From NCBI GenBank assembly GCA_016186955.1, contig JACPKP010000011.1, positions 12,477 through 76,476 on the forward strand: a DNA stretch of 64,000 nucleotides, given 5' to 3'. Both the position numbers and the translations under genes were made by a program. The notes below the pieces were generated by a model. The model had not been told where the DNA came from and made no database searches. It was given only the letters and a program-made list of their open reading frames with translations. Below are positions 1-64,000 of the stretch, one piece after another. This stretch comes from Candidatus Daviesbacteria bacterium (GTDB lineage: Bacteria; Patescibacteriota; Microgenomatia; Daviesbacterales; UBA10151). Position 1 is the stretch's first letter. Every line of letters starts with the position of its first letter.

Positions 1-595
1 GATGGGTTACAACGAGTACATTTCTCTTTACAAATTCCCTGACTAACATATCATTAAAACGACTGACTCTTGCCCTAACATCAGGTATGTTTTCACCCTG
101 CGGAAACCTGTACCAATAGCCCCCCATAAGTTTTTCAAGTAGTTTTTGCTCAGGGTGGAATACATAGAAAATTTTCCTGTCATTATAAAGCAGGCACAAA
201 CCATGCTCCCTTTCCCTCATCCTCTCTTCCTCTTTTATTTCAACTTTCGCCAGATCAGGCCAACCCCTTTTCATATGTTCAAAAGTGTCTTTGGTTCTTC
301 TATACGGAGACACAAAAATGATATCAGGCAACTTTATTAATGTTGAAAGCTTTTTTGCCATTTCCTCTGCCTGCCAACCGGCGCCCGGCGCCAAAGGGGT
401 ATTGTGGTCACTGACTTTTATTGAAAGCTCTTCCCTGACTTTTTCTGCAAAAAACCTTGTTGCTTTTGAAAGATGATTTTCTTCATAAGCTTTTAAAAAC
501 CTCTGGTATAAGGGATTATCCTTTTTATTTTTCTTAAACTCATTGTATGCTGAGATATCATGCCTTACCAGGGTTAGTGTTTCAGGCCATTTCAT
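1..595 (-). CDS. Histidine phosphatase superfamily protein (phosphoglycerate-mutase-like), 3' end truncated by window edge
   Basis: Manual translation of the minus strand from the ATG at 595: MKWPETLTLVRHDISAYNE...LVVTH. This carries an N-terminal RHG-type motif (VRHD) and a C-terminal VVTH motif typical of branch-1 histidine phosphatases. It is absent from the ORF track because its stop lies outside the window. Confidence 0.45.
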   Translation of the reverse strand, partial: MKWPETLTLVRHDISAYNEFKKNKKDNPLYQRFLKAYEENHLSKATRFFAEKVREELSIKVSDHNTPLAPGAGWQAEEMAKKLSTLIKLPDIIFVSPYRRTKDTFEHMKRGWPDLAKVEIKEEERMREREHGLCLLYNDRKIFYVFHPEQKLLEKLMGGYWYRFPQGENIPDVRARVSRFNDMLVREFVKRNVLVVTH

Positions 596-660
596 ATATC
601 TTAGGGATTTTAGCACAAATACCCACTTTAACCAAATTTTTTGTCTGGTATAATGCGGCT

Positions 661-1986
661 ATGGTGCAGATAAAAGTTATCATCATGGGGGCAGCCGGAC
701 GGGATTTCCATAATTTTAATTTACTATATAGGGATAACCCTCGTTATCAGGTCATCGCATTTACAGCCTGCCAGATTCCCAACATCTCAGATAGAATTTA
801 CCCTGCCAGTTTAGCCGGCAAATTATACCCCAACGGCATCCCCATCTATCCTGAAGAGAAATTGAATGATCTCATCAGAAAACATAATATAGACGAGGTG
901 GTTTTTGCCTACTCGGATGTCTCCCATGAATATGTGATGGATAAATCTTCACTTGTTAATGCAGCCGGCGCCAACTTTACCTTATTAGGGACAAAACAAA
1001 CTATGCTGGAATCCAAAAAACCTGTTGTGGCGGTTTGTGCAGTCAGAACCGGCTCCGGCAAAAGCCAGGCTGCAAGAAAAGTCACCAGATACCTGCTTAA
1101 AAAAGGGCTTAAAGTTGTGGCAGTCAGGCACCCCATGCCTTACGGGGATCTTGCCAAACAGGAGACCCAAAGGTTTGCCTCATATGAAGACTTGGATAAA
1201 AATGAATGCACCATTGAAGAGCGGGAAGAATACGAACCATATGTTGAGCAGGGCATGGTGGTTTTTGCCGGGGTGGATTACGGAAAGATTTTAGAGCTGG
1301 CTGAAAAAGAGGCTGATGTCATAATCTGGGACGGGGGAAACAACGACACCCCTTTTTATAAACCTGACCTGCATATTGTGATTGCCGACCCGCACAGAAG
1401 TGGGAGTGAAAGTTCATATTATCCGGGGGAAACCAATGCCAGAATGGCTGATGTGTTGATTGTAAATAAAGTAAATACCGCAAAGGCGGAAAATGTCAGG
1501 GCTGTTATGGAAAACCTGGCCAAACTCAACCCTAAAGCAACTCTTATCAAATCAGACTCGGTCATAACAGTCAGCAATCCGGAGACAGTAAGGGGCAAAA
1601 AAGTCCTGGTTGTAGAAGATGGGCCAACCGTCACCCACGGCAACATGGCTTACGGCGCGGGATTTTTTGCTGCCAAAAAATACCATGCTCAAATTATTGA
1701 CCCCAGAAAGTTTGCCATCGGATCAATTAAGAAAACATTTGCCAAGTTTCCCCACTTAAAAGAGGTACTCCCTGCCATGGGTTACGGGGGAAAACAGATC
1801 CATGAGCTGCAAAGAACAATCAACTCCTCCAGCGCGCAGGCTGTTATTGTAGGGACACCGATAGACCTGGCCAAACTGCTCAAATTAACTAAGCCTTCCG
1901 CCAGAATAACTTATGATATAAAAGAGCATGGCACAGTGACTATAGAAAGTATCATGGCAAAATTTGTTAAAAAACACCAATTATGA
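661..1986 (+). CDS. COG2403-like P-loop GTPase (cyclic 2,3-diphosphoglycerate synthetase-like family)
   Basis: Internal start MVQIKVIIMGAAGRDFHNFN chosen over the 547 start. Walker A AVRTGSGKSQ and an NKxD-like IVNKVNTA motif. The domain order resembles archaeal cDPG synthetase and COG2403. Overlaps the next gene by 4 nt (ATGA). Confidence 0.4.
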   Translation: MVQIKVIIMGAAGRDFHNFNLLYRDNPRYQVIAFTACQIPNISDRIYPASLAGKLYPNGIPIYPEEKLNDLIRKHNIDEVVFAYSDVSHEYVMDKSSLVNAAGANFTLLGTKQTMLESKKPVVAVCAVRTGSGKSQAARKVTRYLLKKGLKVVAVRHPMPYGDLAKQETQRFASYEDLDKNECTIEEREEYEPYVEQGMVVFAGVDYGKILELAEKEADVIIWDGGNNDTPFYKPDLHIVIADPHRSGSESSYYPGETNARMADVLIVNKVNTAKAENVRAVMENLAKLNPKATLIKSDSVITVSNPETVRGKKVLVVEDGPTVTHGNMAYGAGFFAAKKYHAQIIDPRKFAIGSIKKTFAKFPHLKEVLPAMGYGGKQIHELQRTINSSSAQAVIVGTPIDLAKLLKLTKPSARITYDIKEHGTVTIESIMAKFVKKHQL

Positions 1987-2924
1987 CATACCCTGAGAAA
2001 CAGACCACCTCTTCTGTGCTGATGGTCAGGCCTGCCAATTTCGGCTTTAATGAAGAGACTTTTGAAACCTGCCCATTCCAGACTAAAACCGATATGCCTG
2101 CTCCAATACTACAACAAAAAGCCCTTTTTGAGTTTGACCTGTTGGTGAAATATCTTAAACATGCCGGTGTCAATGCATTAGTTTTTGAAGATACCCCCTA
2201 TCCTGTAAAACCTGATGCAATCTTTCCTAACAACTGGATAACATTCCATGAAGGCGGAGATGTCATACTTTACCCGATGCTGGCCCCAAACAGAAGGCTT
2301 GAGAGGAGAATGGATATCTTAAACAGTTTGAGAAGGGACCACGGCTATCCCACCTCAACAATATTGGACCTTAGGCCTTTTGAGGAAAACAACCAGTTTC
2401 TGGAAGGGACAGGCAGTATGGTTTTAGACAGGGCCAGTAAAATTGTTTATGCCTGTATCTCGCCAAGAACCCATATTGAACCTTTGGAAAAATTCGCCAA
2501 AAATATGGGGTATGAAATTTTTACTTTCCATACCCGCGACAAGCTGGCAAAACCTGTTTACCATACCAATGTTGTTATGTCAGTAGGCGAAAAATACGCC
2601 GTAGCTTGTCTGGAGGCTGTGGCAGACAAAACAGAAGCAAGGAAGCTTGCAAAAAAATTAAAAGACACCAACCATAAGCTGATAAATATCTCCCTTGACC
2701 AGCTTTATGCTTTCTGCGGGAATATTTTAGAAGTCAAAAATACCAAAGGCGAGCCAATCACAATTATGTCTACCCAAGCATATAAAGCCTTCAATCCAAA
2801 ACAGTTATCTGTAATAGATAAGTATTCTGAAAGGATCACCTCGCCTGCATACACAATTGAGGCTACTAGCGGCGGGAGTGTCAGGTGCATGCTGGCAGAG
2901 ATCTTCCCTCCTGTTGATTCTTAA
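1983..2924 (+). CDS. Amidinotransferase-superfamily hydrolase (arginine deiminase-related/CtlX-like)
   Basis: N-terminal VLMVRPANFGFNEET and C-terminal GGSVRCM catalytic-Cys motif typical of the arginine deiminase/DDAH/amidinotransferase fold. Translationally coupled to the upstream gene. Confidence 0.45.
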   Translation: MTYPEKQTTSSVLMVRPANFGFNEETFETCPFQTKTDMPAPILQQKALFEFDLLVKYLKHAGVNALVFEDTPYPVKPDAIFPNNWITFHEGGDVILYPMLAPNRRLERRMDILNSLRRDHGYPTSTILDLRPFEENNQFLEGTGSMVLDRASKIVYACISPRTHIEPLEKFAKNMGYEIFTFHTRDKLAKPVYHTNVVMSVGEKYAVACLEAVADKTEARKLAKKLKDTNHKLINISLDQLYAFCGNILEVKNTKGEPITIMSTQAYKAFNPKQLSVIDKYSERITSPAYTIEATSGGSVRCMLAEIFPPVDS

Positions 2925-2937
2925 AGTATAGTTTCCT

Positions 2938-3348
2938 TCATAATTCTGAAGCTAATTTAAAACCTTTACTTTTATAAAACTTGTCAAAACTGAATATTGC
3001 ATCAGCCTGATATTTTTGGGCAATTGCAGCCACAACTGCATCAAAAAGAGTATTATGTTTGCTTTTTTTGAAATCCATAAACAGACTTGCTTTTTGAATG
3101 ATTTCAATATCTACCGGCTCTATAGTAAGCTGGCCATCGTTCACCAACCGGATAACTTGGTTCGCCAATTCTGGTGAATTTAGTCTGCCTTGTAAAAAGG
3201 TTACAGTCTCAACTATGACGGTCGCTGGATAAATTAATGTAGCCCCATTTTTGACTAATCGGGTTGATATTTTCTGTGTATTCGAATGGTGCATATCTTG
3301 GGGGTCAAGATTGCCAATAAACCCATCGCTATCAACAATAATTATCAT
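2938..3348 (-). CDS. vapC: PIN-domain toxin (VapC)
   Basis: N-terminal IIVDSDGFIG acidic motif. The 136-aa length and the layout match a PIN domain. A 4-nt overlap with the upstream RHH gene indicates an operon. Confidence 0.65.
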   Translation of the reverse strand: MIIIVDSDGFIGNLDPQDMHHSNTQKISTRLVKNGATLIYPATVIVETVTFLQGRLNSPELANQVIRLVNDGQLTIEPVDIEIIQKASLFMDFKKSKHNTLFDAVVAAIAQKYQADAIFSFDKFYKSKGFKLASEL

Positions 3349-3620
3349 GGCTTAATCTTAGGATTTCTCTTAGGCAGTCCCCACAAATAGTAATCGTGGT
3401 TTGAAGAAGCGTCTCTCGGACCCTTTATATTATGTTTTTTAGCAAATTCAGCTAGTTTTAATAGTACTTCCGCACCGCCTGGTTTTTGCTTCTCCATAAC
3501 TCCAAAACCAGCCTTTAAAGCATTTCTTATCACTTCTGCTTTACTGGTTTTCTGGGCTTTAGCGGCCAGGCTAATCTTTTGGTCAAGATCATCAGGAATA
3601 TATAGATAAGTTTTTAGCAT
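3345..3620 (-). CDS. vapB: Ribbon-helix-helix antitoxin (VapB/CopG-like)
   Basis: N-terminal YIPDDLDQKISLAAKAQKTSKAEVIRNALKAG is RHH-like. Overlaps the vapC start. Confidence 0.55.
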   Translation of the reverse strand: MLKTYLYIPDDLDQKISLAAKAQKTSKAEVIRNALKAGFGVMEKQKPGGAEVLLKLAEFAKKHNIKGPRDASSNHDYYLWGLPKRNPKIKP

Positions 3621-3678
3621 ATAACTGAATTATACCATATCTTGCAACATGTTGTACAATATGTTGTCATCTGACTTT

Positions 3679-5547
3679 TCACCCCGGGGTTTTAAAATAC
3701 AGCCCGCTGTGGGAGATTGGGAGAGAAAAGGAAAAAGTAGACCCAACTCCTTGTTTGGATTCAACCCAAATTTTTCCATGATGCGCTTCTATAATAGTTT
3801 TGCAATAATAAAGCCCCAACCCCACACCCGGGTAATTGTACTGCAAATAATCCGTACCCCGGTGGAATTTTTCAAACAGTGTTGGTAAAACAGCGCTATC
3901 AATGCCTATACCATGATCGGTCACACTTGTCACTAAACTATCTCCTTCAATCTTGATCCTCAATTCAATAATACCACCTTCGGATGAAAATTTAATTGCA
4001 TTATCTAAAAGGTTAACAACCACATCATGGATCCTGTTTTTATTTGCAGACGCCAAAGGCAAGTTTGGGGGGCAATTTAAAATTACTTTTAAACCTTTAG
4101 GTTTAATTAAAATGTCCAATACCTCAATAACATCTTGAATCAGCCGGCAGATGTCTGTTGGCTCAGTCTCAACCCTCATCCCCCCTGCACCCATAGAACT
4201 GATATATAACATCTCATCTACCAACCGGTTAAGATTGTCTACATTCTGATCTATTTTAAAAATGTAATCCTTACCTTTACTGTCTGAGATAATCTTATTC
4301 CTTATTACTGAAAGATATCCTTTAATAATAGTCAAAGGCGTCCTGAGATTATGGGATACTAAAACTATAAATTCATCCTTTAATTTATCCGTTTTTTTTA
4401 ATTCTTCTATCTGATTTTTGATAAGTCCCGCCATTGAGTTAAACTGCATCGCCAAATCTTCAATCTCATCTCCTGTAGCTACCAAAACACGGTAATCCAA
4501 ATTACCCCTCGCTATCGCCTGGGATGCTTTATACAACTGTTCTACCGGCCCTACTATTTTGCCGGTAAAAATAAGCGCTGTAAACACTGCCGCCAAAAGT
4601 ATAAAAATAGTTATTACTGTCGTAAAGATTGTTACCTGGCGGACGGCCTCAAATGCCACTGAGACAGTTTGTTCTGAAACTACCATCCAATCAGTTTTAA
4701 GTTCGTTTTTCCCCTGGTTTTGGAATGACAGGTTAACAGGGACGCCAAAAGCCAAAACTTCACTTCCAAGTTCATTATGAAAACTGCCCATCTGAGTATC
4801 AGCAGGTTTGAAGTTGCGGATTGCCCGGATAACCTCAACTTTTGAAAAATCTTTTTGGACTAACACATCGGATATGTCCGGATGGGCAATTACAATATTA
4901 TTTTCGTCGAGTATATATACCCTTGACAGTTTGGAGGTTTCAGAGATATTTTTGACAACATCCTGCATCACCCTGGCATCAACAATCCCAAAGACGGCTC
5001 CCATAAACTTATCCGCACTGTCAAGCACAGGAACACCAATTTGGAAAAATGGCCTTCCCTCAAACAGGTAGACAGGCCCAAGGTACCTTTTTTTACTTTT
5101 TACAGCTTGAAATTCGGGACTCAGCGACCTGTCAACCAGCTCATCTTTTGTAAATAACTTTAAAGTATTTTCACGCCTTTTTTCCGTGCCTTTATTGTCT
5201 ACTATAGCTATATCATTGAAGTTTATACTTTTGAATAGAACGTGCTCCAATAGGTTATTTTGGATGTCTTGGTCAAAAAGTTGCGGATCAATACTCACAT
5301 ACTCCAATACTCCAAATTGAGCTTCAACAAATGCTTCAACCTGTTCAGCAACATTTAAGGCGATCTGCTGGTTTAAGTTTGAAGCATTAAGTTTTTCTAT
5401 ATTTTGCAGGTTAAAAATTGTAATCGTCATCCCCAAAAGAACCGGCAGCAGGGCGATGCAAAGAAACAAAATCACAAATTTACTTCTTAATTTAATCCTC
5501 AAAAGCAACAACTTCCCCAACATATACCCATCATACACAATTGACAA
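3679..5547 (-). CDS. Sensor histidine kinase (TM-periplasmic-TM, HAMP, HisKA, HATPase_c)
   Basis: Two TM segments, H-box HNLRTPLT, N-box NLLDNAIKFS and G-boxes DHGIGI and GVGLGL. Confidence 0.8.
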   Translation of the reverse strand: MSIVYDGYMLGKLLLLRIKLRSKFVILFLCIALLPVLLGMTITIFNLQNIEKLNASNLNQQIALNVAEQVEAFVEAQFGVLEYVSIDPQLFDQDIQNNLLEHVLFKSINFNDIAIVDNKGTEKRRENTLKLFTKDELVDRSLSPEFQAVKSKKRYLGPVYLFEGRPFFQIGVPVLDSADKFMGAVFGIVDARVMQDVVKNISETSKLSRVYILDENNIVIAHPDISDVLVQKDFSKVEVIRAIRNFKPADTQMGSFHNELGSEVLAFGVPVNLSFQNQGKNELKTDWMVVSEQTVSVAFEAVRQVTIFTTVITIFILLAAVFTALIFTGKIVGPVEQLYKASQAIARGNLDYRVLVATGDEIEDLAMQFNSMAGLIKNQIEELKKTDKLKDEFIVLVSHNLRTPLTIIKGYLSVIRNKIISDSKGKDYIFKIDQNVDNLNRLVDEMLYISSMGAGGMRVETEPTDICRLIQDVIEVLDILIKPKGLKVILNCPPNLPLASANKNRIHDVVVNLLDNAIKFSSEGGIIELRIKIEGDSLVTSVTDHGIGIDSAVLPTLFEKFHRGTDYLQYNYPGVGLGLYYCKTIIEAHHGKIWVESKQGVGSTFSFSLPISHSGLYFKTPG

Positions 5548-5586
5548 AAGAAGTTTTTGTCTGTTAAATTTAAATAGGAACCAATA

Positions 5587-6636
5587 ATGCTGCCTAAAAT
5601 TATCATAGCCCTAGTTTTAGTTGTTGTTGCGTCTGCAGCAGGCCTTTGGGTTTTGAACGGCGCCCCCAAAACAGATCAAATTAAAAAACCTGCCACGGTG
5701 AAAAGGATCGGTATTGTCCAATACCAAAAGATTTTTGAACCATCCATCAAGGGTTTTAAGGACGGTTTGGCGGAATCAGGATACAAAGAAGGGGAAAATG
5801 TAAGTTATGACGTACGGCTTGCCGACGGCAATAAAGATAAGTTAAAAGAAGGCGCTGACTATTTTTTAAACCAGAATGTTGACTTAATCTTTGCGGATTC
5901 TCCAGAATCTGCCTCTAGCGCCTTAAACGAATCTACGAGGTCCGGCAAAACTAACATACCGATAGTTTTTACAAACGGCACCAACCCTGACAAAGTAGGC
6001 ATAATCAAGAGTTTCAAATCATCCGGGAATAATACCACAGGCGTTGCGGTTGATTTTGCTGCTATCACAACAAAAAAACTTGAATTTTTAAAACGCATAA
6101 ACCCCACTATCAAAAAAGTAGGCGTTGTTTATGGCGCCGTATCTGACCCAACCGCTGATTTTAATATGAAGGTCTTAAGGGAAGCTGCAACAAAGTTTGA
6201 TATAAACTTGGTTGAATACAAATTACTTAAACCTCCCGGGCCTCTTTCTGCTCAAGAAGCTCAAAAATTGGTAGACAGCCTAAAACCTGGGGATTTTGAT
6301 GCCTATTTTCATCCTGCCGGCCCTGTTGTCAACTTTCCTGACACAAAAAAAGTTTTGATGGGTATCGGTAAAAAATTAAAAGTGCCTACTGTTTTTACCA
6401 GGGATTTTGACCCAAAAGAGGAAAGCTGGCTGTTATCTTATGGGCATGACTTTTTTGAAACAGGCAAACAGGCTGCAGAAATCGCTGCCAAGGTGCTCGG
6501 CGGTACCAAACCTGCTGATATCCCGATAGAATACCAGAAAAAAATCAGGCTGATTGTTGATTTACGGGCCGCAAAAGAGATTGGCGTCACTATCCCTGAA
6601 TCAATTTTGGCGATTGCTGATAAAAGAATAGAATAA
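5587..6636 (+). CDS. Periplasmic substrate-binding protein (ABC_sub_bind/PF04392-like), divergent from histidine kinase
   Basis: Signal-anchor N-terminus; the length and the IGIVQY...GVVYG segment pattern fit the ABC transporter substrate-binding family that is often paired with sensor kinases. Confidence 0.45.
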   Translation: MLPKIIIALVLVVVASAAGLWVLNGAPKTDQIKKPATVKRIGIVQYQKIFEPSIKGFKDGLAESGYKEGENVSYDVRLADGNKDKLKEGADYFLNQNVDLIFADSPESASSALNESTRSGKTNIPIVFTNGTNPDKVGIIKSFKSSGNNTTGVAVDFAAITTKKLEFLKRINPTIKKVGVVYGAVSDPTADFNMKVLREAATKFDINLVEYKLLKPPGPLSAQEAQKLVDSLKPGDFDAYFHPAGPVVNFPDTKKVLMGIGKKLKVPTVFTRDFDPKEESWLLSYGHDFFETGKQAAEIAAKVLGGTKPADIPIEYQKKIRLIVDLRAAKEIGVTIPESILAIADKRIE

Positions 6637-6663
6637 TCTCCTGTATGATGGATTTGATTGTAA

Positions 6664-7395
6664 TCAGAACTCTTCTTTTTGCTCTGCTAATCCATCTGTT
6701 TCACTAACTACCCGGAGACTATCCACCGGGATCAAATCCCCGCATGCCGTTCCCTTTTGTTTTAACATCCCGGCCCTTTTAACCTGGCCAAGCCCCTGAT
6801 CCACTTTGCATGCCGAAGTTAACTCTATTTCCAAAGTTTCACACTCTTTTGGCTCATTTTTAGTTTGTAAAAAGATAGTAAAACACTGACCCTTTCCGGA
6901 GATATACCCTTTCGGCCAAACAATTCCATCATATGTTTTATCATCGTTATAAATTATTTTGACTGCCCCGTCCCTTTGACCATAGTACTGGTATTGATCA
7001 ACGTTAACTTCCCGTCCAAGCACCTGATTTGCTGAATCATAAGTTACTACTAAGCTATTGAACCGGTAAGTTCCTTCAATATTAGGCGGTTTATCCCCTC
7101 TATAAATTGTCATCCCGGCTGCCTCAACTTTCTCCATATCAATTTTATCCAGAATCGAATTCACCGGGCTTGGAAAATCTTGGCTGGGTTTTGTTACTTC
7201 TGCTTTAGTCTCTGTTTTGGTATTGGTAGTTATATTGGCCGGAGTTTGACTGCTTTGACTTTTCCTGTTGGTAAACAAATATCCAATCGCAGCGACTACC
7301 AATACCCCTATTAAAATTAAGACCACCGGGGGTATAAATCCACGCTCATTATTGGGCATTATCTTTAGAATAGTCCAATGGTTATCTTCCGTCAA
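6664..7395 (-). CDS. Hypothetical membrane-anchored secreted protein
   Basis: N-terminal TM helix, Thr/Pro-rich linker, then a beta-rich domain. No recognisable motif. Confidence 0.4.
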   Translation of the reverse strand: MTEDNHWTILKIMPNNERGFIPPVVLILIGVLVVAAIGYLFTNRKSQSSQTPANITTNTKTETKAEVTKPSQDFPSPVNSILDKIDMEKVEAAGMTIYRGDKPPNIEGTYRFNSLVVTYDSANQVLGREVNVDQYQYYGQRDGAVKIIYNDDKTYDGIVWPKGYISGKGQCFTIFLQTKNEPKECETLEIELTSACKVDQGLGQVKRAGMLKQKGTACGDLIPVDSLRVVSETDGLAEQKEEF

Positions 7396-7488
7396 TCCTT
7401 AGCACTTGACAAACCGGCAAACAGGGCTTGATACCTCCTCTTTGTCGGTTTGAGTTAGACACAAATTGTAGTATTTTGAGTATAGTAT

Positions 7489-8733
7489 ATGAATTCTTTA
7501 GAGAAGATTGTCCAAAAAGCTAAGAAGGTACTGGCTTCCAACAGACAAAAGGGCGTTTCAAAGTGGGGGGGAAGGGAGTATGATTTTGTTTGCCCGTCAG
7601 CTCAAAATTACCCTTTCCAATGGTTTTGGGACAGCGCTTTCCATGCTATTGCTTTGCTCCAAGTTGACCCCGGGCTTGCCAAACAAGAGATCATTTGTTT
7701 ACTCCAAGCTGCCCAACCTGACGGATTTATCCCTCATATGATCCTTTGGGAAAAATCATTACATAAGGCTGCAGAGAATAACTATTCCATTATTTTAGCT
7801 GATGAATTTTATACAGCTACCATCCAACCTCCTGTATTGGCCAGAGCGGTTTTTAGAATCTACCAAACCACTAAGGATAGGGAGTTTCTACTTCAGGTTT
7901 TACCTAAAACAATCAACTTTTTTAACTGGCTCAAAGAATACAGAGACCCTGATAATGATTCCCTGATATCCATTATCCAACCCGATGAGTCCGGATTAGA
8001 CGCTTGTTCAAAATACGACCTTTTATTCAATTTAAGCAGTAAGAAAAAACTTAATAAAGCTATGCGGTTTTTAGTTAAAAGTTATGTTCCTTTCAGAAAA
8101 GATCCTAAAAAATTACCTGCTCTCAATATTTTTAATTGGGAGGATGTCATGGTTAACTCAATCTATGCTGATGGACTGGAATGCTTAGAGTTTCTTTCAA
8201 AAGAAGCGGGATTTTCCGGACAAGCTGCAGAATTAAAGATAGAGTCACAGCAAACCATTAACTCTTTAATGGAAAAGTGTTGGGATAAAAAACGGGGAGT
8301 TTTTTGGGACCTATATGGGGAAGATGAAAAACAGGCTAAAATTCTCACTTTTTCCAGTATCTTCCCGTTAATCCTGAAAAACCTTGATAATTCGATCAAA
8401 GACCGTTTAATCAGTGAACATCTGTTGGATAAAAAGGAGTTCTGGCTGCCTTATCCTATCCCTTCCGTGGCAGCAAATGAACCAAGTTTTGTGCCTGATT
8501 TTACTAATAAAACAATTTGGAGAGGACCTTCATGGGTGAATATAAACTGGTATATTTGGCAAGCGCTCAAAGATGACCCCAGGCGCCAGAATATAGCTAC
8601 TGAGTTAGCCAACCGCACTTTAAAAATGGTTGAAATAGGAGGAATGAGGGAGTTTTTTAACCCATACACAGCCGAAGGTATGGGAGCTATTAACTTTGGT
8701 TGGACAACTCTAATTTTGGATATGATCTCTTAA
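7489..8733 (+). CDS. (alpha/alpha)6-barrel glycoside hydrolase, GH63/mannosylglycerate-hydrolase-like
   Basis: The FQWFWDSAFHAIAL motif and overall length are typical of the GH63/MGH/glycogen-debranching N-glycan glucosidase fold. Confidence 0.45.
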   Translation: MNSLEKIVQKAKKVLASNRQKGVSKWGGREYDFVCPSAQNYPFQWFWDSAFHAIALLQVDPGLAKQEIICLLQAAQPDGFIPHMILWEKSLHKAAENNYSIILADEFYTATIQPPVLARAVFRIYQTTKDREFLLQVLPKTINFFNWLKEYRDPDNDSLISIIQPDESGLDACSKYDLLFNLSSKKKLNKAMRFLVKSYVPFRKDPKKLPALNIFNWEDVMVNSIYADGLECLEFLSKEAGFSGQAAELKIESQQTINSLMEKCWDKKRGVFWDLYGEDEKQAKILTFSSIFPLILKNLDNSIKDRLISEHLLDKKEFWLPYPIPSVAANEPSFVPDFTNKTIWRGPSWVNINWYIWQALKDDPRRQNIATELANRTLKMVEIGGMREFFNPYTAEGMGAINFGWTTLILDMIS

Positions 8734-9003
8734 CTTCTGGCCATCCATAGCCTTATAAGGTCTGCTCTACGGTTTTTGCAGTGCTTTATCAAATGTAAAA
8801 ATCTGAATTTCTTCGATTTCTGATTTGGCTAACAAGAAACAATCAACTAAGCTCAGCTTTTTCTTCCTATAATTTTTTAAACTTTTTTTGAAAATGTCTC
8901 CATCTTGCACAGAGAAATATGACGCTGTAAGTATTGATTCAAGTTTATCAATAATCTGGAACCTGGGAAACTTATAGTATTTAGACAGGGCAAAGTGAAT
9001 CTA

Positions 9004-9130
9004 CACCGCTTTAAAAAGCGGTGCATCTTCCTGTCATTCCCGCGAAGGCCTGCCTTGCCGGCAGGCAGGCGGGAATCCATAATTTCATTCATCCCCAGCT
9101 TTAAAAAGCTGGGGCTTTCTGAAATGACAG
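9004..9130. repeat. Nested GC-rich palindromic element
   Basis: Two gctttaaaaagc hairpins (caccgctttaaaaagcggtg and ccccagctttaaaaagctgggg) flank gcctgccttgccggcaggcaggc. An outer ctgtcattcccgc / gcgggaat / gaaatgacag pairing encloses them. The GC palindrome is related to the repeats at 11430 and 13525. Confidence 0.6.
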
Positions 9131-9179
9131 TAAATCCGTAGTACTCTCGAACAATTATAGAAAGATTATCAGTCTTAAA

Positions 9180-9635
9180 TTAAGATTCTATTGATGACTC
9201 TTCTGGATATCTTTTTCTTGTGTTCATAAATATAGGGCCTAAACCAACAATTAATGCTCCTGCGGCTGCTCCACCCCCAACCATAACTCTAGCCAAACCC
9301 CATGGTCTATCTTTTTGAGCTTGCTCTTCATATTTAGCTATTAACTCACTGGCGGGAACTCCTTGATCAAGTTTGACACAAACTTCTGTTGGATTCTTGA
9401 GGGAATAAACTGGTGGATCTAACCGGGTCAACACTTTCTCGCATTTATTTTTCTCAAAGTTAAATCTATACTCTCCAGAAGTTAAACCATCCGCTCCACC
9501 TGCGACTAACACTCCTCCACCTATCAAACAAATTCCAAACCAATTTAATTTTACCCTCTTAATTTCTTTGCCTAAATTTCTCCCGAATTCGATCATAATG
9601 TTGGGAATTGTATATTGAATTGATTGTCTTGTCAA
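9180..9635 (-). CDS. Hypothetical membrane protein
   Basis: Long ORF with two hydrophobic Gly-rich segments. Confidence 0.35.
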   Translation of the reverse strand: MTRQSIQYTIPNIMIEFGRNLGKEIKRVKLNWFGICLIGGGVLVAGGADGLTSGEYRFNFEKNKCEKVLTRLDPPVYSLKNPTEVCVKLDQGVPASELIAKYEEQAQKDRPWGLARVMVGGGAAAGALIVGLGPIFMNTRKRYPEESSIES

Positions 9636-9688
9636 CTATGAGACTGACGCTTGAATTTTTAGTGTAATTACATAATAATAAAAGAGCT

Positions 9689-10033
9689 ATGGGAGTAATC
9701 ATTTTAGCTGTGATCGTAGGTTTGGGTATTGGCTATTTTGCCACTCAAAATACTAACCAGATTAGTTTATATTTTGGTCCTTATGCTGTCTCAAATACTC
9801 CTCTTTATCTTGTAGTAATAAGCGCCTTGCTTATGGGATTGCTTCTTGCTTGGATCTTTTCTTTAGTCAACTCATTTTCTTCTAAGATTACTCTGCACGG
9901 AAAAGAGAATAAAATTAAAGAAGATGAGAAAACTATTGCAGAGCTTACTAAAGAAATTCACCAGCTCGAGCTTGATAATACTCGTTTGAAAGAAAAGTCA
10001 GGAGAGGGAAAAAACGATGATAAATCTCTATGA
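9689..10033 (+). CDS. Small membrane protein with C-terminal coiled coil (LapA/DUF1049-like)
   Basis: Two TM helices (IILAVIVGLGIGYF, LYLVVISALLMGLLLAWIF) followed by a charged coiled coil. Confidence 0.35.
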   Translation: MGVIILAVIVGLGIGYFATQNTNQISLYFGPYAVSNTPLYLVVISALLMGLLLAWIFSLVNSFSSKITLHGKENKIKEDEKTIAELTKEIHQLELDNTRLKEKSGEGKNDDKSL

Positions 10034-10491
10034 AGAGTCTTTTAGCAAAACTGTGGCGGCTGCTTAAACTCCCCAAACACATTCAACTTAATATCATGAG
10101 ACTTACCCAAGATCAATTCTTAGTTGGAACAACAGGCATTGTCTTCAATAACAAAAATGAGGTTTTACTTTTTAAACATACCTATAGACAACATCAATGG
10201 AGCTTGCCCGGTGGTTATATGAAAGCAACAGAACATCCCTCTGAAGGCCTCGATAGAGAGATCGAAGAAGAGTCTGGACTGATTGTAAGCATTGATAAGG
10301 AAATAAAAATCAGAGCAGACAGGGAAACAGCAAGATTGGATATTGCATACATTGGCGCTTATATTGGTGGAAGGTTTAAATCCAGTAGCGAAGTGTCTGA
10401 CGCCAGATTTTTCTCTTTTGAAAATTTACCCCTTTTGCCTAAAAATCAGCTACTTATGATCAAGGAGGCTCTGCAAATGAAAGTCACTTAA
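10030..10491 (+). CDS. NUDIX hydrolase
   Basis: Nudix box GGYMKATEHPSEGLDREIEEESGL (Gx5Ex7REuxEExGu). Overlaps the upstream gene by 4 nt. Confidence 0.65.
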   Translation: MKSLLAKLWRLLKLPKHIQLNIMRLTQDQFLVGTTGIVFNNKNEVLLFKHTYRQHQWSLPGGYMKATEHPSEGLDREIEEESGLIVSIDKEIKIRADRETARLDIAYIGAYIGGRFKSSSEVSDARFFSFENLPLLPKNQLLMIKEALQMKVT

Positions 10492-10503
10492 CATCTAAAT
10501 GTG

Positions 10504-10827
10504 TCATCTAAACCCGGCTAAATATAATATCAAGCCTACAATTATAGCAATTACCAGCATTGAAGACAGTCCTCCAAAAGCCAATATTCCTAAAACTGAT
10601 AGTACCCATAAAATGAACAATACACCTGCTATTTCTTTAAAAGGACTGGGTAAGACACCAATTACCGATGAAATAACAAGCAGGATTAGAATATTCCATA
10701 GAGTAATTGGTTGACCATTTATGTTAAATAAAATCAAATCAGGGATAGGAAAGGCGCCAACGCTTAAATACCCTACAAACCAAAGAATGATCAAAATGAC
10801 GAGTAAAGCTTCAAGCATTTGAATCAA
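10504..10827 (-). CDS. Hypothetical polytopic membrane protein
   Basis: Three to four hydrophobic helices. Overlaps the next gene on the same strand. Confidence 0.35.
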   Translation of the reverse strand: MIQMLEALLVILIILWFVGYLSVGAFPIPDLILFNINGQPITLWNILILLVISSVIGVLPSPFKEIAGVLFILWVLSVLGILAFGGLSSMLVIAIIVGLILYLAGFR

Positions 10828-11266
10828 CTTTTTTATTTACTTCGTCTGGGGTAACCGGTTTAATAAATTGCAAAAGATTAACTAACCCATATGCCAAAAG
10901 TAAATATACCATCATGGCCACAAAAGTTGACCACTCAATTACAGGACCTTCATCAACAGATGTTTTAATAATTCCCCTGAAAGGGAGTGCAAGGGGAGCG
11001 CTTAAAGAATAAATTAAATTAACAAACCCGCTGGGATACGCTCCAGACATCCTCAGAAATATTCTAAATGCCAGCAAAAATTCAATAACACCTAAGATAT
11101 ACCAAATAACCTGATAGGTACGAAAAATTATTTTTTTCTTTTCAAATACTTTTTGAGGATGCTCAGTTTGTATAGGGGGAGGAGTTATGGTTTTTGTTGT
11201 TTGTGTAACTTGAACCGGAGCAGACTTTGATACTGTTGTTACTTCTTGAGCTTCTAATTGTGCCAT
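10811..11266 (-). CDS. Hypothetical membrane protein (YGGT-like?)
   Basis: Two TM helices flank a FLRMSGAYP loop. Family assignment is weak. Confidence 0.3.
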   Translation of the reverse strand: MAQLEAQEVTTVSKSAPVQVTQTTKTITPPPIQTEHPQKVFEKKKIIFRTYQVIWYILGVIEFLLAFRIFLRMSGAYPSGFVNLIYSLSAPLALPFRGIIKTSVDEGPVIEWSTFVAMMVYLLLAYGLVNLLQFIKPVTPDEVNKKVDSNA

Positions 11267-11429
11267 GTTTTTAATATAACATAAGAACCCAACCAGACCA
11301 AATACTGTTTAAAAATCTTTATTTATGGTGTGATAGTAGGAGTAGGCAAAGCAGTTGGATTTATAATAACATTAATGTTGTTCCAGAACTGGCAGATGGG
11401 TTGGGTGTTGGAGTAGAGCTAGGGGTGCA

Positions 11430-11576
11430 AAAACCCATACACCCTCCGGGTGTATTACCTGCCTGCCCTGCCCTGCCGGCAGGCGGGCGGCAGGCAGGAC
11501 TTGACACCTGCTCTTTTTCGGCTCCGTATTCCTAGTCTTAATCGAACTTGAAGTATCAATTCGAACCTATCTTGCT
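11430..11576. repeat. Repeat copy A: GC-palindrome element plus decayed tRNA-Asn 3'-end remnant
   Basis: aaacccatacaccctccgggtgtattacctgcctgcc...ggcaggcaggacttgacacctgctcttttt is near-identical to 13525-13611. It is followed by ggctcc...aatcgaacttgaag, which resembles the tRNA-Asn 3' region ggctcctcggccaagattcgaacttggaa. Confidence 0.55.
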
Positions 11577-12040
11577 AATCTAGGACTACTTTTTTCTCCC
11601 CTTTTATATATTGACGAATTAATAAACCGATTAAAGTTTGATAGGCTATACCATTTCTCTTGGCTTTAGCTTTAACCTTAATCAAATCCTCAGTATTAAC
11701 CCTGAGTGTAATACTTTTTGTTTGTTGTAACTACCTAAAGTTTCTAGCCGCTTCCTGAAACATTTGTTTAGTAACTTCTAGATTAGGGCTATTTTCAAAT
11801 TCGCCCTTTTCTAAAGCATTTTCTAAATCTTTCTCGTATTTATCAAGTATTACTTTCATTTTTGGCGCCTCCTTTCAGATATTTATCAGCCAACACCCTA
11901 CTTGGGTAGACTGTTTTTAAAAAAACTACTTTTCTTTTTTTATCTATTACGTAAGGCGTTGCATACACATATTCTTTTATCTTTATTACTAGTATTTTCT
12001 TCTCTTCAATATAAGTGCCACTTGGCTCCACTGTGTTGAT

Positions 12041-12910
12041 TCATTTAACCCCTATCTTCCATACCCCTTTTTCCCGAAAAGCAGGAATTGTTTGACGTTT
12101 TGCCGCATTTAAAATTACTGGAGCTGGTTTACCAATTTTTACCGCATACTCAGTTGCTTCGATAATTTTATTCCCTTTAAGATAGGCTACTCTTTTATGT
12201 AAAGCCTCCAGCAGCGCAAGCGATATTAACTTGTCCATATTTTTGGTCATTTTATCATCCCTATATTCCTTAAAAGAGTTATAATAGGCTTGCTTTTCTT
12301 TATCACGGATAATTACTCCAGGAAACCCCAATCTATATAGTTGATAATTTATAATAACTCTGCCAATTCTGCCATTGCCATCATTAAAAGGGTGAATTGT
12401 TTCAAATTGCAAGTGAAATTTAGAAATTTTATCTATAAAGTAATCTATATTATCGCTTGAGTATTCAATTAAAGCCTCTTCCAGTAAACGTTCTATATGT
12501 TCTGGAGCAGTAGCAATAAAAGTCCCTATGCGCACATATTCTGTTTTTTTGCGAAATCTCCCGGCAATACTTTCATCAATATTTCCTATTAACATCTGGT
12601 GAAGGAGTAATACAATCTCTTTAGAAAGCTCTCCAGCTTTATCACGGATATATTCCATGACCCGAGCCAAATTCTTAGCTTCAAAAACTTCACGCAGGCT
12701 GACATTTTTAGATACCTCCATCTCTAAGAGTATCTTCTCTGTTTCTTTTAAAGTTAAAGTAGAATTTTCTATAGCATTTGAGTTATAAACACTCTCGGGA
12801 ATTTCAGCTTCATCAATAATTTTAAGCAGAGACTCTTTGCCTGTCTTAAGATGATCATATTCTTTTTTAAGGATTTCTATCCTTTTTTGAAGGGGAAGCG
12901 AGGTTGACAT
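12041..12910 (-). CDS. Fic/Doc family protein (AMPylase-type)
   Basis: Canonical Fic motif HPFNDGNGRIGR. Confidence 0.75.
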   Translation of the reverse strand: MSTSLPLQKRIEILKKEYDHLKTGKESLLKIIDEAEIPESVYNSNAIENSTLTLKETEKILLEMEVSKNVSLREVFEAKNLARVMEYIRDKAGELSKEIVLLLHQMLIGNIDESIAGRFRKKTEYVRIGTFIATAPEHIERLLEEALIEYSSDNIDYFIDKISKFHLQFETIHPFNDGNGRIGRVIINYQLYRLGFPGVIIRDKEKQAYYNSFKEYRDDKMTKNMDKLISLALLEALHKRVAYLKGNKIIEATEYAVKIGKPAPVILNAAKRQTIPAFREKGVWKIGVK

Positions 12911-13107
12911 GATACCCTATTATACCAGATTCACGTTATTTTGTCAATTTGACGTGAATTAAGTGCCATTTACGGCATAAATTCACGCTATTTAGTCGGT
13001 TCGAGTAAAAACTATCTGGCTCCCCTGAGTTGGTGCGCTTAGAACTAGCATTGTTAGAATCTGAGGACGAATTCGAACCTGTATTCGTTTAAATTAGAAG
13101 AGGACTA

Positions 13108-13347
13108 CTAATTTGCTTGCTCTGAGTCCAGAATAGTCCTTTGATGATCTGAATTGAAGATAATTCTCAATCGTTCTATGGCATCTTTAAGTATGTAACC
13201 ACGACTCCCTAAATTTTCGATAGCATGGTTAGTATTCGCCTGGTCAAACATATCTATAACATAGACTGCTCCTTCTAAAATAGGTTGTACTTCTTCTGTA
13301 GGAGATAATTCTCTTTGAGATGATTCATAAAGGACTCGTTCTATCAT
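13108..13347 (-). CDS. Hypothetical small protein
   Basis: ORF only. Confidence 0.25.
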   Translation of the reverse strand: MIERVLYESSQRELSPTEEVQPILEGAVYVIDMFDQANTNHAIENLGSRGYILKDAIERLRIIFNSDHQRTILDSEQAN

Positions 13348-13524
13348 TGGAGGATAATATCATGACATAATTGAGATTGCAAGAATCATTTTATTTGCTC
13401 TTCGAGTAAATTCTGTTATGCTACTAATTTAGCCTGAAGTTCTGTTTTTAGGCTCTCATTATCTTTGAACAGGATTGTTTGAAGCCCTGCTCTATTAGCT
13501 GCTTCTACATTTACTTCACTATCG

Positions 13525-13611
13525 AAACCCATACACCCTCCGGGTGTATTACCTGCCTGCCGGCCTGCCTGACGGCAGTCAGGGCAGGCAGGACTTGACA
13601 CCTGCTCTTTT
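13525..13611. repeat. Repeat copy B: GC-palindrome element abutting attL
   Basis: Same about 90-nt unit as 11430-11520 (acaccctccgggtgt hairpin, cctgcctgcc...ggcaggcagg palindrome, cttgacacctgctctttttt). Confidence 0.6.
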
Positions 13612-13858
13612 TTGGCTCCTCGGCCAAGATAATATACCCTCGCTTCGCTCAAGCGAACAGCTTCCCATTTCATGGGGCGCAGTTCAAATCAGTCTCGAGA
13701 AAAAAATGAAAAATACAGATATGAAACCTCTATTTTTCATTTTGCTCCCCTTATTGGACACATTAAGAACTTTTAATTACCCTCAACTAGGAAACTTTGC
13801 TTACGCTTAGTTATAAAAATGATAATATACTAAATATAGCATCTTTAAAAATTAAGTA

Positions 13859-14575
13859 ATGAACAGTCAACAAAAAACTTTATTGATTATTAGCTTCGTA
13901 TTAGCTTTTGTAATTCCCATTTATGGATTAAGCCAATCATTAGCAGCTGGGTCATATGGTCAAACAAGACTTCCAGGGTTTACAGTATTTGTACTTGAAG
14001 CTGCCCTATTAGCAGCTACGGTTTTTGTTTATAAAATCCTGAAGGAACATCCAAACCTAAAAAGAAGCCTAATTACAGCTTTGATTGTTTTTATTACTCC
14101 TTTTATAGTTGGTGGATTATGTTTTTGGGGTTATGTTTCTTGGGCTAGCCATCAATATACCCCTTCTAACTTTGTCGCCGATCCAGCACCTCTAAAACCT
14201 GGTAAGGATATCTATCAGGTGGCAGAAGATATACCTTATGGTTACATGACATTAAGAATTGAGGCTGTAAAACGGCTGAGCACCAACATGATTGAGGTGG
14301 ATTTATATGAATATAACTCAAAGGACAATCCAAATAAACTGCAAATGTTTAATTCTCAATATTATTTAGAGGCACCAGACAAAACCAGAATAGAGCCAAA
14401 TTTTGATAATGGTGGTTTAAGAGGGGTTGATGTAGAACCAGATGAGGCAAAAAGAGGTAGAGTACTATTCCAAAATGATGCTTTGAAAGCGAATACACCT
14501 TTTATACTAAAGGTTCTACCATTTGAGGGGTCTCCTGCTCTTTCAGTGGATATTAGTAAGTATCTAGTTCAATAA
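13859..14575 (+). CDS. Membrane protein with C-terminal extracytoplasmic beta domain (DUF4352-like?)
   Basis: Three N-terminal TM helices, then a soluble domain. First gene inside the element. Confidence 0.4.
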   Translation: MNSQQKTLLIISFVLAFVIPIYGLSQSLAAGSYGQTRLPGFTVFVLEAALLAATVFVYKILKEHPNLKRSLITALIVFITPFIVGGLCFWGYVSWASHQYTPSNFVADPAPLKPGKDIYQVAEDIPYGYMTLRIEAVKRLSTNMIEVDLYEYNSKDNPNKLQMFNSQYYLEAPDKTRIEPNFDNGGLRGVDVEPDEAKRGRVLFQNDALKANTPFILKVLPFEGSPALSVDISKYLVQ

Positions 14576-14584
14576 GAAGAACCT

Positions 14585-15391
14585 TTACTGCTTCTTTTTC
14601 CCTCCAACACCTTTAATCTCAGTCAGGGTTTTATCAGCATCTTCCATAACTTTTCTCATAGAGTCGGCTTCTTTGCTCTGAAGAAAGTTGTCTCTTGTAA
14701 GTATTCTTAACGGTGTCTCTTTAGATACCACAAACGAACGTCCAGGCTCAGGAAAAAGTTTAGTACCCACCTTTATGTAGACTATATAACCTGCACCTAT
14801 ATAAAAACGGTAGGCATTCAAACCTGCGAACATATCAGTATCATACTCAGGGTGAGGATCAGCCATAAATGACTGTCCAATATCATCAGGAAACCTCGCA
14901 ATGATAAAAGAGAAGTTATTATCACCCCCTGAGTCATTATTCAATATATTTTGTCTAGCTCTTTCTAATTCTTCCTGGCTAAGATTTATTTTCCCAAATT
15001 GAGGTAACTGGCTTGCTCCTGCCCTCCATAACACTGAGATAACAAAAAGTTTTAATTTTTCATAATCAAATTGAGCTATTTCCCACCCTTTTAAATCACC
15101 ATTAACTATTATCTGCCTGTGGTGGTCTTCGTTTTGAAGAAGTAACCTAGGGGAATAATTATCATAAGGAGCAAATCTATTTTCGCACTCCGCACAAACC
15201 AGATCGGAATCGTACCACCCTATTCTCACCTTGCCTATTGGAAATTGATCCTTTGTATTAGTAATCAATTTCATCGATTGGGTTTTGGTCATTTTTGCTT
15301 TGCGCCTTGAGTACTCAAAATAAGCTCTTGGAAGAACATGAGCATTAGCTAATTTCACTACCTTCTCTTTGCAGAACTTACAGGTTTTCAT
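14585..15391 (-). CDS. Hypothetical protein with N-terminal HNH-like Cys/His motif
   Basis: N-terminal CKFCKEK...AHVLP resembles an HNH/zinc-ribbon nuclease signature. Remainder unrecognised. Confidence 0.35.
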   Translation of the reverse strand: MKTCKFCKEKVVKLANAHVLPRAYFEYSRRKAKMTKTQSMKLITNTKDQFPIGKVRIGWYDSDLVCAECENRFAPYDNYSPRLLLQNEDHHRQIIVNGDLKGWEIAQFDYEKLKLFVISVLWRAGASQLPQFGKINLSQEELERARQNILNNDSGGDNNFSFIIARFPDDIGQSFMADPHPEYDTDMFAGLNAYRFYIGAGYIVYIKVGTKLFPEPGRSFVVSKETPLRILTRDNFLQSKEADSMRKVMEDADKTLTEIKGVGGKKKQ

Positions 15392-15460
15392 AACCCCAAA
15401 ATTTTACCATTAAGGCTGGTATAATAACTAAAGTGACTGCCCTAAAAGAAGTAATGACTT

Positions 15461-16459
15461 ATGATAAAACGAGATGCAAATGGCAAATGGACGGCTTCTA
15501 ATGTCCCCAAGGATGTTAACCCTGTGTATGCAAGGGCTTTAGTAGATTTTTTTAATTCTCTTGACCCTCTCTTCACTAAAGCACAAGAGAAATCTGATTT
15601 TGAGTTTATTTTTGCGTTACTCAATGTTCAAGGAATGCAAGATGCTGGATGGGATGCTTTTGAAACTACCAAAGATATTTTTGAGACTTTTAATAAACTG
15701 AAGTCAAAAATTAAATACAATGATGAACAGCTACACCTTTTTTTAGTTTTATACGGCTTAATACTAGAAGCATCCTATCCATATGACCTTCTCTATAACT
15801 TGCTAAGAATAATTTCAGGCGAAAGATATTCAGTTATTTGCTTCCCAGACATAAAAATGGGTAGTAGTGGCAAGACCAGACCAATGTTTGCATCAGAAAA
15901 AATTAACAAAATAAAAGAACTGGCAAAAAAATTAGGTCTGGAATTAAATATACAACCTCTTGTGAACATTTTTGATAAAGAATTGCGAAATGCTATCTTC
16001 CATTCAGATTATTGCCTTTACGATAACGAATTACGACTACCAAAGTCTTCAACTATCTATAAAGTGGATAATGTAATGGCAATACTAAATAAAACAGTTG
16101 CTTATTACGAGGTGATTGTCAGGCTGGTAAAAATGTATAAGGCATCATATGAGAGACCTGAACTAATTGACCCTCCCCCTAGTTTTAATGCTGACCCAGA
16201 AGAAAAAATGGTAGTAATGGTGCGTAAAGGCACAGGAGCCATTGGAATTAAGAGTAATTGGACACAGGAGGAAATTGCTCAGGGAAAGATATCGTTCAGT
16301 ATAAGCCGCTTATTGCCCTACGAACAAAGAATGCTTCAAAAAGACCCTACGCTAGTTGAGTTCCCAGAAAACAAAGTTGAGAAATGGAATAAATTTTTGC
16401 ATATGTTCCCTGTACCAATAAGAAAACATCTCTTACCTATAACAGAACGGTTCTTGTAG
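15461..16459 (+). CDS. HEPN-motif protein, Abi_2 (AbiD/AbiF)-like abortive-infection candidate
   Basis: Contains ELRNAIFHSDY, a match to the Rx4-6H/RNxxxH HEPN motif conserved in AbiD/AbiF-like proteins. Size about 330 aa. Confidence 0.4.
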   Translation: MIKRDANGKWTASNVPKDVNPVYARALVDFFNSLDPLFTKAQEKSDFEFIFALLNVQGMQDAGWDAFETTKDIFETFNKLKSKIKYNDEQLHLFLVLYGLILEASYPYDLLYNLLRIISGERYSVICFPDIKMGSSGKTRPMFASEKINKIKELAKKLGLELNIQPLVNIFDKELRNAIFHSDYCLYDNELRLPKSSTIYKVDNVMAILNKTVAYYEVIVRLVKMYKASYERPELIDPPPSFNADPEEKMVVMVRKGTGAIGIKSNWTQEEIAQGKISFSISRLLPYEQRMLQKDPTLVEFPENKVEKWNKFLHMFPVPIRKHLLPITERFL

Positions 16460-16477
16460 CCTGTTTTTAAAAATGTA

Positions 16478-17209
16478 ATGAATAAGATTAAATCATCAGA
16501 CACAAAAATAACAATTGGTCAGTTAAGCAAGCTCACGGCTGAAGAGCGAACCAAAGTATTAGAACCAATTGTGAAAGCTAACGCAGAACAATTTACCAAA
16601 ATTGCCAGCGCTATAGGTGAAGCCTCTAATTTTGCTAAGACTATTAGCTCTATTGCCAGCTCTTTTAGGCTTCCGATGATTGATATGTTAGAAAACATCA
16701 AGCTCCCAGAACTACCCCAAATTCCTGATGTATACAGTTCTATTGATACTAAGGGAATGAGCTTTGAAAGATATGATCCACCAGTAGTAATTAAAAAATC
16801 AAAGTGGGAAATAGAAAAAGAAGCACGAGAGGCTTATAGAACAGAACTTCAAATTCAAGTGCTGGAACAACAACTGAATCTTTATAAAGGAATGCTCGCA
16901 CCTCAATATGATATAAATACTGGCACTATTACCTTTCTAGGTAAACAGATACAAATACCTCTAAATACAAATTTGGAAATGATCTGTCGCATTGTTCTTA
17001 AAAACTTAACCAATATGAAACGTAAGTGGTCGTGGGAGGAAATTATTGAAGAAAACAGAGAAAGCACTGATAATTTCACCTCAAGACAAATATATACGGC
17101 AGTCAGGTCAATCAATGATAAAGTTGCCGTAGAAACACAAGCAAAAGACCTACTTATTTCAAAACCCTACTCAACCGTTCAGGTAAACCCCAAATACCTG
17201 GCTAAATAG
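16478..17209 (+). CDS. Hypothetical protein (element cargo)
   Basis: ORF only; partly coiled-coil. Confidence 0.35.
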   Translation: MNKIKSSDTKITIGQLSKLTAEERTKVLEPIVKANAEQFTKIASAIGEASNFAKTISSIASSFRLPMIDMLENIKLPELPQIPDVYSSIDTKGMSFERYDPPVVIKKSKWEIEKEAREAYRTELQIQVLEQQLNLYKGMLAPQYDINTGTITFLGKQIQIPLNTNLEMICRIVLKNLTNMKRKWSWEEIIEENRESTDNFTSRQIYTAVRSINDKVAVETQAKDLLISKPYSTVQVNPKYLAK

Positions 17210-17556
17210 TTAGCTACATTTAGCTACTATCCCCTTTGATAAGCTCTGTTCATTATGAAACAAAGTAATGAGCAGCTAAAAATGAGCTTGGAAAAACTCT
17301 ATGGTCGCACCTTGACCACACAGGAACTTTTTTCTATCAAATACAACCTCGTAGGCTTCTTTGAAACCTTAATTAAGTTAGATAAACAGATGCAGAAAGG
17401 AGCACTTTATGGGAGCTCGTGAAGAAATGCAAAAAGAATATGAGCAGAACCTAGACAATCTCTTTGTTGAGGATTTTAAAGACTTGCTGATGAGTCTTTA
17501 TAAAAAACACCTAAGTTTAAATATAAAAAGAGGTATAGCAGCAAAAAGGAGAAAAA

Positions 17557-17826
17557 ATGCTCAAAGTAAGTGAGGTTCAGATAAGAGTCATTAAGCCCAA
17601 GGATGGGCTCGTAGGCTTTGCTAGCTGTGTCTTAGATGGTGTCCTCTACCTAAGTTCTATTGGCATATTTAGCAGACTGGATGGGACTGGCTACAGAATA
17701 ACTTTCCCAACTAAAAAAGTTGGCGATACTGACCTACAAATCTTTCATCCAATTAGCAGAGAGCTCGGTCAAGAAATAGAACAGGCAATTATTGATAAAG
17801 CTAGAAAGGTTTTTGAGGCTATATGA
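17557..17826 (+). CDS. spoVG: SpoVG family protein
   Basis: MLKVSEVQIRVIKP...GFASCVLDGVLYLSSIGIF...FPTKK...IFHPISRELGQEIEQAI matches the SpoVG pattern V.IR.I/ASI.FD..F.I..I.V/P...DI.HPI..E.R..I. Confidence 0.6.
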   Translation: MLKVSEVQIRVIKPKDGLVGFASCVLDGVLYLSSIGIFSRLDGTGYRITFPTKKVGDTDLQIFHPISRELGQEIEQAIIDKARKVFEAI

Positions 17827-17873
17827 GCTGAAAATCACTGACAGCTTATGTCGCTGAAGTAATGAGGTAAGTA

Positions 17874-19025
17874 ATGATTGACACAGTAATCCTAACTATG
17901 CAACTAGATAAAACACTTGTTACCGACCCTGATAAGTTCACACCTTCGCTAAGATGGCTTAAAGAAAGCGATAGGGGTTTTGGTGCTCGTTTGTTTACAA
18001 AGTACACTCAAAATATAAATCAAAAGTATGGTTATTACCCTCGTTTGACGGTTACTCCTAGATGGAAAGGGTATCTTGAAATACCTCTGAAAATTGAGTT
18101 TTCAGTCCCTAAATTATTATATGGTAACAACTTGGATGAAGTTAGCGAGGATGACTTTGAAAGAGTAATAGAAGTATTACAAAGCAAGCTAAAAGAAATG
18201 GGTATTAGAGTATTTCCAGAGCAGCTTAGAAATGCTCTGGTTTCCGCTGTGCATTATTCAAAAAATATACCCTTGTCTCATTTTGTTACAGCCTCCTGGG
18301 TAATCAGTGTCCTGAGCAAATTAGATGTAACTAAAAGATTAGAGCTTAACCATAGACATTTTAAGAACCAGGGACACGCTCTCTATTTTGACTGTGGCTC
18401 CTACCAAATAGTTATCTACGACAAACTAAAAGATATAGGTAAAAGTAAGCGGCACGCTGTAGATAAAGAACCTACATCAGAACAGCTAGGATTATTTGAC
18501 TTTATTAAGAAAAATAAGATACCTGCAGAAATTCTTAGAATTGAGATTAGACTTGTTCAGAAAGGAAAACTTAATTCCCTCTTTACCCAATTTGGTTATC
18601 CAGCTAATCCTACTTTTAAACAGATTTTTAATAGTGAAATTGCTAGAAAAGTTCTACACTTTTACTGGGACTTTATTGCTAATGAGAAGAGTTTATTTCT
18701 ACTCAAAGCCACTGACCAGGACACTTTAAAACAAGTAATTGAATTCCAGAGATTGAATAAAAGAAAGTTAAGTACTATTGAAACTTTAGGTATAGCTCAA
18801 ATTATAGAGTATTCTAAGACAAATGGGCTTAGAACATTAAGAGAGTCCCTTAGTAGCTTTTATTCAGACAGAAACTGGTTTAGACAACAAAAGTATTTTG
18901 ATTTAATAGAAAAAATTACTGCAGATAAAAAACCGTATGACTTTGTTACAGATATTGAAAATACCCTTAATACATTGAAGCCATATAGAATTGAGAACGA
19001 CTTAATCAAAGGAGAAGAGTCGTGA
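17874..19025 (+). CDS. Putative replication initiation protein (Rep_trans-like)
   Basis: 383 aa, positioned between a small regulator and the integrase as in phage or ICE replication modules. Family call by architecture only. Confidence 0.3.
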   Translation: MIDTVILTMQLDKTLVTDPDKFTPSLRWLKESDRGFGARLFTKYTQNINQKYGYYPRLTVTPRWKGYLEIPLKIEFSVPKLLYGNNLDEVSEDDFERVIEVLQSKLKEMGIRVFPEQLRNALVSAVHYSKNIPLSHFVTASWVISVLSKLDVTKRLELNHRHFKNQGHALYFDCGSYQIVIYDKLKDIGKSKRHAVDKEPTSEQLGLFDFIKKNKIPAEILRIEIRLVQKGKLNSLFTQFGYPANPTFKQIFNSEIARKVLHFYWDFIANEKSLFLLKATDQDTLKQVIEFQRLNKRKLSTIETLGIAQIIEYSKTNGLRTLRESLSSFYSDRNWFRQQKYFDLIEKITADKKPYDFVTDIENTLNTLKPYRIENDLIKGEES

Positions 19026-19226
19026 TAAAGGGATTTTCAAGGCTTTTGCAAGCCTACCTATATTTTCTAAGGATGGGTTTCTTAATCCTCTTTCAATACC
19101 TGAGATATAGGTTCTATCTAACCCAGTCTCAAAACCTAACTTCTCTTGAGAAAGCCCAATGCTCTTTCTTAATTCAAGAATCCTGGCACCGAACTTTTTC
19201 CTTAGTGGACTTGATTTTGTTACCAT
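19002..19226 (-). CDS. XRE-family HTH transcriptional regulator
   Basis: ILELRKSIGLSQEKLGFETGLDRTYISGIERGLRNPSLENIGRLAKAL is a canonical HTH_3 segment. Confidence 0.65.
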   Translation of the reverse strand: MVTKSSPLRKKFGARILELRKSIGLSQEKLGFETGLDRTYISGIERGLRNPSLENIGRLAKALKIPLSRLFSFD

Positions 19227-19308
19227 CAGCTATCATAATCAGAGATAAGTGGACTATTGGTCTACGGACTATTAGTCACAATCTCTGTCAAAAGGAGGTG
19301 AAAAAGTA

Positions 19309-19992
19309 ATGAAAGAAACAGAAAAAAGTACTTCTAAAATAGGCATTGGTTCTATCTTGAGTTGGGGTTTAGGAGGATTATTAGTAGTTGGTGGTATTAT
19401 TGAGCTTTTTAGCAAGCCAGCGATGGGTATTTTTACTCTCCTTGCAGGTTTGATTATATTTCCACCAGCAGTTAAGTTTATTAAAAACAGAACTCACTTT
19501 GAGCTATCAAAAGCCTTAAAAGTAGTAGCATTTTTAGTCCTGCTCGGTATTGGTGGTGCTCTGGCTGGTACTTCAAGTACTTCCACAGCAAGCACACCTA
19601 GTGCTAGCAACCAACAAAACAAACCTAATAGTGCCTCAAGTAAACCTGAGCCAACAGCGACAAGCGTAAGCAAGCAACCAGATGTACCAACTGAATATAA
19701 ATCTGCTCTCAGCCAAGCTACTTCATATGCCAACACAATGCATATGTCCAAGCAAGGCGTCTATGACCAGCTAGTTTCAGAATATGGTGGTAAGTTTTCG
19801 CCAGCAGCCGCACAGTATGGAATAGACAATGTAAAAGCAGATTGGAACGCTAATGCCCTAGCTAAAGCAAAGAACTATCAAGATTCCATGCATATGTCAC
19901 CAGCTGCCATTCATGACCAGCTAACATCTGCTTATGGGGAAAAGTTCACACAATCAGAGGCAGATTATGCTATTCAGCATCTTAACGACTAA
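19309..19992 (+). CDS. Membrane protein with two Ltp-like (PF07553, phage superinfection-exclusion lipoprotein) repeats
   Basis: Two TM helices and a Ser/Thr/Pro linker, then two roughly 48-aa repeats: YKSALSQATSYANTMHMSKQGVYDQLVSEYGGKFSPAAAQYGIDNV and AKAKNYQDSMHMSPAAIHDQLTSAYGEKFTQSEADYAIQHL. Confidence 0.5.
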   Translation: MKETEKSTSKIGIGSILSWGLGGLLVVGGIIELFSKPAMGIFTLLAGLIIFPPAVKFIKNRTHFELSKALKVVAFLVLLGIGGALAGTSSTSTASTPSASNQQNKPNSASSKPEPTATSVSKQPDVPTEYKSALSQATSYANTMHMSKQGVYDQLVSEYGGKFSPAAAQYGIDNVKADWNANALAKAKNYQDSMHMSPAAIHDQLTSAYGEKFTQSEADYAIQHLND

Positions 19993-20094
19993 TAGTGCTT
20001 ATAAAGTGAGACTATACAAAAGTTGTTCTTTTTAATTCTGGGCAGGAGCAATCCTTCCCAGCCTAAAGAGAAGGTTATACCTAACTATAAAATT

Positions 20095-21609
20095 ATGAAG
20101 GCTCTTGGCATTGCTCGTGTATCAACACCAGAACAAAAAGAAGCAGGAAACTCATTACCTGCTCAGGTAGCTCGTATTGAAAAATACTGTCGTATCAAAA
20201 CCTTTGACCCAGTAGAAACATTCAGCTTTGATGAGACTGCCTATAAAGAGGATAGGGATAAGTTTGACAGCATTCTAGATAGGATTATTGAAGAGAAAGA
20301 TAAGATTGCAGTTTGTTTTGATAAAGTTGACCGCTTATCAAGAAATGTATTTGATAAACGAGTATCTTTATTGTACGAAAAGGCTCTAAGAGATGAGATA
20401 GAGCTTCATTTTGTATCTGATGGTCAAGTAATTAACAGTCAAATATCGGCAGTTGAAAAATTCCAGTTTGGTATCAGCTTAGGCCTTGCTAAATATTACT
20501 CAGATGCCATTAGTGACAATGTAAAAAGAGCAACCGAACAAAAACTACGCAGAGGCGAATGGCCTACTAAAGCACCTATCGGCTACTTAAATATAGACCT
20601 GGAAGATGAAAAGAAATGGATTGAAGTTGACACTCAACGAGCAGATTTGGTTATTAAGATATTTGAATGGTATGCAACCACTGCTTATTCCATGGAAATG
20701 CTTAGAAGGAAAGCTAAAGAAGAAGGGTTAACAAACAATACAGTTTCTGGCACCTATCTAACGAAAAGCCAAATAGAACTTATCCTTAAAAATCCTTTTT
20801 ACTATGGCGAAATGCGATATAGAGACAATATTTACCCTCATAGCTATAAACCACTTATATCAAAAGAGTTGTTTGATAAAGTGCAGCAAGTTAAACAAAA
20901 CTGGCACAAAAAGCCCTTTAAGTACGCTGCTAAGCCATTTATTTATAGAGGTCTACTCTCCTGCTCCAGTTGTGGTTGCAGGATTACTTTTGAAACAGCT
21001 AAAGGCAAATACAATTATGGACACTGTACTAACTATTATAAAAATTGTTCTAATGTAGTTTGGATTAGAGAAGAGGATATAACTGACCAATTTAAAGATT
21101 TATTAAAAGGGTTAACTATAGATAAAGAGGTATTAGAAGAACTGGTTAAAGAACTTAGGGATAACCACACAGCCAAGGTTGAGTATCACGAGCGTACCAT
21201 GTCTAACTTAAAAGCAGAATACGATAAATTGGAAAACCGCTTAACTAAAATGTATGAGGATAAACTAGATGGGAGTATTACAGGCGATAAGTATGACAGC
21301 TTACTCAGTAAGTATAAGGGTATTCAGGCAGACATTCTTTTACAGATGGAAAGACATAGTAAAGCAGATGAGAGTTATTACACTGAAGCGAATAAGTTGC
21401 TAGAGCTTGCCAGTCGTGCTTATGAGATTTTTGAAAGTTCTGAAGCCGATGGTAAAAGGGAACTTTTAAAGTACCTACTTCAGAACTCTGAAATGAAAGG
21501 CAGAAAGGTTATTCCCACGCTCCAAATGCCATTTGATGCTATCCTTCTTGCCAACAAAACAAAAGATTGGCTCCTCGGCCAAGATTCGAACTTGGAACCT
21601 TCTCGTTAA
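20095..21609 (+). CDS. Large serine recombinase (integrase)
   Basis: Start set at MKALGIARVSTPEQ (catalytic Ser) rather than 20023. Has a resolvase N-domain, recombinase domain and zinc ribbon CSSCGCRITF...HCTNYYKNC. The ORF's C-terminal about 40 nt run into the tRNA-Asn 3' end, so the true stop is uncertain. Confidence 0.75.
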   Translation: MKALGIARVSTPEQKEAGNSLPAQVARIEKYCRIKTFDPVETFSFDETAYKEDRDKFDSILDRIIEEKDKIAVCFDKVDRLSRNVFDKRVSLLYEKALRDEIELHFVSDGQVINSQISAVEKFQFGISLGLAKYYSDAISDNVKRATEQKLRRGEWPTKAPIGYLNIDLEDEKKWIEVDTQRADLVIKIFEWYATTAYSMEMLRRKAKEEGLTNNTVSGTYLTKSQIELILKNPFYYGEMRYRDNIYPHSYKPLISKELFDKVQQVKQNWHKKPFKYAAKPFIYRGLLSCSSCGCRITFETAKGKYNYGHCTNYYKNCSNVVWIREEDITDQFKDLLKGLTIDKEVLEELVKELRDNHTAKVEYHERTMSNLKAEYDKLENRLTKMYEDKLDGSITGDKYDSLLSKYKGIQADILLQMERHSKADESYYTEANKLLELASRAYEIFESSEADGKRELLKYLLQNSEMKGRKVIPTLQMPFDAILLANKTKDWLLGQDSNLEPSR

Positions 21610-21642
21610 CAGCGAGCCGCTCTACCATTGAGCTACCGAGGA
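21568..21642 (-). tRNA. tRNA-Asn (anticodon GTT)
   Basis: The reverse-complement folds as a cloverleaf: acceptor TCCTCGG/CCGAGGA, anticodon loop CTGTTAA, T-loop TTCGAAT, encoded CCA. Confidence 0.8.
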
Positions 21643-21740
21643 TTGTTAAGGTACTTTAGCAATTCTACCATCTAGCAGGCTTGAAATCCACCCTAACCAA
21701 AATAGCATGTCTGGGGTATAATTTTATAGTTACATAAAAA

Positions 21741-22448
21741 ATGAGCCCTGCACAAACAGAACCTCACTCATCAAGTAGTGTTGCAAAACTTAATTGGCTG
21801 CGCGCAGCTGTGCTGGGAGCAAATGACGGGATTGTATCTATAGCAGGACTGGTGGTAGGAGTCGCAAGCGTCACAACTTCCCAGTCGATAATTTTAACAG
21901 CCGGAATAGCCGGGATTATTGCAGGCGCTATATCAATGGCTGCCGGTGAGTATATATCTGTCAGCAGCTCCAGGGATACTGAAAAAGCGCTTTTAAAAAA
22001 AGAGCGCCATGAACTGCGTGAATTTCCAAAAGAAGAGCTGGAAGAACTGGCAATTATTTACGAACGGAAAGGCTTATCAAGAAAAACAGCCTTGACTGTG
22101 GCTCAAGAATTAACCAAACATGATGCATTTGCAGCCCACGCTGAGGCAGAGCTTCATATTGACCCACATAACCTAACTAATCCATGGCACGCAGCTTTTG
22201 CATCAGCTGCCGCTTTCCTGGTGGGCGCAGTCATACCATTGGTATTAATCTTGATTCCCCCGGCCGAAATCCGGATCCCCATAGCTTTTGTTTCGGTAAT
22301 CATCGCACTGGCAATCACCGGGGTCTTAAGCGCTTTGGTGAGCGGGGCAGGGGTGCTGCGCGCGATATTTCGGGTTACAACCGGCGGAGCTATTGCCATG
22401 GCAGTAACTTATGGCATAGGCAGGATGTTTAATGTTTCCGGCATATAA
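21741..22448 (+). CDS. VIT1/CCC1 family iron/manganese transporter
   Basis: LNWLRAAVLGANDGIVSIAGLVVGVA N-terminal signature, Glu-rich cytoplasmic loop, five TM helices. Confidence 0.7.
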   Translation: MSPAQTEPHSSSSVAKLNWLRAAVLGANDGIVSIAGLVVGVASVTTSQSIILTAGIAGIIAGAISMAAGEYISVSSSRDTEKALLKKERHELREFPKEELEELAIIYERKGLSRKTALTVAQELTKHDAFAAHAEAELHIDPHNLTNPWHAAFASAAAFLVGAVIPLVLILIPPAEIRIPIAFVSVIIALAITGVLSALVSGAGVLRAIFRVTTGGAIAMAVTYGIGRMFNVSGI

Positions 22449-22449
22449 T

Positions 22450-23544
22450 TTACTCTAAATAATCCCTTAACTTTTTGGCTCTGGTTGGATGCTTGAGTTT
22501 CCTGACTGCTTTAGCCTCAATCTGCCTTATACGCTCCCTGGTTACTCCAAATTCCCTGCCCACTTCCTCTAAAGTCCTCTGTTTGCCATCCTCAAGCCCA
22601 AATCTCAGCTGCAGGACGCGCTTTTCCCTGGGAGATAAGGTATCCAGCACCTCATCAAGTTGGCCTTTTAAAAGCTCCCTGGTAGCCTGTTCATCAGGTT
22701 TCAAGCCAGGAGCTTCAATAAAATCTCCCAACTGGGAATCATCCTCATCACCAACAGGTGTGGCAAGGGATGTGGGTTCTTGCGAAACTTTGACAATCTC
22801 GCGGGCTTTGCCCGGGTCTATCCCCAAAACCTCCGCCACCTCCTCCGGTGAAGGCTCCCTCCCAAGCTCCTGCATAAGCCGCCTTTGGGTCCTGTTAAAA
22901 CGGTTTATTGTCTCAACCATATGGACCGGGATCCTGATAGTCCTGGCCTGGTCTGCAATCGCCCTTGTTATAGCCTGCCTGATCCACCAGGTTGCATAAG
23001 TTGAGAATTTATAACCCCTTCTCCAATCATATTTTTCAACAGCCCTCATCAGCCCGATATTCCCTTCCTCAATCAGGTCAAGCAGGCTCATCCCTCGCCC
23101 CACATATTTTTTGGCAATAGATACAACCAATCTTAAGTTTGCAGAAATCAACCTATGTTTGGCAGGTAGTTCACCTTTTTCTGATTTTTGGGCAAGTTCA
23201 ATCTCCTGGGCTGCAGTAAGCAGTTGGACTTTACCAATATCCCTTAAATATTGTCTGACAGGGTCTGTGACAGAGCCTTCCTCTAGCGCTGCAAGAACTT
23301 CCAGCTCCCGCTCAAGGTCAGTCGCTGATTTTGTATCCTCAGCTACTTCCTCTGAGGTTGTTTCAAATACATCAATCCCAGCCTCTGTCAGTTTCAAGTA
23401 AAAGTTGTCGAGCGCTTCTAGAGTATCTTCCGGCTTTGGAAAAACCTGCAGGATTTCTTCCTGGGTGATAAACCCCCGCTCCTTACCAAATTTTAGCAGT
23501 TTTTTCTCATCTAAATTTGCTAATTTATTGTTCTTTTTAGCCAT
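22450..23544 (-). CDS. rpoD: RNA polymerase sigma factor RpoD (sigma-70)
   Basis: [27 protein letters not shown] (region 2.4/3) and region 4 [13 protein letters not shown]...LTPRE. Confidence 0.85.
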
Positions 23545-23663
23545 TATATTAAATTTTCAATTTTTAGTTTTTAATTTTTAATGAATTTTCAATAATTATT
23601 TTTCTAAACATTGGAACATTTGAATTTGATTTAAAATTTTAAATTTCAAATTAAAAATTATCT

Positions 23664-25436
23664 TCATAGATTCTTAAGTTTTATTGACAAATCCCTAAAC
23701 CGTTTGTTAAGTATACCCAACTGTTCCATATTATCAAATTCCTGTGCACTTTTAATCTGCAAAGATAATTTTTCCAGTGATGTTTTGATCAATGTCTTTT
23801 TAAGCTGGGTTACTACCAGGTTTAATTCTTTCTGCCAGTTTTCCAGATCAGTTAATTTATCATCAATTGGCATTAAATACAACTTGTCTACTTCGGCCAC
23901 CAGACTCTCGGGTACTTTTTTGATAAATTCCGATATCTTAAAGGATTTGGCCTTAAATGAGATTGAGTCTAAAAAGAGGACCAACAGGACATAAATTTGC
24001 CTTAATTCTTCTGATAAAAAAAGTGTCTCCGGAAATGAAGGGACAAAGGTATGTTGCAAAGGGATATGCAACATTAATGCTATTAAATACGCCTCCAGCA
24101 GTTCCCTTCTGCTATAAGGCTCTACCTTTCTAACTTGTGTTTGGTCTTCTCTCAACACCTTAAATTCAGGCTTCAACTTGTCCATCTCCTCTTTGATAAC
24201 ATCATCTTTAATTTGAAGCAGGGCCGCCAGTTTTTGGGTGTAGTGCTCTTTGACTATCGGGTCTGAAATTTTCCTGAATATTGGCATCAACTCCGCAGAA
24301 ATAGCTTTTTTAGAGCTGGCTGATTTAATACCATATCTTTGGTTTGCTGACTGGAGGTAGTAATCATAAATCGGCTCTGCTTTTAAAACATTTTGCAACC
24401 ATTGCTGGGGGTTTTTGAGACAAAGTTCAGCAGGATCCTTGGCGCCTTCAATTTTTATTACCTTGATGTTTAAACCAGCTTTATCAGCTATCTCAATCCC
24501 TCTTCTGGAAGCGCTGTCTCCTGCTAAATCTGTATCAAAACACAGGCTGATGGCATCTGCCTGTTTTTTCAAAGACTCTATCTGCTGTTCTGTCAAAGCA
24601 GTCCCTTTTGAGGCAACTACATTTTTTACCCCAACCTGATACGAAAAAAGCATATCCATCTCCCCTTCCACTAAAATTGCTTCTTTGCTTTTGCGTATGT
24701 CCGGTTTGGAGATATGCAGGCCGAATATAAACTTCCCTTTGTCAAATACCGGAGTTTGCGGGGTATTAATATATTTTGGCTCCCCATGGTCTATAATCCT
24801 TCCTGAAAACCCCACAATCCTGCCTCTTATATCGATTAAAGGAAACGTGATCCGCCCCCTAAACCTGTCATAACAACTGCCTTTAGACGGCACACAAAGC
24901 CCGGAGATTATCAGGTCCTGGATACCAAACCCCCTTTTCTTTAAAAAATTTGTCAGTGATTCCCAATTTTGCGGGGCATAACCTATACCAAACTGTTCAA
25001 TAGTCTCTGCTTTTAAACCTCTTTTTTGAAGATACCCTAGGGGCTTTTTACCCAAGGGGTGTTTTAAGAGGATGTGCTGAAAAAACTGCTGGGCTTTTTG
25101 GTTGACAAGGTAGATCTGCTCATTTGAATCTTTTTTTTTGCCTGTTTTTTGCAATACAACCCCTGCTTTTTGGGCTAAAATTTCCAGGCTTTCAGGGAAA
25201 GTCAACCCTTCCTTCTCCATCACGAATTTGAAGATATCCCCGCCACGGTCGCAGCCAAAACAATGCCAAATCTGGCGTTCCGGGGATACCACAAAAGAAG
25301 GGGTCCGTTCGTTATGGAATGGGCAATTAGCTTTAAAATTTACACCTGCTTTTTTTAGGGGAAGATATTCCGAGATTAAATCTACAACATTAATCTTTTG
25401 CTTGATAAGTTCGGTGTCGTCCATGCCTTTTATCAA
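23664..25436 (-). CDS. dnaG: DNA primase DnaG
   Basis: Zinc-binding CPFHNERTPSFVVSPERQIWHCFGC, TOPRIM segment EGEMDMLS. Sits downstream of rpoD in the classic operon order. Confidence 0.85.
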   Translation of the reverse strand: MIKGMDDTELIKQKINVVDLISEYLPLKKAGVNFKANCPFHNERTPSFVVSPERQIWHCFGCDRGGDIFKFVMEKEGLTFPESLEILAQKAGVVLQKTGKKKDSNEQIYLVNQKAQQFFQHILLKHPLGKKPLGYLQKRGLKAETIEQFGIGYAPQNWESLTNFLKKRGFGIQDLIISGLCVPSKGSCYDRFRGRITFPLIDIRGRIVGFSGRIIDHGEPKYINTPQTPVFDKGKFIFGLHISKPDIRKSKEAILVEGEMDMLFSYQVGVKNVVASKGTALTEQQIESLKKQADAISLCFDTDLAGDSASRRGIEIADKAGLNIKVIKIEGAKDPAELCLKNPQQWLQNVLKAEPIYDYYLQSANQRYGIKSASSKKAISAELMPIFRKISDPIVKEHYTQKLAALLQIKDDVIKEEMDKLKPEFKVLREDQTQVRKVEPYSRRELLEAYLIALMLHIPLQHTFVPSFPETLFLSEELRQIYVLLVLFLDSISFKAKSFKISEFIKKVPESLVAEVDKLYLMPIDDKLTDLENWQKELNLVVTQLKKTLIKTSLEKLSLQIKSAQEFDNMEQLGILNKRFRDLSIKLKNL

Positions 25437-25542
25437 TTATCCAGTCGCCCCTACGTTCAGTTTACATGAACGTAGTTTAGCCACCAGACATTGATGTGGG
25501 CAAATTTTAACCTAAAATAGAAAATAATGCAAGTTTGGGGTC

Positions 25543-25866
25543 TTGCCAAAAAAAATATTATATAGTAAGTTAGTATTGAATATGTTTCCTGAAGCACCAA
25601 AAGAAAATCCCAAAAAAGAATATTCAGTACAAGAATTGATAATAATAAAAGAACAATTTGCAGATGAATTTATGAATGTTCCTGGTGTAAATGGGATTGG
25701 AGTTGGAATAGCTGATGTTTCACACAAAGATGTTGGTGTGGTTTTATTCTTGGAGAGAATGCCTAAAAAAGATTCTGATCTTAACCGTTTAATCAGTGTA
25801 GCTAGAAAATTACCTGAAGATGTTTTATTACACATAAGACAGATCGGAACAATTAGAGCTTTATAA
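25543..25866 (+). CDS. Hypothetical small protein
   Basis: ORF only, divergent from dnaG. Confidence 0.25.
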   Translation: MPKKILYSKLVLNMFPEAPKENPKKEYSVQELIIIKEQFADEFMNVPGVNGIGVGIADVSHKDVGVVLFLERMPKKDSDLNRLISVARKLPEDVLLHIRQIGTIRAL

Positions 25867-25918
25867 TCCTTAATTTAACTTCCCATTTATAATTTTAATC
25901 GCTATAATATGACCATTT

Positions 25919-26010
25919 GGAGGGGTCGCATAGTGGTCTAGTGCGCTTGCTTGGAAAGCAGGTGTCCGATGAACATCGGACCGTGGGTTCAAATCCCACC
26001 CCCTCCGCCA
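25919..26010 (+). tRNA. tRNA-Ser (anticodon GGA)
   Basis: GGAGGGGTCGCATAGTGG...; anticodon loop TTGGAAA; long variable arm TGTCCGATGAACATCGGAC; T-loop TTCAAAT; acceptor CCCCTCC-G-CCA. Confidence 0.8.
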
Positions 26011-26013
26011 AGT

Positions 26014-26625
26014 TCAGATTTCAGAATTCGAATTTCGGACATCAGATATTAAAAGCAGGTATTCCCTGTTTCCTCCGCTTCCCAAAATCGGTGACTCAAT
26101 AGAATTAACAATATTGAATGATAAATTATGAATTTTATCTTTAACACTGTTTACAACCTCTTCCAATTCCTCATCTTTTACAACTCCTTTTACTCTTTGC
26201 TGTTCAAAAGCCTCATATTGGGGCTTAAGTAAGGCAATAATGATTCCGTCTTTTTTCAAAAACTTTCTCACAACCGGAAGCACTAATTCCAACTTAGTCC
26301 ACCCCGCATCAATGGTAATAAGATCCACTTTATCCACCTCGCCACCATCTAAGGTGTTTTCAGACCCACCCTCCAGGTGAGGCAAATGCAATATGTTTGT
26401 GCGTTCCATCACCACCACCCTGGGATCATTCCTCAGCTTCCATGCCAACTCACCATAAGAGGTATCCACTGAATAAATTTTTGCTGCCCCATTTTGCAAA
26501 AGACAGTCCACAAACCCGCCAGTTGAAGACCCAACATCCAAACAACTGAAATTTTTAATTTTTAATTTGAAATTTTCAATTGCATGCTGGAGTTTAATCC
26601 CACCGCGGGAAACAAATTGATTCAT
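26014..26625 (-). CDS. tlyA: TlyA-family rRNA 2'-O-methyltransferase (FtsJ fold, no S4 domain)
   Basis: VSRGGIKLQHAIENF and SAM motif CLDVGSSTGGFVDCLLQNGAAKIYSVD. Confidence 0.6.
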   Translation of the reverse strand: MNQFVSRGGIKLQHAIENFKLKIKNFSCLDVGSSTGGFVDCLLQNGAAKIYSVDTSYGELAWKLRNDPRVVVMERTNILHLPHLEGGSENTLDGGEVDKVDLITIDAGWTKLELVLPVVRKFLKKDGIIIALLKPQYEAFEQQRVKGVVKDEELEEVVNSVKDKIHNLSFNIVNSIESPILGSGGNREYLLLISDVRNSNSEI

Positions 26626-26713
26626 AATCTTAAAACGAAAATCGTAAAACTCAAATCTACATTTAAAAATTTAAAGTTTGAAAGATTTTAAATTTTAGAT
26701 GTAATTTTGACAT

Positions 26714-27139
26714 TTAGGATTTGAGATTTAACATTTTTAAGGCTTTTTCTAAAAGTTTCTTGTCATTTTGGAAACTGAGCATTTTCATGGCTTCCTTGGG
26801 CTCAACCCATTTTGCATCAAGAAGTTCTGAAGGCTGGTGTTTCAACTCACCACCCGTATATTTCATCAAGTAAATAATCACAATCTTAAAAATCCTTTCT
26901 TCGCCTTTGCCAAAGACATATTTTGAATCCCCAACCTTATCCACTATCTCCACTTCTACCCCGGTTTCCTCGCTTACTTCCCTTAAGGCTGCTTCTTTAC
27001 TTGATTCTTTACCCTCAATATGGCCTTTGGGAAACCCCCAATATACTGTCCTGGCATCCCTAATGGATGAGTTTTGTATGAGTAAAGCTTCCCCCTTATT
27101 ATTAAACACTATCCCTCCTGCAGAAAATTCTCGCTTCAC
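26714..27139 (-). CDS. NUDIX hydrolase
   Basis: Nudix box GFPKGHIEGKESSKEAALREVSEETGV. Confidence 0.65.
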   Translation of the reverse strand: MKREFSAGGIVFNNKGEALLIQNSSIRDARTVYWGFPKGHIEGKESSKEAALREVSEETGVEVEIVDKVGDSKYVFGKGEERIFKIVIIYLMKYTGGELKHQPSELLDAKWVEPKEAMKMLSFQNDKKLLEKALKMLNLKS

Positions 27140-27390
27140 CTATAAATATCCTTTCTATGGTCAACAATATGAATAACCAAATTTTTGTCCTCTACATCAA
27201 AAGCTACACGATAATTACCTATTCTAAATCTATACTTTCCCATCTGTATATTATTTAAGGTTTCTGCAAATTCAATAGGGTTTTGCTGGCTGCAAAAAAA
27301 ATCCAGTTTCTCAATAATTCTTTGTTGGATTTCTTTTGGTAATTTTCTGAAGTGCTTAAATGAAGATTTGGTAAATTGATAATCAAACAT
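27136..27390 (-). CDS. RelE/ParE-family toxin
   Basis: 84 aa, basic, ...YRVAFDVEDKNLVIHIVDHRKDIYR C-terminus typical of RelE/ParE. Overlaps the upstream antitoxin by 4 nt. Confidence 0.5.
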   Translation of the reverse strand: MFDYQFTKSSFKHFRKLPKEIQQRIIEKLDFFCSQQNPIEFAETLNNIQMGKYRFRIGNYRVAFDVEDKNLVIHIVDHRKDIYR

Positions 27391-27675
27391 TTATACTAAA
27401 CCTAACATTTTTTTAACCTGAACGGATGAATAACGGACTTTATCTGCTCTTGATTTCGCAATTCTTTTTAAATAATTTTCAGAAGATAAAGCTTCTAAAT
27501 CTTCCAGGAAAGATTCCCAAACATTATCAGGGACCAGTACACCTAAAGGTTTATTATTGCGCATTACCCTAATAAACTTACCTTTTTTTTCTGCAGTTTT
27601 AAAGATTTTAGTCAAACCTGCCTGGGCTTTTTGGACGCTGGTGAATTCTTCATCGTTAATCAGTTGTCTTTGCAT
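27391..27675 (-). CDS. Antitoxin (Phd/YefM-like)
   Basis: Small acidic protein immediately upstream of the toxin, on the same strand. Confidence 0.4.
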   Translation of the reverse strand: MQRQLINDEEFTSVQKAQAGLTKIFKTAEKKGKFIRVMRNNKPLGVLVPDNVWESFLEDLEALSSENYLKRIAKSRADKVRYSSVQVKKMLGLV

Positions 27676-27728
27676 ATGTAATAATTATTACAGAATTATG
27701 ACAGATTGTCAACACTGCGCAAAACTTT

Positions 27729-27800
27729 GCGCCCCCGGCGGGAATCGAACCCACATATCAGGATCCGGAATCCTGTGGTCTATCCGTTAGCCTACGGGGG
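27729..27800 (-). tRNA. tRNA-Arg (anticodon CCG)
   Basis: Reverse-complement GCCCCCGTAGGCTAACGGATAGACCACAGGATTCCGGATCCTGATATGTGGGTTCGATTCCCGCCGGGGGCG; anticodon loop TTCCGGA; no encoded CCA. Confidence 0.75.
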
Positions 27801-27950
27801 CATCCAATGCTCTAAGATAACAAAGTCTGTTATTAAAACAACGATTTTAATAACAAGCGACGTTATCGCAAACTTTGTTTATCCATTAAGCTACAGGTGC
27901 AAAACGAAATCCTGCGGTCTAAAATATCGTAGTGTTTTTGTATTTTACCA

Positions 27951-28235
27951 TCAAGGATAGACTTTTATATGCCCGCCGATTGCTAAAAAGCTTACCGTAT
28001 TTTTACCTGCTATCTTGTAAACAATTCTTACATCATCATTGATACTAAAAGCCCACAAACCTTTCATTTTTTTTCTAAGAGGATGGTTGTGTAATCTTGT
28101 ATCGTCTGGGTTCCGCTCAAACAACCTGACTTTCTCATTAATAACTGCTTCAAGACCCGGAGATTCTTTTAGTAGGGTCTTTAAAAATGGGACGTAGTCT
28201 CTGGCATATTTAATCTTAACCATGCTTCTGCTCAC
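27951..28235 (-). CDS. RelE/YoeB-like toxin
   Basis: 94 aa; overlaps the RHH partner. RelE-like ...DDVRIVYKIAGKNTVSFLAIGGHIKVY C-terminus. Confidence 0.45.
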   Translation of the reverse strand: MSRSMVKIKYARDYVPFLKTLLKESPGLEAVINEKVRLFERNPDDTRLHNHPLRKKMKGLWAFSINDDVRIVYKIAGKNTVSFLAIGGHIKVYP

Positions 28236-28506
28236 GATGGTTCTTTAAAGGATAGTTCATCACAAACTGAGAGAAAGGCGTTTTGCCATCCCACTCGATA
28301 TATTCCTGGTTGGAATCATTGGCTATTTGTAGCACTTCTTCTTCAAACTCTGAGGTGAATCCATTTTCAGTCAATTCGGGGTACAAAAACCGCCGCAAAG
28401 CATCACGAAAGAGCTCACTGATTGATGTATAACCCTTACCGGCTACCGCTTTCTTAGCGTCGGCATGGAGAGATTTTGGGAGTGAGATGTTAATCGTAGT
28501 TGTCAT
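28216..28506 (-). CDS. RHH/ParD-like antitoxin
   Basis: INISLPKSLHADAKKAVAGKGYTSISELFRDALRRF is RHH-like. Confidence 0.45.
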   Translation of the reverse strand: MTTTINISLPKSLHADAKKAVAGKGYTSISELFRDALRRFLYPELTENGFTSEFEEEVLQIANDSNQEYIEWDGKTPFSQFVMNYPLKNHREQKHG

Positions 28507-28558
28507 AGTATCATTGTATGGTTTTCATACAAACTTTGTCAACTATTACTATCTCCTG

Positions 28559-28645
28559 CGGTGGGGGTGGGATTTGAACCCACGAAGGACTTTCGCCCTT
28601 TCCGGTTTTCGAAACCAGTGCACTCGGCCACTATGCGACCCCACC
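28559..28645 (-). tRNA. tRNA-Ser (anticodon CGA)
   Basis: Reverse-complement GGTGGGGTCGCATAGTGGCCGAGT...; anticodon loop TTCGAAA; long variable arm; T-loop TTCAAAT. Confidence 0.75.
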
Positions 28646-28654
28646 ATGTGCACC

Positions 28655-28765
28655 CCCGAAAGGATAATATACCCACCGACTAAAGTCGGTGAGCGAACCT
28701 TCGAGGATAGCGCGCCCGGCGGGACAACATACCACTCGCCTCCGGCGAGTAGCGAACCTGCCAGG
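28655..28765. repeat. Duplicated tRNA-Arg 3'-end fragment plus two hairpin-agcgaacct units
   Basis: gcacccccgaaaggat at 28654-28669 repeats the tRNA-Arg 3' end at 28766-28781. Between the copies: ccaccgactaaagtcggtgagcgaaccttcgagg and ccactcgcctccggcgagtagcgaacctgccagg (hairpin followed by agcgaacct, twice). Confidence 0.55.
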
Positions 28766-28839
28766 CACCCCCGAAAGGATTCGAACCTTCGACCTCAACG
28801 TCCGCAACGTTGCGCTCTAATCCACTGAGCTACGGGGGT
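28766..28839 (-). tRNA. tRNA-Arg (anticodon GCG as read)
   Basis: Reverse-complement ACCCCCGTAGCTCAGTGGATTAGAGCGCAACGTTGCGGACGTTGAGGTCGAAGGTTCGAATCCTTTCGGGGGTG; anticodon loop TTGCGGA. GCG is an unusual Arg anticodon, so the isoacceptor call is tentative. Confidence 0.6.
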
Positions 28840-28899
28840 ACTGTGTGTATTTTACCTTATTGACTTATAAAAATCATAAGTTTAATATCTTAAATTGTA

Positions 28900-29220
28900 A
28901 TGTCTCCTGAACAGAGGGAAATAGTAGGTAAACCATTTGAGGAGGTTTGCGGAATTAAAGATATTTTTGTTGAAAAATATTTGCGACCATTCTTTTATGA
29001 TTATGAATACCCCTTGAATGGTGCAGGAGTTGGCCTGTCTAACTACAATAGGGGCCGTGCACGCTTTGTGATAAGTGTTAATACCCTCCAAAAACCTACC
29101 TCAGAATTTTTAAAGTCTCTAAGTTTACCAAGGAAATCATTCAAAGGAGTGCCTGTAAAATACCAACTTTTTGCTGGGTTTAGGGCTGCCGCGGACAGCA
29201 GAAACCAACTGTTTGAATGA
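28900..29220 (+). CDS. Hypothetical protein
   Basis: ORF only. Confidence 0.2.
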   Translation: MSPEQREIVGKPFEEVCGIKDIFVEKYLRPFFYDYEYPLNGAGVGLSNYNRGRARFVISVNTLQKPTSEFLKSLSLPRKSFKGVPVKYQLFAGFRAAADSRNQLFE

Positions 29221-29353
29221 GCAAAGAAAATTTAGATCCGAACAGGGCATATTTTGAGTAGAGTCACAGCTTTGGATAACGGACCTGTGTATAGCTATGG
29301 TGGACCGGAAGAAGAGTTCTATCCAAAGGGCAAAAAACGGTTTTGTTAAGATT

Positions 29354-29995
29354 TCATCTGTGGGGGTTCTCCAGCGGAAAATGTTTCTGCAGGCTGTCTG
29401 ACCATTTTTCCATCATAGTTTTTGGCGCGATCTCATGAAAAGGCAGGTATCTTGCGCAGGTATTCCTGACCTCCTCTTCACTGACATCTGAACCCAAAAC
29501 AAGGATCAACACACCGGGAAAATTTATCCTTGTCAAAACATGTAGGAGTTTATGCCCGTCTTTTTCGGAAAACCAGAAAGAGTCAAGTTCCTGCCAGTGG
29601 TAAAAATGGTCTCCTATGGTAACACCCTGTGTAGATATTTTATAGCCAACATCTTCAGGGGAGATAAAATTTAAAACATAAACCAGAAAACCCAAGGCTA
29701 ATATCGCCCCTACCAGAATCTTTTCCCCTGCTAAAAAGACTATCATTGAGGTTAAAACGATTAATACTGCAACTGTAGTATAAAAAGAGCGGTCTTTTTT
29801 CCTGAATGGCCGGGACGGGGCTTTCCAAGATAGCAGAGTCCTGACAGGATCATAATCAAAAAAAGGGTCGCTTTGCTGAACATCTTCGGCAGGGAGCTCC
29901 TCCGCAGGTTTTATGGGATTTGGGAGTTCCTTTTCAGGGTCAATCGAACTGGGCAACTCCGGTGTAAGCAGGTCTTTTTCGAAATATTCGGGCAT
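29354..29995 (-). CDS. Hypothetical membrane protein (two TM helices)
   Basis: MPEYFEKDLLTPELP... acidic N-terminus, two TM helices. The heptamer repeat begins 8 nt upstream of the start codon. Confidence 0.4.
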   Translation of the reverse strand: MPEYFEKDLLTPELPSSIDPEKELPNPIKPAEELPAEDVQQSDPFFDYDPVRTLLSWKAPSRPFRKKDRSFYTTVAVLIVLTSMIVFLAGEKILVGAILALGFLVYVLNFISPEDVGYKISTQGVTIGDHFYHWQELDSFWFSEKDGHKLLHVLTRINFPGVLILVLGSDVSEEEVRNTCARYLPFHEIAPKTMMEKWSDSLQKHFPLENPHR

Positions 29996-30003
29996 TAGGG
30001 ATA

Positions 30004-30031
30004 GTGTAAAGTGTAAAGTGTAAAGTGTAAA
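30004..30031. repeat. Heptanucleotide tandem repeat (GTGTAAA)x4
   Basis: gtgtaaagtgtaaagtgtaaagtgtaaa, 8 nt upstream of the ATG of 29354..29995 (minus strand). Confidence 0.8.
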
Positions 30032-30040
30032 GTAGTAACC

Positions 30041-30595
30041 CTAACTTAATTGGGCCCTAATAGCGCTGATAATCAGCGGATAATAGTTATGGGGGACGAA
30101 TTTTTTGCTCAAAATAGGATCAGTAACCTCTTTTTCAAACCGGTCAACAGGCTCAAACTTCACCTTCCCCACCTCCCCATCCTTAAAATCCAGTTCTTTC
30201 ACAGCACCGTCAAACTGAAACAAATAAAGATGGTTCAGTTCATTGTTTTGGAACCCTGGTTTACCAGAAATCCTGTATTTCTGTTTTTGGATCTTCACTT
30301 TTTTTAACAGCTTGGGGTCTATTTTTATACCAAGCTCCTCTGATAACTCCCTTATTGCAGCGCCATCAGGGGTTTGCCCTGCAGAAATATGCCCTGCGCA
30401 GGATATATCCCAAAGCCCGGGGTAAACATATAGGTTATCTGCCCGCTTTTGCAGAAGCACTTCACCTTTTTTGTTGTACATCCAGATGTGGACTGTGGCA
30501 TGCCAGGAACCGTCGCTGTGCGCCAGGTTTCTGGATTTCACCCTGCCTGTTTTATTGCCTTTTGCATCAAGGATATCCAAAAGTTCATCAGGCAT
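30041..30595 (-). CDS. NUDIX hydrolase (IPP-isomerase-like subtype)
   Basis: Start set at MPDELLD. Nudix box GLWDISCAGHISAGQTPDGAAIRELSEELGI. Confidence 0.6.
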   Translation of the reverse strand: MPDELLDILDAKGNKTGRVKSRNLAHSDGSWHATVHIWMYNKKGEVLLQKRADNLYVYPGLWDISCAGHISAGQTPDGAAIRELSEELGIKIDPKLLKKVKIQKQKYRISGKPGFQNNELNHLYLFQFDGAVKELDFKDGEVGKVKFEPVDRFEKEVTDPILSKKFVPHNYYPLIISAIRAQLS

Positions 30596-30678
30596 GTTAC
30601 GGTAGTACATTATACCAAGTTTTGCAAACAATATCACATTGTGATATTGACATATGATATAATAGTAAATATAATTCA

Positions 30679-30960
30679 ATGATGCTAAACGCCAATATTG
30701 TGCCCGCCAGAAATCTTCAAAAATCTTACAAATCCATTATTGAAGAAGTAAAGAAAAAAAAGAAGGCAGTGGTTTTAACAACCAATAACCAGCCGCAAGC
30801 CGCCATTGTGAGTCTTGAGGATTTAGAAAAACTACAACAGACTAAAGCACAACAAGGGACTGCTGAAATGCTAAATTTTGTGGAGGAACACAAAGAAGAA
30901 CTGAAAGAACTACCAGCAAATTTACGCGAAATTGCAGATGATATCCTATATAGCAAATGA
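30679..30960 (+). CDS. Phd/YefM-type antitoxin
   Basis: Beta-strand KAVVLTTNNQPQAAIVSLEDLEKLQ typical of Phd/YefM. 4-nt overlap with the PIN gene. Confidence 0.55.
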   Translation: MMLNANIVPARNLQKSYKSIIEEVKKKKKAVVLTTNNQPQAAIVSLEDLEKLQQTKAQQGTAEMLNFVEEHKEELKELPANLREIADDILYSK

Positions 30961-31400
30961 TTAAAAAAGTGGTTATAGATTCTGATGCTATATATGCAAT
31001 TTATAACCATAATGATCCTTTACATAGTAAGGCAATTAAAACTTTACAGCTGTTGAATAAAACCCAAGTTCAATTAATTTATCCTACTTCGGTTATTTTT
31101 GAAGTCATGTCTTTATTCCAAAGAGTTCTCTCAGCACCTTCAGTAACAATAAAGATGGTAGATTTAATTAGCAGAGATCTTTTAATAATCTATGCAATAG
31201 ACAATGAGCTGCTTAAAGAAGCTACGAATATCTTTAAACCAGCTGGAAGTGAGCAAGCTCCTTCCTTCGGAAGTAAAAAGAATACCTTAGTGGATTGCTC
31301 AGTAGTGGCTGTGGCTAAAAAAATAAAAGCAGATGGTGTATTTTCTTATGATGAGTTTTATAAAAAACAAGGTCTAAAATTAGCTGAAGATTTAATTTAG
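30957..31400 (+). CDS. vapC: PIN-domain toxin (VapC), paralog of 2938..3348
   Basis: IKKVVIDSDAIYAIY; C-terminus FSYDEFYKKQGLKLAEDLI resembles 2938..3348 (FSFDKFYKSKGFKLASEL). Confidence 0.65.
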   Translation: MIKKVVIDSDAIYAIYNHNDPLHSKAIKTLQLLNKTQVQLIYPTSVIFEVMSLFQRVLSAPSVTIKMVDLISRDLLIIYAIDNELLKEATNIFKPAGSEQAPSFGSKKNTLVDCSVVAVAKKIKADGVFSYDEFYKKQGLKLAEDLI

Positions 31401-31555
31401 CCTTCTAAATTCTTCCAAAATCTCCCTCGGCGGTACCTGGTTGCCTGCCATCCATAGCTTTAGCAAGGGATGGACTATGTTGGAACCTTTTATCAAATCT
31501 CAACACAGCAAAAGGCCTTTGTTAACACATTAATTGTACGATAAAATTAGTTTTA

Positions 31556-32065
31556 GTGACCAATAATGATTTCCTCAACTATCTATTCAATCTACAACCT
31601 ACTTGGGTAGCATTGCTTATCTTTTTATGGGGAGTTGGGTCGTTATTGATTGTTGCCGCAAAAACTAAAACAATAAAAACTGTCCTTTTTAAAAATCCCG
31701 GAATTGTAGTAGGAGACTTTTTTCTCTTGCCCATAGCAGGAGGTTTGATAACTTTCTTCTATCAACAGGTTACTAACCCCGTACCCGTAAATAATCCTTT
31801 GTGGACCCTTTCTATAATGTTTATTAGCCTACTTTTAACTATATTCTCGGCATTAAGATTTAAACTGCTCAACATTTTATGGCTACCTCATGGACTGTTT
31901 TATTTATTCATGAGTTATATTGTCTTAACTTTTATAAGTAAAGGACTGTGGCAACTCATACATGGTGGTACCCCACTATTATGGTTAATATGGATATTAG
32001 TCGTATTTGCTGTTACAACTCACCAACTCTTAGGTATTTTATGGTCAAAAAAGTTTCCTCTGTAA
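31556..32065 (+). CDS. Hypothetical polytopic membrane protein
   Basis: Five hydrophobic helices. Confidence 0.4.
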   Translation: MTNNDFLNYLFNLQPTWVALLIFLWGVGSLLIVAAKTKTIKTVLFKNPGIVVGDFFLLPIAGGLITFFYQQVTNPVPVNNPLWTLSIMFISLLLTIFSALRFKLLNILWLPHGLFYLFMSYIVLTFISKGLWQLIHGGTPLLWLIWILVVFAVTTHQLLGILWSKKFPL

Positions 32066-32223
32066 AAAAGTTTTGGTTGGAACCTGTTAAAAACTGCCTT
32101 TTTAGGCACAAATTGATGATATTGATAAAAAATGCCCTAAAAAATGATTGGGTTGGTTGGAACTTACCCTTAAGGGAAATATAGCCTGGTAAAACTGACT
32201 AGCTAAGGTTATTGTTAATCTTT

Positions 32224-32460
32224 TCATATAAATCTCTTTTTTAAAAATGCTCTTCCAGAACCAGACTTTAGATATTTCTCAAAACCATAAGCCTTATATT
32301 TATCTGTAAAAACTAAATAAGTTATCAATTTGACAGGTAATCTACTCTTGGTTGCTGGTACCCATCCGGACTCATGCCGTTTTAAGCGTTCATCTAAATT
32401 ATCTGTACATCCAACATAAGTCTTTTCATCATTACAAGTTAATATGTAAACATACCACAT
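32224..32460 (-). CDS. GIY-YIG nuclease domain protein (UPF0213/Slx1-like)
   Basis: Start set at MWYVYILTC: WYVYILTCNDEKTYVGCTDNLDERLKRHE is a textbook GIY-YIG. The longer ORF N-terminus is read from the repeat sequence. Confidence 0.6.
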   Translation of the reverse strand: MWYVYILTCNDEKTYVGCTDNLDERLKRHESGWVPATKSRLPVKLITYLVFTDKYKAYGFEKYLKSGSGRAFLKKRFI

Positions 32461-32464
32461 ATCA

Positions 32465-32820
32465 TTTATCTTAGCGGACTTTGTCCGTGCGCCGACGCTG
32501 AAGCTCTGGCGCAAGCGTCCGAAGCTCGCCATACAATCTCGCCGTCGCTAAAGCTATGGCGAGCGAATTCCTCTTTCGCGTACTTGGCGGATTTTATCCG
32601 CCGAAGTCCGCTTCAGCGGACGAAGGCGGAGGGGGTGAGATTCGAACTCACGGAGAGCTTGCGCCCTCAGAAGTTTTCAAAACTTCCGCACTAGGCCACT
32701 ATGCGACCCCTCCATCAAACTTTAATCTTTGAGGTCGCATAGGTACATTAGATAGTAAAGCACCGCTTGACGGTGCGGCTATCGCAAGAAACGAAGTTTC
32801 TTATGCGACCTCTCCATTCC
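32465..32820. repeat. Segmental duplication unit 1 (tRNA-Ser flanked by conserved 60-nt and 100-nt blocks)
   Basis: gcggactttgtccgtgcgccgacgctgaagctctggcgcaa (32465-32524) and atcaaactttaatctttgaggtcgcatag...cttatgcgacctctcca (32714-32815) recur at 32916-32975 and 33098-33199. Confidence 0.7.
32627..32713 (-). tRNA. tRNA-Ser (anticodon TGA)
   Basis: Reverse-complement GGAGGGGTCGCATAGTGGCCTAGTGCGGAAGTTTTGAAAACTTCT...; anticodon loop TTTGAAA; long variable arm. Confidence 0.75.
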
Positions 32821-32915
32821 GGATGTCAGATGTCAAAAATCGGATTTCGGATCAGTACAATTTTATCCGATTTATCCGAGATCTGATTTCCGATATCCGA
32901 AATCCGAACTTGGCG

Positions 32916-33199
<284 letters not shown>

Positions 33200-33232
33200 A
33201 GACAGGCTTAATTGTATCAAAACATTGTACTG

Positions 33233-33925
33233 TTATCTAGCCAACGTCAGCGACCAGACTTTTTTTGCCCCATTTCTTTTTAAGACATAGCAACATTCTT
33301 TTAGGGTTGAGCCGGTAGTCCAGACATCATCTACCAAAATAGTGTTATTAGTTATTAGTTCATGGTTCATAGTAAGGGAAAAAGTATTTTTAATATTTTG
33401 CCTGCGTTTTTGGGAATCCAAACCTACCTGAGAGCTGGTCATTTTATGACGCTTCAAGGCCTCCGAATAGTCCAAACCAAGCCTGTCTGCAAAAACTTTT
33501 GCAAACAGGGATGATTGGTTAAAACCTCTTGAATTTTTTCTGGTCCAGTGCAACGGTACAGGCACAACTACCCAATCTTTCCCATAATTTTTTTTAATTT
33601 CATCCAACAAAAATGTCCCGCTTTTCGCCCAATATTCCAAAGTTATATCCACTAAATCTTCAGCCAACTCTTTGATGTATCTGTACTTAATTTTTTGGAT
33701 TGCTGATCTTAAGGAACCGGAGTAGACCCCTAAACTCCAAAGCCCGTCCAGCCCAAACTTTCTTCGGCAGACAGGATGGGTCACACCCCCTATTGAGGGG
33801 CGTTCACAGCCCGGACAGACAAGTTCAGCCTGAAGGATATTTGAAATACAACCAGGACAAAAATATGCACCCAGCTTATTACATCCTACGCATTTTTTGG
33901 GAAATAAAAGATCCAAAATATTCAT
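33233..33925 (-). CDS. comFC: ComF-family protein (ComFC, zinc finger plus phosphoribosyltransferase domain)
   Basis: CVGCNKLGAYFCPGC...CPGCERP zinc ribbon; C-terminal PRTase motif ILVDDVWTTGSTL. Confidence 0.65.
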   Translation of the reverse strand: MNILDLLFPKKCVGCNKLGAYFCPGCISNILQAELVCPGCERPSIGGVTHPVCRRKFGLDGLWSLGVYSGSLRSAIQKIKYRYIKELAEDLVDITLEYWAKSGTFLLDEIKKNYGKDWVVVPVPLHWTRKNSRGFNQSSLFAKVFADRLGLDYSEALKRHKMTSSQVGLDSQKRRQNIKNTFSLTMNHELITNNTILVDDVWTTGSTLKECCYVLKRNGAKKVWSLTLAR

Positions 33926-34076
33926 AATCCATCATTGCGAGACCACGAAGTGGCGAAGCAATCTCTTAAAAATAAGTCAAAAACTCTATAAATTAGATTG
34001 CCACGTCGTTTCACTCCTCGCAATGACAAAATAGAAATTTGCATTTAGGCTCAGGTTGTGGTAGTATACTACTTAC

Positions 34077-34443
34077 GGGGATGTATAGTTTCGACAAGTC
34101 GGCACTTTAAAAACTGCAAGCCGTTTAGGGAACATTAAACGTTAAATACTGTTTCAAAACGTAAACGCCAATTTATTTGGTCGTTCCAGTGACCGCGTAG
34201 CATACGCTTACGCCTAACCGGTGCTTTAGAAATTCTTCCTCCTGATGGGAATCTAAGGTATATACACAGTCGGGATGCAAAATTTAAAGGTGCAGGTTGA
34301 TCCTTAAATTTTAAAGACAACTCAATCTGGTATCAGTTTTCCTGCTAATTGGTTACAATTGATATCTAAATATTAATTAGCTAAGCTTGTAGAAGTTTTT
34401 GAATAACTTACTTGGACGAGGGGTCACACCCTCCATCTCCACC
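34077..34443 (+). ncRNA. ssrA: tmRNA (SsrA)
   Basis: 5' GGGGATGTATAGTTTCGACAAG (tRNA-like acceptor and TTCGAC D-loop analogue). 3' GGACGAGGGGTCACACCCTCCATCTCCACC compares with the E. coli 3' end GGACGGGGGTTCAAATCCCCCCGGCTCCACCA. Internal tag ORF ...gca tac gct tac gcc taa (…AYAYA*). smpB lies 0.9 kb away. Confidence 0.7.
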
Positions 34444-34517
34444 CGATAATCCCATACTTTGAGTATGGGATTTTTGAAGATTGACATTTCCCAAATAAAA
34501 AAGTATATTCCCTAACA

Positions 34518-35318
34518 ATGGCTGTAGAAAGTTTATTTAATGGGGAATTTGTGGTTAAACAGGATGGTATTTATACCTTTGTACACTATTACACCCATCC
34601 TGAAACTGAACTCCAGGTAGTTTTAGCAGGTATGAATCATGGAGGAGACAAAAAATATTTTGATAGAATCGGCAAGATACTCAACAAACAAGATAAAGTA
34701 ATATTTGAAGCTATTTCCTCTGATGACAGACCCCGGGAAGAAAAACGGCAGGAGGAGGAGAAAGAATTACAGAACGTATACAGCGCAGATCCGAATGAAG
34801 CTTTTTTCCCCGCAGTCGGAGTTTATTTTCAAAAAACAGACCAATATCTAAATCTTGTTTGTGAGGAGGATGCTTTTGACTTTACAAATCCAAACTGGGT
34901 CTGTGGTGACATGGAGTTTTTTATGTCGCTTGAGAATAAAGACAGACAACTGGCTCTTGAAGAGGAAATGCAAAAAAAGTTAAATTATATCCCAACCGAG
35001 CGTAAAAAAGAGGTAGTTGAATACATTAAAAGGTCTTTTGGAAAAATAGAAAGTAAGCAGTTTACCAAGAGAGATTTTGGTGAAAGCTTTGTATTTTTAT
35101 ATTCTGATCCTAATATAGTCAAATTATTTTCAGAAATTTTGTGTACAGAAAGGGAAGAGATGATAATGAACTGTTTTGATAAAATCGTTGTTGAGGATAA
35201 TCCCAGATCAATTGGTTTAAAATACGGAGCAGCACATATTCCTAATTTGAGATCCTTATGTGAACAGAGAGGGTATCTACTCAACAGGTCAACAGAGTTT
35301 AGAAATTTGAAATTTTAA
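34518..35318 (+). CDS. TraB/GumN/PrgY/Tiki-family protein
   Basis: N-terminal VVLAGMNHGG and C-terminal GLKYGAAHIPNLRSLCEQRGYLL match the two GxxH motifs of the TraB/GumN fold. Confidence 0.4.
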   Translation: MAVESLFNGEFVVKQDGIYTFVHYYTHPETELQVVLAGMNHGGDKKYFDRIGKILNKQDKVIFEAISSDDRPREEKRQEEEKELQNVYSADPNEAFFPAVGVYFQKTDQYLNLVCEEDAFDFTNPNWVCGDMEFFMSLENKDRQLALEEEMQKKLNYIPTERKKEVVEYIKRSFGKIESKQFTKRDFGESFVFLYSDPNIVKLFSEILCTEREEMIMNCFDKIVVEDNPRSIGLKYGAAHIPNLRSLCEQRGYLLNRSTEFRNLKF

Positions 35319-35762
35319 TCATTCTTTAAGCCCTCTTAGCTCCTGTTCAATCCTGCGCTGGTGGTCTTTTTCCTTCAACACTTTTCTTTTATCAAATTCC
35401 CTTTTTGACTTGGCCAAGCCCACATCAACCTTAAAATTGTTGTTTTTTTCATAGATTGAAACCGGCACCAAAGTTATACCTTTACCTGAAGTTTTACCCA
35501 TTAAATTTTGGATCTGACTCTTGTGCAGCAAAAGCTTCCTTGGCCTGAAAGGGTCATAGGTTTTTGATCCTGTTTGGACTAATTTCGGGATATTGGCATT
35601 GATTAAAAATGCCTCTTCATTTAAAACCCTGATAAAACTCTCATTAAGATCCAACCTACCCGCCCTGATTGACTTGACTTCAGAGCCCAACAAAGCCACT
35701 CCTGCCTCCAGGCGCTCCAGGATGTGATAGTTACGCAAAGCTTTTTTGTTAACAATTCTCAT
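35319..35762 (-). CDS. smpB: SsrA-binding protein SmpB
   Basis: KALRNYHILERLEAGVALLGSEVKSIRAGRLDLNESFI matches the SmpB N-terminal region; about 150 aa. Confidence 0.8.
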   Translation of the reverse strand: MRIVNKKALRNYHILERLEAGVALLGSEVKSIRAGRLDLNESFIRVLNEEAFLINANIPKLVQTGSKTYDPFRPRKLLLHKSQIQNLMGKTSGKGITLVPVSIYEKNNNFKVDVGLAKSKREFDKRKVLKEKDHQRRIEQELRGLKE

Positions 35763-35785
35763 ATTTTAATATTATCATTTTAAGC

Positions 35786-35820
35786 TTAAAAAAGAGGGGT
35801 CCGATGTAACATCGGACCCC
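35786..35820 (-). terminator. Rho-independent terminator for minus-strand transcript
   Basis: ggggtccgatg-taa-catcggacccc hairpin, followed on the minus strand by TCTTTTTT. Confidence 0.6.
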
Positions 35821-35828
35821 ATAGCACG

Positions 35829-36026
35829 TCATGAATCAGAACCGTCAGTCTCCTCAAGATACTGCAGAACAGGACAATCTTCTGCATTTTTGTCCCCACA
35901 AGGACAAATTCTGCAGCATGCCCCGCAGCTGTGTTCCTCATGAACACCGCATCCTGGCGGAAAGACAAATTTTTCCGCTGCATCCGCCAGGCTTACAACC
36001 TCAACTCTCGGATCTCTGCAACCCAT
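35829..36026 (-). CDS. Small Cys-rich protein (8 Cys in 65 aa), putative metal-binding
   Basis: CGACCRICPCGD cluster. Lies between the upstream 596-aa gene and the terminator. Competing overlapping ORFs exist, so confidence is low. Confidence 0.25.
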   Translation of the reverse strand: MGCRDPRVEVVSLADAAEKFVFPPGCGVHEEHSCGACCRICPCGDKNAEDCPVLQYLEETDGSDS

Positions 36027-36093
36027 TCATTCTCCCTTTCAACGTACTGTCTTTTGCAAGACACCGGAATTTTAACTCATTATGGGATTCTTG

Positions 36094-37884
36094 TCAATGC
36101 AGGTCCAGCTGGTATATTTTGTTCCCTTCCAGAAGATACAACTTTTTCCCTCCAGAATCCACTGCAAAATCATCCGCGTCTTTAAACTTATCCCCGGTAA
36201 TTTGTGACTGGTACTGCCCGTTTTTCTTCAGGACAACCACTCTGTTGTTGGGCCTGTCTAACACATACATACTGTCAATGTCTTCGGGGACAACAAAACC
36301 GGACACTTCACTAATAGGTTTGTCCAACCCGCCCACTGAGAAAAAATCACCGGCTCCGGCGGTAAATTTGAGGATTTGGCTTTCCTTCAATACCCAAACG
36401 GAATAATCTATATTTAACTTTTTAGCGCCTGCAAGGTCAACTTTTTGGCCTGGCTTCAAATAAGCAAATTTGTTTGAATACCCGGTTTCTGTAGGCACAT
36501 ATTTCCAGATTTGGCTTTTGATTGAATCAAGCAGATAAATATTGCCTGCAAACCCAAAAATATCAGATATCTCTCCCCAAGTATCGTCAGGTTTGACTAC
36601 CGGCGTAGATTTTGAATTTATCAGGTCAACCTTCACCACTCCTTTATCCTTGGAATAAACAAAAGCAGAATTGGCATTCAGTGAAGCAAAAGAAGCATCC
36701 CCAAGCTGGGTTTGGCCTGCCAATATCTGATTGGTCTTTTTACTGGTATCGACCACCACCAATGTTTTTTGTTTTTCATCTAGTAATAAAAGCTTTCCAA
36801 GTGAAAATGAGAATTTTTTAACAAACAGGTCGCTTTTAATAAGGTCAAGGCTTAAATAAAGCGGCCAATCACGGATCTCCACCACCTTTAGGATTTCATT
36901 ACTGCCACTATCAAGCTCTTTTTTAAGTTCCTGTGCTTTAATATCTTTTGGTTTAATTTTAAGCGCTTCGGTCATATTTTTTTTTGCTTCATCAAGACTT
37001 TGTTTTGCACCTTGGGGATCCGAATCCTTTAAATTTTGTGCTTTGGAATATTGTTCCCGGGCAGCAGAATAGGCTTTGGAAAACCTGGTTTCTTTTTGTG
37101 TATTTTGGGTGTTTAAATAGGACAATCCAATCCAAACCAATAATAAACATCCTAAAAACACCCCAAATAAAACTTTAATCTTTTTACTCAAAAAAATAGT
37201 ATGGTTGCTTTGTATTAACCTTAATCTTTCTAATAACCTCTTTTTTAATAGCGCTGTCATCTGCCCATGGCCCACAGTAATTTGCGGAGCCGGATTTATG
37301 GTATTAGGTTCCAAAATAGTTTTTTCGGGTTGGTTGTCTATTAATACAGCAGCCACCGGAGGATGATTCTCGGCCTTTAACAGGTACATACCCAACTCTT
37401 CTTCGAATGAACAAGTTTTTGACTCCGCCAATAAATCAACCGACTGATAAATCAGCTCCTGCAAACCCTGGTCGGTTGCCAATAGCACCTTATCGTAATC
37501 TTTAACAAAACCTGAGATTAACTGCCCTTTTCCGTCCGGAGGTATAAGCTCGGAAACCTTCCCTTCCCTAAGTAAATAAGCCTTGAACTCCCCTGTAGAA
37601 TACAGGTACAAAACATCACCCTGCCAAAAACCCAAAAGAACCTGAAGGTTTACGACAGCAGAGAGTTGGGTGTTTATCTTTTCAATTATTTGTGGAATCC
37701 TGGTGGCATACGGCTCCTGAGAACTAAAAAACTCCTCTTCTAAATCCAGGCCTGTTTGTCTGATTTTAATAAAAACATCATCGCCTTCGCCGGATAAAAG
37801 AACAGCCAAAGAAGACTGGTATATAAAAGCTTGGGCAGTCAGCAAATCGGTATTTGCGCCAATTGCCTTGGCAAATTTCAACAT
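36094..37884 (-). CDS. Hypothetical bitopic membrane protein (cytoplasmic N-domain, TM, coiled coil, C-terminal beta-rich domain)
   Basis: Single TM helix near aa 230; no recognisable catalytic motif. Confidence 0.45.
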   Translation of the reverse strand: MLKFAKAIGANTDLLTAQAFIYQSSLAVLLSGEGDDVFIKIRQTGLDLEEEFFSSQEPYATRIPQIIEKINTQLSAVVNLQVLLGFWQGDVLYLYSTGEFKAYLLREGKVSELIPPDGKGQLISGFVKDYDKVLLATDQGLQELIYQSVDLLAESKTCSFEEELGMYLLKAENHPPVAAVLIDNQPEKTILEPNTINPAPQITVGHGQMTALLKKRLLERLRLIQSNHTIFLSKKIKVLFGVFLGCLLLVWIGLSYLNTQNTQKETRFSKAYSAAREQYSKAQNLKDSDPQGAKQSLDEAKKNMTEALKIKPKDIKAQELKKELDSGSNEILKVVEIRDWPLYLSLDLIKSDLFVKKFSFSLGKLLLLDEKQKTLVVVDTSKKTNQILAGQTQLGDASFASLNANSAFVYSKDKGVVKVDLINSKSTPVVKPDDTWGEISDIFGFAGNIYLLDSIKSQIWKYVPTETGYSNKFAYLKPGQKVDLAGAKKLNIDYSVWVLKESQILKFTAGAGDFFSVGGLDKPISEVSGFVVPEDIDSMYVLDRPNNRVVVLKKNGQYQSQITGDKFKDADDFAVDSGGKKLYLLEGNKIYQLDLH

Positions 37885-37962
37885 CAGTTAGAGTCCAGTT
37901 GCCAGAATCCAGAATCTAGAAAAAATATTCCTGGACTCTTGACTCTGGACTCTTGTCGCTAA

Positions 37963-38190
37963 TTAAAGAAACCCCACAAACAAGATGATTATACCTAAAG
38001 CCAACCCTGAATGCAAAATGCTCACCGCCCGGAGGACCGGGCCTGTTTGAGTCATAATAGTTTCTGTCATTAAATATACTTGCCTGATTATAATTAAACT
38101 AAATAAAAAATAAAGGCAGGCAAACGCAATAAAGCTCAACTTAAATACCAAGCCAATATTACCATTAAAAATAGCGGTTATGTCCGGCAT
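37963..38190 (-). CDS. Small two-TM membrane protein
   Basis: 75 aa, two hydrophobic helices, directly downstream of 38191..38757. Confidence 0.3.
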   Translation of the reverse strand: MPDITAIFNGNIGLVFKLSFIAFACLYFLFSLIIIRQVYLMTETIMTQTGPVLRAVSILHSGLALGIIILFVGFL

Positions 38191-38757
38191 TTAAACCCTC
38201 TTTAAATCTTCAATTCGGTCTGCCACTAAATCCGGTTTGGGTACATTTAAAAACCCTATGTTGTGGGTTTCCGCTGCAGTTTGGATTATGATATCCCCAA
38301 AGTAAAAAAGGGACCCAAAAACCCCTTTTACCGACGAGGATATTGTCTCAATATTTTTAAGGTCAATGGTCAAAATATCCCTTGAGGTCAGGTTATAAAA
38401 ATTAACATCTATAACATGCAGGTTGGTGACTATATAGATATTAAAATACCAGAATAAAAACTTCTCAATTGTGTAGGCTACAACAAGCATATACCAGATG
38501 ACCAAACCCCCAACAAAAACCTGAATTGGTATTGCACTGATAATATTTAGATTGAAAATCTCTTCCAGTCTGATGGTAATCACTGGCAGTGTAAATGCTG
38601 CCAGTGAAGCTAAAATCCACGGTAGATTGACAATTCCATGCTCCCTTAAAAAAAGCTCTACAACTTCATCTTTCTCTTGTTCAATAAACTGAATTTTTTG
38701 GGGCTTGTCAAAAAAGGAGGGGAAAAATTTAAGGTCCATATGAGTGGATAATAGCAC
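38191..38757 (-). CDS. Membrane protein with bacterial PH-like (DUF304/bPH_2-like) domain
   Basis: Two TM helices followed by a beta-rich domain of about 90 aa; assignment by architecture only. Confidence 0.3.
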   Translation of the reverse strand: MLLSTHMDLKFFPSFFDKPQKIQFIEQEKDEVVELFLREHGIVNLPWILASLAAFTLPVITIRLEEIFNLNIISAIPIQVFVGGLVIWYMLVVAYTIEKFLFWYFNIYIVTNLHVIDVNFYNLTSRDILTIDLKNIETISSSVKGVFGSLFYFGDIIIQTAAETHNIGFLNVPKPDLVADRIEDLKRV

Positions 38758-38856
38758 AGGTAATTTTCAATTTACAATTAATTTTTAAACTGTTTAAAAA
38801 TTAAAACATTGATTATTGATTGAAAATTAGAAATTAAAAATTGAAAATTAAATTAA

Positions 38857-40518
38857 TTATTTTTTCTCAATATTATAGAGTGGGGACTTAATTGAGACAT
38901 ACCCCGGGGCCCGCAGGTTAAAGATGGTTTTAAAATCAGCCCCTGAAATGGTGATTGAACCTGTTTGGGTTGCAAAAGTCACGCTAGCTGTGCTTCCTCC
39001 CTCTGAATACACCACCGATGCACTGCTGACAGAGGTGACTGCCCCACCATGCTGGTTGGCTTTATCCCTCATCTCTGATATGGAAAACGGGTTTCCGCTC
39101 CAGCAGGATGTATCTACCGGGGAAATCCTATCCCGCGAGTCCCCGGACTGATAAACAATCCAGGAATTTAATATATCCGACATCTCTTCGTTATTCAACC
39201 AGGGATGGGACTTGCCGCAGGACGCTCCCAAACGGTCCTTATACCAACCTTTATAAAACCAGGGTGAACCGGCGATTTTTTCAAAAGCATCACCTGTCCA
39301 GCAATTCTTTGAACCGCATTTTGTATCCCAACCGCCATTGTTGGTATAACCTCCTGTTGTGGAAGAATACTGGGCGTTTGGCCCGCCTTCCAAAACCCAC
39401 CCTTTTGTCTCATTTACAGCCTCTTCCCAAGCTCCGCCTTTGTTTGAGTCTTTATAAACCTGGCACGACTCAGTCGGGCAGATTGAACCGCCCTGGCGCA
39501 CAGCATAAGTCCTGGCTGCCACAGCCTGGGCTTTGAGGGCTTCTTTGGGAAACGAGTTGGGCATTTCATAAATCCTTTTCATATACTCATCTTCAAAATT
39601 CCTACTCCCGTACCCTGATACATTGATGGTTGCAGGCACATTATAGCTTTTATTAAGTGAGGCCCCGGGATAATAGGCTGCCAAAATCTGCTCCGCATTT
39701 TGCCCTGAATCAGCCCTGCCTTTGGCGCCGTATTGGCTCATCCCGTTGCGGTGGGTATAAGCGCCAAACGAAAACATGGCAAAAGCAGGTGAAAAACCAG
39801 GGTTGAAATCAGGCCTGGCATTACTATCATCTGCCAACGGGACATCACCAACAGAGGTGGTAAAGGTGCCTGATTTGGCAGCTAATATCGCCTGTTGCCT
39901 GGCGGAGAGTTCCGCAATTTTACCGGAGAGATCTGCCTGATAATCTTTGGCTTTTTTTATTTCCCCACCTAAAAACACGGCGTTTTTATCTACCTGAGCC
40001 TGCAGGGAAGCAAGGGAAGCCTTGTCTTTTTCCAGTTTTTCTTTCTGGCTGAGCAGATCAACAATCTCGTCCGTAATAGAAGTTATTACTTTCTGGTCCT
40101 CCCTGGTTGCTGCAAGGCGGTAGGAGAGTTCCCGGAAAATACTGGCTGAGGATTGTGAGGAAAATAAAACAGTTAAGGGGTTGGTGTGGTAAGAGCGGAT
40201 GTAATATGAGCGAACCCGCTGTTCAAGCAAAACCTGCTGAAAGGCTATTTTTTCTGTCCTGGCTTCAAGGTCTTTTTCCTTCCGGGAGATTTTATAAGAA
40301 AGGCTGTAAAGGGAAGCCTGGATTTGGGCAAGCTGGCGCTTCAAAGAATCCAGCTGGCCTTCCAAAGGTTTGGTGGCATCAACGGACATCTTTTTAGCCT
40401 TCTCAAGCTCATTTATCTGTTTTTGCAGGTCCTCTACCTCATCAGCATGAATGGGAAAAGTAACAAGTAACAAGTAACAAGTAACAAGTAACAAAAATGG
40501 AAGAATAGTTTTTCTCAT
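38857..40518 (-). CDS. SpoIID/LytB-domain cell-wall protein with N-terminal coiled coil (EnvC-like)
   Basis: Signal peptide, long coiled coil, SpoIID signature EALKAQAVAARTYAVRQ. Confidence 0.6.
   Translation of the reverse strand: MRKTILPFLLLVTCYLLLVTFPIHADEVEDLQKQINELEKAKKMSVDATKPLEGQLDSLKRQLAQIQASLYSLSYKISRKEKDLEARTEKIAFQQVLLEQRVRSYYIRSYHTNPLTVLFSSQSSASIFRELSYRLAATREDQKVITSITDEIVDLLSQKEKLEKDKASLASLQAQVDKNAVFLGGEIKKAKDYQADLSGKIAELSARQQAILAAKSGTFTTSVGDVPLADDSNARPDFNPGFSPAFAMFSFGAYTHRNGMSQYGAKGRADSGQNAEQILAAYYPGASLNKSYNVPATINVSGYGSRNFEDEYMKRIYEMPNSFPKEALKAQAVAARTYAVRQGGSICPTESCQVYKDSNKGGAWEEAVNETKGWVLEGGPNAQYSSTTGGYTNNGGWDTKCGSKNCWTGDAFEKIAGSPWFYKGWYKDRLGASCGKSHPWLNNEEMSDILNSWIVYQSGDSRDRISPVDTSCWSGNPFSISEMRDKANQHGGAVTSVSSASVVYSEGGSTASVTFATQTGSITISGADFKTIFNLRAPGYVSIKSPLYNIEKK
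40460..40494. repeat. Heptanucleotide tandem repeat (GTAACAA)x5, coding-strand TTGTTAC, inside signal-peptide codons of 38857..40518
   Basis: gtaacaagtaacaagtaacaagtaacaagtaacaa encodes LLVTCYLLLVT. Confidence 0.85.
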
Positions 40519-40579
40519 ACGAGCTCTTTAAGCCATTTTACCACGTTGACAATGATTACAAAAGTAATATAATTGTATT

Positions 40580-40876
40580 ATGCATAGAACTATACTGCAG
40601 GTTCCACTACCTAAAGATCTTAAAGAAGGGGCTGAAAAAGCAGCCTTGGATGCAGGGTTCTCTTCTTTACAAGAAGTTTTGAGGGTGTTTATGAAAAAAT
40701 TTGCAAACAAAAAAATAGATCTATCATTTGAAGAAGAAAAAGTTGTTTACCTTTCTGAAAAAGCTGAAAAAAGATATACTAAGGCTATGGAAGATTTCAG
40801 AAAAGGTAAAAATGTCTATGAAGCAAAAGATGTAGATGATCTTTTAAAACAACTGCATAGCTACAGTGAAAATTAA
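40580..40876 (+). CDS. Putative antitoxin
   Basis: 98-aa acidic protein overlapping the RelE-like gene start. Confidence 0.35.
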   Translation: MHRTILQVPLPKDLKEGAEKAALDAGFSSLQEVLRVFMKKFANKKIDLSFEEEKVVYLSEKAEKRYTKAMEDFRKGKNVYEAKDVDDLLKQLHSYSEN

Positions 40877-41129
40877 ATTCTACAAACAATTCGTTAAACA
40901 TCTTACCCAAAGAGTTAAACCCAACCCAAGTTTACTGAAAAAGTGTGATGAAAGAATCGCTTTATTTATTAAAAACCCCAAAGATCCATTACTAAAAGAC
41001 CATAAGTTAATAGGGAGGAAAGAAGACTTTAGGGCATTTTCAATTACAGGCGATATTAGAATTATCTACCGACAAGGAGAGGATTACATCTATTTTATTG
41101 ATATCGGCTCCCATAACCAAGTATATTGA
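40866..41129 (+). CDS. RelE/ParE-family toxin
   Basis: ...DHKLIGRKEDFRAFSITGDIRIIYRQGEDYIYFIDIGSHNQVY matches the RelE/StbE C-terminal pattern. Confidence 0.55.
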   Translation: MKIKFYKQFVKHLTQRVKPNPSLLKKCDERIALFIKNPKDPLLKDHKLIGRKEDFRAFSITGDIRIIYRQGEDYIYFIDIGSHNQVY

Positions 41130-41173
41130 AATTTTACCCCAAACCCTAATTTTAAGTTATATTAATCAAATCC

Positions 41174-42973
41174 TTGCCCCTCTTCAAAATGCATGGTAAG
41201 CAAAGCTTGCCATTTCATGGTAAGCTGGGGTTAATGTCCAAACTGATATCAATTTTAGCAATACAATTGTTTGGTTTATGTATTATTTTAACTCCTACTA
41301 TAATTTTTGCTGATGAATCTTGCAATGTAAGTGGTGGGGGGCAACAAGGTACGGTTACAATTACCACTAAATTACTAAACCCAGTTATACCTCCTAATTA
41401 TGAAATAACATTCGAGCTTGATCCAAACGCTTTAGATATATTACGAGACCACAATATTGGTTTAGAAACCGGAGGTGGTTTTGGTGGAAGTTCAGTATAC
41501 ACAAACCCTATATCTGTAACCACAAGTAATATTGCTTTTGTAATAAGAGCTGGAAACATCAACCCTGATAACAACGATTCTTTAAGTAAATTCACTGACC
41601 CTGGAAAACATCAAATATCTATATACGAAGCTGCAGGAGGAAGTTCCGGAAGTACCGGGCGATCCAACATATGTTTAGCTTCAGCTGTTTTTGATTATGA
41701 AATTACAAACCCGAGGGTTTTAGAATGCAGTGGACAAATCACGGATAGCTCTACTTCTCAGGGGATTAATGGTGTAGTAATTGAAGTTTATGACGGAGCT
41801 GCTGCCAGCCCAACCCGTACATATAACGTCACCTCTGATGATGGTAAGTATGCTTTCAGACCATCTTCCGGTGGTTTTGGACCTGGCTCCCAACAAACAC
41901 ATAAGGTCATTTTTAAAAACAACGATTACCAAGATTATATTGTTGATTATCTATTACCTGTTACCCCACAAGCCTGTCCAGGAAATATTTCTCTAAAATC
42001 AGTGGCTTTAAAAGGATATGTTTGTGATAAAGGAACTTGCAGAGAATCAAACCCCGGAGAATCATCTAAATACCTGGACAATAATATGTGTAGTAAAGAT
42101 TGTGGTTTATATATTTATGATACGGGGAGATTATATTGTAGACCTGCTTTACCCAATGAAACAACAGGAATAATTTACAGTAAATCAGAATGCGAGGCAA
42201 AAACTCCCCTCGCAGGTACAGATAATTGTGTATATAACAAAACAGTAAATAAATGCGTATGCAACCCTAACTCTGTATCAGGTGGACAACCTCTTACAGA
42301 ATGCCTTAAAAAAGTAACTTCTTCAATTTATTCAGGCATAGACTGTTCAAAGCCTGAAAATAAAGACAAGTGCTCAACTTCTGCAGGACAGACATGTAAT
42401 ATCAATACCAATGAGGTTATAAAAATAGAAAATATTACCGCTAAAAAAGAAGACATGCCTAACACCAGGACCAACCCCATCTCAACATGCAGCGACGGAA
42501 CAGACCTGCGGGAAGTAGACAAAAGAACTGATAACCCTAACAGTTGTAACCCTGAAGCATCCTGCTACAAGGCTGTGACAGGTACAGGAGGTTTTGCTGC
42601 ATATTTTTGCTACAGGGAGCAAAAGACAGTAGCTGCTAAAACTACATATAGTGACAAAAATGGTAATCCGATAGATATGGACTCTAAGAATTTAGGTGTT
42701 TATACTGCCATTGGGTGTATCCCCACTGAGCCCTCAGCTCTAATTACTAAGCTTTTGACATTTGCTGCGGGAGGGGCTGGGGGGATTGCCCTTTTGCTTA
42801 TGATCTTTGGGGCTTTCAGGATGACGACCTCGGCCGGCAACCCGGAGAGCTTAAAAGCAGGCCAGGAACAATTTTCCTCCGCGGTAATAGGGCTGTTGTT
42901 TATTATTTTTGCAGTGTTGTTGCTGCAGATTATCGGGGTTGATATACTGGGATTGCCTGGTTTCACCAAATAA
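41174..42973 (+). CDS. Large secreted Cys-rich protein ending in a VirB2/TrbC-like pilin module (adhesin-pilin fusion)
   Basis: Signal peptide, then about 480 aa with more than 30 Cys. The C-terminal roughly 90 aa (TFAAGGAGGIALLLMIFGAFRMTTSAGNPESLKAGQEQFSSAVIGLLFIIFAVLLLQIIG) are homologous to the five downstream small TM-loop-TM proteins. Confidence 0.45.
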   Translation: MPLFKMHGKQSLPFHGKLGLMSKLISILAIQLFGLCIILTPTIIFADESCNVSGGGQQGTVTITTKLLNPVIPPNYEITFELDPNALDILRDHNIGLETGGGFGGSSVYTNPISVTTSNIAFVIRAGNINPDNNDSLSKFTDPGKHQISIYEAAGGSSGSTGRSNICLASAVFDYEITNPRVLECSGQITDSSTSQGINGVVIEVYDGAAASPTRTYNVTSDDGKYAFRPSSGGFGPGSQQTHKVIFKNNDYQDYIVDYLLPVTPQACPGNISLKSVALKGYVCDKGTCRESNPGESSKYLDNNMCSKDCGLYIYDTGRLYCRPALPNETTGIIYSKSECEAKTPLAGTDNCVYNKTVNKCVCNPNSVSGGQPLTECLKKVTSSIYSGIDCSKPENKDKCSTSAGQTCNINTNEVIKIENITAKKEDMPNTRTNPISTCSDGTDLREVDKRTDNPNSCNPEASCYKAVTGTGGFAAYFCYREQKTVAAKTTYSDKNGNPIDMDSKNLGVYTAIGCIPTEPSALITKLLTFAAGGAGGIALLLMIFGAFRMTTSAGNPESLKAGQEQFSSAVIGLLFIIFAVLLLQIIGVDILGLPGFTK

Positions 42974-43095
42974 TCTCAAAACTCAAATATCAAATGATAA
43001 ATCTACATCTTAAATTTTAAATCTTCGCAACCTTAAGATTTTAGATTTTAATTGTAGTTTTGACATTTGAGATCTCAGATTTGAGATTTAATATT

Positions 43096-43440
43096 ATGAA
43101 CAAGCTTGCTTTGACAATTGACAACAAAACTATTTCTCCCCCAACTAGCTTTAAACCTGAATTTACTGACCTTGGCTCTGTTATTACAGCTTCATTAAAC
43201 TTAATTTTTTATATTTCAGGGATGCTTTTGTTTATCTGGTTGGCCTGGGGGATCATGCAATATATCTTTGCAGGAGGGAATAAAGAAGCCCTGGCCAAAG
43301 CCCGGACCAGGATTATCTATGCCTTGGTCGGATTCATTATAGTAGTCCTGTCTTTCACCCTCAGTGAATACATCAAAGCTGTACTTAGCCCAACCAGTTC
43401 AATCCCGCAACCGCCAATCACACCAATCACACCACCATGA
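43096..43440 (+). CDS. VirB2/TrbC-like pilin paralog 1
   Basis: Start set at MNKLAL. TM - FAGGNKEALAKARTRI - TM. Confidence 0.45.
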   Translation: MNKLALTIDNKTISPPTSFKPEFTDLGSVITASLNLIFYISGMLLFIWLAWGIMQYIFAGGNKEALAKARTRIIYALVGFIIVVLSFTLSEYIKAVLSPTSSIPQPPITPITPP

Positions 43441-43805
43441 TTAAAAAGTTAGCCTTCATTAGTATAACGGTTATAACGTTTATAAATATTATATTTACAC
43501 ACCCTGTCTATGCTGAAGACCTTAAAAAACAATATGGTTTTGGCTGGATCACCAGTTTGGGGGATGTTATCAGCCGTAACATTGTCCCGGCCGGTTTTGA
43601 GATTGCCGGGATTGCACTCCTTTTTTATATAGTCATAGCAGCCATAAAGTACATGACCTCAGGCGGTGATAAAGAAGCTGTAGCTTCTGCCCGTGGCATG
43701 ATTACCCATTCTGTGATAGGATTTTTAATGCTGATATTTTTATTTTTATTTTTGCAGTACATCCTGCCCGCAATCGGGCTTAAAAATTTTATTATTGTAA
43801 GATAA
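43437..43805 (+). CDS. VirB2/TrbC-like pilin paralog 2
   Basis: Signal peptide (…THPVYA), then TM - MTSGGDKEAVASARGMIT - TM. Confidence 0.5.
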   Translation: MIKKLAFISITVITFINIIFTHPVYAEDLKKQYGFGWITSLGDVISRNIVPAGFEIAGIALLFYIVIAAIKYMTSGGDKEAVASARGMITHSVIGFLMLIFLFLFLQYILPAIGLKNFIIVR

Positions 43806-44125
43806 TGGCATACCTGGCAAAAAGTTTTCAAGATATTATCGGACAGATTACCCCTCCTGACCCTATCCAGGACATAGGCCGGGGAGGCCGGGGAATAAAT
43901 ACTGTCTTAAGCAATATCCTGACCATAATTTATATATTCGGGACAATCATTTTCCTATTTATGATTGTCATAAGTGCGGTTCAGTGGATTGTCTCAGGCG
44001 GTGATAAAGAAGTTGTCCAAAAAGCCCGCTCAAGGATAACTAATGCTATAATAGGTATAGTGCTTTTAGCGCTGGCAAGGTTTATTGTTTCGCTGATAGG
44101 CTCAATCACAGGGTTTAAAATCTAA
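43805..44125 (+). CDS. VirB2/TrbC-like pilin paralog 3
   Basis: TM - WIVSGGDKEVVQKARSRIT - TM. Confidence 0.5.
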   Translation: MAYLAKSFQDIIGQITPPDPIQDIGRGGRGINTVLSNILTIIYIFGTIIFLFMIVISAVQWIVSGGDKEVVQKARSRITNAIIGIVLLALARFIVSLIGSITGFKI

Positions 44126-44158
44126 ACAGTATATTGACAAACCTTAAATAACCTGCAT

Positions 44159-44587
44159 ATGATAATATTAATGAGATCAAAAGTTCTTAGTGTATTAGCT
44201 GTCGGTGCTGCTGTATTGCTAAATCCTATCTCTGTCTTTGCGCAGGATGATGTTAGAAATATTGGTTCTATAGCGCCATCTGCCAGCGGTCTTACGGGAA
44301 TTAATCCATCAACTACCTCTTTAGGTGATTTAATCAGAAATGCCCTTGTTATTATTTATATACTTGCAGCAGTAGCAGTTTTAGCTATGCTGGTTTTTGG
44401 TGCCTTCCAATGGATCACATCAGGAGGAGACAAGGAAGCTGTACAAAAAGCCAGAAGCAGGATAACTGCTGCTTTAGTCGGTATGGGTATTTTGGCTTTA
44501 GCATTATTTATCACTGTACTCATGGGACAAATATTGAATATCAATGTCTTAAATCTTCCAACCTTACCAACACTCGGTAATCCATAA
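44159..44587 (+). CDS. VirB2/TrbC-like pilin paralog 4
   Basis: Signal peptide (…VFAQ), then TM - WITSGGDKEAVQKARSRIT - TM. Confidence 0.5.
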   Translation: MIILMRSKVLSVLAVGAAVLLNPISVFAQDDVRNIGSIAPSASGLTGINPSTTSLGDLIRNALVIIYILAAVAVLAMLVFGAFQWITSGGDKEAVQKARSRITAALVGMGILALALFITVLMGQILNINVLNLPTLPTLGNP

Positions 44588-44629
44588 ACTCATTTGCCTA
44601 TTTCACTTATTCTGTAGTAATCTTAAGTT

Positions 44630-44932
44630 ATGGATGGGCCTGCCGGAATAAAACAGATACAAGAACTTATTTTGCGGGTAATAAACCTGTCTGTGGGGTT
44701 AGTGTTTTTTGTTTTGGTAATAGTCCTGGCCATAGGCGGGATTAAATTTTTAACCTCCGGGGGTGAGCAGAAAGCTGTCCAATCCGCCAAAAGCATGATT
44801 ACCTGGGGTATCCTGGGAGTTGTTTTTATGGGGCTGGCCTGGTTGATTTTAAGCCTGGTTGAAGCTTTTACAGGAGTCAAGGTAACCCAGTTTAACCTTT
44901 GTGTGTTGTTTCCAGGCGGTGTCTGCCCATGA
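44630..44932 (+). CDS. VirB2/TrbC-like pilin paralog 5
   Basis: TM - FLTSGGEQKAVQSAKSMIT - TM. Confidence 0.5.
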   Translation: MDGPAGIKQIQELILRVINLSVGLVFFVLVIVLAIGGIKFLTSGGEQKAVQSAKSMITWGILGVVFMGLAWLILSLVEAFTGVKVTQFNLCVLFPGGVCP

Positions 44933-45843
44933 TTAGTAAATTTCAAATTTCAAATTTCAAATTTCAAATTTCTTTATTTTTCCTTTTTACTTTTTCCTTT
45001 TTACTTTTTCCTTTACATGCTTTTGCCAGCCATTGTGATGCCTCAGGTAATTTTACCTCACTAAACAGCTACTGCGACCCCTCCACCAACACCATCTGGC
45101 AAGATGAGGTTGACTGCACCCATGCTGACACTGGCACAGCCTGCGCTATCCCCGCACCTGCAACCTGTCTGTACAATGAAACCTGTGACGCAGGACCGGG
45201 CCCTGCCAGCGGGGAACACACTTGCACAGGCACTAACCCAAATGAAGCCGGGCAACCCCAGTGCGGATATAACAGTGCAGTTGACCCTGCCTGCACAGCC
45301 TGCACAGCCAAAACACCTCCTGCGCCACCTGTTCCACCTCCAGCCCCGCCAGCTCCACCTGCTGGCGCCACCCCAACAGCAGCCATAGCTACAGAAAGCG
45401 CTGAGGAAGCAGCCATCAGGCATATGGATACAGGGTTAAAACCTGAGGAATTACCACAAGAAGCAGACGAGAAACCAGGGATCATCCAAATCATAGGGGA
45501 TTTTTTTAGCAATATAGGGAGGTTATTAAACAGAATGGTATCTTTTTTCCAAAATTCTCAGGGTTTGCAAACAGCCGAGCTTCCTGAACAAAATTGTAAA
45601 TCAAGCGATCCTGATAGTGCAGTAAGTAACTTTTTAGGGGATAGTGATTGTAAAGGAATCTATAACAGCACAACACCTGATGAACAAATTTTACCGAATG
45701 GAATAAAAGTCAGGGTTGGTAATATTGATATCCCAAAAACTGAACAGGCGAATGCTAAAGAGGAGGGTTTTGAGGATGCGTTTTTACCTGAAGGATGTAA
45801 TAAAATAACTACCGGTGATTGTAATATACCTATTAGCCCATAG
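44929..45843 (+). CDS. Secreted Cys-rich, Pro-rich protein
   Basis: Start set at MISKF. Signal peptide, Cys-rich module, PAPPVPPPAPPAPPA linker, second Cys-containing module. Confidence 0.4.
   Translation: MISKFQISNFKFQISLFFLFTFSFLLFPLHAFASHCDASGNFTSLNSYCDPSTNTIWQDEVDCTHADTGTACAIPAPATCLYNETCDAGPGPASGEHTCTGTNPNEAGQPQCGYNSAVDPACTACTAKTPPAPPVPPPAPPAPPAGATPTAAIATESAEEAAIRHMDTGLKPEELPQEADEKPGIIQIIGDFFSNIGRLLNRMVSFFQNSQGLQTAELPEQNCKSSDPDSAVSNFLGDSDCKGIYNSTTPDEQILPNGIKVRVGNIDIPKTEQANAKEEGFEDAFLPEGCNKITTGDCNIPISP
44938..44972. repeat. Heptanucleotide tandem repeat (TTTCAAA)x4 inside the first codons of 44929..45843
   Basis: aaatttcaaatttcaaatttcaaatttcaaatttc encodes SKFQISNFKFQIS. Confidence 0.85.
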
Positions 45844-45883
45844 TTGACAGCTTGTATACTTTGTGTTATAATTTATTAGTTTT

Positions 45884-46441
45884 ATGGCTACTGAAACTTC
45901 ACCTGAAATCAGGCAAACTAAAAGATATTTGCCAAGAGCCGGACGCAGAAATTTTTTGAAGCTTCTTGGAGGAGTATCTTTAGCATCTCTTGTTGCTGCA
46001 TGCGCACCTCAACCTGTAGCACAAATAGCATCTGTGCCTGTTGAATCTAAACCTATAATCAATCCTCCAGCTAAACCCGAAATAAGATTGCAAAACATGG
46101 AAACTCCAGAAAATAGGGCTAAAGAGTGGTTTAATTCAGTATCAACAGGGAATAAAGACCTTTACAAGGCTCAATTTCCTGCAAATGATCCTCCGCTGCC
46201 ACTTCCTGAAGGATTAAGAAATCGTTACACAGAGTGTGATATTAATTCAAACTCAACAAAAATATTGCCTCCTATTAATTTATCTGATGGGACAACTAAG
46301 TTGGTTGTTGATTTTAATAAAAATTGTATTAAAAATGGAGCTGGAGTAGGTGAATATAGATATATTATCTTTAAAATGAAAAAAGATCAAAATGGACATA
46401 TCACTGTTATATCTGCCAATCCTGATATTACTCCAAACTAA
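45884..46441 (+). CDS. Putative Tat-signal lipoprotein
   Basis: RRNFLKLLGGVSLASLVAAC is a twin-arginine motif followed by a lipobox-like LVAAC. Confidence 0.4.
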   Translation: MATETSPEIRQTKRYLPRAGRRNFLKLLGGVSLASLVAACAPQPVAQIASVPVESKPIINPPAKPEIRLQNMETPENRAKEWFNSVSTGNKDLYKAQFPANDPPLPLPEGLRNRYTECDINSNSTKILPPINLSDGTTKLVVDFNKNCIKNGAGVGEYRYIIFKMKKDQNGHITVISANPDITPN

Positions 46442-46504
46442 ATTTACTGCCCTAAGCCATAAGTGCACTTGCAAAAATCCTTGGGTTTGAGGTAGTCTTA
46501 AAGT

Positions 46505-48316
46505 ATGGCTGCCCGGGAGTTGGTTATTAGTTCATGGTTTGTAGTTTATAGAAAAATTTTTCTCTTTTTTGTTTTACTTGTTACTTGTTACTTGTTACTT
46601 GTTACTTATCTTCCGCCCGCTTTTGCCCAGGGAACACCTCCTGCAGCAGGTACAACTTCTGCAGCCGGTACAACCCCTGCAGCTGCCCCCTGGAACGCCC
46701 AAAACCAGTCCAATTTCACCTCTCAAACCCTCCAACATGCAATCCTTTGCGACCTGGTATTTATGAGCCCATTGGGCAGGTGTGTCGGCTTTGAAAAAGA
46801 CCCGTCCAAAAAAGACGGTGTTAAAGTAAGCCTGTACGGACCGCAGTTCGGGGGAGCGCTGGGAAGTTTGACTAATATGGCGGTTGCCCTTTACCAACCC
46901 CCAACCTCCACAGTTTATTACCTGGCTGATGTGGCCAAAGGGTTTGGGATTATCACCCCAGCCTATGCCCAGGTTACCGGCTCAGGAGCAGGGATTATAG
47001 AACCTGTTAAAAAACTGTGGGAGGTGATGCGCAATTTTGCTTATCTGGCATTTATTATTATCTTTTTGGCGATCGGTTTTATGATCATGTTCAGGCAAAA
47101 ATTAAACGCCCAGACGGTTTTGACAGTCCAGGCAGCATTACCGGGGCTGGTACTGAGCCTAATCCTGGTATTTTTAAGTTATTTTATTGCAGCTTTTTTA
47201 ATTGACCTGGCTTTTTTAAGCGTCCAGATCCTGGCTTGGCTTTTTATACAAAACGGGCTGGCAAACTCTTTTGGTGATGCAGCGGGAATACAAAGCCTGG
47301 CCCAAAATTCTAATATCCTGGAACTATTTAAAAACAGCTTCCGGTTTGAAGCATTTGGAGAGGTTACGGGTGGAGTATCCGGTACTGTAAATTCAGTGTT
47401 TGGCGGGTCTGCTGCAGGACCAAATGCTTTGGCTATTATCATACCTGCAATTATCGGTTCAGTTATTGCATTTTTTATTTTTCCACCTGGAGGTTTGGTC
47501 GCACTTGGTGTTACTGCTGGTGGTGGAGCTGCTGCCGGCCTTTTGGCGCCTCTTATAATAGGCCTGCTCGTGCCTTTAATATTAATTATTGCCTTGGCTA
47601 TCCAGTTTTTTAAACTGCTTTTTAAGCTGATCATGGCTTATGTCATGTTGCTGGTGACAACAATCCTCGGCCCGCTGCTGATTTTAGTCAGCGCAGTACC
47701 CGGTAAAGGAACGTCATTGTCTTTTTGGTGGAAAAACCTGCTGGGTAATGCCCTGGTTTTTCCTGCTGTATTCGGGACTTTTTTATTTGCAGGGATGATC
47801 CTGGCCACAGACCCTTCAGCTTGGAAAGCCAGCCCCCCGCTTTTTGGCGGGCTCTCCACCGAACTTTTGAGGCTGATCATCGCTTACGGGATAATACTGG
47901 GCACACCAGCTGTACCTGATATGGTAAAAAAGATGATAGGAGCAGGGGATCTTGGAGAGATAGGCAAAACAGGCGCAGCCGGGTTCTTTGCAGGGTTTGG
48001 GGTAGGCAAGGGTGCAGGGACAGCTGGAGTTAATAGATTACTGGCGCCAACTATGCAACTTAGAAATGAGCGCAGAACCTTGCAAGAACAGGCCGCTCTT
48101 GGTAAGTTAGGTCCATTGGGTGAGGCAAGGCTTGCGGCGCTTCAAAGAGGCGCTTATAATGTTTATCCAACAGGGAAAAAGAACAAACAGGGTGAATATG
48201 AGAGGGATACCGAAGGTAACCTGGAAACCGAATCAAGGGGTAGAACATGGTGGCCAAGCAAGATCCAAAGATGGCTGGTTGAAACCGGAAATAAAGCCTG
48301 GTCAGGAAAAAAATAA
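46505..48316 (+). CDS. Polytopic Gly-rich membrane protein, VirB6/TrbL-like candidate
   Basis: Signal peptide, at least six TM helices and Gly-rich loops. Position within the T4SS-like locus. Family call by topology only. Confidence 0.35.
   Translation: MAARELVISSWFVVYRKIFLFFVLLVTCYLLLVTYLPPAFAQGTPPAAGTTSAAGTTPAAAPWNAQNQSNFTSQTLQHAILCDLVFMSPLGRCVGFEKDPSKKDGVKVSLYGPQFGGALGSLTNMAVALYQPPTSTVYYLADVAKGFGIITPAYAQVTGSGAGIIEPVKKLWEVMRNFAYLAFIIIFLAIGFMIMFRQKLNAQTVLTVQAALPGLVLSLILVFLSYFIAAFLIDLAFLSVQILAWLFIQNGLANSFGDAAGIQSLAQNSNILELFKNSFRFEAFGEVTGGVSGTVNSVFGGSAAGPNALAIIIPAIIGSVIAFFIFPPGGLVALGVTAGGGAAAGLLAPLIIGLLVPLILIIALAIQFFKLLFKLIMAYVMLLVTTILGPLLILVSAVPGKGTSLSFWWKNLLGNALVFPAVFGTFLFAGMILATDPSAWKASPPLFGGLSTELLRLIIAYGIILGTPAVPDMVKKMIGAGDLGEIGKTGAAGFFAGFGVGKGAGTAGVNRLLAPTMQLRNERRTLQEQAALGKLGPLGEARLAALQRGAYNVYPTGKKNKQGEYERDTEGNLETESRGRTWWPSKIQRWLVETGNKAWSGKK
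46574..46608. repeat. Heptanucleotide tandem repeat (TTACTTG)x4.9 (same unit as 40460-40494) in signal-peptide codons of 46505..48316
   Basis: ttacttgttacttgttacttgttacttgttactta encodes LLVTCYLLLVTY. Confidence 0.85.
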
Positions 48317-48444
48317 TTTACTGTTATCCTTTTTGGCTTAAACCTTGCTGAATAATTCCCTTGATAACTTCCCATATAAAAATCCCAAAAGCCTGGTCTG
48401 GTTTGAAAAAATCTTTAATCACGAGTAATTGGTTTATTAAAGAT

Positions 48445-50274
48445 TTACCCTTTCTTTCTTCCTTCACCCTTCCAGACATATTCAGCAAAATTCCTGATTA
48501 GTTTGCCTTTTTCGGTCCATTGGTCGGAATCCAAATGTTCCCACATATCCTTTACTTGAGCCAATGCTTCACTGGTAGGCACTTTTAAAAAGGTGCTCTT
48601 TAATTTATCCCTTAAATCTTCTGCATTCATTAGATTATAGATAGACCATTGGAGCATTGGGGAGATAGGGTCAAACACCCTGAAATCGATTTCCTGCCAA
48701 TCTACATTGCTTAAATCAACCAGTCTTGTATATTTAGGATCAGGAATACCATATTCGTCTACTCTAATATTTCCTGCTTCATCCCTCATATATATTTTGC
48801 CAGACCAATCATATTCATAAATACCCTTCTTTTTATCAAATTTCTTTTGCTCGGGCTTAAAACCATTAAATACTTTTTCTACCCTTTCCAGAGCTGTTTT
48901 ATCTGCTTTTACATTTAATTCTTTATCTTTTTCTGCCTCTTCTTCGGCATCTTCCCTGGTCTTCCCTTTTTCCACAAGCTCTTCTATCTTAGCCTGTTTT
49001 ATCTTGTTGAATTCAATGTCATAGATTTTCTTTGGCAGTTTCGAGGTTAAGAAATCCTGGTTGCCGATATCCACGTCTGCCATAAGCTCAGGGTGAAGAT
49101 GGTAATGGTCTTTATTTTTGATCAACCACCGCTGGAAATTAAACAACCTTCTGGCAAAAAAAACACCGCCTGTGAATTTTCCCTCAATTTTTTTATCCTG
49201 TGCAGACAGCCTGCCTGTAACCATCCAAAACCTTTCCCCAAGCCTACGCGCCCATTCCAACTCTGCATTTTCATTATAATCTGTGTTTTCTTCTTTCTTT
49301 TTTCTAAGTCTTTCAGAAAATTCAGGATCACTTTCCTTTTTTCTCTTAATTATCTTTTCTACTATCTTTTTTTGAAAATCCTCCAGGGTATCTGTTTTTG
49401 AAGCCTGGATATATTCCTGCGCCCGCAGATCATATTCAACGAAAAACTCCATCACCTCCGGAATATGGATCAAGGTGTTTAAGTATTCTGCCCTGAATTG
49501 TTGAACCAGACTGGCAACAGCTTTTACATCCTGAACACTTTCAAACCTCAAAAACATCTCCCTGAATTTTTTTCTGGCCTGCAATTCATTATTTAATCTA
49601 ATTCCTATGTCATAATTTGGATCTTTCTCGTCCGTATGATTCCTCCTATATTCAGGCTCCCTCAACGCTTCTATCATACTGTCAGCACGTCTTACTGCCC
49701 TATCCGCAGCCGGATCTCCGGCTTCAGAAGAAGCCGCTTCAGATAAAGCAAGCGCATCCCTTAGGTATTTGAATTTATTTTCTCTGCTTTCAGGAACATA
49801 AACTTTTCTCTGATACCCTGAATAAGATTCAATATAGGCTATTTCAACCGGATCCTTAAATTGGTGTGGTTTGGGGTTTTCAAGACCCGGCGGATTTGTT
49901 TCTAAATGAAAGTAGTTTTCCGCCTCGCTGCTACCCCTTAGCTCTTTATGTAGTTTTTCTAAACGGTGCCATGTTTTTTTATCATCTTCCTTAATCTTCA
50001 TAGAAGACAGTGAATTTCTATCTATACCAAATGATTTTAAACCCTCTAATAAATCCTCAAGATAATCTTTTTCTGTATCTGATATCTCTGGTTTTGTTGG
50101 ATCATATCCTATTTTAATATTTTTTGGTTCTTCTAATTGGGCCAATTGCGCACTCAATGCAGCTACCTGTTGTTCAAGGGATATAATTCTTTTATCTTTT
50201 TCTGAATCATTCTCCAGATCCGGGGAAGTTGTTGATGTTTCTAATTCTTCATCCATATATCTTTCTCTGCTCAT
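48445..50274 (-). CDS. Hypothetical large soluble protein (acidic, coiled-coil N-terminus)
   Basis: 609 aa, no TM helix, no recognisable motif. Confidence 0.45.
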   Translation of the reverse strand: MSRERYMDEELETSTTSPDLENDSEKDKRIISLEQQVAALSAQLAQLEEPKNIKIGYDPTKPEISDTEKDYLEDLLEGLKSFGIDRNSLSSMKIKEDDKKTWHRLEKLHKELRGSSEAENYFHLETNPPGLENPKPHQFKDPVEIAYIESYSGYQRKVYVPESRENKFKYLRDALALSEAASSEAGDPAADRAVRRADSMIEALREPEYRRNHTDEKDPNYDIGIRLNNELQARKKFREMFLRFESVQDVKAVASLVQQFRAEYLNTLIHIPEVMEFFVEYDLRAQEYIQASKTDTLEDFQKKIVEKIIKRKKESDPEFSERLRKKKEENTDYNENAELEWARRLGERFWMVTGRLSAQDKKIEGKFTGGVFFARRLFNFQRWLIKNKDHYHLHPELMADVDIGNQDFLTSKLPKKIYDIEFNKIKQAKIEELVEKGKTREDAEEEAEKDKELNVKADKTALERVEKVFNGFKPEQKKFDKKKGIYEYDWSGKIYMRDEAGNIRVDEYGIPDPKYTRLVDLSNVDWQEIDFRVFDPISPMLQWSIYNLMNAEDLRDKLKSTFLKVPTSEALAQVKDMWEHLDSDQWTEKGKLIRNFAEYVWKGEGRKKG

Positions 50275-50369
50275 AATAGTCTCCTTTCTAACTTATAGTG
50301 ATTATACCACAGATCTGAGCATGAGCCGACTTTAGTGTAGCTTTAAAGGAGTAATTTTGTCAAATTATT

Positions 50370-50792
50370 TCAATCCAATCCCAATCTTGTATATCCGTTT
50401 TTGGCAAATATCTCATCAAACCCAAAAATATCCTTTGTCTCAAAATGGTCGGCAAAAGCCATCACTATACAATCTGTGAAACTGGTAGAATTTACTTCCG
50501 TTTTAAACTTTTTAAAAGATGCCTTCCGGATTTGGTCATTTATCTCCTCCATAATAAACAAGTTCGAATCTAAAATCAGGTTACCTGTTGAAATGGCTAA
50601 ATTATGGCCAAATTTTTTCCCGATAACATTCATTGTTTCCGTAAAAATATCACCTGGGGTTATTATAGTGGTGTTGTATTCATCCAGGTGTTCCGCTGTT
50701 TTAACAGCAATTTTATGGTTATTATCTGTTGGAAAGAATAAAGATATTAAAGCACTTGAGTCAGCCACTACAAAAGCCTGCTTACTCCTCAT
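50370..50792 (-). CDS. vapC: PIN-domain toxin (VapC)
   Basis: AFVVADSSALISLFF N-terminal PIN signature; 140 aa. Confidence 0.65.
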   Translation of the reverse strand: MRSKQAFVVADSSALISLFFPTDNNHKIAVKTAEHLDEYNTTIITPGDIFTETMNVIGKKFGHNLAISTGNLILDSNLFIMEEINDQIRKASFKKFKTEVNSTSFTDCIVMAFADHFETKDIFGFDEIFAKNGYTRLGLD

Positions 50793-51030
50793 AAAGGTAT
50801 TTATCTATATTTGCAGACAGGTCTGGTGGACCCTTAATTTTTAATTTTTCCCCTAACTCTGCTAAAGCCAGCAACCCCTTTTTTGTGTTTGGTTTACGGG
50901 GGGATATAATCTTTAATCCTTTAGATAAAGCCTCTCTTATAACCTCCGCCTTTGGTTTATTGTTACTTTGCGCCAAAATCTGGATATCCCTATTGAGTTC
51001 TTGAGTGAGATAAACCTGTGTCCTGATCAT
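50782..51030 (-). CDS. vapB: RHH antitoxin (VapB/CopG-like)
   Basis: TQVYLTQELNRDIQILAQSNNKPKAEVIREAL is RHH-like; overlaps the vapC start. Confidence 0.55.
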   Translation of the reverse strand: MIRTQVYLTQELNRDIQILAQSNNKPKAEVIREALSKGLKIISPRKPNTKKGLLALAELGEKLKIKGPPDLSANIDKYLYEE

Positions 51031-51065
51031 ATATGTCTAATGTATAACATATGTCTGCTGGTTTG

Positions 51066-52073
51066 TCAAAGATATGATGACTTTTTATAAGTTAAGGTGC
51101 CTTTACATTTATAGCAGATGGATGTGCAGCAGTTTTCTACCTGGCAACTTGAACACCAGTTTTTTTTACTCTCGCTTAAAGTGACTGGCGGAAAATAGTA
51201 ATCCATACCAAGCATGGGTTGCATAAACATACCCCCAAAGTCAAAAACCGAGCAATTTGTCCTGATCTCCATGGGAGCAAACATAAACTCCATAGGATTT
51301 GGGCCGAAAAAGGCGCCAAAAAGCAGCCCGGAGTGGTATTTTTTTAAGGATTCCCCGCTCATGCCAACCTTAATCGCTTCCAGATACCTTCCGGCATTGA
51401 CTGAAGATAATCTGTTTGTTTCTTCCTCTATGTAGTTAAAGTTTAACCCTGGCCTTTCTTTGGATAACCCCAAAATCAGGGTTTGCACCTCGGCGTCCTT
51501 GATCTTGCCATTTCTCCCTCCTACAGATGTAATAATCAGGTCAGGTTCAGATTCAGGATCAACAACTTTCTTTGAAGACAATAAGTTCATCAGGACTGCT
51601 GCATCATGGCTGTCTAGCGCACCAGACTGGAACTGCCTGAAACTTACATAACCCTCGTTTACTTTTTCAGCCAAATTTATCTGTGTATCCATATACCCGT
51701 CGCCTTTAGGGGAAACCCAAATAACAGATTCCCCAATCCCGGCGTCAAATATCCTTTGCCGGTAATTTATGGCTGACCGGTATTCAGCGCCCCTTCTGAA
51801 CTCTTTATCAATACCCTCCAAAATATCTTTACCGCTGTACCTGTCTGAAGAATGCACCAACCTTTTTTCACCAAAAACCTCCTCTATAAAATACGCATCG
51901 TTATATGGCTTTAGGGTTTTTGAGGCTTCCCAGGTCTGGGAACGGAAGTTGTCTTTAAAAACATCAAGGGCTATTTTTTCCCCTACCCCAACCCCGTACA
52001 CCCTAAGGGTCTGGTGGTAAAAATTAACGTCTTTGTTGACGTCAAAAGTGTGGCTTACCGGGGAAAATTCCAT
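51066..52073 (-). CDS. Hypothetical protein with C-terminal Cys cluster
   Basis: 335 aa; C-terminus CSSCQVENCCTSICYKCKG; no family recognised. Confidence 0.45.
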   Translation of the reverse strand: MEFSPVSHTFDVNKDVNFYHQTLRVYGVGVGEKIALDVFKDNFRSQTWEASKTLKPYNDAYFIEEVFGEKRLVHSSDRYSGKDILEGIDKEFRRGAEYRSAINYRQRIFDAGIGESVIWVSPKGDGYMDTQINLAEKVNEGYVSFRQFQSGALDSHDAAVLMNLLSSKKVVDPESEPDLIITSVGGRNGKIKDAEVQTLILGLSKERPGLNFNYIEEETNRLSSVNAGRYLEAIKVGMSGESLKKYHSGLLFGAFFGPNPMEFMFAPMEIRTNCSVFDFGGMFMQPMLGMDYYFPPVTLSESKKNWCSSCQVENCCTSICYKCKGTLTYKKSSYL

Positions 52074-52297
52074 GGAAAATATAATCTATATTGATCTTTA
52101 CGCTTTGTCAATACGCTGTATATTGTGGTAGAGGAATGTGACTTTCTGATCCAGTTTGAGTGTCTAGACTATAAAATTTTCACGCAGTATAAAAAAAGCT
52201 GCTAGATAGATAGGTTCTAGTTTCTAGTAGAAATATGTGGATAAAGTCATATGATCGGTAAACTAGCACCTAGAAGCTAGTAACTAAAAGCTAATTT

Positions 52298-53377
52298 ATG
52301 GAAGCACATCCTGTCCCGCAAAATATAACCAATTTTGAATTCCACCTGGTTGGGGATATGACCTTAAAACAATTCGGGTATCTGGCTGGAGGTTTGGGGT
52401 TTGCATATATGATCTTTTTCCTTTTTGCCACCTCATTCCCGTTTGTTGCCTGGCCAATTGTCATAATTTCAGTAATCATCGGAATATCGTTTGCTTTTTT
52501 ACCCATCCAGGAACGCCCTCTTGACCATTGGGTTAGCGCTTTTTTTAAAGCTATTTTTAGGCCGACAAAATTTAATTATAAATCTGACATCGTTATAAAA
52601 GAGGACCCTTTTTTTAAAAAAAGGTTAGAATTTTTTCTCTCACAATTATCTGCAACCCCTGTAATTGGGCTTTCATGGGGGGATACACCTACTATAACTC
52701 CGCCTCCCCAACCTAAACCTGTTATAAAACCCGCCGTACAAGAGGTTAAAAAGGAAGCTGTCTCTCCGGCTGAACCTGTCAAACTCCCTGCCCCTGCTGA
52801 CTCTAAACTTCCAACCCAGGAAGACCTGAAAGCAACAGTCGAGCTGGCTGATAAAGCCCAAATAATCCGTAAAAAAATTACAGAAACAGAAGAGCAGTTA
52901 AGCCGGGTAAAAGCAAGGGCGATAGCGCCCGGAGAAGATAAAGAACTATTTGCTAAAGATTTCCAGGTTATTTTAAACAACCTGCAAAAATTAAACAGTG
53001 AAGCCGGCGAAATATCAAAAAAACTGGCAGTGCTTTCCAAAACGCCTATCAAAACACCAGCCATTGCCACCCCGGCAAAAAGCATGCCAACAATCAGTTT
53101 AACTGCTGTCCCTAATATCTTAAACGGGATTGTGACAGACCTTCAGGGAAATTATATAGAGGGTGCAATCCTGGTAGCCCATGACAAACAAAATTTACCT
53201 GTCCGGGCTTTAAAAACCAATAAGCTTGGCCAATTTATTGCCGCCACCCCCCTGCCCAACGGCGACTATGTTGTCACCTGCGAAAAAGATAATTTAATTT
53301 TTGACGTTATAAAAATAGAATTTTCAGGACAGGTGCTGCAACCTGTGATAATTTCAGCTAAAAAAGGAGCGCTCTGA
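52298..53377 (+). CDS. PrgI/VirB3-like two-TM protein fused to coiled coil and carboxypeptidase-regulatory-like beta-sandwich
   Basis: N-terminal GDMTLKQFGYLAGG, two TM helices and IQERPLDHWVSAFFKAIFRPTKFNY resemble the PrgI-family GLTxRQ...G.P.E.W...lrf signature. C-terminal GIVTDLQGNYIEGAIL...LPNGDYVVTCEKDN is CarboxypepD_reg-like. Confidence 0.35.
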   Translation: MEAHPVPQNITNFEFHLVGDMTLKQFGYLAGGLGFAYMIFFLFATSFPFVAWPIVIISVIIGISFAFLPIQERPLDHWVSAFFKAIFRPTKFNYKSDIVIKEDPFFKKRLEFFLSQLSATPVIGLSWGDTPTITPPPQPKPVIKPAVQEVKKEAVSPAEPVKLPAPADSKLPTQEDLKATVELADKAQIIRKKITETEEQLSRVKARAIAPGEDKELFAKDFQVILNNLQKLNSEAGEISKKLAVLSKTPIKTPAIATPAKSMPTISLTAVPNILNGIVTDLQGNYIEGAILVAHDKQNLPVRALKTNKLGQFIAATPLPNGDYVVTCEKDNLIFDVIKIEFSGQVLQPVIISAKKGAL

Positions 53378-54183
53378 TGGATACCACACAAAATTACCTG
53401 CCAATCAAAGATATTTTAAATGATTTAATTATTTTAAAAGACGGTAGTGTTTCTTGTGTGATTAAAACTTCCGCAGTCAACTTCGGTCTGATTTCAGAAA
53501 ATGAGCAGCTGGCGATTATATCCTCCTTTGCAGGACTTTTAAATTCATTGTCTTTTTCTATACAGCTGGTGATACGTTCAAAAAGGCTTGATATATCAAG
53601 CTATCTGAAACTGCTTGATGAATCAAGGAATAAACAAAACAACCCGCTGCTGCGTGATATGATGGGGCGTTACCGTACTTTTATTGAAAGTGTGATCAGG
53701 GAAAATGAGGTTTTAGATAAACAGTTTTATGTGGTGATCTCTGTTTCATACCTGGAGTTGGGGGTTATCAATAATATAGAAAAGCATTTCTCTAAAGCTA
53801 TAACAATACTCCTGCCAAGAAGGGATCATGTAATAAGGCAGCTTGAAAGAATCGGCCTTAAGGCAACTCAACTCAACACAGAAGCTCTAACCAGGCTTTT
53901 TTTTGATATTTTCAACGGGGACGGGCAACAACAACCAGACCGGAAACTTCAGGTTGAACCACTAATCACACAACCACAAACATCAGTACCAAAGGCTGCT
54001 GTGTTACTAAAACCACAAGTACAACCGCAGGCACAAACCCAACCAAAAAATCCACCGCCACAGCCGCAAACCATCAAAACACAATTTTCCCCGCCTGTCA
54101 TAAATGACCAACCAAAACCTGTCACCAGGTCATCCATGCCTTTTGTTGTAGAAGAACTGCCTGATGAATACAGCAGTGTATAA
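53377..54183 (+). CDS. VirB4 N-terminal-domain-like protein (split virB4, part 1)
   Basis: DGSVSCVIKTSAVNFGLISENEQLAIISSFAGLLNSLSFSIQLVI resembles the N-terminal domain of VirB4/TrbE. Overlaps the upstream gene (TGATGG). Ends in a Pro/Gln-rich tail 50 nt before the ATPase ORF, which is in a different frame. Confidence 0.35.
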   Translation: MDTTQNYLPIKDILNDLIILKDGSVSCVIKTSAVNFGLISENEQLAIISSFAGLLNSLSFSIQLVIRSKRLDISSYLKLLDESRNKQNNPLLRDMMGRYRTFIESVIRENEVLDKQFYVVISVSYLELGVINNIEKHFSKAITILLPRRDHVIRQLERIGLKATQLNTEALTRLFFDIFNGDGQQQPDRKLQVEPLITQPQTSVPKAAVLLKPQVQPQAQTQPKNPPPQPQTIKTQFSPPVINDQPKPVTRSSMPFVVEELPDEYSSV

Positions 54184-54232
54184 TAATTTTAAGCTGTTGT
54201 TTTACAATTTACGTTTTTAGTTTTTCGTTATT

Positions 54233-56020
54233 ATGGACATATCTTTTGTCACACCACCTAAGCCAAAAACACCCAAACAGGATTGGCCGCCTGGGGGAAA
54301 AACAGGCGGCAAACTCTCTATTGCTGATGTGCTGGCGCCGGCAGAGGTAGAGGTTGATTTTTCTTTTCTCAGGATCAACAACTCACTTTACAGGTCTTTC
54401 TTTGTTTCAGCTTACCCCCGGTACGCTGAACCAAATTGGCTTGAGCCTTTGATTGATTTTGACCATTCACTGGATATTTCAATGTTTATCTATCCCTCAA
54501 CCTCAAAAACAGTCCTGGATGACTTAAAAAGAAAGATAGCTGAGATGGAAGCCACCATCCAAACGGATATCGAAAGAGGGAGGGCTATAAATCCATCAGT
54601 GCAGGTAGCGCTTGATGATGCCAGGGCATTGCAAGACCAACTCGTAAAAGGGTCTGAAAGGTTTTTTAGGCTGGGGCTTTATATAACAGTGCCTGTGCAA
54701 AAAAAGCCCGCAGCTGATGAAGATTTAAACAATATCTCTGAGCTGGTAGAATCTACACTGGGATCCATCTCTATAACCGCCAAAAAAACCACACTCCAGA
54801 TGGAAGATGCTTTTATCTCCACTATACCTTTGGGTATAGATAGGTTGAACCTAAACCATAATATGGATACCACCTCACTTGCCACCACATTCCCTTTTAC
54901 TACATCGGAACTGACTGCAAATGAAGGGATTATGTACGGAATTAATGAACACAACGGGTCTTTGGTGGTGTTTGACAGGTTTTCCCTGGAAAACTATAAC
55001 TCTGTAGTTTTTGCAAAAGCCGGCGCCGGTAAGTCTTATTTTGTCAAGTTGGAAATTTTAAGATCCCTTATGTTTAATACACAGGTGATTGTAATTGACC
55101 CTGAGCATGAATATATTAAGCTTAGTGAGGCTGTCGGGGGAGAGTATATAAATTTCACATCAGAATCACCTGTTAAAATAAACCCTTTTGACCTCTCTAA
55201 TGTTTTAGAAAGCGGTGAAAATGAACTGGGCAGAAAAATATTAACCTTAACCGGTTTTTTAAAGCTGGTTTTAGGGGAATTAACTTCTTCACAATCCGCT
55301 GTCTTAGATAGGGCGTTATCTAACACTTACCGTCTTAAAGGGATTACCGCTGACCCCCAAACACAAAAACTGGCGCCTCCTTTAATGGAAGATTTGTATA
55401 AAGTTTTAATCGGGATGGAGGACCCTAATGCTAAAGAACTGGCATTCAGGCTGGAAAGGTTTATTAAGGGGTCGTTGGCAGGAATATTTTCTGCACCCTC
55501 AAATATTAACCTTAATAACCAAATGGTGGTTTTTTCAGTCAGGGACCTGGCTGACCAGCTCCGCCCTTTAGCTATGTACTTAATACTTGATTATATCTGG
55601 ACAAAAATCAGGGCAAACCTGCAAAAAAGGCTACTGGTTGTTGATGAAGCCTGGTATATGATGAAAAACCCTGATAGCGCGCAGTTTTTAGTAGAGATGG
55701 CCAAAAGGGCCAGGAAATATTATCTCGGGGTCACCACTATTACCCAGGATGTTGAGGATTTCCTGGCAGAAGACAGGGGTAAAGAAATTATTTCTAATTC
55801 ATCAATACAAACCCTGTTAAAACAAAGTCCTTCTTCAATTGATAAAATAGGACAAGTTTTTAACCTGTCAGAAGGGGAAAAACACCTGCTTTTATCTGCA
55901 GGTGTAGGCCAAGGCCTTTTCTTTGCCGGCCCTTCGCATGTAGCCATCCAGATAGTGGCCTCACCTGAAGAACACCAGCTGATCACCTCCAACCCTGCTG
56001 AACTTATAGCTAAAAACTAA
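54233..56020 (+). CDS. virB4: VirB4/TrbE/PrgJ-family T4SS ATPase (ATPase domains)
   Basis: YRSFFVSAYPRY...WL...ISMFIYP region, Walker A VFAKAGAGKSYFVK, Walker B LLVVDEAWYMM, C motif VTTITQDVEDF. Confidence 0.75.
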   Translation: MDISFVTPPKPKTPKQDWPPGGKTGGKLSIADVLAPAEVEVDFSFLRINNSLYRSFFVSAYPRYAEPNWLEPLIDFDHSLDISMFIYPSTSKTVLDDLKRKIAEMEATIQTDIERGRAINPSVQVALDDARALQDQLVKGSERFFRLGLYITVPVQKKPAADEDLNNISELVESTLGSISITAKKTTLQMEDAFISTIPLGIDRLNLNHNMDTTSLATTFPFTTSELTANEGIMYGINEHNGSLVVFDRFSLENYNSVVFAKAGAGKSYFVKLEILRSLMFNTQVIVIDPEHEYIKLSEAVGGEYINFTSESPVKINPFDLSNVLESGENELGRKILTLTGFLKLVLGELTSSQSAVLDRALSNTYRLKGITADPQTQKLAPPLMEDLYKVLIGMEDPNAKELAFRLERFIKGSLAGIFSAPSNINLNNQMVVFSVRDLADQLRPLAMYLILDYIWTKIRANLQKRLLVVDEAWYMMKNPDSAQFLVEMAKRARKYYLGVTTITQDVEDFLAEDRGKEIISNSSIQTLLKQSPSSIDKIGQVFNLSEGEKHLLLSAGVGQGLFFAGPSHVAIQIVASPEEHQLITSNPAELIAKN

Positions 56021-56025
56021 CTAAA

Positions 56026-57969
56026 ATGGCTGTCCCAAATGAGCAAAACTTAAACCCCGAGCATATCAGCCTCTATAAGGAAGCCCGGAATTTTATATTT
56101 GATTACACCACCCATAACTACAGTTATCAAAAAAGTTTAATTGACCGCCTGATTAAACCCGGAGAAATTTATGTACTCTACCCTATTAAAACTATTGTCT
56201 ATTACCTGGTTAAATTATCCCCTCCGCCTAACCTGCTTTTTGGCGCTAAACCTCCTTTTTCCTATGAAAAGATCCATCCTTTTTTAAGGTATTTTGGGAG
56301 TAAAGATGTATACAACAGGTTAAATGATATTGCCGCCGGTAAATTTAAAGCCTTGCCGGATAAGGAAGAGGTGGAGATAGCAAGTTTTAATAAGCTTCCG
56401 GAGGACCAGAAAGATAAAAAAATAAACCGGGAGATTTCCAAAAAGACAGGAGGTAAAATTTTTGGCTTTGTATCAATTCCTACATTAAAACCACCGCAAC
56501 AATACCCCAAGGTAAATATAAAACCGTTAGCCGTACCCTCTTTTATAAAAAACCTGGGGGTCTGGTCACTTATAAAAGTAAGTAATTTAATAAACAGGCA
56601 CCCTAAAATATCAGTCCCTTTGTCTGTTGGTATGATAGTGGGTTTTATACAATATGTTGTGACAGGCAACCCGGCTGTGGGGTGGATTTCCGGGATACTA
56701 ACTTCTGCCGGGGTTCATATAGCTTCACAATATCTGTCTGCGCCAAGACAGCCCCAGCAGATCGGTGATGAGGATAAACAATACAATAGTGGTGGTTGGA
56801 CTGGTGGTGGGGGTGTGGGTGGGGGCAGTTTCCAGCCGCCATGGCGGTCAAAGACTTCAAGGGCTTTAGGAAGGGGTTTGGGTAAAGCAGGAGCCAGAGC
56901 TGCAGGAGGACTGGCCAAAGCAGCTGTACCGCTTTTGGCAAATCCAATCACCTGGGTGGTAATAGGGATAATATTTTTTATCCTGCTTTTCTTCTTTTTG
57001 ATATTTAATAAAAATACCTCACTGTTTAACCCTGTTGAAGAAGATGCTGTCCCCACAGCTACATCAAGCGCCCAGTTAAAAATCAGTAAAACAGCCCCCG
57101 GAGCTGTCCCAAACGGTTCCCCAATCCCCTATGAAATTACTGTTACATATATAGGTACTGGAACTGCGGATATCACTGTCACGGATAAATTACCCGATAA
57201 CACAGATTTTACCAGTAGTAATCCTGCAGCAACCCCTGATGCCAACAGAATTCTGACATGGAACTTTCCTAAAATCCAGCCAAACCAGCCTCAAAAAGTA
57301 AGTTTTGTGATCCAACCTAATAAAAATGATATTTATGTCCAAAATACCGATTATGGTGCCAAAATAACAGGTGTTACCGGGGGAGGAGGTGGCGAGATAG
57401 CTGCCTGCACCTTCTTCAGGGAAGGAGATACTACTGTAACCGGCGGAGTATCAGGATTAAAATTTAATATACCTGAGTGGCCTGCTTTGATAAATGAAGT
57501 TACTTTAAAAGTCGGTGTCCCTGCTTCTTTCATCGCTGGTTTTCTCAGGGTAGAGTGCCCTGATTGTTTCGCAACTTCAGATCCGAGTTATATCATAAAC
57601 GACTACGATGGGCATTCTTCAGGTGTAGCTTATGGTGCTATGCAATTTACTCCCGGTACTTTTGAAGAGGTTTTTAAAAACCACAAAGACGAACTGAGGG
57701 ATAAATTCGGGAAAACATCATTTACTTTAAATATTGATCCGGGAGACCGAAATAATCCTAATAGTTCGGTGTTTAGAATGTATAGTGTTAAGGATTCTGT
57801 GGTCGCTGCCTCATTTAAAGCCAGAGATGACAGCGGTGGGGTATTTGATGAAGCTGGGGTCAGAAAAGCTGTGAAAGCCTATTATGGCAGCTGTATTTAC
57901 GATCAGGGTGGACAGGAGTGGAATTACTGCAGCGATGTCTGGAATAGTGTTTCCAGCTGCCATCCTTAA
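56026..57969 (+). CDS. Membrane-anchored lytic transglycosylase (SLT domain) with DUF11-like repeat domain, VirB1/PrgK-like
   Basis: TM helices, Gly-rich linker, DUF11-like TAPGAVPNGSPIPYEITVTYIGTGTADITVTDKLPDNTDFT, and SLT motif SGVAYGAMQFTPGTFEE. Confidence 0.5.
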   Translation: MAVPNEQNLNPEHISLYKEARNFIFDYTTHNYSYQKSLIDRLIKPGEIYVLYPIKTIVYYLVKLSPPPNLLFGAKPPFSYEKIHPFLRYFGSKDVYNRLNDIAAGKFKALPDKEEVEIASFNKLPEDQKDKKINREISKKTGGKIFGFVSIPTLKPPQQYPKVNIKPLAVPSFIKNLGVWSLIKVSNLINRHPKISVPLSVGMIVGFIQYVVTGNPAVGWISGILTSAGVHIASQYLSAPRQPQQIGDEDKQYNSGGWTGGGGVGGGSFQPPWRSKTSRALGRGLGKAGARAAGGLAKAAVPLLANPITWVVIGIIFFILLFFFLIFNKNTSLFNPVEEDAVPTATSSAQLKISKTAPGAVPNGSPIPYEITVTYIGTGTADITVTDKLPDNTDFTSSNPAATPDANRILTWNFPKIQPNQPQKVSFVIQPNKNDIYVQNTDYGAKITGVTGGGGGEIAACTFFREGDTTVTGGVSGLKFNIPEWPALINEVTLKVGVPASFIAGFLRVECPDCFATSDPSYIINDYDGHSSGVAYGAMQFTPGTFEEVFKNHKDELRDKFGKTSFTLNIDPGDRNNPNSSVFRMYSVKDSVVAASFKARDDSGGVFDEAGVRKAVKAYYGSCIYDQGGQEWNYCSDVWNSVSSCHP

Positions 57970-57986
57970 TCTGATACAATTTAAAA

Positions 57987-58685
57987 ATGAAAAAATATTC
58001 AATTTACATTTTATCTGTTCTTATATCTCTTACTTTGTTATATGGTAAAAATGCCTTAGTTTTTGCCCAAACTGTGGTCAAAGGCCTACCTGTCACTACT
58101 AAAGTGGGCAACCCAACTGAAGGAGCACCTGGAGGAGGTATATTACCTGGACCTACAGGTTTTGTTTACTATTGCCAGGGTAATACTGCCTGGGCGAGTA
58201 CTTGTAGTTTAGGTGTTGCCGGGTGTGGACCAACCTCAATGGCTATGGTACTGAGTAGTTTTGGGGTGGTAAAAACCCCACCAGAAGTTGACCGGGAGTG
58301 GGGGTTTAGGGTATGCGGAGACGTTGGAAGTAGTATGGAAGATGCACTGGGAAGTAGTTGGCTGGCAAATTTAGGTTTTGATAAGGGCCCTAATATCGGA
58401 CAAGGAAGCTTGAATGAAAACCTTGCTAAAATATTTTTAGAACAAGGAAGTTTAATTATTGGATCATCACATGCTTTCCCGTGCGCAAATTGTAAACCTG
58501 GAACTACAACAGTTGACCATATTTTTGTTGTAGATGGGATAGATGTAGCCGCAGGAACTGTTAGTATCAGGGATCCCAACAACTGTAGTTACGCCGACGG
58601 AAACGATGAAAACCCCGCAAAAGTAATCCACAAAATCAACGAATTTACCTGGGCATATGCATATCCAATAAAAAAAGTGAGATAA
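57987..58685 (+). CDS. Secreted papain-like cysteine peptidase (Peptidase_C39-like/CHAP-like), cell-wall hydrolase
   Basis: Signal peptide. CQGNTAWASTCSLGVAGCGPTSMAMVLSSFG holds the catalytic Cys as in C39-like domains; a downstream His lies in DHIFVVDGID. Confidence 0.45.
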   Translation: MKKYSIYILSVLISLTLLYGKNALVFAQTVVKGLPVTTKVGNPTEGAPGGGILPGPTGFVYYCQGNTAWASTCSLGVAGCGPTSMAMVLSSFGVVKTPPEVDREWGFRVCGDVGSSMEDALGSSWLANLGFDKGPNIGQGSLNENLAKIFLEQGSLIIGSSHAFPCANCKPGTTTVDHIFVVDGIDVAAGTVSIRDPNNCSYADGNDENPAKVIHKINEFTWAYAYPIKKVR

Positions 58686-58692
58686 TAATTTT

Positions 58693-59103
58693 ATGGAATT
58701 TGTCAAAAAAAATATTTTACTTATAATAGTTTTTGGTTTAATTGTTTTAATAATCATTTCTATAGTTGTATTGGGACTGGGCAAAAAAAAACCTTTACCA
58801 TCCGGCAGTCCAATACCTTCAGCTTCGGCAGTAATCCAAAAACCTGAAACAGGAAAAAAATATCAGATTATTACTGGCGCGGACCAAAAACAAATAGATC
58901 AAGATTCTCTTGTAGGAAATCTGCTGACAAAATTACCATATAAGGGAACTAATTTTTCTTTAGATTATTCTTATAATTCCCTCCAATTTATACTTACTTT
59001 AAATACTCAAAATAAAGATCTCGGCAATAAAGAGTTTGACCAGTTTTTACTTCAAAACCAGATACTAGACAGATCATGGCTTAAATATTTAACAATTAAG
59101 TAA
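58693..59103 (+). CDS. Small N-terminally anchored protein (possible VirB8-like component)
   Basis: TM helix plus a soluble domain of about 100 aa. Call from position and topology only. Confidence 0.25.
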   Translation: MEFVKKNILLIIVFGLIVLIIISIVVLGLGKKKPLPSGSPIPSASAVIQKPETGKKYQIITGADQKQIDQDSLVGNLLTKLPYKGTNFSLDYSYNSLQFILTLNTQNKDLGNKEFDQFLLQNQILDRSWLKYLTIK

Positions 59104-59104
59104 T

Positions 59105-59590
59105 ATGAGTCTGAAACAAAAAATTATCGGGATTATTGTGGTTTTAGGGATAGCGTTGATTGCTGTTTTTCAAACTGGGTTGGGTGGAAATTTATCAGGA
59201 AGGATGGATTCCCTCCGCCAGCTGGCGGATCGCGGGAATGACAGTGTGAAGGGTGTGAATAATACCAAAGATCAGGAAATTAAAATAATCTCAACCAACC
59301 CGTCACCACTAGAGGAAACTACAATCCTTCCCATGCAAGCTATTGAAATAACCTTTAACCAGACTCTTGAAAGCGCCCCGGAGTTTAAAACCAGTATGGA
59401 GCCTAAGGCTGATTATAAAACCGAACTATCCGAAGACAGGAAAACCGCAAAAATCATTCCAATTAAACCATACACCCTAGGAGGAGGTTATACACTTCAT
59501 ATTTTAGGCAATACTAAATTTGACGGCAAAAAAGAACTAAACAGGGAAGAAATTTTCCATTTCAAAACCATAAATTACACTGGGGTATAG
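59105..59590 (+). CDS. N-terminally anchored Ig-like (Big_5/SbsA-like) domain protein
   Basis: ISTNPSPLEETTILPMQAIEITFNQTL matches the bacterial Ig-like Big_5 start pattern. Confidence 0.35.
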   Translation: MSLKQKIIGIIVVLGIALIAVFQTGLGGNLSGRMDSLRQLADRGNDSVKGVNNTKDQEIKIISTNPSPLEETTILPMQAIEITFNQTLESAPEFKTSMEPKADYKTELSEDRKTAKIIPIKPYTLGGGYTLHILGNTKFDGKKELNREEIFHFKTINYTGV

Positions 59591-59601
59591 TACTTATATT
59601 T

Positions 59602-60735
59602 TTAGCTTAATCTGATTGGCATTATCACATATTCAAGCCCCTCTTCACCGATAGGTTTAACTAAAGCCGGAGACAGGTTGCCTGAAAATTCAATAGAAAC
59701 CTGTAAACAGGCAAGTACTGAAAGTATGTCAATTAAATACTTACTATTAAAAGCAATGGAAATTTCCGAACCTTCAGTATCAGCCTCAAGTTGGGTTTCC
59801 TGGCCACCCACCTCTTTTGCCTCAGAAGATAAAACAATCTTTTTTTCAAAAGCGCTAATTTTTATTATATTAGCTTCCGACCTGGAAAAAACAGCGGCTA
59901 ATTTACATGCTTTTAGTAACTCAACCCTGTCTATAATTGTCCTGTTTTCAAACTTTTGAGGAACAATCTTTTCCCAAACAGGAAACTGACCCTCTATTAG
60001 GCGTGATGAAAGCTGGGTATCACCTATTTTAAAAACCATCTGGTTTTGGTTTTCCGATGTAGAAATCTCTATATTTTCTTCCCCAGATGAATCTTCACTA
60101 ATCAGCCTGGCAACCTCTTCAAATGTCCTTCTGGGAATAAGTACCCTTAAATTATTTTTTTCCTTCAAGTCAACTTTTGTAGTATCGGGATTAATTTTAG
60201 TGTGTTTATGTGCAAGCCTGAAACCATCTGTTGCCACAAATTCTAAACTATCTTTTTTAATCTCAGTTAAAATTCCTGTTAAGACAGGTCTTCCATCATC
60301 TGATGCAGCAGAAAAAGTGATTAAAGGAAGTGTATTTAAAAGGACTGTGCTGTTTACTAAAATAGGCTTATCGGAAGATATAGGTATAACAGGGAATTCA
60401 CTGGCCGGTATGCAATTTAAGGTAGCGTTAAATTTTTGAGTTGATATCTTAAGTTGCTCTGACTTTGATTCAATCTCTAGGGTTTCCCCTGTAAGTGATG
60501 CAATAATATCCAGGAATGTTTTAGCCGGCACTGTCAATTCTCCTTCTTCATAAACTTCCGTATTTACAGTTTTTATAATACCTACCTCTAAATTTGTGGC
60601 TGATAATTTAAGCCTATTATTTTCAGTCCTAATTAAGATATTAGCCAAAACAGGTAAGGTTGACCTGACCCCGACAGACCTTGATACAGCCTGTAATACC
60701 GGCAGTAAATCCTGCTGTAAAATTTTTATTTTCAT
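59602..60735 (-). CDS. dnaN: DNA polymerase III beta sliding clamp DnaN
   Basis: MKIKILQQDLLPVLQAVSRSVGVRSTLPVLANILI; 377 aa; lies downstream of dnaA. Confidence 0.85.
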   Translation of the reverse strand: MKIKILQQDLLPVLQAVSRSVGVRSTLPVLANILIRTENNRLKLSATNLEVGIIKTVNTEVYEEGELTVPAKTFLDIIASLTGETLEIESKSEQLKISTQKFNATLNCIPASEFPVIPISSDKPILVNSTVLLNTLPLITFSAASDDGRPVLTGILTEIKKDSLEFVATDGFRLAHKHTKINPDTTKVDLKEKNNLRVLIPRRTFEEVARLISEDSSGEENIEISTSENQNQMVFKIGDTQLSSRLIEGQFPVWEKIVPQKFENRTIIDRVELLKACKLAAVFSRSEANIIKISAFEKKIVLSSEAKEVGGQETQLEADTEGSEISIAFNSKYLIDILSVLACLQVSIEFSGNLSPALVKPIGEEGLEYVIMPIRLS

Positions 60736-60746
60736 CTTTGTGTTTT

Positions 60747-61205
60747 TTAATCCCTCCTTTTTATTGAAACAAACTTTTGTATTTCATCTTCTGTTACTTT
60801 AATCAACCTGAAATTTACCAACCCTGCTGTAATCAGATTTTTAATATGTTTTTCTTCCTCGGTTAAAATATGGTTTTGGCCGGATTTAACTTCTATAAAA
60901 TCAATCCGCTCATTGTTTTTAATACCTATAAAATCAATAGGCCACCCTAAGGGGATTATTCTATCATAATCATAACGGAGCTCGGCATAAGTCAAAAGTT
61001 CCGCCATCCTACCTTTTTGGGGATTAATTGAACCTTGTATTGTCTGGAGTATTTTAATAGGTAAATGTTCTATTTGTTTGTAAATATCAATAAAATCCTG
61101 GGGGATTTCAGAAGTTTTCCTTGAATGAAGCCTGCCAATAAGATAGGTTATTACCAAAGTAAGAATAATGATAATAAAAAAAATTAAATCTATTTTTATA
61201 GTCAT
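60747..61205 (-). CDS. Membrane-anchored PD-(D/E)xK nuclease-fold protein (Hjc-like)
   Basis: N-terminal TM helix; GRMAELLTYAEL...GWPIDFIGI...IDFIEVKSGQ gives a D...E-V-K motif with Hjc/VRR-NUC-like spacing. Confidence 0.4.
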   Translation of the reverse strand: MTIKIDLIFFIIIILTLVITYLIGRLHSRKTSEIPQDFIDIYKQIEHLPIKILQTIQGSINPQKGRMAELLTYAELRYDYDRIIPLGWPIDFIGIKNNERIDFIEVKSGQNHILTEEEKHIKNLITAGLVNFRLIKVTEDEIQKFVSIKRRD

Positions 61206-61390
61206 ATTAATTTATCCACATTTTATTAGGTTAACTTTAAATATTTATTATAGTAACCGTAGTTATAGATATTGTCTATATGTTAAAAACAATCTTATTT
61301 GAGCACTAAATTCGTAATATTTTCGTGTTGAAAACTCTTTTAAAAATGTGGATAAGTCAGTGGATAACTGTGTATTTATATGTTGATAAC
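61206..61390. promoter_or_regulatory. oriC-like region with DnaA boxes (dnaA-dnaN intergenic)
   Basis: Perfect TTATCCACA at 61212-61220 and perfect TGTGGATAA at 61347-61355. One-mismatch boxes at 61359-61367 (AGTGGATAA) and 61381-61389 (TGTTGATAA). AT-rich. Confidence 0.65.
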
Positions 61391-62758
61391 TCATGATATT
61401 AAACCCTGCCTTACTTCTAATACCAGCCTTTGTAATTCCCTATCCCTTTGGGATAATTGCCTGATTTTTTCTATTCCATGCAAAATTGTGGTATGGTCCC
61501 TTCCTCCCAGTATCTGGCCTATCCTTTCCATTGGCAGATTGCATTCTTCATACATTAAAAACATCGCTATTTGTCTGGGTATTACCAGCTCTTTTTGCCT
61601 CCTCGGGCCTGTCAAATCAGCCATCCTGATATTAAAATACTGGTTTATTTCCGCTAAAACTTTTTTATGGTCTAAAAACTGGGTGTTGGTATGGGGTTTT
61701 CCCATTAATTTCTTAATATAATCCAACTCAGGTTTATTACCTGTTGTTTTTATCAGCTGAATTATCTGGATCAGTTTTCCTTCCAACTCCCTGGTATTTG
61801 ATTCAACAGTTTCAGCAATTATTTTAATATATTCTTCATCTAAAAATTCCCCCCGCTCCTTAATTTTTGCCTTAAGTATTGCCACCCTGGTATCAAAATC
61901 AGGGAGTTGTATATCTACCATCAACCCGCCTTGAAAACGGGATTGCAGCCTTGGCTCAAGTTTTACAATCTCATTTGGAGGTCTATCAGAGGTGAAGACC
62001 AGCTGGCTATTTTTATTTTGCAATTCGTTAAACAGGTGGAAAAATTCCTGCTGTGTGGAATCCTTACCGGAGATAAATTGGATATCATCTATCAGTAAAA
62101 TATCACAGGAGCGGTATTTTTGACGGAAATCACCGGTTTTTTTTGTCTGTATTGAATCAACAAAATCGTTCATAAATTTTTCTGAAGGGGCGTAAACAAC
62201 TTTATAATATGGTTTTTTAGAAAGAAGGGCATTGCCAATACCCAACATCAGATGAGTTTTACCTACGCCGGATTGGCCGTATATAAAAAGCGGATTATAA
62301 GATACACCGGGATTTTGGACAACTGCCTGGGCTGCTGCAAATGCCAGATTATTGGTAAACCCAACCATAAAATTTTCCAAAGTAAATTTAGGGTTTAGGG
62401 GGTTTTGGATATTGGCAGTTTTAATGTTTCCCAGTGGGAATATACCCTCCTCTTTAATAGGTATTTTTTTAGTAAATTTCGAGGAATTTATTAAATATTC
62501 TACAGACAGATGTTTACCGGTAACCTGTTTTGTTGTACTGCTGATTAAATTATCATAACGGCGTATTAACTCCCCTTTTATAAATGCAGACGGGACAGAA
62601 ATTATAAGTCTTTCATCATTTATTTGATGAAGCGATGTTTGGGAGAACCATGTACTGAAGTTTTGGATGTTTATCTGACCCTTTATTATTTTAAGTATCT
62701 TACCCCACTCCTTATTATTATCCATAATGGAAAAGATACTAGTGGATAAGTTATACAT
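61391..62758 (-). CDS. dnaA: Chromosomal replication initiator DnaA
   Basis: Walker A GQSGVGKTHLM, LLIDDIQF, sensor motifs, and C-terminal DNA-binding helix VIPRQIAMFLMYE. Confidence 0.9.
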   Translation of the reverse strand: MYNLSTSIFSIMDNNKEWGKILKIIKGQINIQNFSTWFSQTSLHQINDERLIISVPSAFIKGELIRRYDNLISSTTKQVTGKHLSVEYLINSSKFTKKIPIKEEGIFPLGNIKTANIQNPLNPKFTLENFMVGFTNNLAFAAAQAVVQNPGVSYNPLFIYGQSGVGKTHLMLGIGNALLSKKPYYKVVYAPSEKFMNDFVDSIQTKKTGDFRQKYRSCDILLIDDIQFISGKDSTQQEFFHLFNELQNKNSQLVFTSDRPPNEIVKLEPRLQSRFQGGLMVDIQLPDFDTRVAILKAKIKERGEFLDEEYIKIIAETVESNTRELEGKLIQIIQLIKTTGNKPELDYIKKLMGKPHTNTQFLDHKKVLAEINQYFNIRMADLTGPRRQKELVIPRQIAMFLMYEECNLPMERIGQILGGRDHTTILHGIEKIRQLSQRDRELQRLVLEVRQGLIS

Positions 62759-62845
62759 AAGTAAAGATAGTGAAACTGTTTAAAAATAGATCAGCTTTTA
62801 AATTTAAGTTTTGCAATTTAGATGAAGCGCTGGTATACTAAACAA

Positions 62846-62986
62846 ATGTCCACTAAAAGAACCTATCAGCCCAAAAAAATAAAAAGAGCCAGGAAACATG
62901 GTTTTAGGGCTAGGATGGAAACAAGTGGTGGTAAAAAAGTCCTCAAAAGAAGAAGAATAGAAGGAAGAGTAAGACTGGCTGTTTAA
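62846..62986 (+). CDS. rpmH: 50S ribosomal protein L34
   Basis: Manual translation [46 protein letters not shown] (46 aa). Not in the ORF track because it is under 60 aa. Confidence 0.8.
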
Positions 62987-62987
62987 A

Positions 62988-63317
62988 ATGCTTCCAAAAT
63001 CCCAAAGACTGAATCTTAAGGAAAAATTTAAATGGGTAACTTCAGGTAAAAGAATAGAAACGCACTCATTTAAACTTTATTTAAAATTAGGAGATAATAG
63101 TAAACCCTTGATAGGAATAGCGGTCCCAAAACATATTATAAAAAAAGCCCACGATAGGAATAAAACAAAAAGGGTAATTTCAGATACGATAAACCAATTT
63201 TATACCAGCTTGCCAAATAACCTAAATTTAGTTATCATTCCCAAAGGGGATATTTTTAAAGAAAATAAGGAACAACTAAAAGATGAGCTCAGCATTACTC
63301 AAAACATTAATCATTAA
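62988..63317 (+). CDS. rnpA: RNase P protein component RnpA
   Basis: LPKSQRLNLKEKFKWV...FKLYL...IGIAVPKHIIKKAHDRNKTKR; classic position after rpmH. Confidence 0.75.
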   Translation: MLPKSQRLNLKEKFKWVTSGKRIETHSFKLYLKLGDNSKPLIGIAVPKHIIKKAHDRNKTKRVISDTINQFYTSLPNNLNLVIIPKGDIFKENKEQLKDELSITQNINH

Positions 63318-63498
63318 TATAATTGGTTTTTACCAGAAATACCTTTCATTTGACCGGGGATTATTGATGTTTTTAGCGCCAAGCGGAAGCTGTAAATATT
63401 CCATAACATGCTCTGAATATACAAAGCTGATGATTTTAGAAGAAGGTGTTTTAAAAGGAATTTTTAAAGGATTAAGGAGGATTATTTCATGCAGGTGA
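63283..63498 (+). CDS. yidD: Membrane protein insertion efficiency factor YidD
   Basis: IIGFYQKYLSFDRG...CKYSITCSEYTKLMILEEGVLKGIFKGLRRIISC matches PF01809. Confidence 0.65.
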   Translation: MSSALLKTLIINIIGFYQKYLSFDRGLLMFLAPSGSCKYSITCSEYTKLMILEEGVLKGIFKGLRRIISCR

Positions 63499-64000
63499 TT
63501 GGAGACCTTTTTAATGCACTTTTTCTGGCGCCAATTATAAATCTTCTGGTATTAATATTAAGAATTCTTCAGGCAATAAATATTCCAGGGGCTTTAGGTT
63601 TTGCAATAATTATTTTAACAGTCATTATCCGGGTAATAATCTGGCCTTTTATGGCAACCCAACTTAAATCAGCTAAAAAAATGGCAGATTTAAAACCCCA
63701 CCTTGATGAATTAAAAAAGAAGCACGGTAAGGATAAACAGTCTTTTGTAAAAGCCCAGATGGATTTATATAAAGAACACGGTGTTAATCCTGCCGGGGGT
63801 TGTCTGCCATCAATTATACAAATTCCAATAATTTTGGCGTTATACCAGGTGATACTTTCTTTATTTGATAAATCCGGGTTGGAAAAAATCAACCATTTTC
63901 TTTATACAAACTCCTGGCACATAAACACTCCTCCCGACCCGCAATTTTTTGGTGTTAGCCTGGCTGATAAACCGTCTGATTTTGCCAAGATAGGTGTATT
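63489..64000 (+). CDS. yidC: Membrane protein insertase YidC (5' part; continues beyond window)
   Basis: Manual translation MQVIGDLFNALFLAPIINLLVLIL...VNPAGGCLPSIIQIPIILALYQVIL (short Gram-positive-type YidC motif NP..GCLP.L.Q.PI..ALY). No stop within the window. Confidence 0.6.
   Translation, partial: MQVIGDLFNALFLAPIINLLVLILRILQAINIPGALGFAIIILTVIIRVIIWPFMATQLKSAKKMADLKPHLDELKKKHGKDKQSFVKAQMDLYKEHGVNPAGGCLPSIIQIPIILALYQVILSLFDKSGLEKINHFLYTNSWHINTPPDPQFFGVSLADKPSDFAKIGV

What the first reader, a model, noticed from the sequence alone, without database searches (positions are those of the whole stretch)
30004..30031. (GTGTAAA)4 heptamer repeat 8 nt upstream of a membrane-protein start codon
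The repeat lies in the RBS and 5' UTR position of ORF 29354..29995 (minus strand), where unit-number changes would alter promoter-to-RBS spacing or the leader. Together with the three coding-region 7-mer tracts, this suggests a genome-wide use of heptamer slippage as a switch.
Basis: seen in the sequence. Interest (0 to 1): 0.5.

Follow-up and report, generated by a model that had tools for sequence, protein, structure and literature searches.

The report
Heptamer repeat that is itself a promoter
A perfect four-unit 7-base repeat in an uncultivated groundwater bacterium (Candidatus Daviesbacteria) lies in no ribosome-binding site or leader: it spells out the whole promoter (-35 box, 17-base spacer, -10 box) of a leaderless membrane-protein gene, and it belongs to a lineage-wide excess of 7-base repeats at gene starts for which no switching could be shown.

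Summary
A perfect (GTGTAAA)x4.4 array lies at 30003-30033, 8 nt from the ATG at 29995 (minus strand). Period 7 is the only period of 5-12 with perfect arrays of 4 or more units (4 found, about 0.003 expected).

The gene has no Shine-Dalgarno motif and no room for a leader. In 32 of 73 orthologues it is preceded by TTTACA-N17-TA[AC]ACT-N6-12-ATG. In gene sense the array reads TTTACA-N17-TACACT-N7-ATG, so it is the promoter of a leaderless mRNA.

The unit TTTACAC carries both boxes at an offset of 23 = 21+2. Any array of 4 or more units therefore regenerates the same geometry, 3 units weaken the -35, and 2 or fewer abolish the promoter. It is not a spacing switch.

Across 1.1 Mb of Daviesbacteria DNA, period 7 and period 14 arrays dominate. 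All 14 perfect arrays lie at gene 5' ends (P=4e-8), many in signal peptides. However, orthologous arrays keep the same length across at least 9 species, all coding arrays are in frame, and copy numbers cluster at 4-5.

Slippage-made and promoter-constrained is well supported. An ON/OFF switch is untested and less likely.

The parts
30003..30033 (-). Perfect heptamer array. Gene sense: AC(TTTACAC)x4 T, 4.4 units. + strand: (AGTGTAA)x4.4.
   Evidence: 0.003 such arrays expected per window
30026..30031 (-). Predicted -35 box TTTACA (first full unit of the array)
   Evidence: promoter scan: minus 30031..30003, TTTACA-17-TACACT, 9/12; the same hexamer sits at the same distance from the ATG in 32 orthologues
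30009..30025 (-). 17-nt spacer CTTTACACTTTACACTT, made of array units 1-4
   Evidence: the spacer is exactly 17 in all 33 matching promoters; L061 carries the same spacer with 3 substitutions
30003..30008 (-). Predicted -10 box TACACT (end of unit 4 plus the first T of the partial fifth unit)
   Evidence: TACACT is the -10 in 6 orthologues and TAAACT in 26
29996..30002 (-). 7 nt (ATCCCTA) between the -10 box and the ATG. There is no Shine-Dalgarno motif. The predicted transcription start is at or 1 nt before the A of the ATG.
   Evidence: this distance is 7 or 8 nt in 23 of 33 promoters; inference from the standard sigma-70 distance between the -10 box and the start site
30034..30040 (-). Degenerate unit GGTTACT..(TTACTAC) directly 5' of the array. 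It would supply a weak -35 (TTACTA) if one unit were lost.
29354..29995 (-). Gene driven by the array: a conserved Daviesbacteria protein of 213 aa (HYW46_06645) with a disordered N-terminus, a two-helix membrane hairpin and a PH-like C-terminal domain
   Evidence: no Pfam or NCBIfam family
30041..30679 (-). Upstream co-directional NUDIX hydrolase gene. Its TAG stop (30043-30041) lies 9 nt before the -35 box.
   Evidence: PF00293, E=3.5e-19; the same gene order occurs in L195 and L001
40458..40494 (-). Coding heptamer array (TTACTTG)x5.3, forming the h-region of the signal peptide of a SpoIID/LytB-domain protein (MRKTILPFLLLVTCYLLLVTFPIHA). In frame.
44938..45014 (+). Coding arrays (AAATTTC)x5 then (TTTACTTTTTCCTT)x3, forming the whole signal peptide of a secreted Cys/Pro-rich protein (gene 44929-45843). 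In frame.
46574..46607 (+). Coding heptamer array (TTACTTG)x4.9 in the N-terminal signal or anchor region of a multi-TM protein (gene 46505-48316). Same unit as 40458-40494, in inverted orientation.

Best explanation
The array is the sigma-70-type promoter of a leaderless mRNA for the membrane-protein gene. It is written entirely in tandem copies of the gene's own -35 motif.

The unit TTTACAC contains a -35 hexamer (TTTACA). Together with the next T it also contains a -10 hexamer (TACACT). Three units are 21 nt, and the two hexamers are offset by 2 nt within the unit, so unit i and unit i+3 are always 23 = 6+17 nt apart. That is a canonical 17-nt spacer. The last -10 ends 7 nt before the ATG, so transcription should begin at or next to the start codon and no ribosome-binding site is needed.

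The array most likely arose by heptamer-biased replication slippage or homogenisation. The seed would be the proto-repeat ACTTTACACTTT that forms the -35 region in many orthologues. It has been kept at the shortest length (4 units) that still gives a complete promoter.

It therefore acts mainly as an ordinary constitutive promoter. Extra units would add in-phase upstream promoters without moving the main one. Loss of one unit would weaken it, and two or fewer units would abolish it.

Shown: the repeat, its non-randomness, the conserved promoter grammar in orthologues, and the exact fit of the array to that grammar. Inferred: promoter activity, the leaderless start, the slippage origin, and the effects of changing unit number.
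For: (1) Upstream of 32 of 73 orthologues lies TTTACA-N17-TA[AC]ACT-N6..12-ATG. The spacer is 17 in every case. The -10 box is TAAACT in 26 and TACACT in 6. Most of the remaining orthologues have TGTATAAT or TATAAT 7-10 nt before the ATG.

(2) The window reads TTTACA-17-TACACT-7-ATG, and the independent consensus scan also reports it.

(3) The closest relative with the same gene order is L195 (76% aa). It has a non-repeated promoter with identical distances: TTTACA-cttttaactttttattc-TAAACT-agcatta-ATG.

(4) Orthologue L061 has the same array in decayed form (80% matches). Its three differences from the window all fall in the spacer, and both hexamers are intact.

(5) Only 0.2-0.4% of random heptamer arrays placed at this position reproduce the grammar.

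(6) The layout is normal for this genome. Five other long ORFs in the window have TTGACA-17-TAnnnT-6..10-ATG. A -10-like hexamer ends 5-9 nt before 21 of 60 starts (background 12%), while SD-like motifs occur at 7 of 60 (background 9.6%). A canonical RpoD is encoded in the window.

(7) The -35 region of many orthologues is already 1.6-1.9 units of the heptamer. L028 carries an expansion of a 6/7-identical unit at the same place.

(8) Heptamer-specific arrays are lineage-wide. A heptamer slippage bias has been proposed for bacteria in general (PMC4692102, citing Mrazek 2007).
Against: - No transcription start has been mapped. All promoter evidence is consensus matching plus comparative conservation.
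- TACACT/TTTACA is only a 9/12 match to the E. coli consensus.
- The gene lies 45 nt downstream of a co-directional NUDIX gene with no terminator between them, so read-through transcription cannot be excluded.
- The L028 array (ACTTTTC x3.7) at the same position does not form recognisable boxes, so not every array at this site is a promoter.
- A TTTACAC-type array also occurs inside a pilin-like coding region in L066, so the unit is not specific to promoters.
- The route by which the array replaced the spacer and -10 box without changing any distance is not explained by simple expansion.
Confidence: 0.68

Rival explanations
1. Phase-variable (contingency) promoter. The array is kept perfect because slippage between 4 and 3 units, or 5 units, reversibly turns the membrane protein down and up. 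It would be one locus of a Daviesbacteria-wide heptamer 'phasome' that also frameshifts the signal peptides of secreted and cell-wall proteins, in the manner of the CTCTT repeats in Neisseria opa leader peptides.
For: - The array sits at exactly the threshold length. In silico, 4 or more units give 9/12, 3 units give 7/12, and 2 or fewer give no promoter.
- All 14 perfect arrays are at gene 5' ends.
- Five of them recur in one gene family (the SpoIID-like signal peptide) with different units.
- Arrays are conserved at nucleotide level (86%) while their flanks are not (48%). Substitutions inside them are mostly non-synonymous. That pattern fits repeated loss and gain cycles that homogenise the units.
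- The targets are envelope or secreted proteins, as in known contingency loci.
Against: - No copy-number difference was seen at any orthologous array: (CTTACTA)4.1 has the same length in at least 9 species, and the window and L062 arrays have the same length.
- All 8 perfect coding arrays are in frame.
- Copy numbers are 3-6 with no long tail. Experimentally variable 7-bp tracts, as in H. influenzae hmw, are much longer.
- Gain of units does not change the promoter geometry, so the 'switch' works in one direction only.
- A length of exactly 4 is also what contraction bias plus selection for a working promoter would give.
- No strain or read data were available.
Confidence: 0.2
2. Neutral by-product. 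Heptamer-biased slippage leaves arrays wherever sequence constraint is low, such as intergenic spacers and signal-peptide h-regions. This one merely fills the 45-nt gap of a NUDIX-membrane protein operon, and its promoter-like reading is a coincidence.
For: - Heptamer over-representation is a known mutational feature of many bacteria (PMC4692102).
- Degenerate heptamer arrays fill several other intergenic regions of the window.
- There is no terminator between the two genes.
- The L028 array at the same site is not promoter-like.
Against: - The array's ends coincide with the promoter's ends: 0 nt off at the -10 side and 2 nt off at the -35 side.
- It reproduces a grammar conserved in 32 orthologues, which only 0.2-0.4% of arrays would do.
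- L061 shows decay confined to the spacer.
- Both syntenic relatives (L195, L001) keep an internal promoter at the same distances.
- Without an SD motif, an internal cistron would be poorly translated.
Confidence: 0.07
3. RNA-level element. The gene is translated from the read-through NUDIX transcript, and the (UUUACAC)n tract is a G-poor, unstructured standby or S1-binding leader that enables SD-independent initiation.
For: - The tract has no G and is predicted to be unpaired. The whole region shows no significant structure (z=+0.44).
- SD motifs are rare in this genome.
Against: - It does not explain the conservation of two hexamers at fixed 17-nt spacing and fixed distance from the ATG in orthologues. 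Many of those orthologues follow a tRNA gene or a divergent gene rather than an ORF.
- Lack of structure is not specific to this tract.
Confidence: 0.03
4. Array of binding sites for a DNA-binding regulator (iteron-like direct repeats) overlapping the promoter.
For: - There are four identical direct repeats at a gene start.
- Arrays are conserved at nucleotide level in the SpoIID family.
Against: - Units differ between arrays within the same genome (TTTACAC, TTACTTG, AAATTTC) and between orthologues, so no single sequence-specific binder fits.
- A 7-bp phasing puts successive sites on different helix faces.
- No regulator gene is associated with the arrays.
Confidence: 0.02

Closest known systems
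7-bp (ATCTTTC) tandem repeats upstream of hmw1A/hmw2A adhesin genes of non-typeable Haemophilus influenzae (PMC8262952, PMC2424069)
   Same: A heptanucleotide tandem repeat lies immediately upstream of an envelope-protein gene. Slippage in unit number is the proposed or proven source of expression change.
   Different: The hmw tracts are long and lie downstream of the promoter, in the transcribed leader. Expression falls gradually as the number rises. Those points on hmw tract length and position rest partly on my own knowledge of that literature. Here there are only 4 units, they form the -35 and -10 boxes themselves, the mRNA is predicted to be leaderless, and no length variation has been observed.
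Promoter-spacer simple-sequence repeats in phase-variable genes (for example poly-G in Neisseria porA, poly-C in opc and Bordetella fim, TA repeats between hifA and hifB; from my own knowledge, reviewed in PMC11475388 and PMC4235727)
   Same: A simple-sequence repeat sits inside the core promoter of a surface-protein gene.
   Different: In those cases the repeat lies between fixed -35 and -10 boxes, so every unit change alters the spacing. Here both boxes are part of the repeat and 3 units equal the box-to-box offset minus 2. The geometry is therefore self-restoring for any length of 4 or more units.
Lineage-specific heptamer SSR excess: cyanobacterial STRR and GGGGA[CT]T repeats, Xanthomonas GGGAATC repeats (PMC4692102), TAACTGA repeats of Beggiatoaceae (PMC4679880)
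   Same: There is a period-7-specific excess of tandem repeats, mostly about 4 units long, concentrated near genes. A polymerase slippage bias has been proposed as the origin.
   Different: Those lineages use one or a few dominant units, mostly intergenic. Daviesbacteria use many different T-rich units. Over half of the perfect arrays are inside coding sequence (signal peptides) and are conserved in position and length across species.
CTCTT pentamer repeats in the signal-peptide coding region of Neisseria opa genes (from my own knowledge)
   Same: For the three coding arrays of the window: a repeat whose period is not a multiple of 3 encodes the hydrophobic core of a signal peptide, so a change of one unit would frameshift the gene.
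   Different: Copy number at opa genes varies between sibling cells and OFF alleles are common in genomes. Here all arrays seen are in frame and equal in length between species.
Leaderless-mRNA promoters (-10 box about 7 nt upstream of the start codon; common in Actinobacteria, Deinococcus and archaea; from my own knowledge)
   Same: The -10 hexamer ends 6-8 nt before the ATG, there is no SD motif, and the layout is frequent in the same genome.
   Different: Known examples are unique sequences, not tandem repeats. Leaderless initiation has not been described for Patescibacteria in the searchable literature.

Membership tests
Sigma-70-type promoter of a leaderless mRNA | -35 hexamer close to TTGACA and -10 hexamer of the form TAnnnT, separated by 17 +/- 1 nt | tested here: met
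   TTTACA (30031-30026), 17 nt, TACACT (30008-30003); 9/12 match with A2 and T6 present
Sigma-70-type promoter of a leaderless mRNA | -10 box ends about 6-9 nt before the start codon, with no Shine-Dalgarno motif between them | tested here: met
   7 nt (ATCCCTA), no GGAG-type motif; the true start is confirmed by the conserved N-terminus
Sigma-70-type promoter of a leaderless mRNA | The boxes are conserved in position in orthologues while the spacer varies | tested here: met
   32 of 73 orthologues have the same grammar and the spacer is always 17; L061's differences are confined to the spacer
Sigma-70-type promoter of a leaderless mRNA | Transcription start mapped at or next to the start codon | not testable with these tools
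   No transcriptome or 5'-end data are available for this uncultivated organism
SSR-mediated phase-variable (contingency) locus | Simple-sequence repeat in the promoter or 5' coding region of a gene, typically for an envelope protein | tested here: met
SSR-mediated phase-variable (contingency) locus | Repeat number differs between sibling cells, strains or close relatives | tested here: inconclusive
   No strain-level data were found. Between species, orthologous arrays have identical lengths, which argues against free variation. Frame and promoter constraints could hide it, however.
SSR-mediated phase-variable (contingency) locus | A change of one unit switches expression | tested here: inconclusive
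   In silico only: +1 unit leaves the core promoter unchanged, and -1 unit lowers the match from 9/12 to 7/12. For the coding arrays, +/-1 unit would frameshift the gene.
SSR-mediated phase-variable (contingency) locus | The tract is long enough to be hypermutable | tested here: inconclusive
   4.4 units (31 nt). Lineage arrays have a median of 4.4 copies and a maximum of 7.9. The experimentally variable 7-bp tracts known to me are several-fold longer, and no mutation rates exist for this lineage.
Heptamer-biased SSR excess (as described for many bacteria) | Tandem repeats of period 7 are over-represented relative to other periods and to composition-matched expectation | tested here: met
   Window: 4 arrays against 0.003 expected, none of 4 or more units at other periods. 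In 1.04 Mb of 74 related genomes: 10 perfect arrays of period 7 and none of periods 5, 6 or 8-15. TRF: 80 arrays of period 7 and 65 of period 14, against 25 or fewer for any other period.

The most novel reading that the evidence does not exclude
Daviesbacteria, and perhaps other Patescibacteria, maintain a set of short heptamer arrays as functional slippage devices at the 5' ends of envelope and secretion genes. These would include frameshift switches in signal peptides and a 'self-regenerating' tandem promoter whose unit carries both the -35 and -10 boxes. The arrays would be kept perfect over long periods by cycles of unit loss and regain. That would be a phase-variation system in an uncultivated, host-dependent, non-pathogen lineage where none has been described.
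Probability: 0.17. Interest if true: 0.7.

Novelty: new variant of a known kind. Interest (0 to 1): 0.5.

Why it matters
Simple-sequence repeats in promoters are a classic route to phase variation, but in every described case known to me the repeat sits between or beside fixed promoter boxes. Here the repeat unit carries both boxes, and the arithmetic (3 x 7 + 2 = 6 + 17) makes the promoter insensitive to added units. That is a compact natural example of how slippage can build, or rebuild, a promoter.

The result also gives comparative evidence that leaderless initiation from promoters abutting the ATG is a major expression mode in a Candidate Phyla Radiation lineage, where no transcription data exist.

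The lineage-wide pattern is unexplained. Heptamer arrays at gene starts and in signal peptides are conserved at nucleotide level and in length across species while their flanks diverge. This pattern can be tested directly with existing metagenomic reads. If the arrays do vary in populations, it would extend contingency-locus biology to ultra-small episymbiotic bacteria.

Tried and rejected
1. Exact-protein look-up of the membrane protein to find sibling contigs: nothing on record. Its 90% cluster has a single member.

2. Metagenome scan for (TTTACAC)x3: 120 hits, capped, from unrelated organisms of 29-65% GC. None encodes the orthologue.

3. Contigs of the closest protein homologues (P0002, P0008, P0020): no arrays. 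L195 did provide the key non-repeated promoter for comparison.

4. Survey of 120 SpoIID-like N-termini for in-frame +/-7-residue variants: many heptamer-derived h-regions but no clear length polymorphism.

5. RNA structure of the leader region: none (z=+0.44). A structured riboregulator was rejected.

6. Family assignment of the membrane protein: no Pfam or NCBIfam hit. Only weak PH/PTB-like fold matches were found (E about 0.02).

7. A general rule that every intergenic heptamer array is a promoter: rejected. The L028, L067, L012, L040 and L066 arrays do not form convincing -35 and -10 pairs (and inspection).

9. A single sequence-specific binding protein: rejected, because units differ between arrays.

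Full report
**1. The observation**

On the + strand, 30004-30031 is GTGTAAA x4 exactly as reported. Perfect 7-periodicity extends over 30003-30033 (4.4 units). TRF adds a degenerate fifth unit up to 30038.

In the sense of the gene (minus strand) the region reads:

TAG(stop of the NUDIX gene, 30043-30041) gg TTACTAC TTTACAC TTTACAC TTTACAC TTTACAC T atcccta ATG(29995) CCC GAA ...

The ATG is the real start. An alignment of 28 orthologues begins with M and, in 27 of them, with MP[KE][FY]F-like residues. The only in-frame codon run upstream ends at the NUDIX stop without another start codon.

The repeat is not a chance event. Perfect arrays of 3 or more units occur 4 times for period 7 in the window, against 0.003 expected from third-order Markov simulations. 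No array of 4 or more units exists for any other period from 4 to 12.

**2. Source and gene**

The protein is identical to HYW46_06645 of a Candidatus Daviesbacteria MAG (Patescibacteria/CPR) and is the sole member of its 90% cluster. It belongs to a well-conserved Daviesbacteria family of about 200 aa with no Pfam or NCBIfam assignment.

An AlphaFold model (pLDDT 70.7) shows a disordered N-terminus, a two-helix membrane hairpin (residues 71-108) and a beta-sandwich with weak PH/PTB-like fold matches.

The upstream gene is a NUDIX hydrolase. The window also holds seven tRNA genes, a canonical rpoD and a cluster of T4SS-pilin-like genes.

**3. What lies upstream of the orthologues**

I fetched 74 orthologous loci from different species (1.04 Mb) and five more contigs of close homologues.

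In 32 of 73 orthologues with enough upstream sequence, the ATG is preceded by TTTACA-N17-TA[AC]ACT-N6..12-ATG:
- The spacer is 17 nt in every case.
- The -10 box is TAAACT in 26 and TACACT in 6.
- The distance to the ATG is 7 or 8 nt in 23 of the 33 matching promoters, counting the window.

Most of the other orthologues carry TGTATAAT or TATAAT 7-10 nt before the ATG. No Shine-Dalgarno motif is present.

This is the layout of a sigma-70-type promoter that starts transcription at or next to the start codon, which gives a leaderless mRNA.

The layout is common in this genome:
- Five other long ORFs in the window have TTGACA-17-TAnnnT-6..10-ATG.
- A -10-like hexamer ends 5-9 nt before 21 of 60 ORF starts, against a 12% background.
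- SD-like motifs are not enriched: 7 of 60 starts, against a 9.6% background.

**4. The array is that promoter**

In the window the same grammar is written entirely by the repeat: TTTACA (30031-30026), a 17-nt spacer CTTTACACTTTACACTT, TACACT (30008-30003), 7 nt, then ATG. The independent consensus scan reports the same site.

The reason is arithmetical. The unit TTTACAC contains TTTACA at offset 0 and, with the next T, TACACT at offset 2. Three units (21 nt) plus 2 equal 23 = 6 + 17.

The array's ends nearly coincide with the promoter's ends. It is 0 nt off at the -10 side and 2 nt off at the -35 side.

Only 0.2% of all heptamer units reproduce the grammar when placed at this position. The figure is 0.4% when units are weighted by the window's base composition.

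Two relatives are especially informative:
- **L195** (76% aa identity, same NUDIX-to-membrane-protein gene order) has an ordinary promoter with identical distances: TTTACA-cttttaactttttattc-TAAACT-agcatta-ATG.
- **L061** has the same array in decayed form: TTTACA-ctttGcactttTcCctt-TACACT-tataatg-ATG. Its three differences from the window all lie in the spacer, where a promoter tolerates change, and both hexamers are intact.

**5. Origin**

In many orthologues the -35 region reads (C)ACTTTACACTT(T). That is already 1.6-1.9 units of the heptamer, a proto-repeat.

L028 carries a perfect (ACTTTTC)x3.7 array 6 nt before its ATG. Its unit is 6/7 identical to the window's and in the same register, although that array does not form recognisable boxes.

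So this site has been hit by heptamer slippage or homogenisation more than once. How the window's array came to replace the spacer and -10 box without changing any distance is not resolved. It could have been expansion followed by a compensating deletion under selection for a leaderless start. It could also have been homogenisation of an older, decayed array.

**6. Consequences of unit-number change (in silico)**

| Units | Predicted effect |
|---|---|
| 4 or more | Core promoter unchanged (9/12 match, 7 nt from the ATG). Each extra unit adds an in-phase promoter 7 nt further upstream. |
| 3 | The -35 position falls on the degenerate unit TTACTA (7/12). |
| 2 or fewer | No promoter. |

The array sits at the minimum functional length. 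That is what selection for a working promoter combined with a tendency of short arrays to contract would give. It is also the only state from which a single slippage event would have an effect.

**7. The wider claim: heptamer slippage as a genome-wide switch**

What is supported:
- **Period specificity.** The heptamer excess is lineage-wide. In the 74 related loci, perfect arrays of 3 or more units number 10 for period 7 and none for periods 5, 6 and 8-15. TRF finds 80 arrays of period 7 and 65 of period 14, against 25 or fewer for any other period.
- **Position.** All 14 perfect arrays (window plus loci) lie within -160..+130 nt of a gene start, against 30% of random positions (P=4e-8). The arrays are not fully independent, because five are in one gene family.
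- **Coding arrays.** Eight arrays are inside coding sequence, and seven of those encode the hydrophobic core of an N-terminal signal peptide. They are the three in the window and four in SpoIID/LytB-like orthologues. The eighth (L024) lies in the variable N-terminal region of a membrane-protein orthologue.

What is not supported is evidence of switching:
- In the SpoIID-like family, at least 9 species share a (CTTACTA)4 array at the same position and with the same length. They differ only by point substitutions. The window and L062 likewise share a (TTACTTG)5 array of equal length.
- All eight perfect coding arrays are in frame.
- Copy numbers cluster at 4-5 (median 4.4, maximum 7.9) with no long tail.
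- No strain-level or read-level data could be reached.

One unexplained point keeps the switch idea alive. The array nucleotides are much better conserved than their flanks: 86% pairwise identity against 48% upstream. The substitutions inside the arrays are mostly non-synonymous. So it is the DNA repeat, not the peptide, that is being maintained. Cycles of unit loss and regain would do this, and so would selection on an unknown nucleotide-level property.

**8. Comparison with what is known**

- Heptamer over-representation among bacterial SSRs, and a polymerase-slippage explanation for it, have been described. Examples are Xanthomonas, Nostoc, Calothrix and Beggiatoaceae (PMC4692102, PMC4679880).
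- 7-bp repeats upstream of the H. influenzae hmw adhesin genes modulate expression (PMC8262952, PMC2424069).
- Repeats in promoter spacers and in signal-peptide coding regions are textbook phase-variation devices (PMC11475388).
- I found nothing on heptamer repeats, or on leaderless initiation, in Patescibacteria.

The focal feature is therefore a new variant of a known kind: an SSR at a gene start in which the unit carries both promoter boxes and the geometry restores itself.

**9. Verdict**

The tracts are non-random and biased toward gene 5' ends. The array is neither an RBS nor a leader element and not a spacing switch, and switching is untested.
- Best explanation (0.68): a slippage-built, selection-maintained tandem promoter of a leaderless mRNA.
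- Main rival (0.2): a threshold-type phase-variable promoter within a lineage-wide heptamer system.
- Decisive tests: a read-level length census, transcription start mapping and a unit-number reporter series.

Noticed in passing
window 40455-40515 and 46550-46610: These form a 61-nt inverted repeat (85% complementary, 30 nt perfect) made of the two (TTACTTG)n arrays plus flanking signal-peptide codons of two divergent genes: the SpoIID/LytB-like gene at 38857-40518 (-) and the multi-TM gene at 46505-48316 (+). The arms bracket a 6-kb block holding five or six T4SS-pilin-like genes (PF18895). Recombination between the arms could invert the block or swap the two genes' 5' ends. Gene conversion could explain why both genes share one unit.
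   Followed up: partly
window 42972-43024 and 43036-43089: Two degenerate heptamer arrays (AATCTCA and AGATTTG, about 7.7 units each) are reverse complements. They fold into a hairpin with arms of about 50 nt (RNA MFE -30.6 kcal/mol, z=-4.9, 0 of 200 shuffles as stable). The hairpin lies between two pilin-like genes and ends 6 nt before the ATG at 43096. It may be a terminator, attenuator or mRNA-stability element built from heptamers. L040 has arrays with the same AGATTTG unit.
   Followed up: partly
window 23552-23582; L067 16385-16421: The rpoD gene (22450-23544, minus strand) has a degenerate (ATTAAAA)x4.4 array ending 7 nt before its ATG. In another species (L067), a perfect (CATGATA)x5.3 array sits 7 nt before the rpoD ATG. 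L040 and L066 have perfect arrays about 105 nt upstream of the adjacent dnaG. So heptamer arrays recur at the same promoter regions with unrelated units.
   Followed up: partly
L018, L057, L043, L042, L047, L044, L041, L063, L046 (SpoIID-like signal-peptide region); window 40458-40494; L062: The (CTTACTA)4 array is shared by at least 9 species at the same position and length. Pairwise identity is 86% in the array against 48% in the upstream flank, and the substitutions are mostly non-synonymous. This is nucleotide-level maintenance of a coding repeat without peptide-level constraint, and it is unexplained.
   Followed up: partly
window 44938-45014 (gene 44929-45843): The whole signal peptide (MISKFQISNFKFQISLFFLFTFSFLLFPLHAFA) is encoded by two abutting arrays, (AAATTTC)x5 and (TTTACTTTTTCCTT)x3. 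The gene's ATG overlaps the TGA stop of the preceding pilin-like gene (ATGA).
   Followed up: no
whole window (60 ORF starts): Shine-Dalgarno-like motifs are not enriched at gene starts (12% against a 9.6% background). A -10-like TAnnnT ending 5-9 nt before the ATG is enriched about threefold (35% against 12%). This suggests that leaderless mRNAs are a major expression mode in this Daviesbacteria genome.
   Followed up: partly
L066 269-300 (minus strand): A (CACTTTA)x4.6 array has the same unit class as the focal promoter array, but it lies inside a pilin-like gene and encodes the signal peptide IIALYTLTFTLYTPYASA. It is preceded by a 15-nt duplication (AAACTTAAAAGTAAA x2) in the n-region.
   Followed up: no
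L024 1336-1365: One orthologue of the focal membrane protein carries a perfect (CTACCAA)x4.3 array inside its variable N-terminal coding region (…LPTTNYQLPT…). It is in frame.
   Followed up: no
window 21500-33100: Seven tRNA genes (Asn, Ser x4, Arg x2) are interleaved with small toxin-antitoxin-like genes (PIN domain, RelE/ParE-like, antitoxin-like) and a GIY-YIG-like ORF. In many orthologous loci the focal gene's promoter directly abuts the end of a tRNA gene or another RNA gene.
   Followed up: no

What the first reader, a model, noticed from the sequence alone, without database searches (positions are those of the whole stretch)
40460..40494. Identical frameshift-prone heptamer repeat (TTGTTAC)5 in the signal peptides of two different envelope proteins
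The same 7-nt unit is repeated 5 times in the first about 25 codons of the SpoIID/LytB-like gene (minus strand, 40460-40494). It is repeated about 4.9 times in the first about 35 codons of the VirB6-like polytopic membrane protein (plus strand, 46574-46608). In both, the coding strand reads ttgttac... and translates to LLVTCYLLLVT. A 7-nt unit is not a multiple of 3, so slipped-strand gain or loss of one unit switches the gene out of frame. Only a change of 3 units restores it. This is the architecture of contingency (phase-variable) loci, here apparently serving as a shared cassette for two surface-related genes 6 kb apart.
Basis: seen in the sequence. Interest (0 to 1): 0.8.

Follow-up and report, generated by a model that had tools for sequence, protein, structure and literature searches.

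The report
Heptamer repeats that encode signal peptides
Two neighbouring cell-envelope genes of a groundwater Daviesbacterium (a CPR bacterium) each have the hydrophobic core of their export signal written by about five perfect copies of the same 7-base unit. This is one example of a widespread and apparently undescribed habit of these bacteria: it has the architecture of a frameshift on/off switch, but in the population data available it behaves as a stable, slowly turning-over building block.

Summary
(TTGTTAC) occurs in 5.3 perfect copies at 40458-40494 (- strand, SpoIID-domain gene) and 4.9 perfect copies at 46574-46607 (+ strand, polytopic VirB6-like gene). Both encode LLVTCYLLLVT as the whole h-region of a signal peptide. 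A change of ±1 or ±2 units truncates both proteins.

The phenomenon is wider than the finding. In 1.26 Mb of Microgenomates DNA, 58 of 73 tandem arrays have period 7. Their length peaks at 30-37 nt. They concentrate within ±150 nt of start codons (42 of 58, about 17 expected). Housekeeping spacers such as dnaG-rpoD carry them too.

Arrays turn over on evolutionary time: homogenised unit variants, copy-number changes, and hypervariable signal peptides on mature domains at least 90% identical. One relative carries an allele that is out of frame and would be restored by +1 unit, with a rearrangement breakpoint exactly at the array.

Sister perfect arrays are nevertheless invariant: 7 of 7 assemblies in one species and more than 30 contigs in another. 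Copy numbers stay at 6 or below, and every coding array is in frame.

Verdict: these are intrinsically slippery microsatellites recruited as signal-peptide modules. High-frequency phase variation is unproven and is not supported by the proxies tested. The shared unit is specific to this genome.

The parts
40458..40494 (-). (TTGTTAC)x5.3 perfect heptamer array. It encodes LLLVTCYLLLVT, the entire h-region of the SpoIID-like signal peptide, and ends 5 residues before the ...IHA|DE cleavage-type site.
38857..40518 (-). SpoIID/LytB-domain secreted protein gene, 553 aa (NCBI HYW46_06725). The mature N-terminus ADE[VI]EDLQKQI is conserved in orthologues while the signal peptide is hypervariable.
46574..46607 (+). 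(TTGTTAC)x4.9 perfect heptamer array in inverted orientation to the first. It encodes LLVTCYLLLVT, the h-region in front of YLPPAFA|QG. A degenerate homologous array is present in a 47%-identical orthologue (L224).
46505..48316 (+). Polytopic membrane protein, 603 aa (HYW46_06780), 'VirB6/TrbL-like' by context only. It is divergent from the SpoIID gene across the pilin cluster, a layout conserved in 23 loci.
44938..44972 (+). (AAATTTC)x5.0 perfect array encoding KFQISNFKFQIS, the n-region of the third signal peptide. The same 'ATGATTA..(AAATTTC)~5' gene start occurs in another Daviesbacterium (L005), where its length is invariant in 7 of 7 assemblies.
44973..45014 (+). (TTTTTCC/TTTTTAC) array, period 7 x5.4 or period 14 x3.1, encoding LFFLFTFSFLLFPL, the h-region in front of HAFA|SH.
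44929..45843 (+). Secreted Cys-rich protein gene, 304 aa, no Pfam hit. Its whole signal peptide is built from two heptamer arrays.
41174..44932 (+). Cluster of five T4SS_pilin (PF18895) genes lying between the two divergent array-bearing genes. Context only.
42972..43089 (.). Two imperfect heptamer arrays in inverted orientation (AATCTCA / AGATTTG) that form a long intergenic hairpin: -30.4 kcal/mol, z = -5.7.
30003..30038 (.). (AGTGTAA)x5 array filling the 45-nt spacer between a NUDIX gene and a 213-aa gene. It is non-coding and next to genes that are not surface genes.
23552..23659 (.). Two AT-rich imperfect heptamer arrays (23552-23582 and 23629-23659) in the dnaG-rpoD spacer, next to housekeeping genes.

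Best explanation
The two (TTGTTAC)~5 tracts belong to a lineage-wide class of heptanucleotide microsatellites in Microgenomates (Davies-, Curtiss-, Levy-, Collier- and Chisholmbacteria).

Shown:
- Heptamers are the dominant tandem repeat in these genomes.
- They pile up at a preferred length of about 31-37 nt.
- They survive almost only in non-coding spacers and in the first ~50 codons of genes.
- T-rich units read hydrophobic in all three frames and make up the complete h-region of Sec-type signal peptides. K/R-containing units make up n-regions.
- They turn over on evolutionary time through unit homogenisation, copy-number change and replacement, so signal peptides differ completely between strains whose mature proteins are at least 90% identical.
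- One array marks a rearrangement joint.

Inferred:
- Arrays arise and are kept pure by replication slippage or short-tract conversion.
- Selection removes them from constrained coding sequence and caps coding arrays at h-region length.
- In this genome the old VirB6-like array was re-homogenised, and its unit was copied into the SpoIID signal peptide, or expanded there in parallel.

Each tract is intrinsically frameshift-prone, so OFF mutants must arise at a raised rate. The arrays are still best seen as signal-peptide building modules kept ON by purifying selection, not as switches maintained for phase variation.
For: - Period 7 accounts for 58 of 73 arrays in 1.26 Mb. Perfect-array lengths are bimodal, with a second mode at 30-37 nt and nothing longer.
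- 42 of 58 arrays lie within ±150 nt of a start codon against 17 expected (p=1e-11). Gene bodies hold 13 against 37 expected.
- 13.1% of 252 hydrophobic N-termini carry period-7 signal, against 3.2% or less for other periods and 0.5% for internal regions.
- Coding arrays end 4-8 residues before AxA-type sites.
- All coding arrays are in frame.
- Non-coding arrays flank dnaG-rpoD and a NUDIX gene.
- Orthologues mostly show decayed period-7 signal.
- Signal peptides are unrelated within 90% clusters.
- Three alleles carry TCACT+TA, +AT and +TT units at 4.7, 4.4 and ~3 copies at the same aligned site.
- L224 has a degenerate TTGTTAC array at the same position.
- Consensus copy number is invariant in 7 of 7 assemblies and on more than 30 contigs.
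- SpoIID is conserved in 408 loci, so it is probably not dispensable.
Against: - A purely tolerated mutational product does not obviously explain the sharp length mode in non-coding arrays.
- It does not explain the 11-fold excess of identical units within a genome.
- It does not explain perfect conservation of the same unit at the same gene start across deep lineages: AGTGCAA in Curtiss- and Chisholmbacteria, and ATGATTA+(AAATTTC)5 with unalignable flanks.
- An OFF-configured allele restorable by +1 unit exists as the consensus in at least 2 samples.
- Low-copy heptanucleotides can be highly mutable.
- Minority variants are invisible in consensus assemblies, and the window's own species has a single assembly.
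- The observation that all coding arrays are in frame is partly ascertainment, because OFF alleles would be classed as non-coding.
Confidence: 0.5

Rival explanations
1. True contingency loci. Slipped-strand gain or loss of single heptamer units switches SpoIID, the VirB6-like protein and the 44929 gene ON and OFF at high frequency. This would diversify the envelope and pilus apparatus of an episymbiont against hosts or phages, and selection would maintain the purity of the tracts.
For: - The tracts are non-triplet, perfect and 5'-proximal in three exported or membrane genes of one T4SS-pilin neighbourhood.
- Truncation after ±1 or ±2 units is clean.
- Arrays are strongly enriched at gene starts and promoter-proximal DNA.
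- The L218/L219 allele is out of frame and restorable by +1 unit.
- Copy number differs between species at orthologous arrays: AGTGCAA at 2.5 to 4.6 copies.
- 6 copies of a heptanucleotide gave a more than 10^4-fold higher frameshift rate in P. fluorescens.
- One scaffold gap and one contig end fall inside arrays.
Against: - No copy-number polymorphism was seen in 7 of 7 assemblies or on more than 30 contigs of species with perfect arrays. neuO, by contrast, ranges from 3 to 53 repeats with 66% OFF, and hmw has 13-38 copies.
- Copy number never exceeds 6.
- The same arrays flank housekeeping genes.
- Most orthologues have decayed arrays, so mutability is not maintained.
- SpoIID is a universally conserved single-copy gene in the group.
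- The first two candidate OFF alleles were artefacts.
Confidence: 0.25
2. Recombination joints. Identical arrays at different gene starts act mainly as short homologous sites for ectopic recombination or conversion. In the window the two inverted 35-bp arrays could invert the 6-kb pilin cluster and swap the promoters and N-terminal heads of the two flanking genes. Elsewhere such events move 5' modules between genes.
For: - The L218/L219 breakpoint lies exactly at the array edge, with 99.7% identity downstream and random identity upstream.
- Arrays of one genome share units 11 times more often than arrays of different genomes (p=1.7e-5).
- The 'ATGATTA+(AAATTTC)5' module is shared by different genes with unalignable flanks.
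- The window arrays are inverted, in divergent genes, and read in the same codon register. One third of crossover registers give both chimeras in frame.
- 4 of 129 homology breakpoints fall at arrays against 0.3 expected.
Against: - All four breakpoint hits come from one gene family, so they represent one or two events.
- No inverted arrangement of the pilin cluster was seen in 23 loci.
- No recombinase gene lies in the segment.
- 35 bp is near the lower limit for RecA-type exchange (general knowledge).
- The reciprocal product was not found.
Confidence: 0.1
3. Cis-acting element. The arrays act at the DNA or RNA level at gene 5' ends, for example as operator-like heptad arrays for a repeat-reading DNA-binding protein, as unstructured or AU-rich translation-initiation regions, or as hairpin elements. 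On this view the coding content is secondary.
For: - The length mode of about 33 nt is the same in coding and non-coding arrays.
- Arrays lie immediately upstream of or across start codons.
- The same units are conserved at the same gene starts across deep lineages.
- Inverted arrays form a strong hairpin.
- From general knowledge, heptad arrays are read by RHH proteins such as omega of pSM19035.
Against: - 42 different units occur among 58 arrays, so there is no common sequence for a binder.
- Coding arrays match signal-peptide n- and h-region chemistry and end at a fixed distance from cleavage sites, which argues for peptide-level selection.
- No Rfam family matches.
- No candidate reader protein was identified.
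Confidence: 0.07
4. Chance or an assembly artefact.
For: None, apart from the fact that the window's species is known from a single assembly.
Against: - 0.05 matches are expected against 7 found.
- A Markov control gives no period-7 array longer than 17 nt.
- The same kind of array is reproduced in dozens of independent assemblies made with different assemblers.
Confidence: 0.01

Closest known systems
Neisseria opa genes: CTCTT pentamer repeats in the leader-peptide coding region (from general knowledge, not tested here)
   Same: A non-triplet SSR lies inside the signal-peptide coding region of surface proteins. The repeat itself encodes the hydrophobic core. Several genes in one genome share the same unit. 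Unit gain or loss shifts the frame.
   Different: opa tracts vary between and within strains, and OFF alleles are common. Here copy number is 6 or below and invariant in every proxy tested. The unit is 7 nt, and the organism is a non-pathogenic groundwater CPR bacterium.
E. coli K1 neuO: (AAGACTC)n heptanucleotide repeat in the 5' coding region (PMC13001214)
   Same: A heptanucleotide unit sits at the 5' end of an ORF, and full-length translation occurs only in one of three length classes.
   Different: neuO has 3-53 repeats, 65.6% of genomes are OFF and 7% of cells in one culture are non-modal. Here there are about 5 copies, all ON, with no polymorphism seen. The neuO repeat is not a signal peptide.
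H. influenzae hmw1A/hmw2A 7-bp promoter repeats and other heptanucleotide SSRs (PMC2651432, PMC8262952)
   Same: 7-bp tandem units lie upstream of surface-protein genes. This resembles the non-coding (class C) arrays that lie just upstream of start codons here.
   Different: hmw has 13-38 copies that vary between strains and grade expression. Here arrays of about 5 copies also flank housekeeping genes such as rpoD and dnaG.
Evolved heptanucleotide hypermutable locus pflu0185 in P. fluorescens (bioRxiv 10.1101/2024.05.01.592015)
   Same: A heptanucleotide near the 5' end expands from 1 to 6 or more copies by slippage, and the frameshift rate rises steeply with copy number. This shows that about 5 copies can be slippery.
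   Different: That was a laboratory selection for switching at one locus in one organism. No such selection or switching is shown here.
Cyanobacterial STRR (short tandemly repeated repetitive) heptamers (general knowledge; mentioned in papers)
   Same: It is a lineage-wide family of tandem heptanucleotide arrays with several unit types per genome, mostly non-coding, of unknown origin.
   Different: It occurs in a different phylum, and STRR are not known as building blocks of signal peptides. No relationship was tested.
Borg tandem repeats that create new protein regions (PMC9879509)
   Same: Rapidly evolving perfect tandem repeats are recruited into coding sequence to create new low-constraint protein segments.
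   Different: In-frame Borg repeats have units divisible by 3 and create disordered regions. Here the unit is 7 nt and the product is a targeting signal.

Membership tests
SSR-mediated contingency (phase-variable) locus | Tandem repeat with a unit not divisible by 3 inside the 5' part of an ORF, or in promoter-proximal DNA | tested here: met
   Period 7, 5.3 and 4.9 perfect copies, at codons 9-20 and 24-35. ±1 or ±2 units truncate the proteins.
SSR-mediated contingency (phase-variable) locus | Repeat number differs between closely related strains or within a population, tested at the window's own tracts | not testable with these tools
   There is only one assembly of this species among 15 billion proteins; the next relatives are 82% and 80% identical. 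No read data are available.
SSR-mediated contingency (phase-variable) locus | Repeat number differs between closely related strains, tested at sister perfect arrays of the same class | tested here: not met
   (AAATTTC)4.9 is 34 nt in 7 of 7 assemblies at 98-99.99% identity. The (TCACTTA)4.7 N-terminus is identical on more than 30 contigs. (CGCTATA)~4 is identical in 3 assemblies. These are consensus sequences only, so minority variants would not be visible.
SSR-mediated contingency (phase-variable) locus | Both ON and OFF genotypes occur in nature | tested here: inconclusive
   One OFF-configured allele (L218/L219) is restorable by +1 unit, but it arose by rearrangement at the array and not by a unit change. 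Two other candidates were artefacts. All 25 coding arrays are in frame, although this is subject to ascertainment bias.
SSR-mediated contingency (phase-variable) locus | Tract long enough for high slippage rates | tested here: inconclusive
   There are about 5 copies here. Documented heptanucleotide loci have 13-53 copies, yet 6 copies gave a more than 10^4-fold rise in P. fluorescens. No rate is measurable here.
Sec-type cleavable signal peptide | Basic n-region, 7-15 residue hydrophobic h-region, and a c-region with small residues at -3 and -1 (AxA) | tested here: met
   Checked by inspection only, with no predictor available: MRK-TILPF-LLLVTCYLLLVT-FPIHA|DE...YRK-IFLFFVLLVTCYLLLVT-YLPPAFA|QG; MISK...-LFFLFTFSFLLFPL-HAFA|SH. 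The cleavage-site position agrees with the conserved mature N-terminus of 120 orthologues.
SpoIID/LytB (PF08486) | Significant match to the family profile | tested here: met
   E=6.8e-17, 62.3 bits against a cut-off of 23.
VirB6/TrbL (T4SS inner-membrane component) | Significant match to the TrbL/VirB6 profiles | tested here: not met
   The window protein has no Pfam family, and none of 23 homologues hits TrbL. There are only weak TrbL hits on neighbouring or related genes in other loci and a UniRef name on P0295. The label is contextual, based on proximity to five T4SS_pilin genes.
Cyanobacterial STRR heptamer family | Dispersed tandem heptanucleotide arrays of a few unit types in filamentous cyanobacteria | not tested
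   This is a resemblance in unit length and dispersal only. The organism is a Daviesbacterium and no sequence relationship was examined.

The most novel reading that the evidence does not exclude
Microgenomates possess a dedicated heptanucleotide-repeat system at gene starts that acts in two ways. It would be a true phasome, with low-copy tracts switching envelope and T4SS-pilus genes ON and OFF. It would also be a set of portable homologous joints through which promoters and signal-peptide heads are exchanged or inverted between genes. That would be the first contingency-locus and 5'-module-shuffling system described in the Candidate Phyla Radiation. It would also explain the genome-specific unit families, the fixed ~33-nt length, and the conservation of units at the same gene starts across candidate phyla.
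Probability: 0.2. Interest if true: 0.8.

Novelty: new variant of a known kind. Interest (0 to 1): 0.6.

Why it matters
CPR bacteria are uncultivated episymbionts. How they vary their surface, pili and secreted proteins is largely unknown. Five full-text searches found no paper linking them to simple-sequence repeats or phase variation.

The data show three things:
- One repeat class, the heptamers, dominates their tandem repeats.
- That class writes the targeting signal of roughly one in eight exported or membrane proteins in the sampled loci.
- It makes signal peptides the fastest-evolving part of otherwise conserved genes.

This is a concrete route for de novo birth and renewal of signal peptides from microsatellites. 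It also gives a ready list of candidate switch sites that can be tested directly in existing read data. A practical warning follows for annotators: start-codon calls, 'truncated' proteins and scaffold gaps cluster at these tracts.

Tried and rejected
1. **Exact-protein look-up of the window's SpoIID** found nothing. The species is represented once only, so no allelic series for the actual tracts could be obtained.
2. **Candidate OFF alleles among orthologues.** P0024 and P0124 have identical DNA and differ only in start calling. P0146 is cut by a scaffold gap. The 40-aa 'members' of a SpoIID cluster are unrelated XRE-like proteins.
3. **Metagenome scan for (TTGTTAC)3.** It returned 80 loci from unrelated organisms (GC 0.19-0.71, up to 16 copies, mostly non-coding, many at contig ends). 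The unit is therefore not CPR-specific and the scan gave no same-locus variants.
4. **A conserved SpoIID/VirB6-like 'shared cassette'** is rejected: 22 other genomes with the same divergent layout share 11 nt or less.
5. **Same-unit arrays always in inverted orientation (invertible-segment signature)** is rejected. L020 and L034 pairs are direct, and L044 is mixed.
6. **Known RNA families or riboswitches at the arrays:** none.
7. **Contig ends enriched at arrays in the L206-L217 set:** only one of twelve contigs ends in an array. The other breaks lie in a hypervariable part of the 775-aa gene.
8. **VirB6/TrbL membership by Pfam:** no hit, either for the protein or for 23 homologues.
9. **Literature:** five searches found no description of heptamer arrays in CPR or Microgenomates.
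Full report
**Observation**

The sequence is as described. TRF reports a period-7 array at 40458-40494 (5.3 copies, 100% matches) and another at 46574-46607 (4.9 copies, 100%). The 14-mer TTGTTACTTGTTAC matches seven times, all inside these two tracts, where 0.05 matches are expected from shuffles. On their coding strands both read ...CTT GTT ACT TGT TAC TTG TTA... and translate to LLVTCYLLLVT.

Tract 1 occupies codons 9-20 of ORF 38857-40518 (- strand, 553 aa, Pfam SpoIID E=7e-17). Tract 2 occupies codons 24-35 of ORF 46505-48316 (+ strand, 603 aa, many predicted membrane spans, no Pfam hit). Simulated gain or loss of one or two units truncates the first protein to 20-32 aa and the second to 84-98 aa, and ±3 units restore the frame.

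**Organism and neighbourhood**

The window comes from a Candidatus Daviesbacteria genome (CPR, Microgenomates). The two proteins are 100% identical to NCBI HYW46_06725 and HYW46_06780.

The two genes are divergent and flank a 6-kb block:
- a toxin-antitoxin pair;
- five T4SS_pilin (PF18895) genes;
- two secreted proteins.

This divergent SpoIID / pilin cluster / polytopic-protein layout is conserved in 23 related loci.

In both genes the tract is the entire h-region of a classical n-h-c signal peptide:
- MRK TILPF LLLVTCYLLLVT FPIHA|DE
- ...YRK IFLFFV LLVTCYLLLVT YLPPAFA|QG

In 120 SpoIID orthologues the mature N-terminus ADE[VI]EDLQKQI is conserved and starts exactly after that site.

A third gene in the block (ATG at 44929, 304 aa) also begins with heptamers. 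(AAATTTC)5 encodes the n-region KFQISNFKFQIS. (TTTTTCC/TTTTTAC)x5.4 encodes the h-region in front of HAFA|SH.

**The finding is one instance of a much larger phenomenon**

I fetched 80 loci around SpoIID orthologues from species-representative genomes (1.19 Mb) and added the window.

- *Period.* Of 73 tandem arrays with at least 3 copies and at least 85% matches, 58 have period 7 and two have period 14.
- *Length.* Perfect period-7 tracts have a bimodal length distribution. Counts decay from 14 to 22 nt. A second mode then holds 19 tracts of 30-37 nt, and nothing is longer. A Markov control gives nothing above 17 nt.
- *Position.* With a simple gene map (1421 genes, 91.6% coding), 25 arrays lie in the first 50 codons (8.9 expected), 17 lie within 150 nt upstream of a start (8.0 expected) and 13 lie in gene bodies (37 expected). 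The 5' enrichment has p=1e-11.

Three classes are visible:
- **(A)** T-rich units forming h-regions, such as LVTCHLSLVT, ISLFTIHYSLFT, FLFLVSCFLFLV and LHLSLITYHLSL. They end 4-8 residues before an AxA-type site.
- **(B)** K/R-containing units forming n-regions, such as KFQISNF, VQSAKCK and SEVRVQR.
- **(C)** Non-coding arrays that fill the spacer immediately upstream of a start codon.

Among 252 genes with a hydrophobic N-terminus, 13.1% show period-7 signal of at least 19/28. The figure is 3.2% or less for periods 5, 6, 8, 9 and 10, 1.9% for non-hydrophobic N-termini and 0.5% for internal regions.

The class C arrays of the window are not next to surface genes. They sit in the dnaG-rpoD spacer and between a NUDIX gene and an unknown gene. 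Array density is 5.4 per 100 kb in Daviesbacteria and 7.0 in Curtiss-/Levybacteria. It is patchy elsewhere, with arrays in 9 of 48 loci.

**Evolutionary behaviour**

*Signal peptides evolve fast.* In both gene families the signal peptide is by far the fastest-evolving part. Within clusters of proteins at least 90% identical, the signal peptides can be unrelated, for example P0045 vs P0137, P0064 vs P0142, and five versions in one cluster.

*Most arrays are decayed.* Most Daviesbacteria SpoIID orthologues show only degraded period-7 signal, 19-22 of 28 against 10-16 for control periods. Only the window has a perfect tract.

*An allelic series in Curtissbacteria.* In a well-sampled Curtissbacteria lineage, three alleles of the same gene carry homologous arrays at the same aligned position. 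All three share a TCACT core and have a homogenised tail: TCACTTA x4.7, TCACTAT x4.4 and TCACTTT ~x3. All remain in frame. This is concerted evolution plus copy-number change.

*Same units across deep lineages.* (AGTGCAA)n sits at the 5' end of a VirB6-like paralogue in three Curtissbacteria and a Chisholmbacterium, with 3.0, 2+2, 2.5 and 4.6 copies.

*The VirB6-like tract is old.* A 47%-identical orthologue (L224) has TTGTTAC AAGTTAT CTGTTAC TTGTTAC at the same place, followed by the same PAFAQ c-region. The 77-80% identical orthologues have unrelated signal peptides. The window tract is therefore a re-homogenised old array.

**Tests of phase variation**

The window's species exists as one assembly, so its own tracts cannot be tested. 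I used sister arrays of the same class as proxies.

1. A perfect (AAATTTC)4.9 tract in the species of L005 is 34 nt in all seven independent assemblies that span it (98-99.99% identity, several samples and years). The indels that do separate those strains are not unit changes. One Logan contig ends inside the tract.
2. The perfect (TCACTTA)4.7 h-region tract of L033 gives an identical N-terminus on more than 30 contigs; P0427 alone is on 27.
3. An imperfect (CGCTATA)~4 tract is identical in three assemblies. Degenerate arrays in VirB6-like clusters are invariant over up to 13 contigs.
4. Two apparent N-terminal truncations were artefacts, one from start calling and one from a scaffold gap that begins inside a degenerate array.
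5. One real OFF-type allele was found. In L218 and L219 (at least two samples, one contig of 140 kb) the SpoIID gene is 99.7% identical to L033 from the array onward, but 22% identical (random) upstream. The breakpoint lies exactly at the array edge, and atpC is the new neighbour. No start codon lies in the SpoIID frame. The only ATG overlaps the atpC stop (ATGA) and is out of frame. Adding one unit or removing two gives a 542- or 535-aa ORF starting MTSTYHLSLITYHLSLPVRA|DE.

For calibration:
- neuO heptanucleotide tracts range from 3 to 53 copies in 64 genomes, with 65.6% OFF and 7% non-modal cells in one culture (PMC13001214).
- hmw tracts have 13-38 copies (PMC2651432).
- Six copies of a 5' heptanucleotide raised frameshifting more than 10^4-fold in P. 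fluorescens (bioRxiv 10.1101/2024.05.01.592015).

The tracts are therefore plausibly slippery. Even so, the signature behaviour of contingency loci, length polymorphism and frequent OFF genotypes among close strains, is absent from every proxy at consensus level.

**The shared unit**

The longest common substring between the first 150 nt of the two genes is 34 nt in the window. It is 11 nt or less in 22 other genomes with the same layout; the between-genome 95th percentile is 10. The sharing is thus a recent event peculiar to this lineage.

It does fit a general pattern. Pairs of arrays in the same locus have the identical unit in 9.1% of cases, against 0.8% for pairs from different loci (Fisher p=1.7e-5). 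Examples are L044, L020, L034 and L008. About 116 of the 2344 cyclic heptamers could encode an h-region, so identity by chance is of the order of 1%.

The two window tracts are in inverted orientation and in the same codon register. In-register exchange would invert the pilin block and swap the heads of the two genes while keeping both in frame, which happens in one third of registers. No inverted arrangement was observed, so this remains inference. The L219 joint shows only that array-edge rearrangement does happen. 4 of 129 homology breakpoints fall at arrays against 0.3 expected, but all four come from that one gene family.

**Most likely mechanism**

*Shown:*
- a lineage-wide class of heptamer microsatellites with a preferred length;
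- strong confinement to spacers and gene starts;
- peptide chemistry matched to the n- and h-regions of signal peptides;
- concerted evolution and copy-number change between strains, with the frame preserved;
- stability of the consensus within populations.

*Inferred:*
- The tracts arise and stay pure by replication slippage or short-tract conversion.
- Purifying selection removes them from constrained coding sequence.
- Purifying selection keeps essential exported proteins in frame.
- It also caps coding tracts at h-region length.

On this reading the tracts are raw material for signal peptides and are intrinsically frameshift-prone, but they are not maintained as switches (confidence 0.5). 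Adaptive phase variation remains a live rival (0.25). Recombination joints (0.10) and a cis-acting DNA or RNA role (0.07) are minor rivals, and an artefact is excluded for practical purposes (0.01).

**What remains unexplained**

- Why the unit is 7 nt.
- Why the length mode of about 33 nt is the same for non-coding and coding arrays.
- How one unit spreads within a genome.
- Why the same unit persists at the same gene start across candidate phyla: AGTGCAA, and ATGATTA+(AAATTTC)5 with otherwise unalignable flanks.

These features keep the more novel reading open.

**Comparison with known systems**

The closest analogue in architecture is Neisseria opa, with CTCTT repeats inside the leader-peptide coding region (general knowledge). 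neuO is the closest in unit length and position, hmw for promoter-proximal 7-bp repeats, and cyanobacterial STRR for a lineage-wide heptamer family. Borg tandem repeats are the closest for recruitment of repeats into new protein segments.

I do not file the tracts as contingency loci, because the polymorphism criterion was not met in the proxies and cannot be tested for the tracts themselves. No paper in the library connects CPR bacteria with SSRs or phase variation. I rate this a new variant of a known kind, with interest 0.6.

Noticed in passing
window 40580-41129: A type II toxin-antitoxin pair lies between the SpoIID gene and the pilin cluster: a 98-aa RHH-like ORF with no Pfam hit, overlapping an 87-aa YafQ/ParE-family toxin (PF15738, E=2e-10). 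Orthologous positions in relatives hold other TA pairs: MazE/PIN in L220 and HicA/HicB in L224.
   Followed up: partly
window 42972-43089: Two imperfect heptamer arrays in inverted orientation form a 118-nt intergenic hairpin (-30.4 kcal/mol, z=-5.7) between the stop of the 599-aa pilin-fusion gene and the next pilin gene.
   Followed up: partly
window 46640-46683 and 45314-45372: In-frame coding repeats lie directly after two of the heptamer-built signal peptides. One is an 18-nt unit x2.4 (PAAGTT...) in the VirB6-like protein. The other is a 21-nt unit x2.8 (Pro/Ala-rich) in the 44929 gene.
   Followed up: no
window 23552-23659, 26550-26581, 32874-32908, 38819-38852: Further imperfect AT-rich heptamer arrays occur in the dnaG-rpoD spacer, near the FtsJ-like gene start, between tRNA genes, and just downstream of the SpoIID stop codon.
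   Followed up: partly
window 46520-46554: There is weak period-7 signal (17/28 matches against 5-10 for other periods) in the n-region of the VirB6-like gene (ELVISSWFVVY). It resembles the ATGGTTC/ATAGTTC-type arrays ('SWFMV') seen at N-termini of both gene families in other Daviesbacteria, so it may be an older decayed array.
   Followed up: partly
L218 595-625; L219 1283-1313: This is the rearranged SpoIID allele in a Curtissbacterium. atpC is joined to the heptamer array through an ATGA overlap, and the gene is out of frame by one unit. The reciprocal product and the original gene downstream of atpC were not found.
   Followed up: partly
L081 (MFCZ01000018.1) ~1490; L217 start: A scaffold gap (Ns) begins inside a degenerate heptamer array and causes a 'truncated' 502-aa protein annotation (OGE37854.1). 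A Logan contig ends inside the (AAATTTC) tract. Heptamer tracts are places where assemblies and annotations fail.
   Followed up: yes
L206-L215, the 775-aa gene upstream of SpoIID (L206 3623-5950): This gene is a hotspot of strain heterogeneity in one Rifle population. Five contigs end inside it, two have N gaps, and there are 9-43-nt indels around L206 4543-4643.
   Followed up: no
L002, L004, L008-L012 and many others (genome contigs records): Many MAG records titled 'uncultured Gammaproteobacteria' or 'uncultured Pseudomonadales' (binchicken co-assemblies) encode Microgenomates-type SpoIID at 50-81% identity with the CPR pilin-cluster context. The record titles look like mislabels.
   Followed up: no
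protein cluster of P0309 (P0428, P0429, P0440): Three 40-aa XRE-like proteins are listed as members of a 90%-identity SpoIID cluster. This is a clustering artefact that could be mistaken for frameshifted alleles.
   Followed up: yes
L142 (Ga0099364_10011841) 2996-11069; L089, L112, L122, L126, L159: An unrelated organism with about 50% GC in one metagenome carries many dispersed (TTGTTAC)n arrays, four of them on one 11.8-kb contig. Genome-wide families of this very heptamer therefore exist outside CPR.
   Followed up: no
window 34077-34444: A tmRNA gene (102.6 bits) and seven tRNA genes are present in the window. None is near the arrays of the finding.
   Followed up: yes

What the first reader, a model, noticed from the sequence alone, without database searches (positions are those of the whole stretch)
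41174..44932. Tandem array of five VirB2/TrbC-like pilin paralogs plus a 599-aa Cys-rich protein ending in the same pilin module
Five consecutive small genes (43096-44932) each encode signal or anchor, TM helix, the conserved loop W-[IV]-[TV]-SGG-[DE]-K-E-A-V-x-K-A-R-S-R-I-T, and a second TM helix. This is the hairpin topology of T4SS pilins. The preceding large protein has more than 30 cysteines, an N-terminal signal peptide and a C-terminal roughly 90 aa homologous to the same module (GAFRMTTSAGNPESLKAGQEQFSS). That suggests a pilin-anchored adhesin or tip protein. An expanded, diversified pilin repertoire with an adhesin fusion next to phase-variable genes looks like an antigenic or adhesive variation system. 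For a host-associated or epibiotic lifestyle it would be a host-attachment apparatus.
Basis: partly seen in the sequence, partly recalled or inferred. Interest (0 to 1): 0.75.

Follow-up and report, generated by a model that had tools for sequence, protein, structure and literature searches.

The report
Patescibacterial T4SS pilin operon, ectodomain-bearing lead pilin
This is the pilin gene array of the type IV secretion system that ultrasmall Patescibacteria carry near their replication origin, a kind of array already published; its first gene fuses a highly conserved pilin hairpin to a large surface domain that differs completely between close relatives, which makes it a candidate host-binding subunit.

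Summary
Five adjacent small genes (43096-44932) and the C-terminus of the preceding 579-aa gene all encode the two-helix module of Pfam PF18895 (T4SS_pilin). They lie in a Candidatus Daviesbacteria chromosome, upstream of a VirB6-like, PrgI/VirB3, TrsD and VirB4 cluster next to dnaN and dnaA.

Such arrays are published: 441 arrays of 2-11 pilin genes in Patescibacteria, and the array in Southlakia is essential. The array is therefore a new member of a known kind.

Three results go beyond the papers I read.
- The long pilin belongs to a very large family: 5,094 clusters at E<=1e-10, with the module always at the extreme C-terminus.
- In 80 species-level loci, a short pilin precedes the long one in only one locus.
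- Its hairpin is the best-conserved part (88% identity to the closest relative). Its 460-aa beta-rich ectodomain (22 Cys) has no detectable similarity there, although flanking genes are 77-80% identical.

The five short pilins are ancient paralogs in conserved order: the best cross-genome hit is the same position in 1237 of 1260 cases. This argues against a recently expanded antigenic-variation repertoire.

Best reading: a heteromeric VirB2-like filament or conduit with a minor, possibly tip, subunit that displays a swappable host-binding domain. No pilus has been demonstrated. The protein has 23 cysteines, not more than 30.

The parts
41234..42973 (+). Long 'lead' pilin, 579 aa (maximal ORF starts at TTG 41174). 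Layout: signal peptide, then a mosaic beta-rich ectodomain of about 460 aa with 22 Cys, then a C-terminal two-helix pilin hairpin at aa 486-579.
   Evidence: - PF18895 match at 26.5 bits; identical to NCBI HYW46_06740.
- phmmer gives 6,943 cluster representatives; nearly all of the 150 listed match only query 485-579, at their own C-terminus.
- AF2 model: helices H500-532 and H537-571, plus a transthyretin/CnaB-like sandwich at 165-272.
42972..43095 (+). Spacer between the long pilin and p1, built from two inverted heptamer-like repeat blocks. It folds into a long imperfect hairpin.
   Evidence: - TRF rows 42972-43024 and 43036-43089.
- RNA fold -30.4 kcal/mol, z = -5.6, with 0 of 200 shuffles folding as well.
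- Function not tested.
43096..43440 (+). Short pilin p1 (114 aa, no signal peptide)
   Evidence: PF18895 at 38.0 bits. Positional orthologs in 14 other genomes, 210 of 210 best hits at the same position.
43437..43805 (+). Short pilin p2 (122 aa, signal-like N-terminus). Its start overlaps the p1 stop (ATGA).
   Evidence: PF18895 at 29.6 bits. Sequence, hydropathy, positional orthology.
43805..44125 (+). Short pilin p3 (106 aa, no signal peptide). Its start shares one base with the p2 stop.
   Evidence: PF18895 at 46.9 bits.
44159..44587 (+). Short pilin p4 (142 aa, signal peptide ending in VFA, then QDD)
   Evidence: - PF18895 at 37.1 bits.
- 146 homologs, nearly all labelled PF18895 and mostly from Daviesbacteria.
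- AF2 hairpin with pLDDT above 90.
44630..44932 (+). Short pilin p5 (100 aa, no signal peptide)
   Evidence: PF18895 at 39.0 bits; 210 of 210 positional best hits.
44929..45843 (+). Secreted Cys- and Pro-rich protein (304 aa). Its start overlaps the p5 stop, and its signal peptide is encoded by the heptamer repeat (AAATTTC)x5.
   Evidence: - No Pfam or NCBIfam hit.
- Ortholog in L008 is 49% identical and has only 2 repeat units.
46505..48316 (+). Polytopic membrane protein (603 aa; signal-like segment plus at least 5 hydrophobic segments). Putative VirB6/PrgH-like assembly platform, assigned by inference from position and topology only.
   Evidence: - No Pfam or NCBIfam hit.
- Hydropathy.
- Conserved after the pilin array in L002, L004, L006 and L008.
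52298..53377 (+). PrgI (VirB3-like) protein with a CarboxypepD_reg-like C-terminal domain
   Evidence: PF12666 at 36.3 bits.
53377..54183 (+). TrsD/TraC-like protein, related to the N-terminal part of VirB4
   Evidence: NCBIfam TrsD E = 5.8e-8 and VirB4_plasma E = 6.2e-10, both below cutoff. PF26593 is recorded on the orthologs.
54233..56020 (+). VirB4-type ATPase
   Evidence: PF19044 at 99.5 bits, plus AAA_10 and DUF87.
38857..40518 (-). SpoIID-domain envelope protein, the conserved divergent neighbour of the long pilin. It carries the heptamer repeat (AAGTAAC)x5.3 in its signal-peptide codons.
   Evidence: PF08486 at 62.3 bits. Same neighbour in L002, L004 and L005. TRF.

Best explanation
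This is the pilin operon of the chromosomal, origin-proximal type IV secretion system (related to the monoderm MPF-FATA class) of a Candidatus Daviesbacteria bacterium (Microgenomatia, Patescibacteria).

Shown:
- Six genes encode the PF18895 two-helix hairpin.
- They lie next to VirB3-, TrsD- and VirB4-type genes and a polytopic VirB6-like candidate.
- The five short genes are ancient paralogs whose order is conserved across species.
- The first gene joins the best-conserved hairpin of the set to a Sec-type signal peptide and a modular, Cys-rich, beta-sandwich ectodomain. That ectodomain is replaced between close relatives.

Inferred:
- The hairpins insert into the membrane with both ends outside and the basic loop in the cytoplasm.
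- They are extracted by the VirB4/VirB3/VirB6-like machine into a heteromeric VirB2-like tube that crosses the envelope.
- The five short pilins have distinct structural roles (major and minor subunits), like the fixed sets of minor pilins in type IV pili and type II secretion.
- The long pilin is a low-copy subunit, probably the first one assembled and therefore distal. Its N-terminal ectodomain points outward and binds the host cell surface, so host range is set by ectodomain swapping rather than by switching among the paralogs.
For: - Family and context: (PF18895 six times, PrgI, TrsD-like, VirB4, DnaN, DnaA).
- Published precedent: pilin arrays of 2-11 genes near virB4 in Patescibacteria, especially Microgenomatia (PMC12102498). 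Six essential pilins in Southlakia, two of which hit both PF18895 and PF04956 (PMC10633639 Table S2). Gram-positive T4SSs have VirB2-like PrgF, modelled as a pilus on a VirB6 pentamer, and no VirB5-like tip protein was found there (bioRxiv 10.64898/2025.12.18.695078).
- Topology: hairpin, pLDDT above 90; loops with 2-4 K/R.
- Fixed specialised set: (1237 of 1260 best hits at the same position).
- Lead position of the long pilin. A short pilin lies upstream of it in 1 of 80 loci. At least one short pilin lies directly downstream in 54 of the 63 loci with enough sequence.
- Conserved hairpin, variable ectodomain: (5,094 clusters at E<=1e-10); among 140 representatives with ectodomains over 120 aa, all 9,730 C-module pairs align (63% identity) but only 314 ectodomain pairs do; against L008 the module is 88% identical, SpoIID 80% and VirB6-like 77%, and the ectodomain has no hit.
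- Surface-type fold: (transthyretin/CnaB-like sandwich; the next matches are Gram-positive pilins and an S-layer protein).
Against: - No pilus has been seen in any patescibacterium, and nothing here shows polymerisation.
- Sequence-profile links to bona fide VirB2/TrbC are absent for these six proteins: no PF04956 hit at E<=1, and hhalign against an Agrobacterium-type VirB2 profile gives probability 1%.
- The loop of the long pilin is net neutral, unlike the basic loops of the short pilins. It may therefore not pack like them.
- A tip position is pure inference.
- The long-pilin model is only moderately confident (mean pLDDT 70).
Confidence: 0.55

Rival explanations
1. Membrane-resident components only. 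The six hairpin proteins stay in the cytoplasmic membrane as part of, or accessory to, the T4SS channel. The hairpin of the long protein is simply a two-helix anchor for a cell-surface protein (adhesin, wall-binding or enzyme scaffold). No filament is formed.
For: - No homology to VirB2/TrbC could be detected here.
- Fold matches are non-specific.
- The loop of the long pilin is not basic.
- No pilus has yet been visualised in Patescibacteria or Gram-positive T4SSs.
Against: - The hairpin of the long protein is more conserved than any other part of the locus: 88% to L008 and 63% mean identity across 140 cluster representatives. That is more than a plain anchor would need.
- It is always co-encoded, in fixed order, with the short pilins.
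- Related Gram-positive PrgF was shown by labelling to expose its loop only after extrusion from the membrane.
Confidence: 0.25
2. The array is an expanded, diversifying repertoire that is switched or varied within a lineage to change antigenicity or adhesion, as proposed for the amplified virB2 paralogs of Bartonella Trw and Anaplasma.
For: - Paralogs within the array are only 20-42% identical.
- PMC12102498 itself raises this analogy.
- Heptamer tandem repeats that could switch genes on and off lie in the 5' ends of individual pilin paralogs in other genomes (L001, L002, L006, L016, L017, L027) and in three envelope genes that flank this array.
- One such repeat differs by 3 units between sister species.
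Against: - Gene number, order and identity are conserved across 15 distinct genomes, with 98% of best hits at the same position. There is no sign of recent duplication or gene conversion.
- No repeat lies inside any of the six pilin genes of this window.
- All six pilins of the Southlakia array are individually essential, which fits non-redundant roles.
Confidence: 0.1
3. Unrelated small two-helix membrane proteins (holin-like, bacteriocin immunity, ATP-synthase-c-like) that only resemble pilins.
Against: - Six matches to PF18895, and none to holin or immunity families at E<=1.
- Weak but consistent hits of all six modules to the Mycoplasma ICE 'pilin-like conjugal transfer protein' NF045849, E from 8e-7 to 0.016.
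- Conserved synteny with VirB3, VirB4 and TrsD.
Confidence: 0.03

Closest known systems
VirB2-like pilin arrays of Patescibacteria T4SS (Wang et al. 2023, PMC10633639; Quinonero-Coronel et al. 2025, PMC12102498)
   Same: - Same Pfam family (PF18895).
- Tandem array of divergent pilins.
- Lies near virB4, prgI and trsD and close to dnaA and dnaN.
- No relaxase or coupling protein was recognised among the ORFs I scanned.
- Arrays are reported as especially abundant in Microgenomatia.
   Different: The papers I read do not describe three things found here: a lead pilin with a large variable ectodomain, the conserved gene order and positional orthology of the paralogs, and the contrast between a conserved hairpin and a swapped ectodomain. 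The Southlakia array has six small pilins (up to about 185 aa) and no large one. PMC12102498 states that no adhesins were detected.
PrgF(B2) and other VirB2-like pilins of Gram-positive conjugative T4SSs (ter Beek et al. 2025, bioRxiv 10.64898/2025.12.18.695078); Mycoplasma ICE Mbov_0395 'pilin-like' family NF045849
   Same: - Monoderm MPF-FATA-type machinery.
- A protein of about 50-150 aa with two TM helices and a short charged loop, encoded near virB6.
- All six modules give sub-threshold hits over almost the whole 80-position profile of NF045849.
   Different: Those systems are reported to have one functional pilin per system and no tip protein. Here there are six paralogs, one with an ectodomain. 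The NF045849 scores (14.9-28.7 bits) are below the curated cutoff of 40.
VirB2/TrbC pilin (PF04956) plus VirB5 tip adhesin of Gram-negative T4SSs
   Same: - Hairpin topology with a basic loop.
- Dependence on a VirB4/VirB3/VirB6-type machine is inferred.
- The proposed division of labour is the same: a shaft subunit plus a distal adhesive subunit.
   Different: - No detectable sequence-profile similarity.
- No VirB5 homolog. The adhesive function would be built onto a pilin hairpin instead of a separate VirB5 fold.
- Monoderm envelope; no VirB7, VirB9 or VirB10.
Minor pilin sets of type IV pili and type II secretion pseudopili (comparison from general knowledge, not tested here)
   Same: A fixed, order-conserved set of divergent paralogs encoded together, in which one member carries a large extra domain and sits at the tip.
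   Different: Unrelated fold and machinery (type IV pilins have a single N-terminal helix plus a globular head, and use PilB/PilC). This is an analogy only.
Amplified virB2/trwL paralogs of Bartonella Trw and Anaplasma (as cited in PMC12102498)
   Same: Several VirB2-type genes in tandem within a T4SS locus.
   Different: According to PMC12102498, those amplified paralogs are thought to support immune evasion through antigenic variation or a wider range of host-cell interactions. Here the paralogs predate species divergence and keep their positions.

Membership tests
Pfam PF18895 T4SS_pilin | Whole-protein score at or above the gathering cutoff (26.6 bits): the five small proteins | tested here: met
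   38.0, 29.6, 46.9, 37.1 and 39.0 bits.
Pfam PF18895 T4SS_pilin | Whole-protein score at or above the gathering cutoff: the 579/599-aa protein | tested here: inconclusive
   26.5 bits against a cutoff of 26.6, E = 7e-6, profile positions 9-71 of 71. The database's precomputed annotation lists PF18895 for the identical protein P0001.
Patescibacterial T4SS pilin array (as defined in PMC12102498) | Two or more pilin-profile genes in tandem or separated by one gene, located near virB4 (within +/-20 CDS) | tested here: met
   Six consecutive PF18895 genes at 41234-44932. VirB4 lies at 54233-56020, nine ORFs downstream.
Patescibacterial T4SS pilin array (as defined in PMC12102498) | Low identity among array members (reported mean 25%, maximum 54%) | tested here: met
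   20-33% identity to p1. p3 to p4 is 42%, the highest.
VirB2/TrbC pilin (PF04956) | Match to the family profile | tested here: not met
   No PF04956 hit at E<=1 for any of the six. hhalign of a 67-sequence pilin profile against a 30-sequence Agrobacterium-type VirB2 profile gives probability 1%, E = 0.055, 35 columns. Indirect link only: Southlakia pilins SEML1_0018 and 0019 hit both PF18895 and PF04956.
VirB2/TrbC pilin (PF04956) | Small protein with two TM helices joined by a short charged loop | tested here: met
   AF2 helices 55-87 and 92-125 at pLDDT above 90. Hydropathy and loop charge.
VirB2/TrbC pilin (PF04956) | Polymerises into an extracellular conjugative-type pilus, with the loop lining the lumen | not testable with these tools
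   The structure tool predicts monomers only, and there are no experimental data for this lineage.
VirB2/TrbC pilin (PF04956) | Structural similarity to solved T4SS pilins | tested here: inconclusive
NCBIfam NF045849 Mbov_0395 pilin-like conjugal transfer protein (Mycoplasma ICE) | Score at or above the curated cutoff (40 bits) | tested here: not met
   14.9-28.7 bits, E from 8e-7 to 0.016, covering most of the 80-position profile in all six. This points to remote similarity, not membership.
VirB5-type pilus tip adhesin | Sequence or fold similarity to VirB5 | tested here: not met
   No VirB5-type Pfam family for the long protein. PDB fold matches are transthyretin, CnaB and Ig-like sandwiches. 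The proposal is functional analogy only.
Amplified virB2 paralogs for antigenic variation (Bartonella Trw / Anaplasma type) | Recent lineage-specific duplication, with paralogs closer to each other than to genes in other genomes | tested here: not met
   The best cross-genome hit is the same array position in 1237 of 1260 cases. Positional orthologs are 49-66% identical, within-genome paralogs about 35%.

The most novel reading that the evidence does not exclude
The long lead pilin defines a large, apparently undescribed class of T4SS pilins (more than 5,000 clusters at 50% identity). In this class a VirB2-like hairpin serves as the polymerisation or anchoring module for a swappable, modular host-recognition ectodomain. 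It would be the missing VirB5-like tip adhesin of monoderm and patescibacterial T4SSs and the main determinant of host range in Microgenomatia. The five order-conserved short pilins would build a heteromeric conduit. Heptamer-repeat slippage in signal-peptide codons would add on/off control of surface components.
Probability: 0.3. Interest if true: 0.7.

Novelty: new member of a known kind. Interest (0 to 1): 0.45.

Why it matters
The T4SS is essential for the one genetically tractable patescibacterium. Its function is described in the field as completely unknown (PMC11665869), and no adhesin or tip protein has been identified for it or for Gram-positive T4SSs.

A conserved pilin hairpin carrying a hypervariable surface domain gives a concrete, testable candidate for how these epibionts recognise hosts. 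The fixed six-gene order suggests a heteromeric structure rather than redundancy. The array itself, however, is already in the literature, and nothing here shows a pilus.

Tried and rejected
- Word-indexed homolog search with the 599-aa protein found only itself. The exhaustive phmmer search was needed.
- Profile search of the pilin alignment against PDB sequences found no match at E<=10.
- The afdb50 library was unavailable.
- hhalign against an Agrobacterium-type VirB2 profile was not significant. That profile was narrow (55-85% identity to the first sequence), so this is weak negative evidence.
- Holin or immunity readings have no profile support.
- I looked for population variation in heptamer copy number using three Logan contigs. 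They are 100% identical to the window but end inside the repeats, so they are uninformative.
- The ectodomain has no paralog elsewhere in the window.
- The polytopic 603-aa protein could not be shown to be VirB6 by Pfam or NCBIfam. PMC12102498 also notes that VirB6 is hard to detect in Microgenomatia.

Full report
**What is there.** On the + strand between 41.2 and 44.9 kb lie six consecutive genes.
- A large gene: 599 aa as a maximal TTG ORF from 41174. It is more likely 579 aa from ATG 41234, which is exactly NCBI protein HYW46_06740 of a Candidatus Daviesbacteria MAG.
- Five small genes: p1 43096-43440, p2 43437-43805, p3 43805-44125, p4 44159-44587, p5 44630-44932.

All five small proteins pass the gathering threshold of Pfam PF18895 (T4SS_pilin; 29.6-46.9 bits against 26.6). 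The last ~65 residues of the large protein hit the same model at 26.5 bits, E = 7e-6. The six modules align in register around the loop xSGG[DE]KEAVxKAR. p1/p2 and p2/p3 overlap start to stop, and the stop of p5 overlaps the start of the next gene, which suggests coupled translation.

The large protein has 23 cysteines, not more than 30. The quoted loop motif is exact only in p3 and p4. Only the large protein, p2 and p4 have signal-like N-termini.

**Context.** Downstream lie:
- a secreted Cys/Pro-rich protein;
- a 603-aa polytopic membrane protein with no family hit, a VirB6-like candidate by position and topology only;
- a PrgI (VirB3-like) protein;
- a TrsD/TraC-like protein;
- a VirB4 ATPase;
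- a DUF11 envelope protein;
- a C39-like peptidase;
- then dnaN and dnaA.

Upstream and divergent is a SpoIID-domain protein. This is the origin-proximal, MPF-FATA-related T4SS layout described for Patescibacteria (PMC12102498).

**What is already known.**
- Wang et al. 2023 reported a series of predicted pilins inside the essential T4SS cluster of Southlakia epibionticum. Their Table S2 lists six (SEML1_0014-0019), all scored essential, two of which hit both PF18895 and PF04956.
- Quinonero-Coronel et al. 2025 found 441 arrays of 2-11 pilin genes in 383 assemblies, especially in Microgenomatia and Saccharimonadia, with about 25% mean identity. They raised the antigenic-variation analogy.
- A 2025 review calls these arrays the one exception to the absence of VirB2 in monoderm systems.
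- A December 2025 preprint shows that Gram-positive T4SSs also have a VirB2-like pilin (PrgF). It is modelled as a tube on a VirB6 pentamer, and no VirB5-like tip was found.

The tandem pilin array in this window is thus a further member of a published kind.

**The large protein.** An exhaustive phmmer search of 1.84 billion cluster representatives returned 6,943 hits at E<=1e-3, of which 5,094 were at E<=1e-10. Nearly all of the 150 listed match only query residues ~485-579, at the extreme C-terminus of proteins of 137-763 aa.

In the 149 listed representatives other than the query itself:
- the module ends a median of 1 residue before the C-terminus;
- a median of 306 residues precede it;
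- 137 have a signal-like N-terminus;
- among the 140 with ectodomains over 120 aa, all 9,730 pairs of C-modules align (mean 63% identity), but only 314 pairs (3%) of ectodomains align at E<1e-3.

A scan of one genome per GTDB species found the module in 80 loci from Daviesbacteria, Gottesman-, Levy-, Roizman-, Shapiro-, Woese-, Beckwith- and Pacebacteria. A short pilin lies upstream of the long one in only 1 of the 80. At least one short pilin follows directly in 54 of the 63 loci with enough sequence. The number of short pilins ranges from 0 to 9, with modes at 1, 3 and 5.

Against the closest relative (L008), SpoIID is 80% identical, the VirB6-like protein 77%, p1, p2, p3 and p5 are 62-79% (the p4 homolog in L008 is truncated), and the hairpin of the long pilin 88%. 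The 460-aa ectodomain has no detectable similarity. The window's ectodomain is a mosaic of segments shared with different long pilins elsewhere.

The AF2 model is only moderate (mean pLDDT 70). It is beta-rich, with a confident transthyretin/CarboxypepD_reg/CnaB-like sandwich at 165-272. Structural neighbours include Gram-positive pilins and an S-layer protein. It ends in the helical hairpin 500-571.

In the papers I could search I found no description of this ectodomain-bearing lead pilin. PMC12102498 says no adhesins were detected.

**The short pilins.** In 15 distinct genomes with one long and five short pilins, the best hit of each module in another genome is the gene at the same position in 1237 of 1260 comparisons. 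Positional orthologs are 49-66% identical, against about 35% for paralogs within a genome. The set is old and fixed in order. That fits non-redundant structural roles and agrees with the individual essentiality seen in Southlakia. It does not fit a recently amplified repertoire for antigenic variation.

**Is it really VirB2-like?**
- The architecture agrees: AF2 gives two long helices at pLDDT above 90. The loops carry 2-4 Lys/Arg, so the positive-inside rule places them in the cytoplasm with both termini outside. This is the known topology of VirB2-type pilins, whose loop lines the lumen after assembly.
- Direct homology to PF04956 was not detectable: there is no hit at E<=1, and hhalign probability against an Agrobacterium-type VirB2 profile is 1%.
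- All six modules give weak hits, covering most of the profile, to the Mycoplasma ICE 'pilin-like conjugal transfer protein' NF045849 (E from 8e-7 to 0.016, below cutoff). This hints that the pilins came with the monoderm-type machinery rather than from a diderm system. That is inference.

**Mechanism proposed.** The hairpins insert with their ends outside. The VirB4/VirB3/VirB6-like machine extracts them into a heteromeric VirB2-like tube. The long pilin is a low-copy, probably distal subunit whose outward-facing N-terminal ectodomain binds the host, and host specificity evolves by replacing ectodomain modules. The loop of the long pilin is net neutral, unlike the others, which is compatible with a special position. 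It is equally compatible with the main rival, in which the hairpin merely anchors a surface protein in the membrane and no filament forms.

**Side observations.** Perfect tandem repeats of at least 4 copies in about 905 kb of these loci are almost all heptamers: 18 of 19, with none at periods 4-6 or 9-12. About half of them sit in the first 70 nt or so of envelope genes, where they encode signal-peptide residues. In this window that applies to the SpoIID-like gene, the gene after p5 and the VirB6-like gene. In other genomes it applies to individual pilin paralogs and to one long pilin. The (AAATTTC) tract has 5 units here and 2 in the L008 ortholog, an in-frame difference of 21 nt. This shows that copy number changes over evolution, and slipped-strand on/off switching is plausible but untested. 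The 122-nt spacer between the long pilin and p1 folds into a strong hairpin (z = -5.6).

**Verdict.** The finding is real and correctly assigned to T4SS pilins. The array is already known. The antigenic-variation reading is not supported. The lead pilin with its swappable ectodomain, and the positional conservation of the paralogs, are the parts worth following up.

Noticed in passing
window 40458-40494, 44938-44972, 46574-46607 (also 30003-30033); L001 10517, L002 9616, L006 7752, L016 7786, L017 4883, L027 9504: Perfect heptanucleotide tandem repeats of 4-5 units. Across about 905 kb of Microgenomatia loci, 18 of the 19 perfect tandem repeats with at least 4 copies have period 7. About half lie in signal-peptide codons of envelope genes, including pilin paralogs and one long pilin in other genomes. 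The same unit (GTTACTT, encoding LLLVTCY) occurs in two divergently oriented genes of this window. The (AAATTTC) tract has 5 units here and 2 in the L008 ortholog. This is a candidate for slipped-strand phase variation; population-level variation was not shown.
   Followed up: partly
window 42972-43095: The 122-nt spacer between the long pilin and p1 consists of two inverted heptamer-like repeat blocks. It folds into a long imperfect hairpin (-30.4 kcal/mol, z = -5.6). It could be an attenuator or an RNA-stability element that sets the long:short pilin ratio. In relatives this spacer ranges from an overlap to about 470 nt.
   Followed up: partly
window 42376-42399 and 42710-42735 (long pilin aa 381-388 and 493-500), and its last residues; A4 alignment: Long pilins share conserved motifs that flank the variable part:
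- a C-x7-C 'neck' (CSTSAGQTC here);
- G-C-[IV]-P-T-[ED]-P just before helix 1, present in 132 of 149 representatives;
- [IL]-P-G-F at the extreme C-terminus.
The Cys count before the module is odd in 84% of representatives, so the G-C-I-P cysteine may pair with the ectodomain. These could be processing or docking sites; their role is unknown.
   Followed up: no
window 40580-41129: A two-gene toxin-antitoxin-like pair (the second gene is a YafQ/ParE-type toxin, PF15738, 41 bits) is inserted between the SpoIID-like gene and the long pilin. In L002, L004 and L005 those two genes are direct neighbours. A perfect sigma-70-like promoter consensus lies at 40546-40573.
   Followed up: partly
L007, L008, L012-L014, L016, L017 and others (record titles): Many MAG records that carry this clearly patescibacterial locus are titled 'uncultured Gammaproteobacteria/Pseudomonadales bacterium'. 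This looks like mislabelled taxonomy in the public records.
   Followed up: no
L008 6143-6394: In the closest relative, the gene at position p4 is only 83 aa, and the window's p4 finds p3 as its best hit there. This may be a truncated or decaying p4 ortholog.
   Followed up: no
window 48445-50274 (-) and 51066-52073 (-): Two sizeable ORFs (609 and 335 aa) lie inside the T4SS region with no Pfam or NCBIfam hit. A minus-strand ORF of 650-810 aa occupies the same position in L002, L004 and L005, so it is probably a conserved but unannotated component.
   Followed up: no
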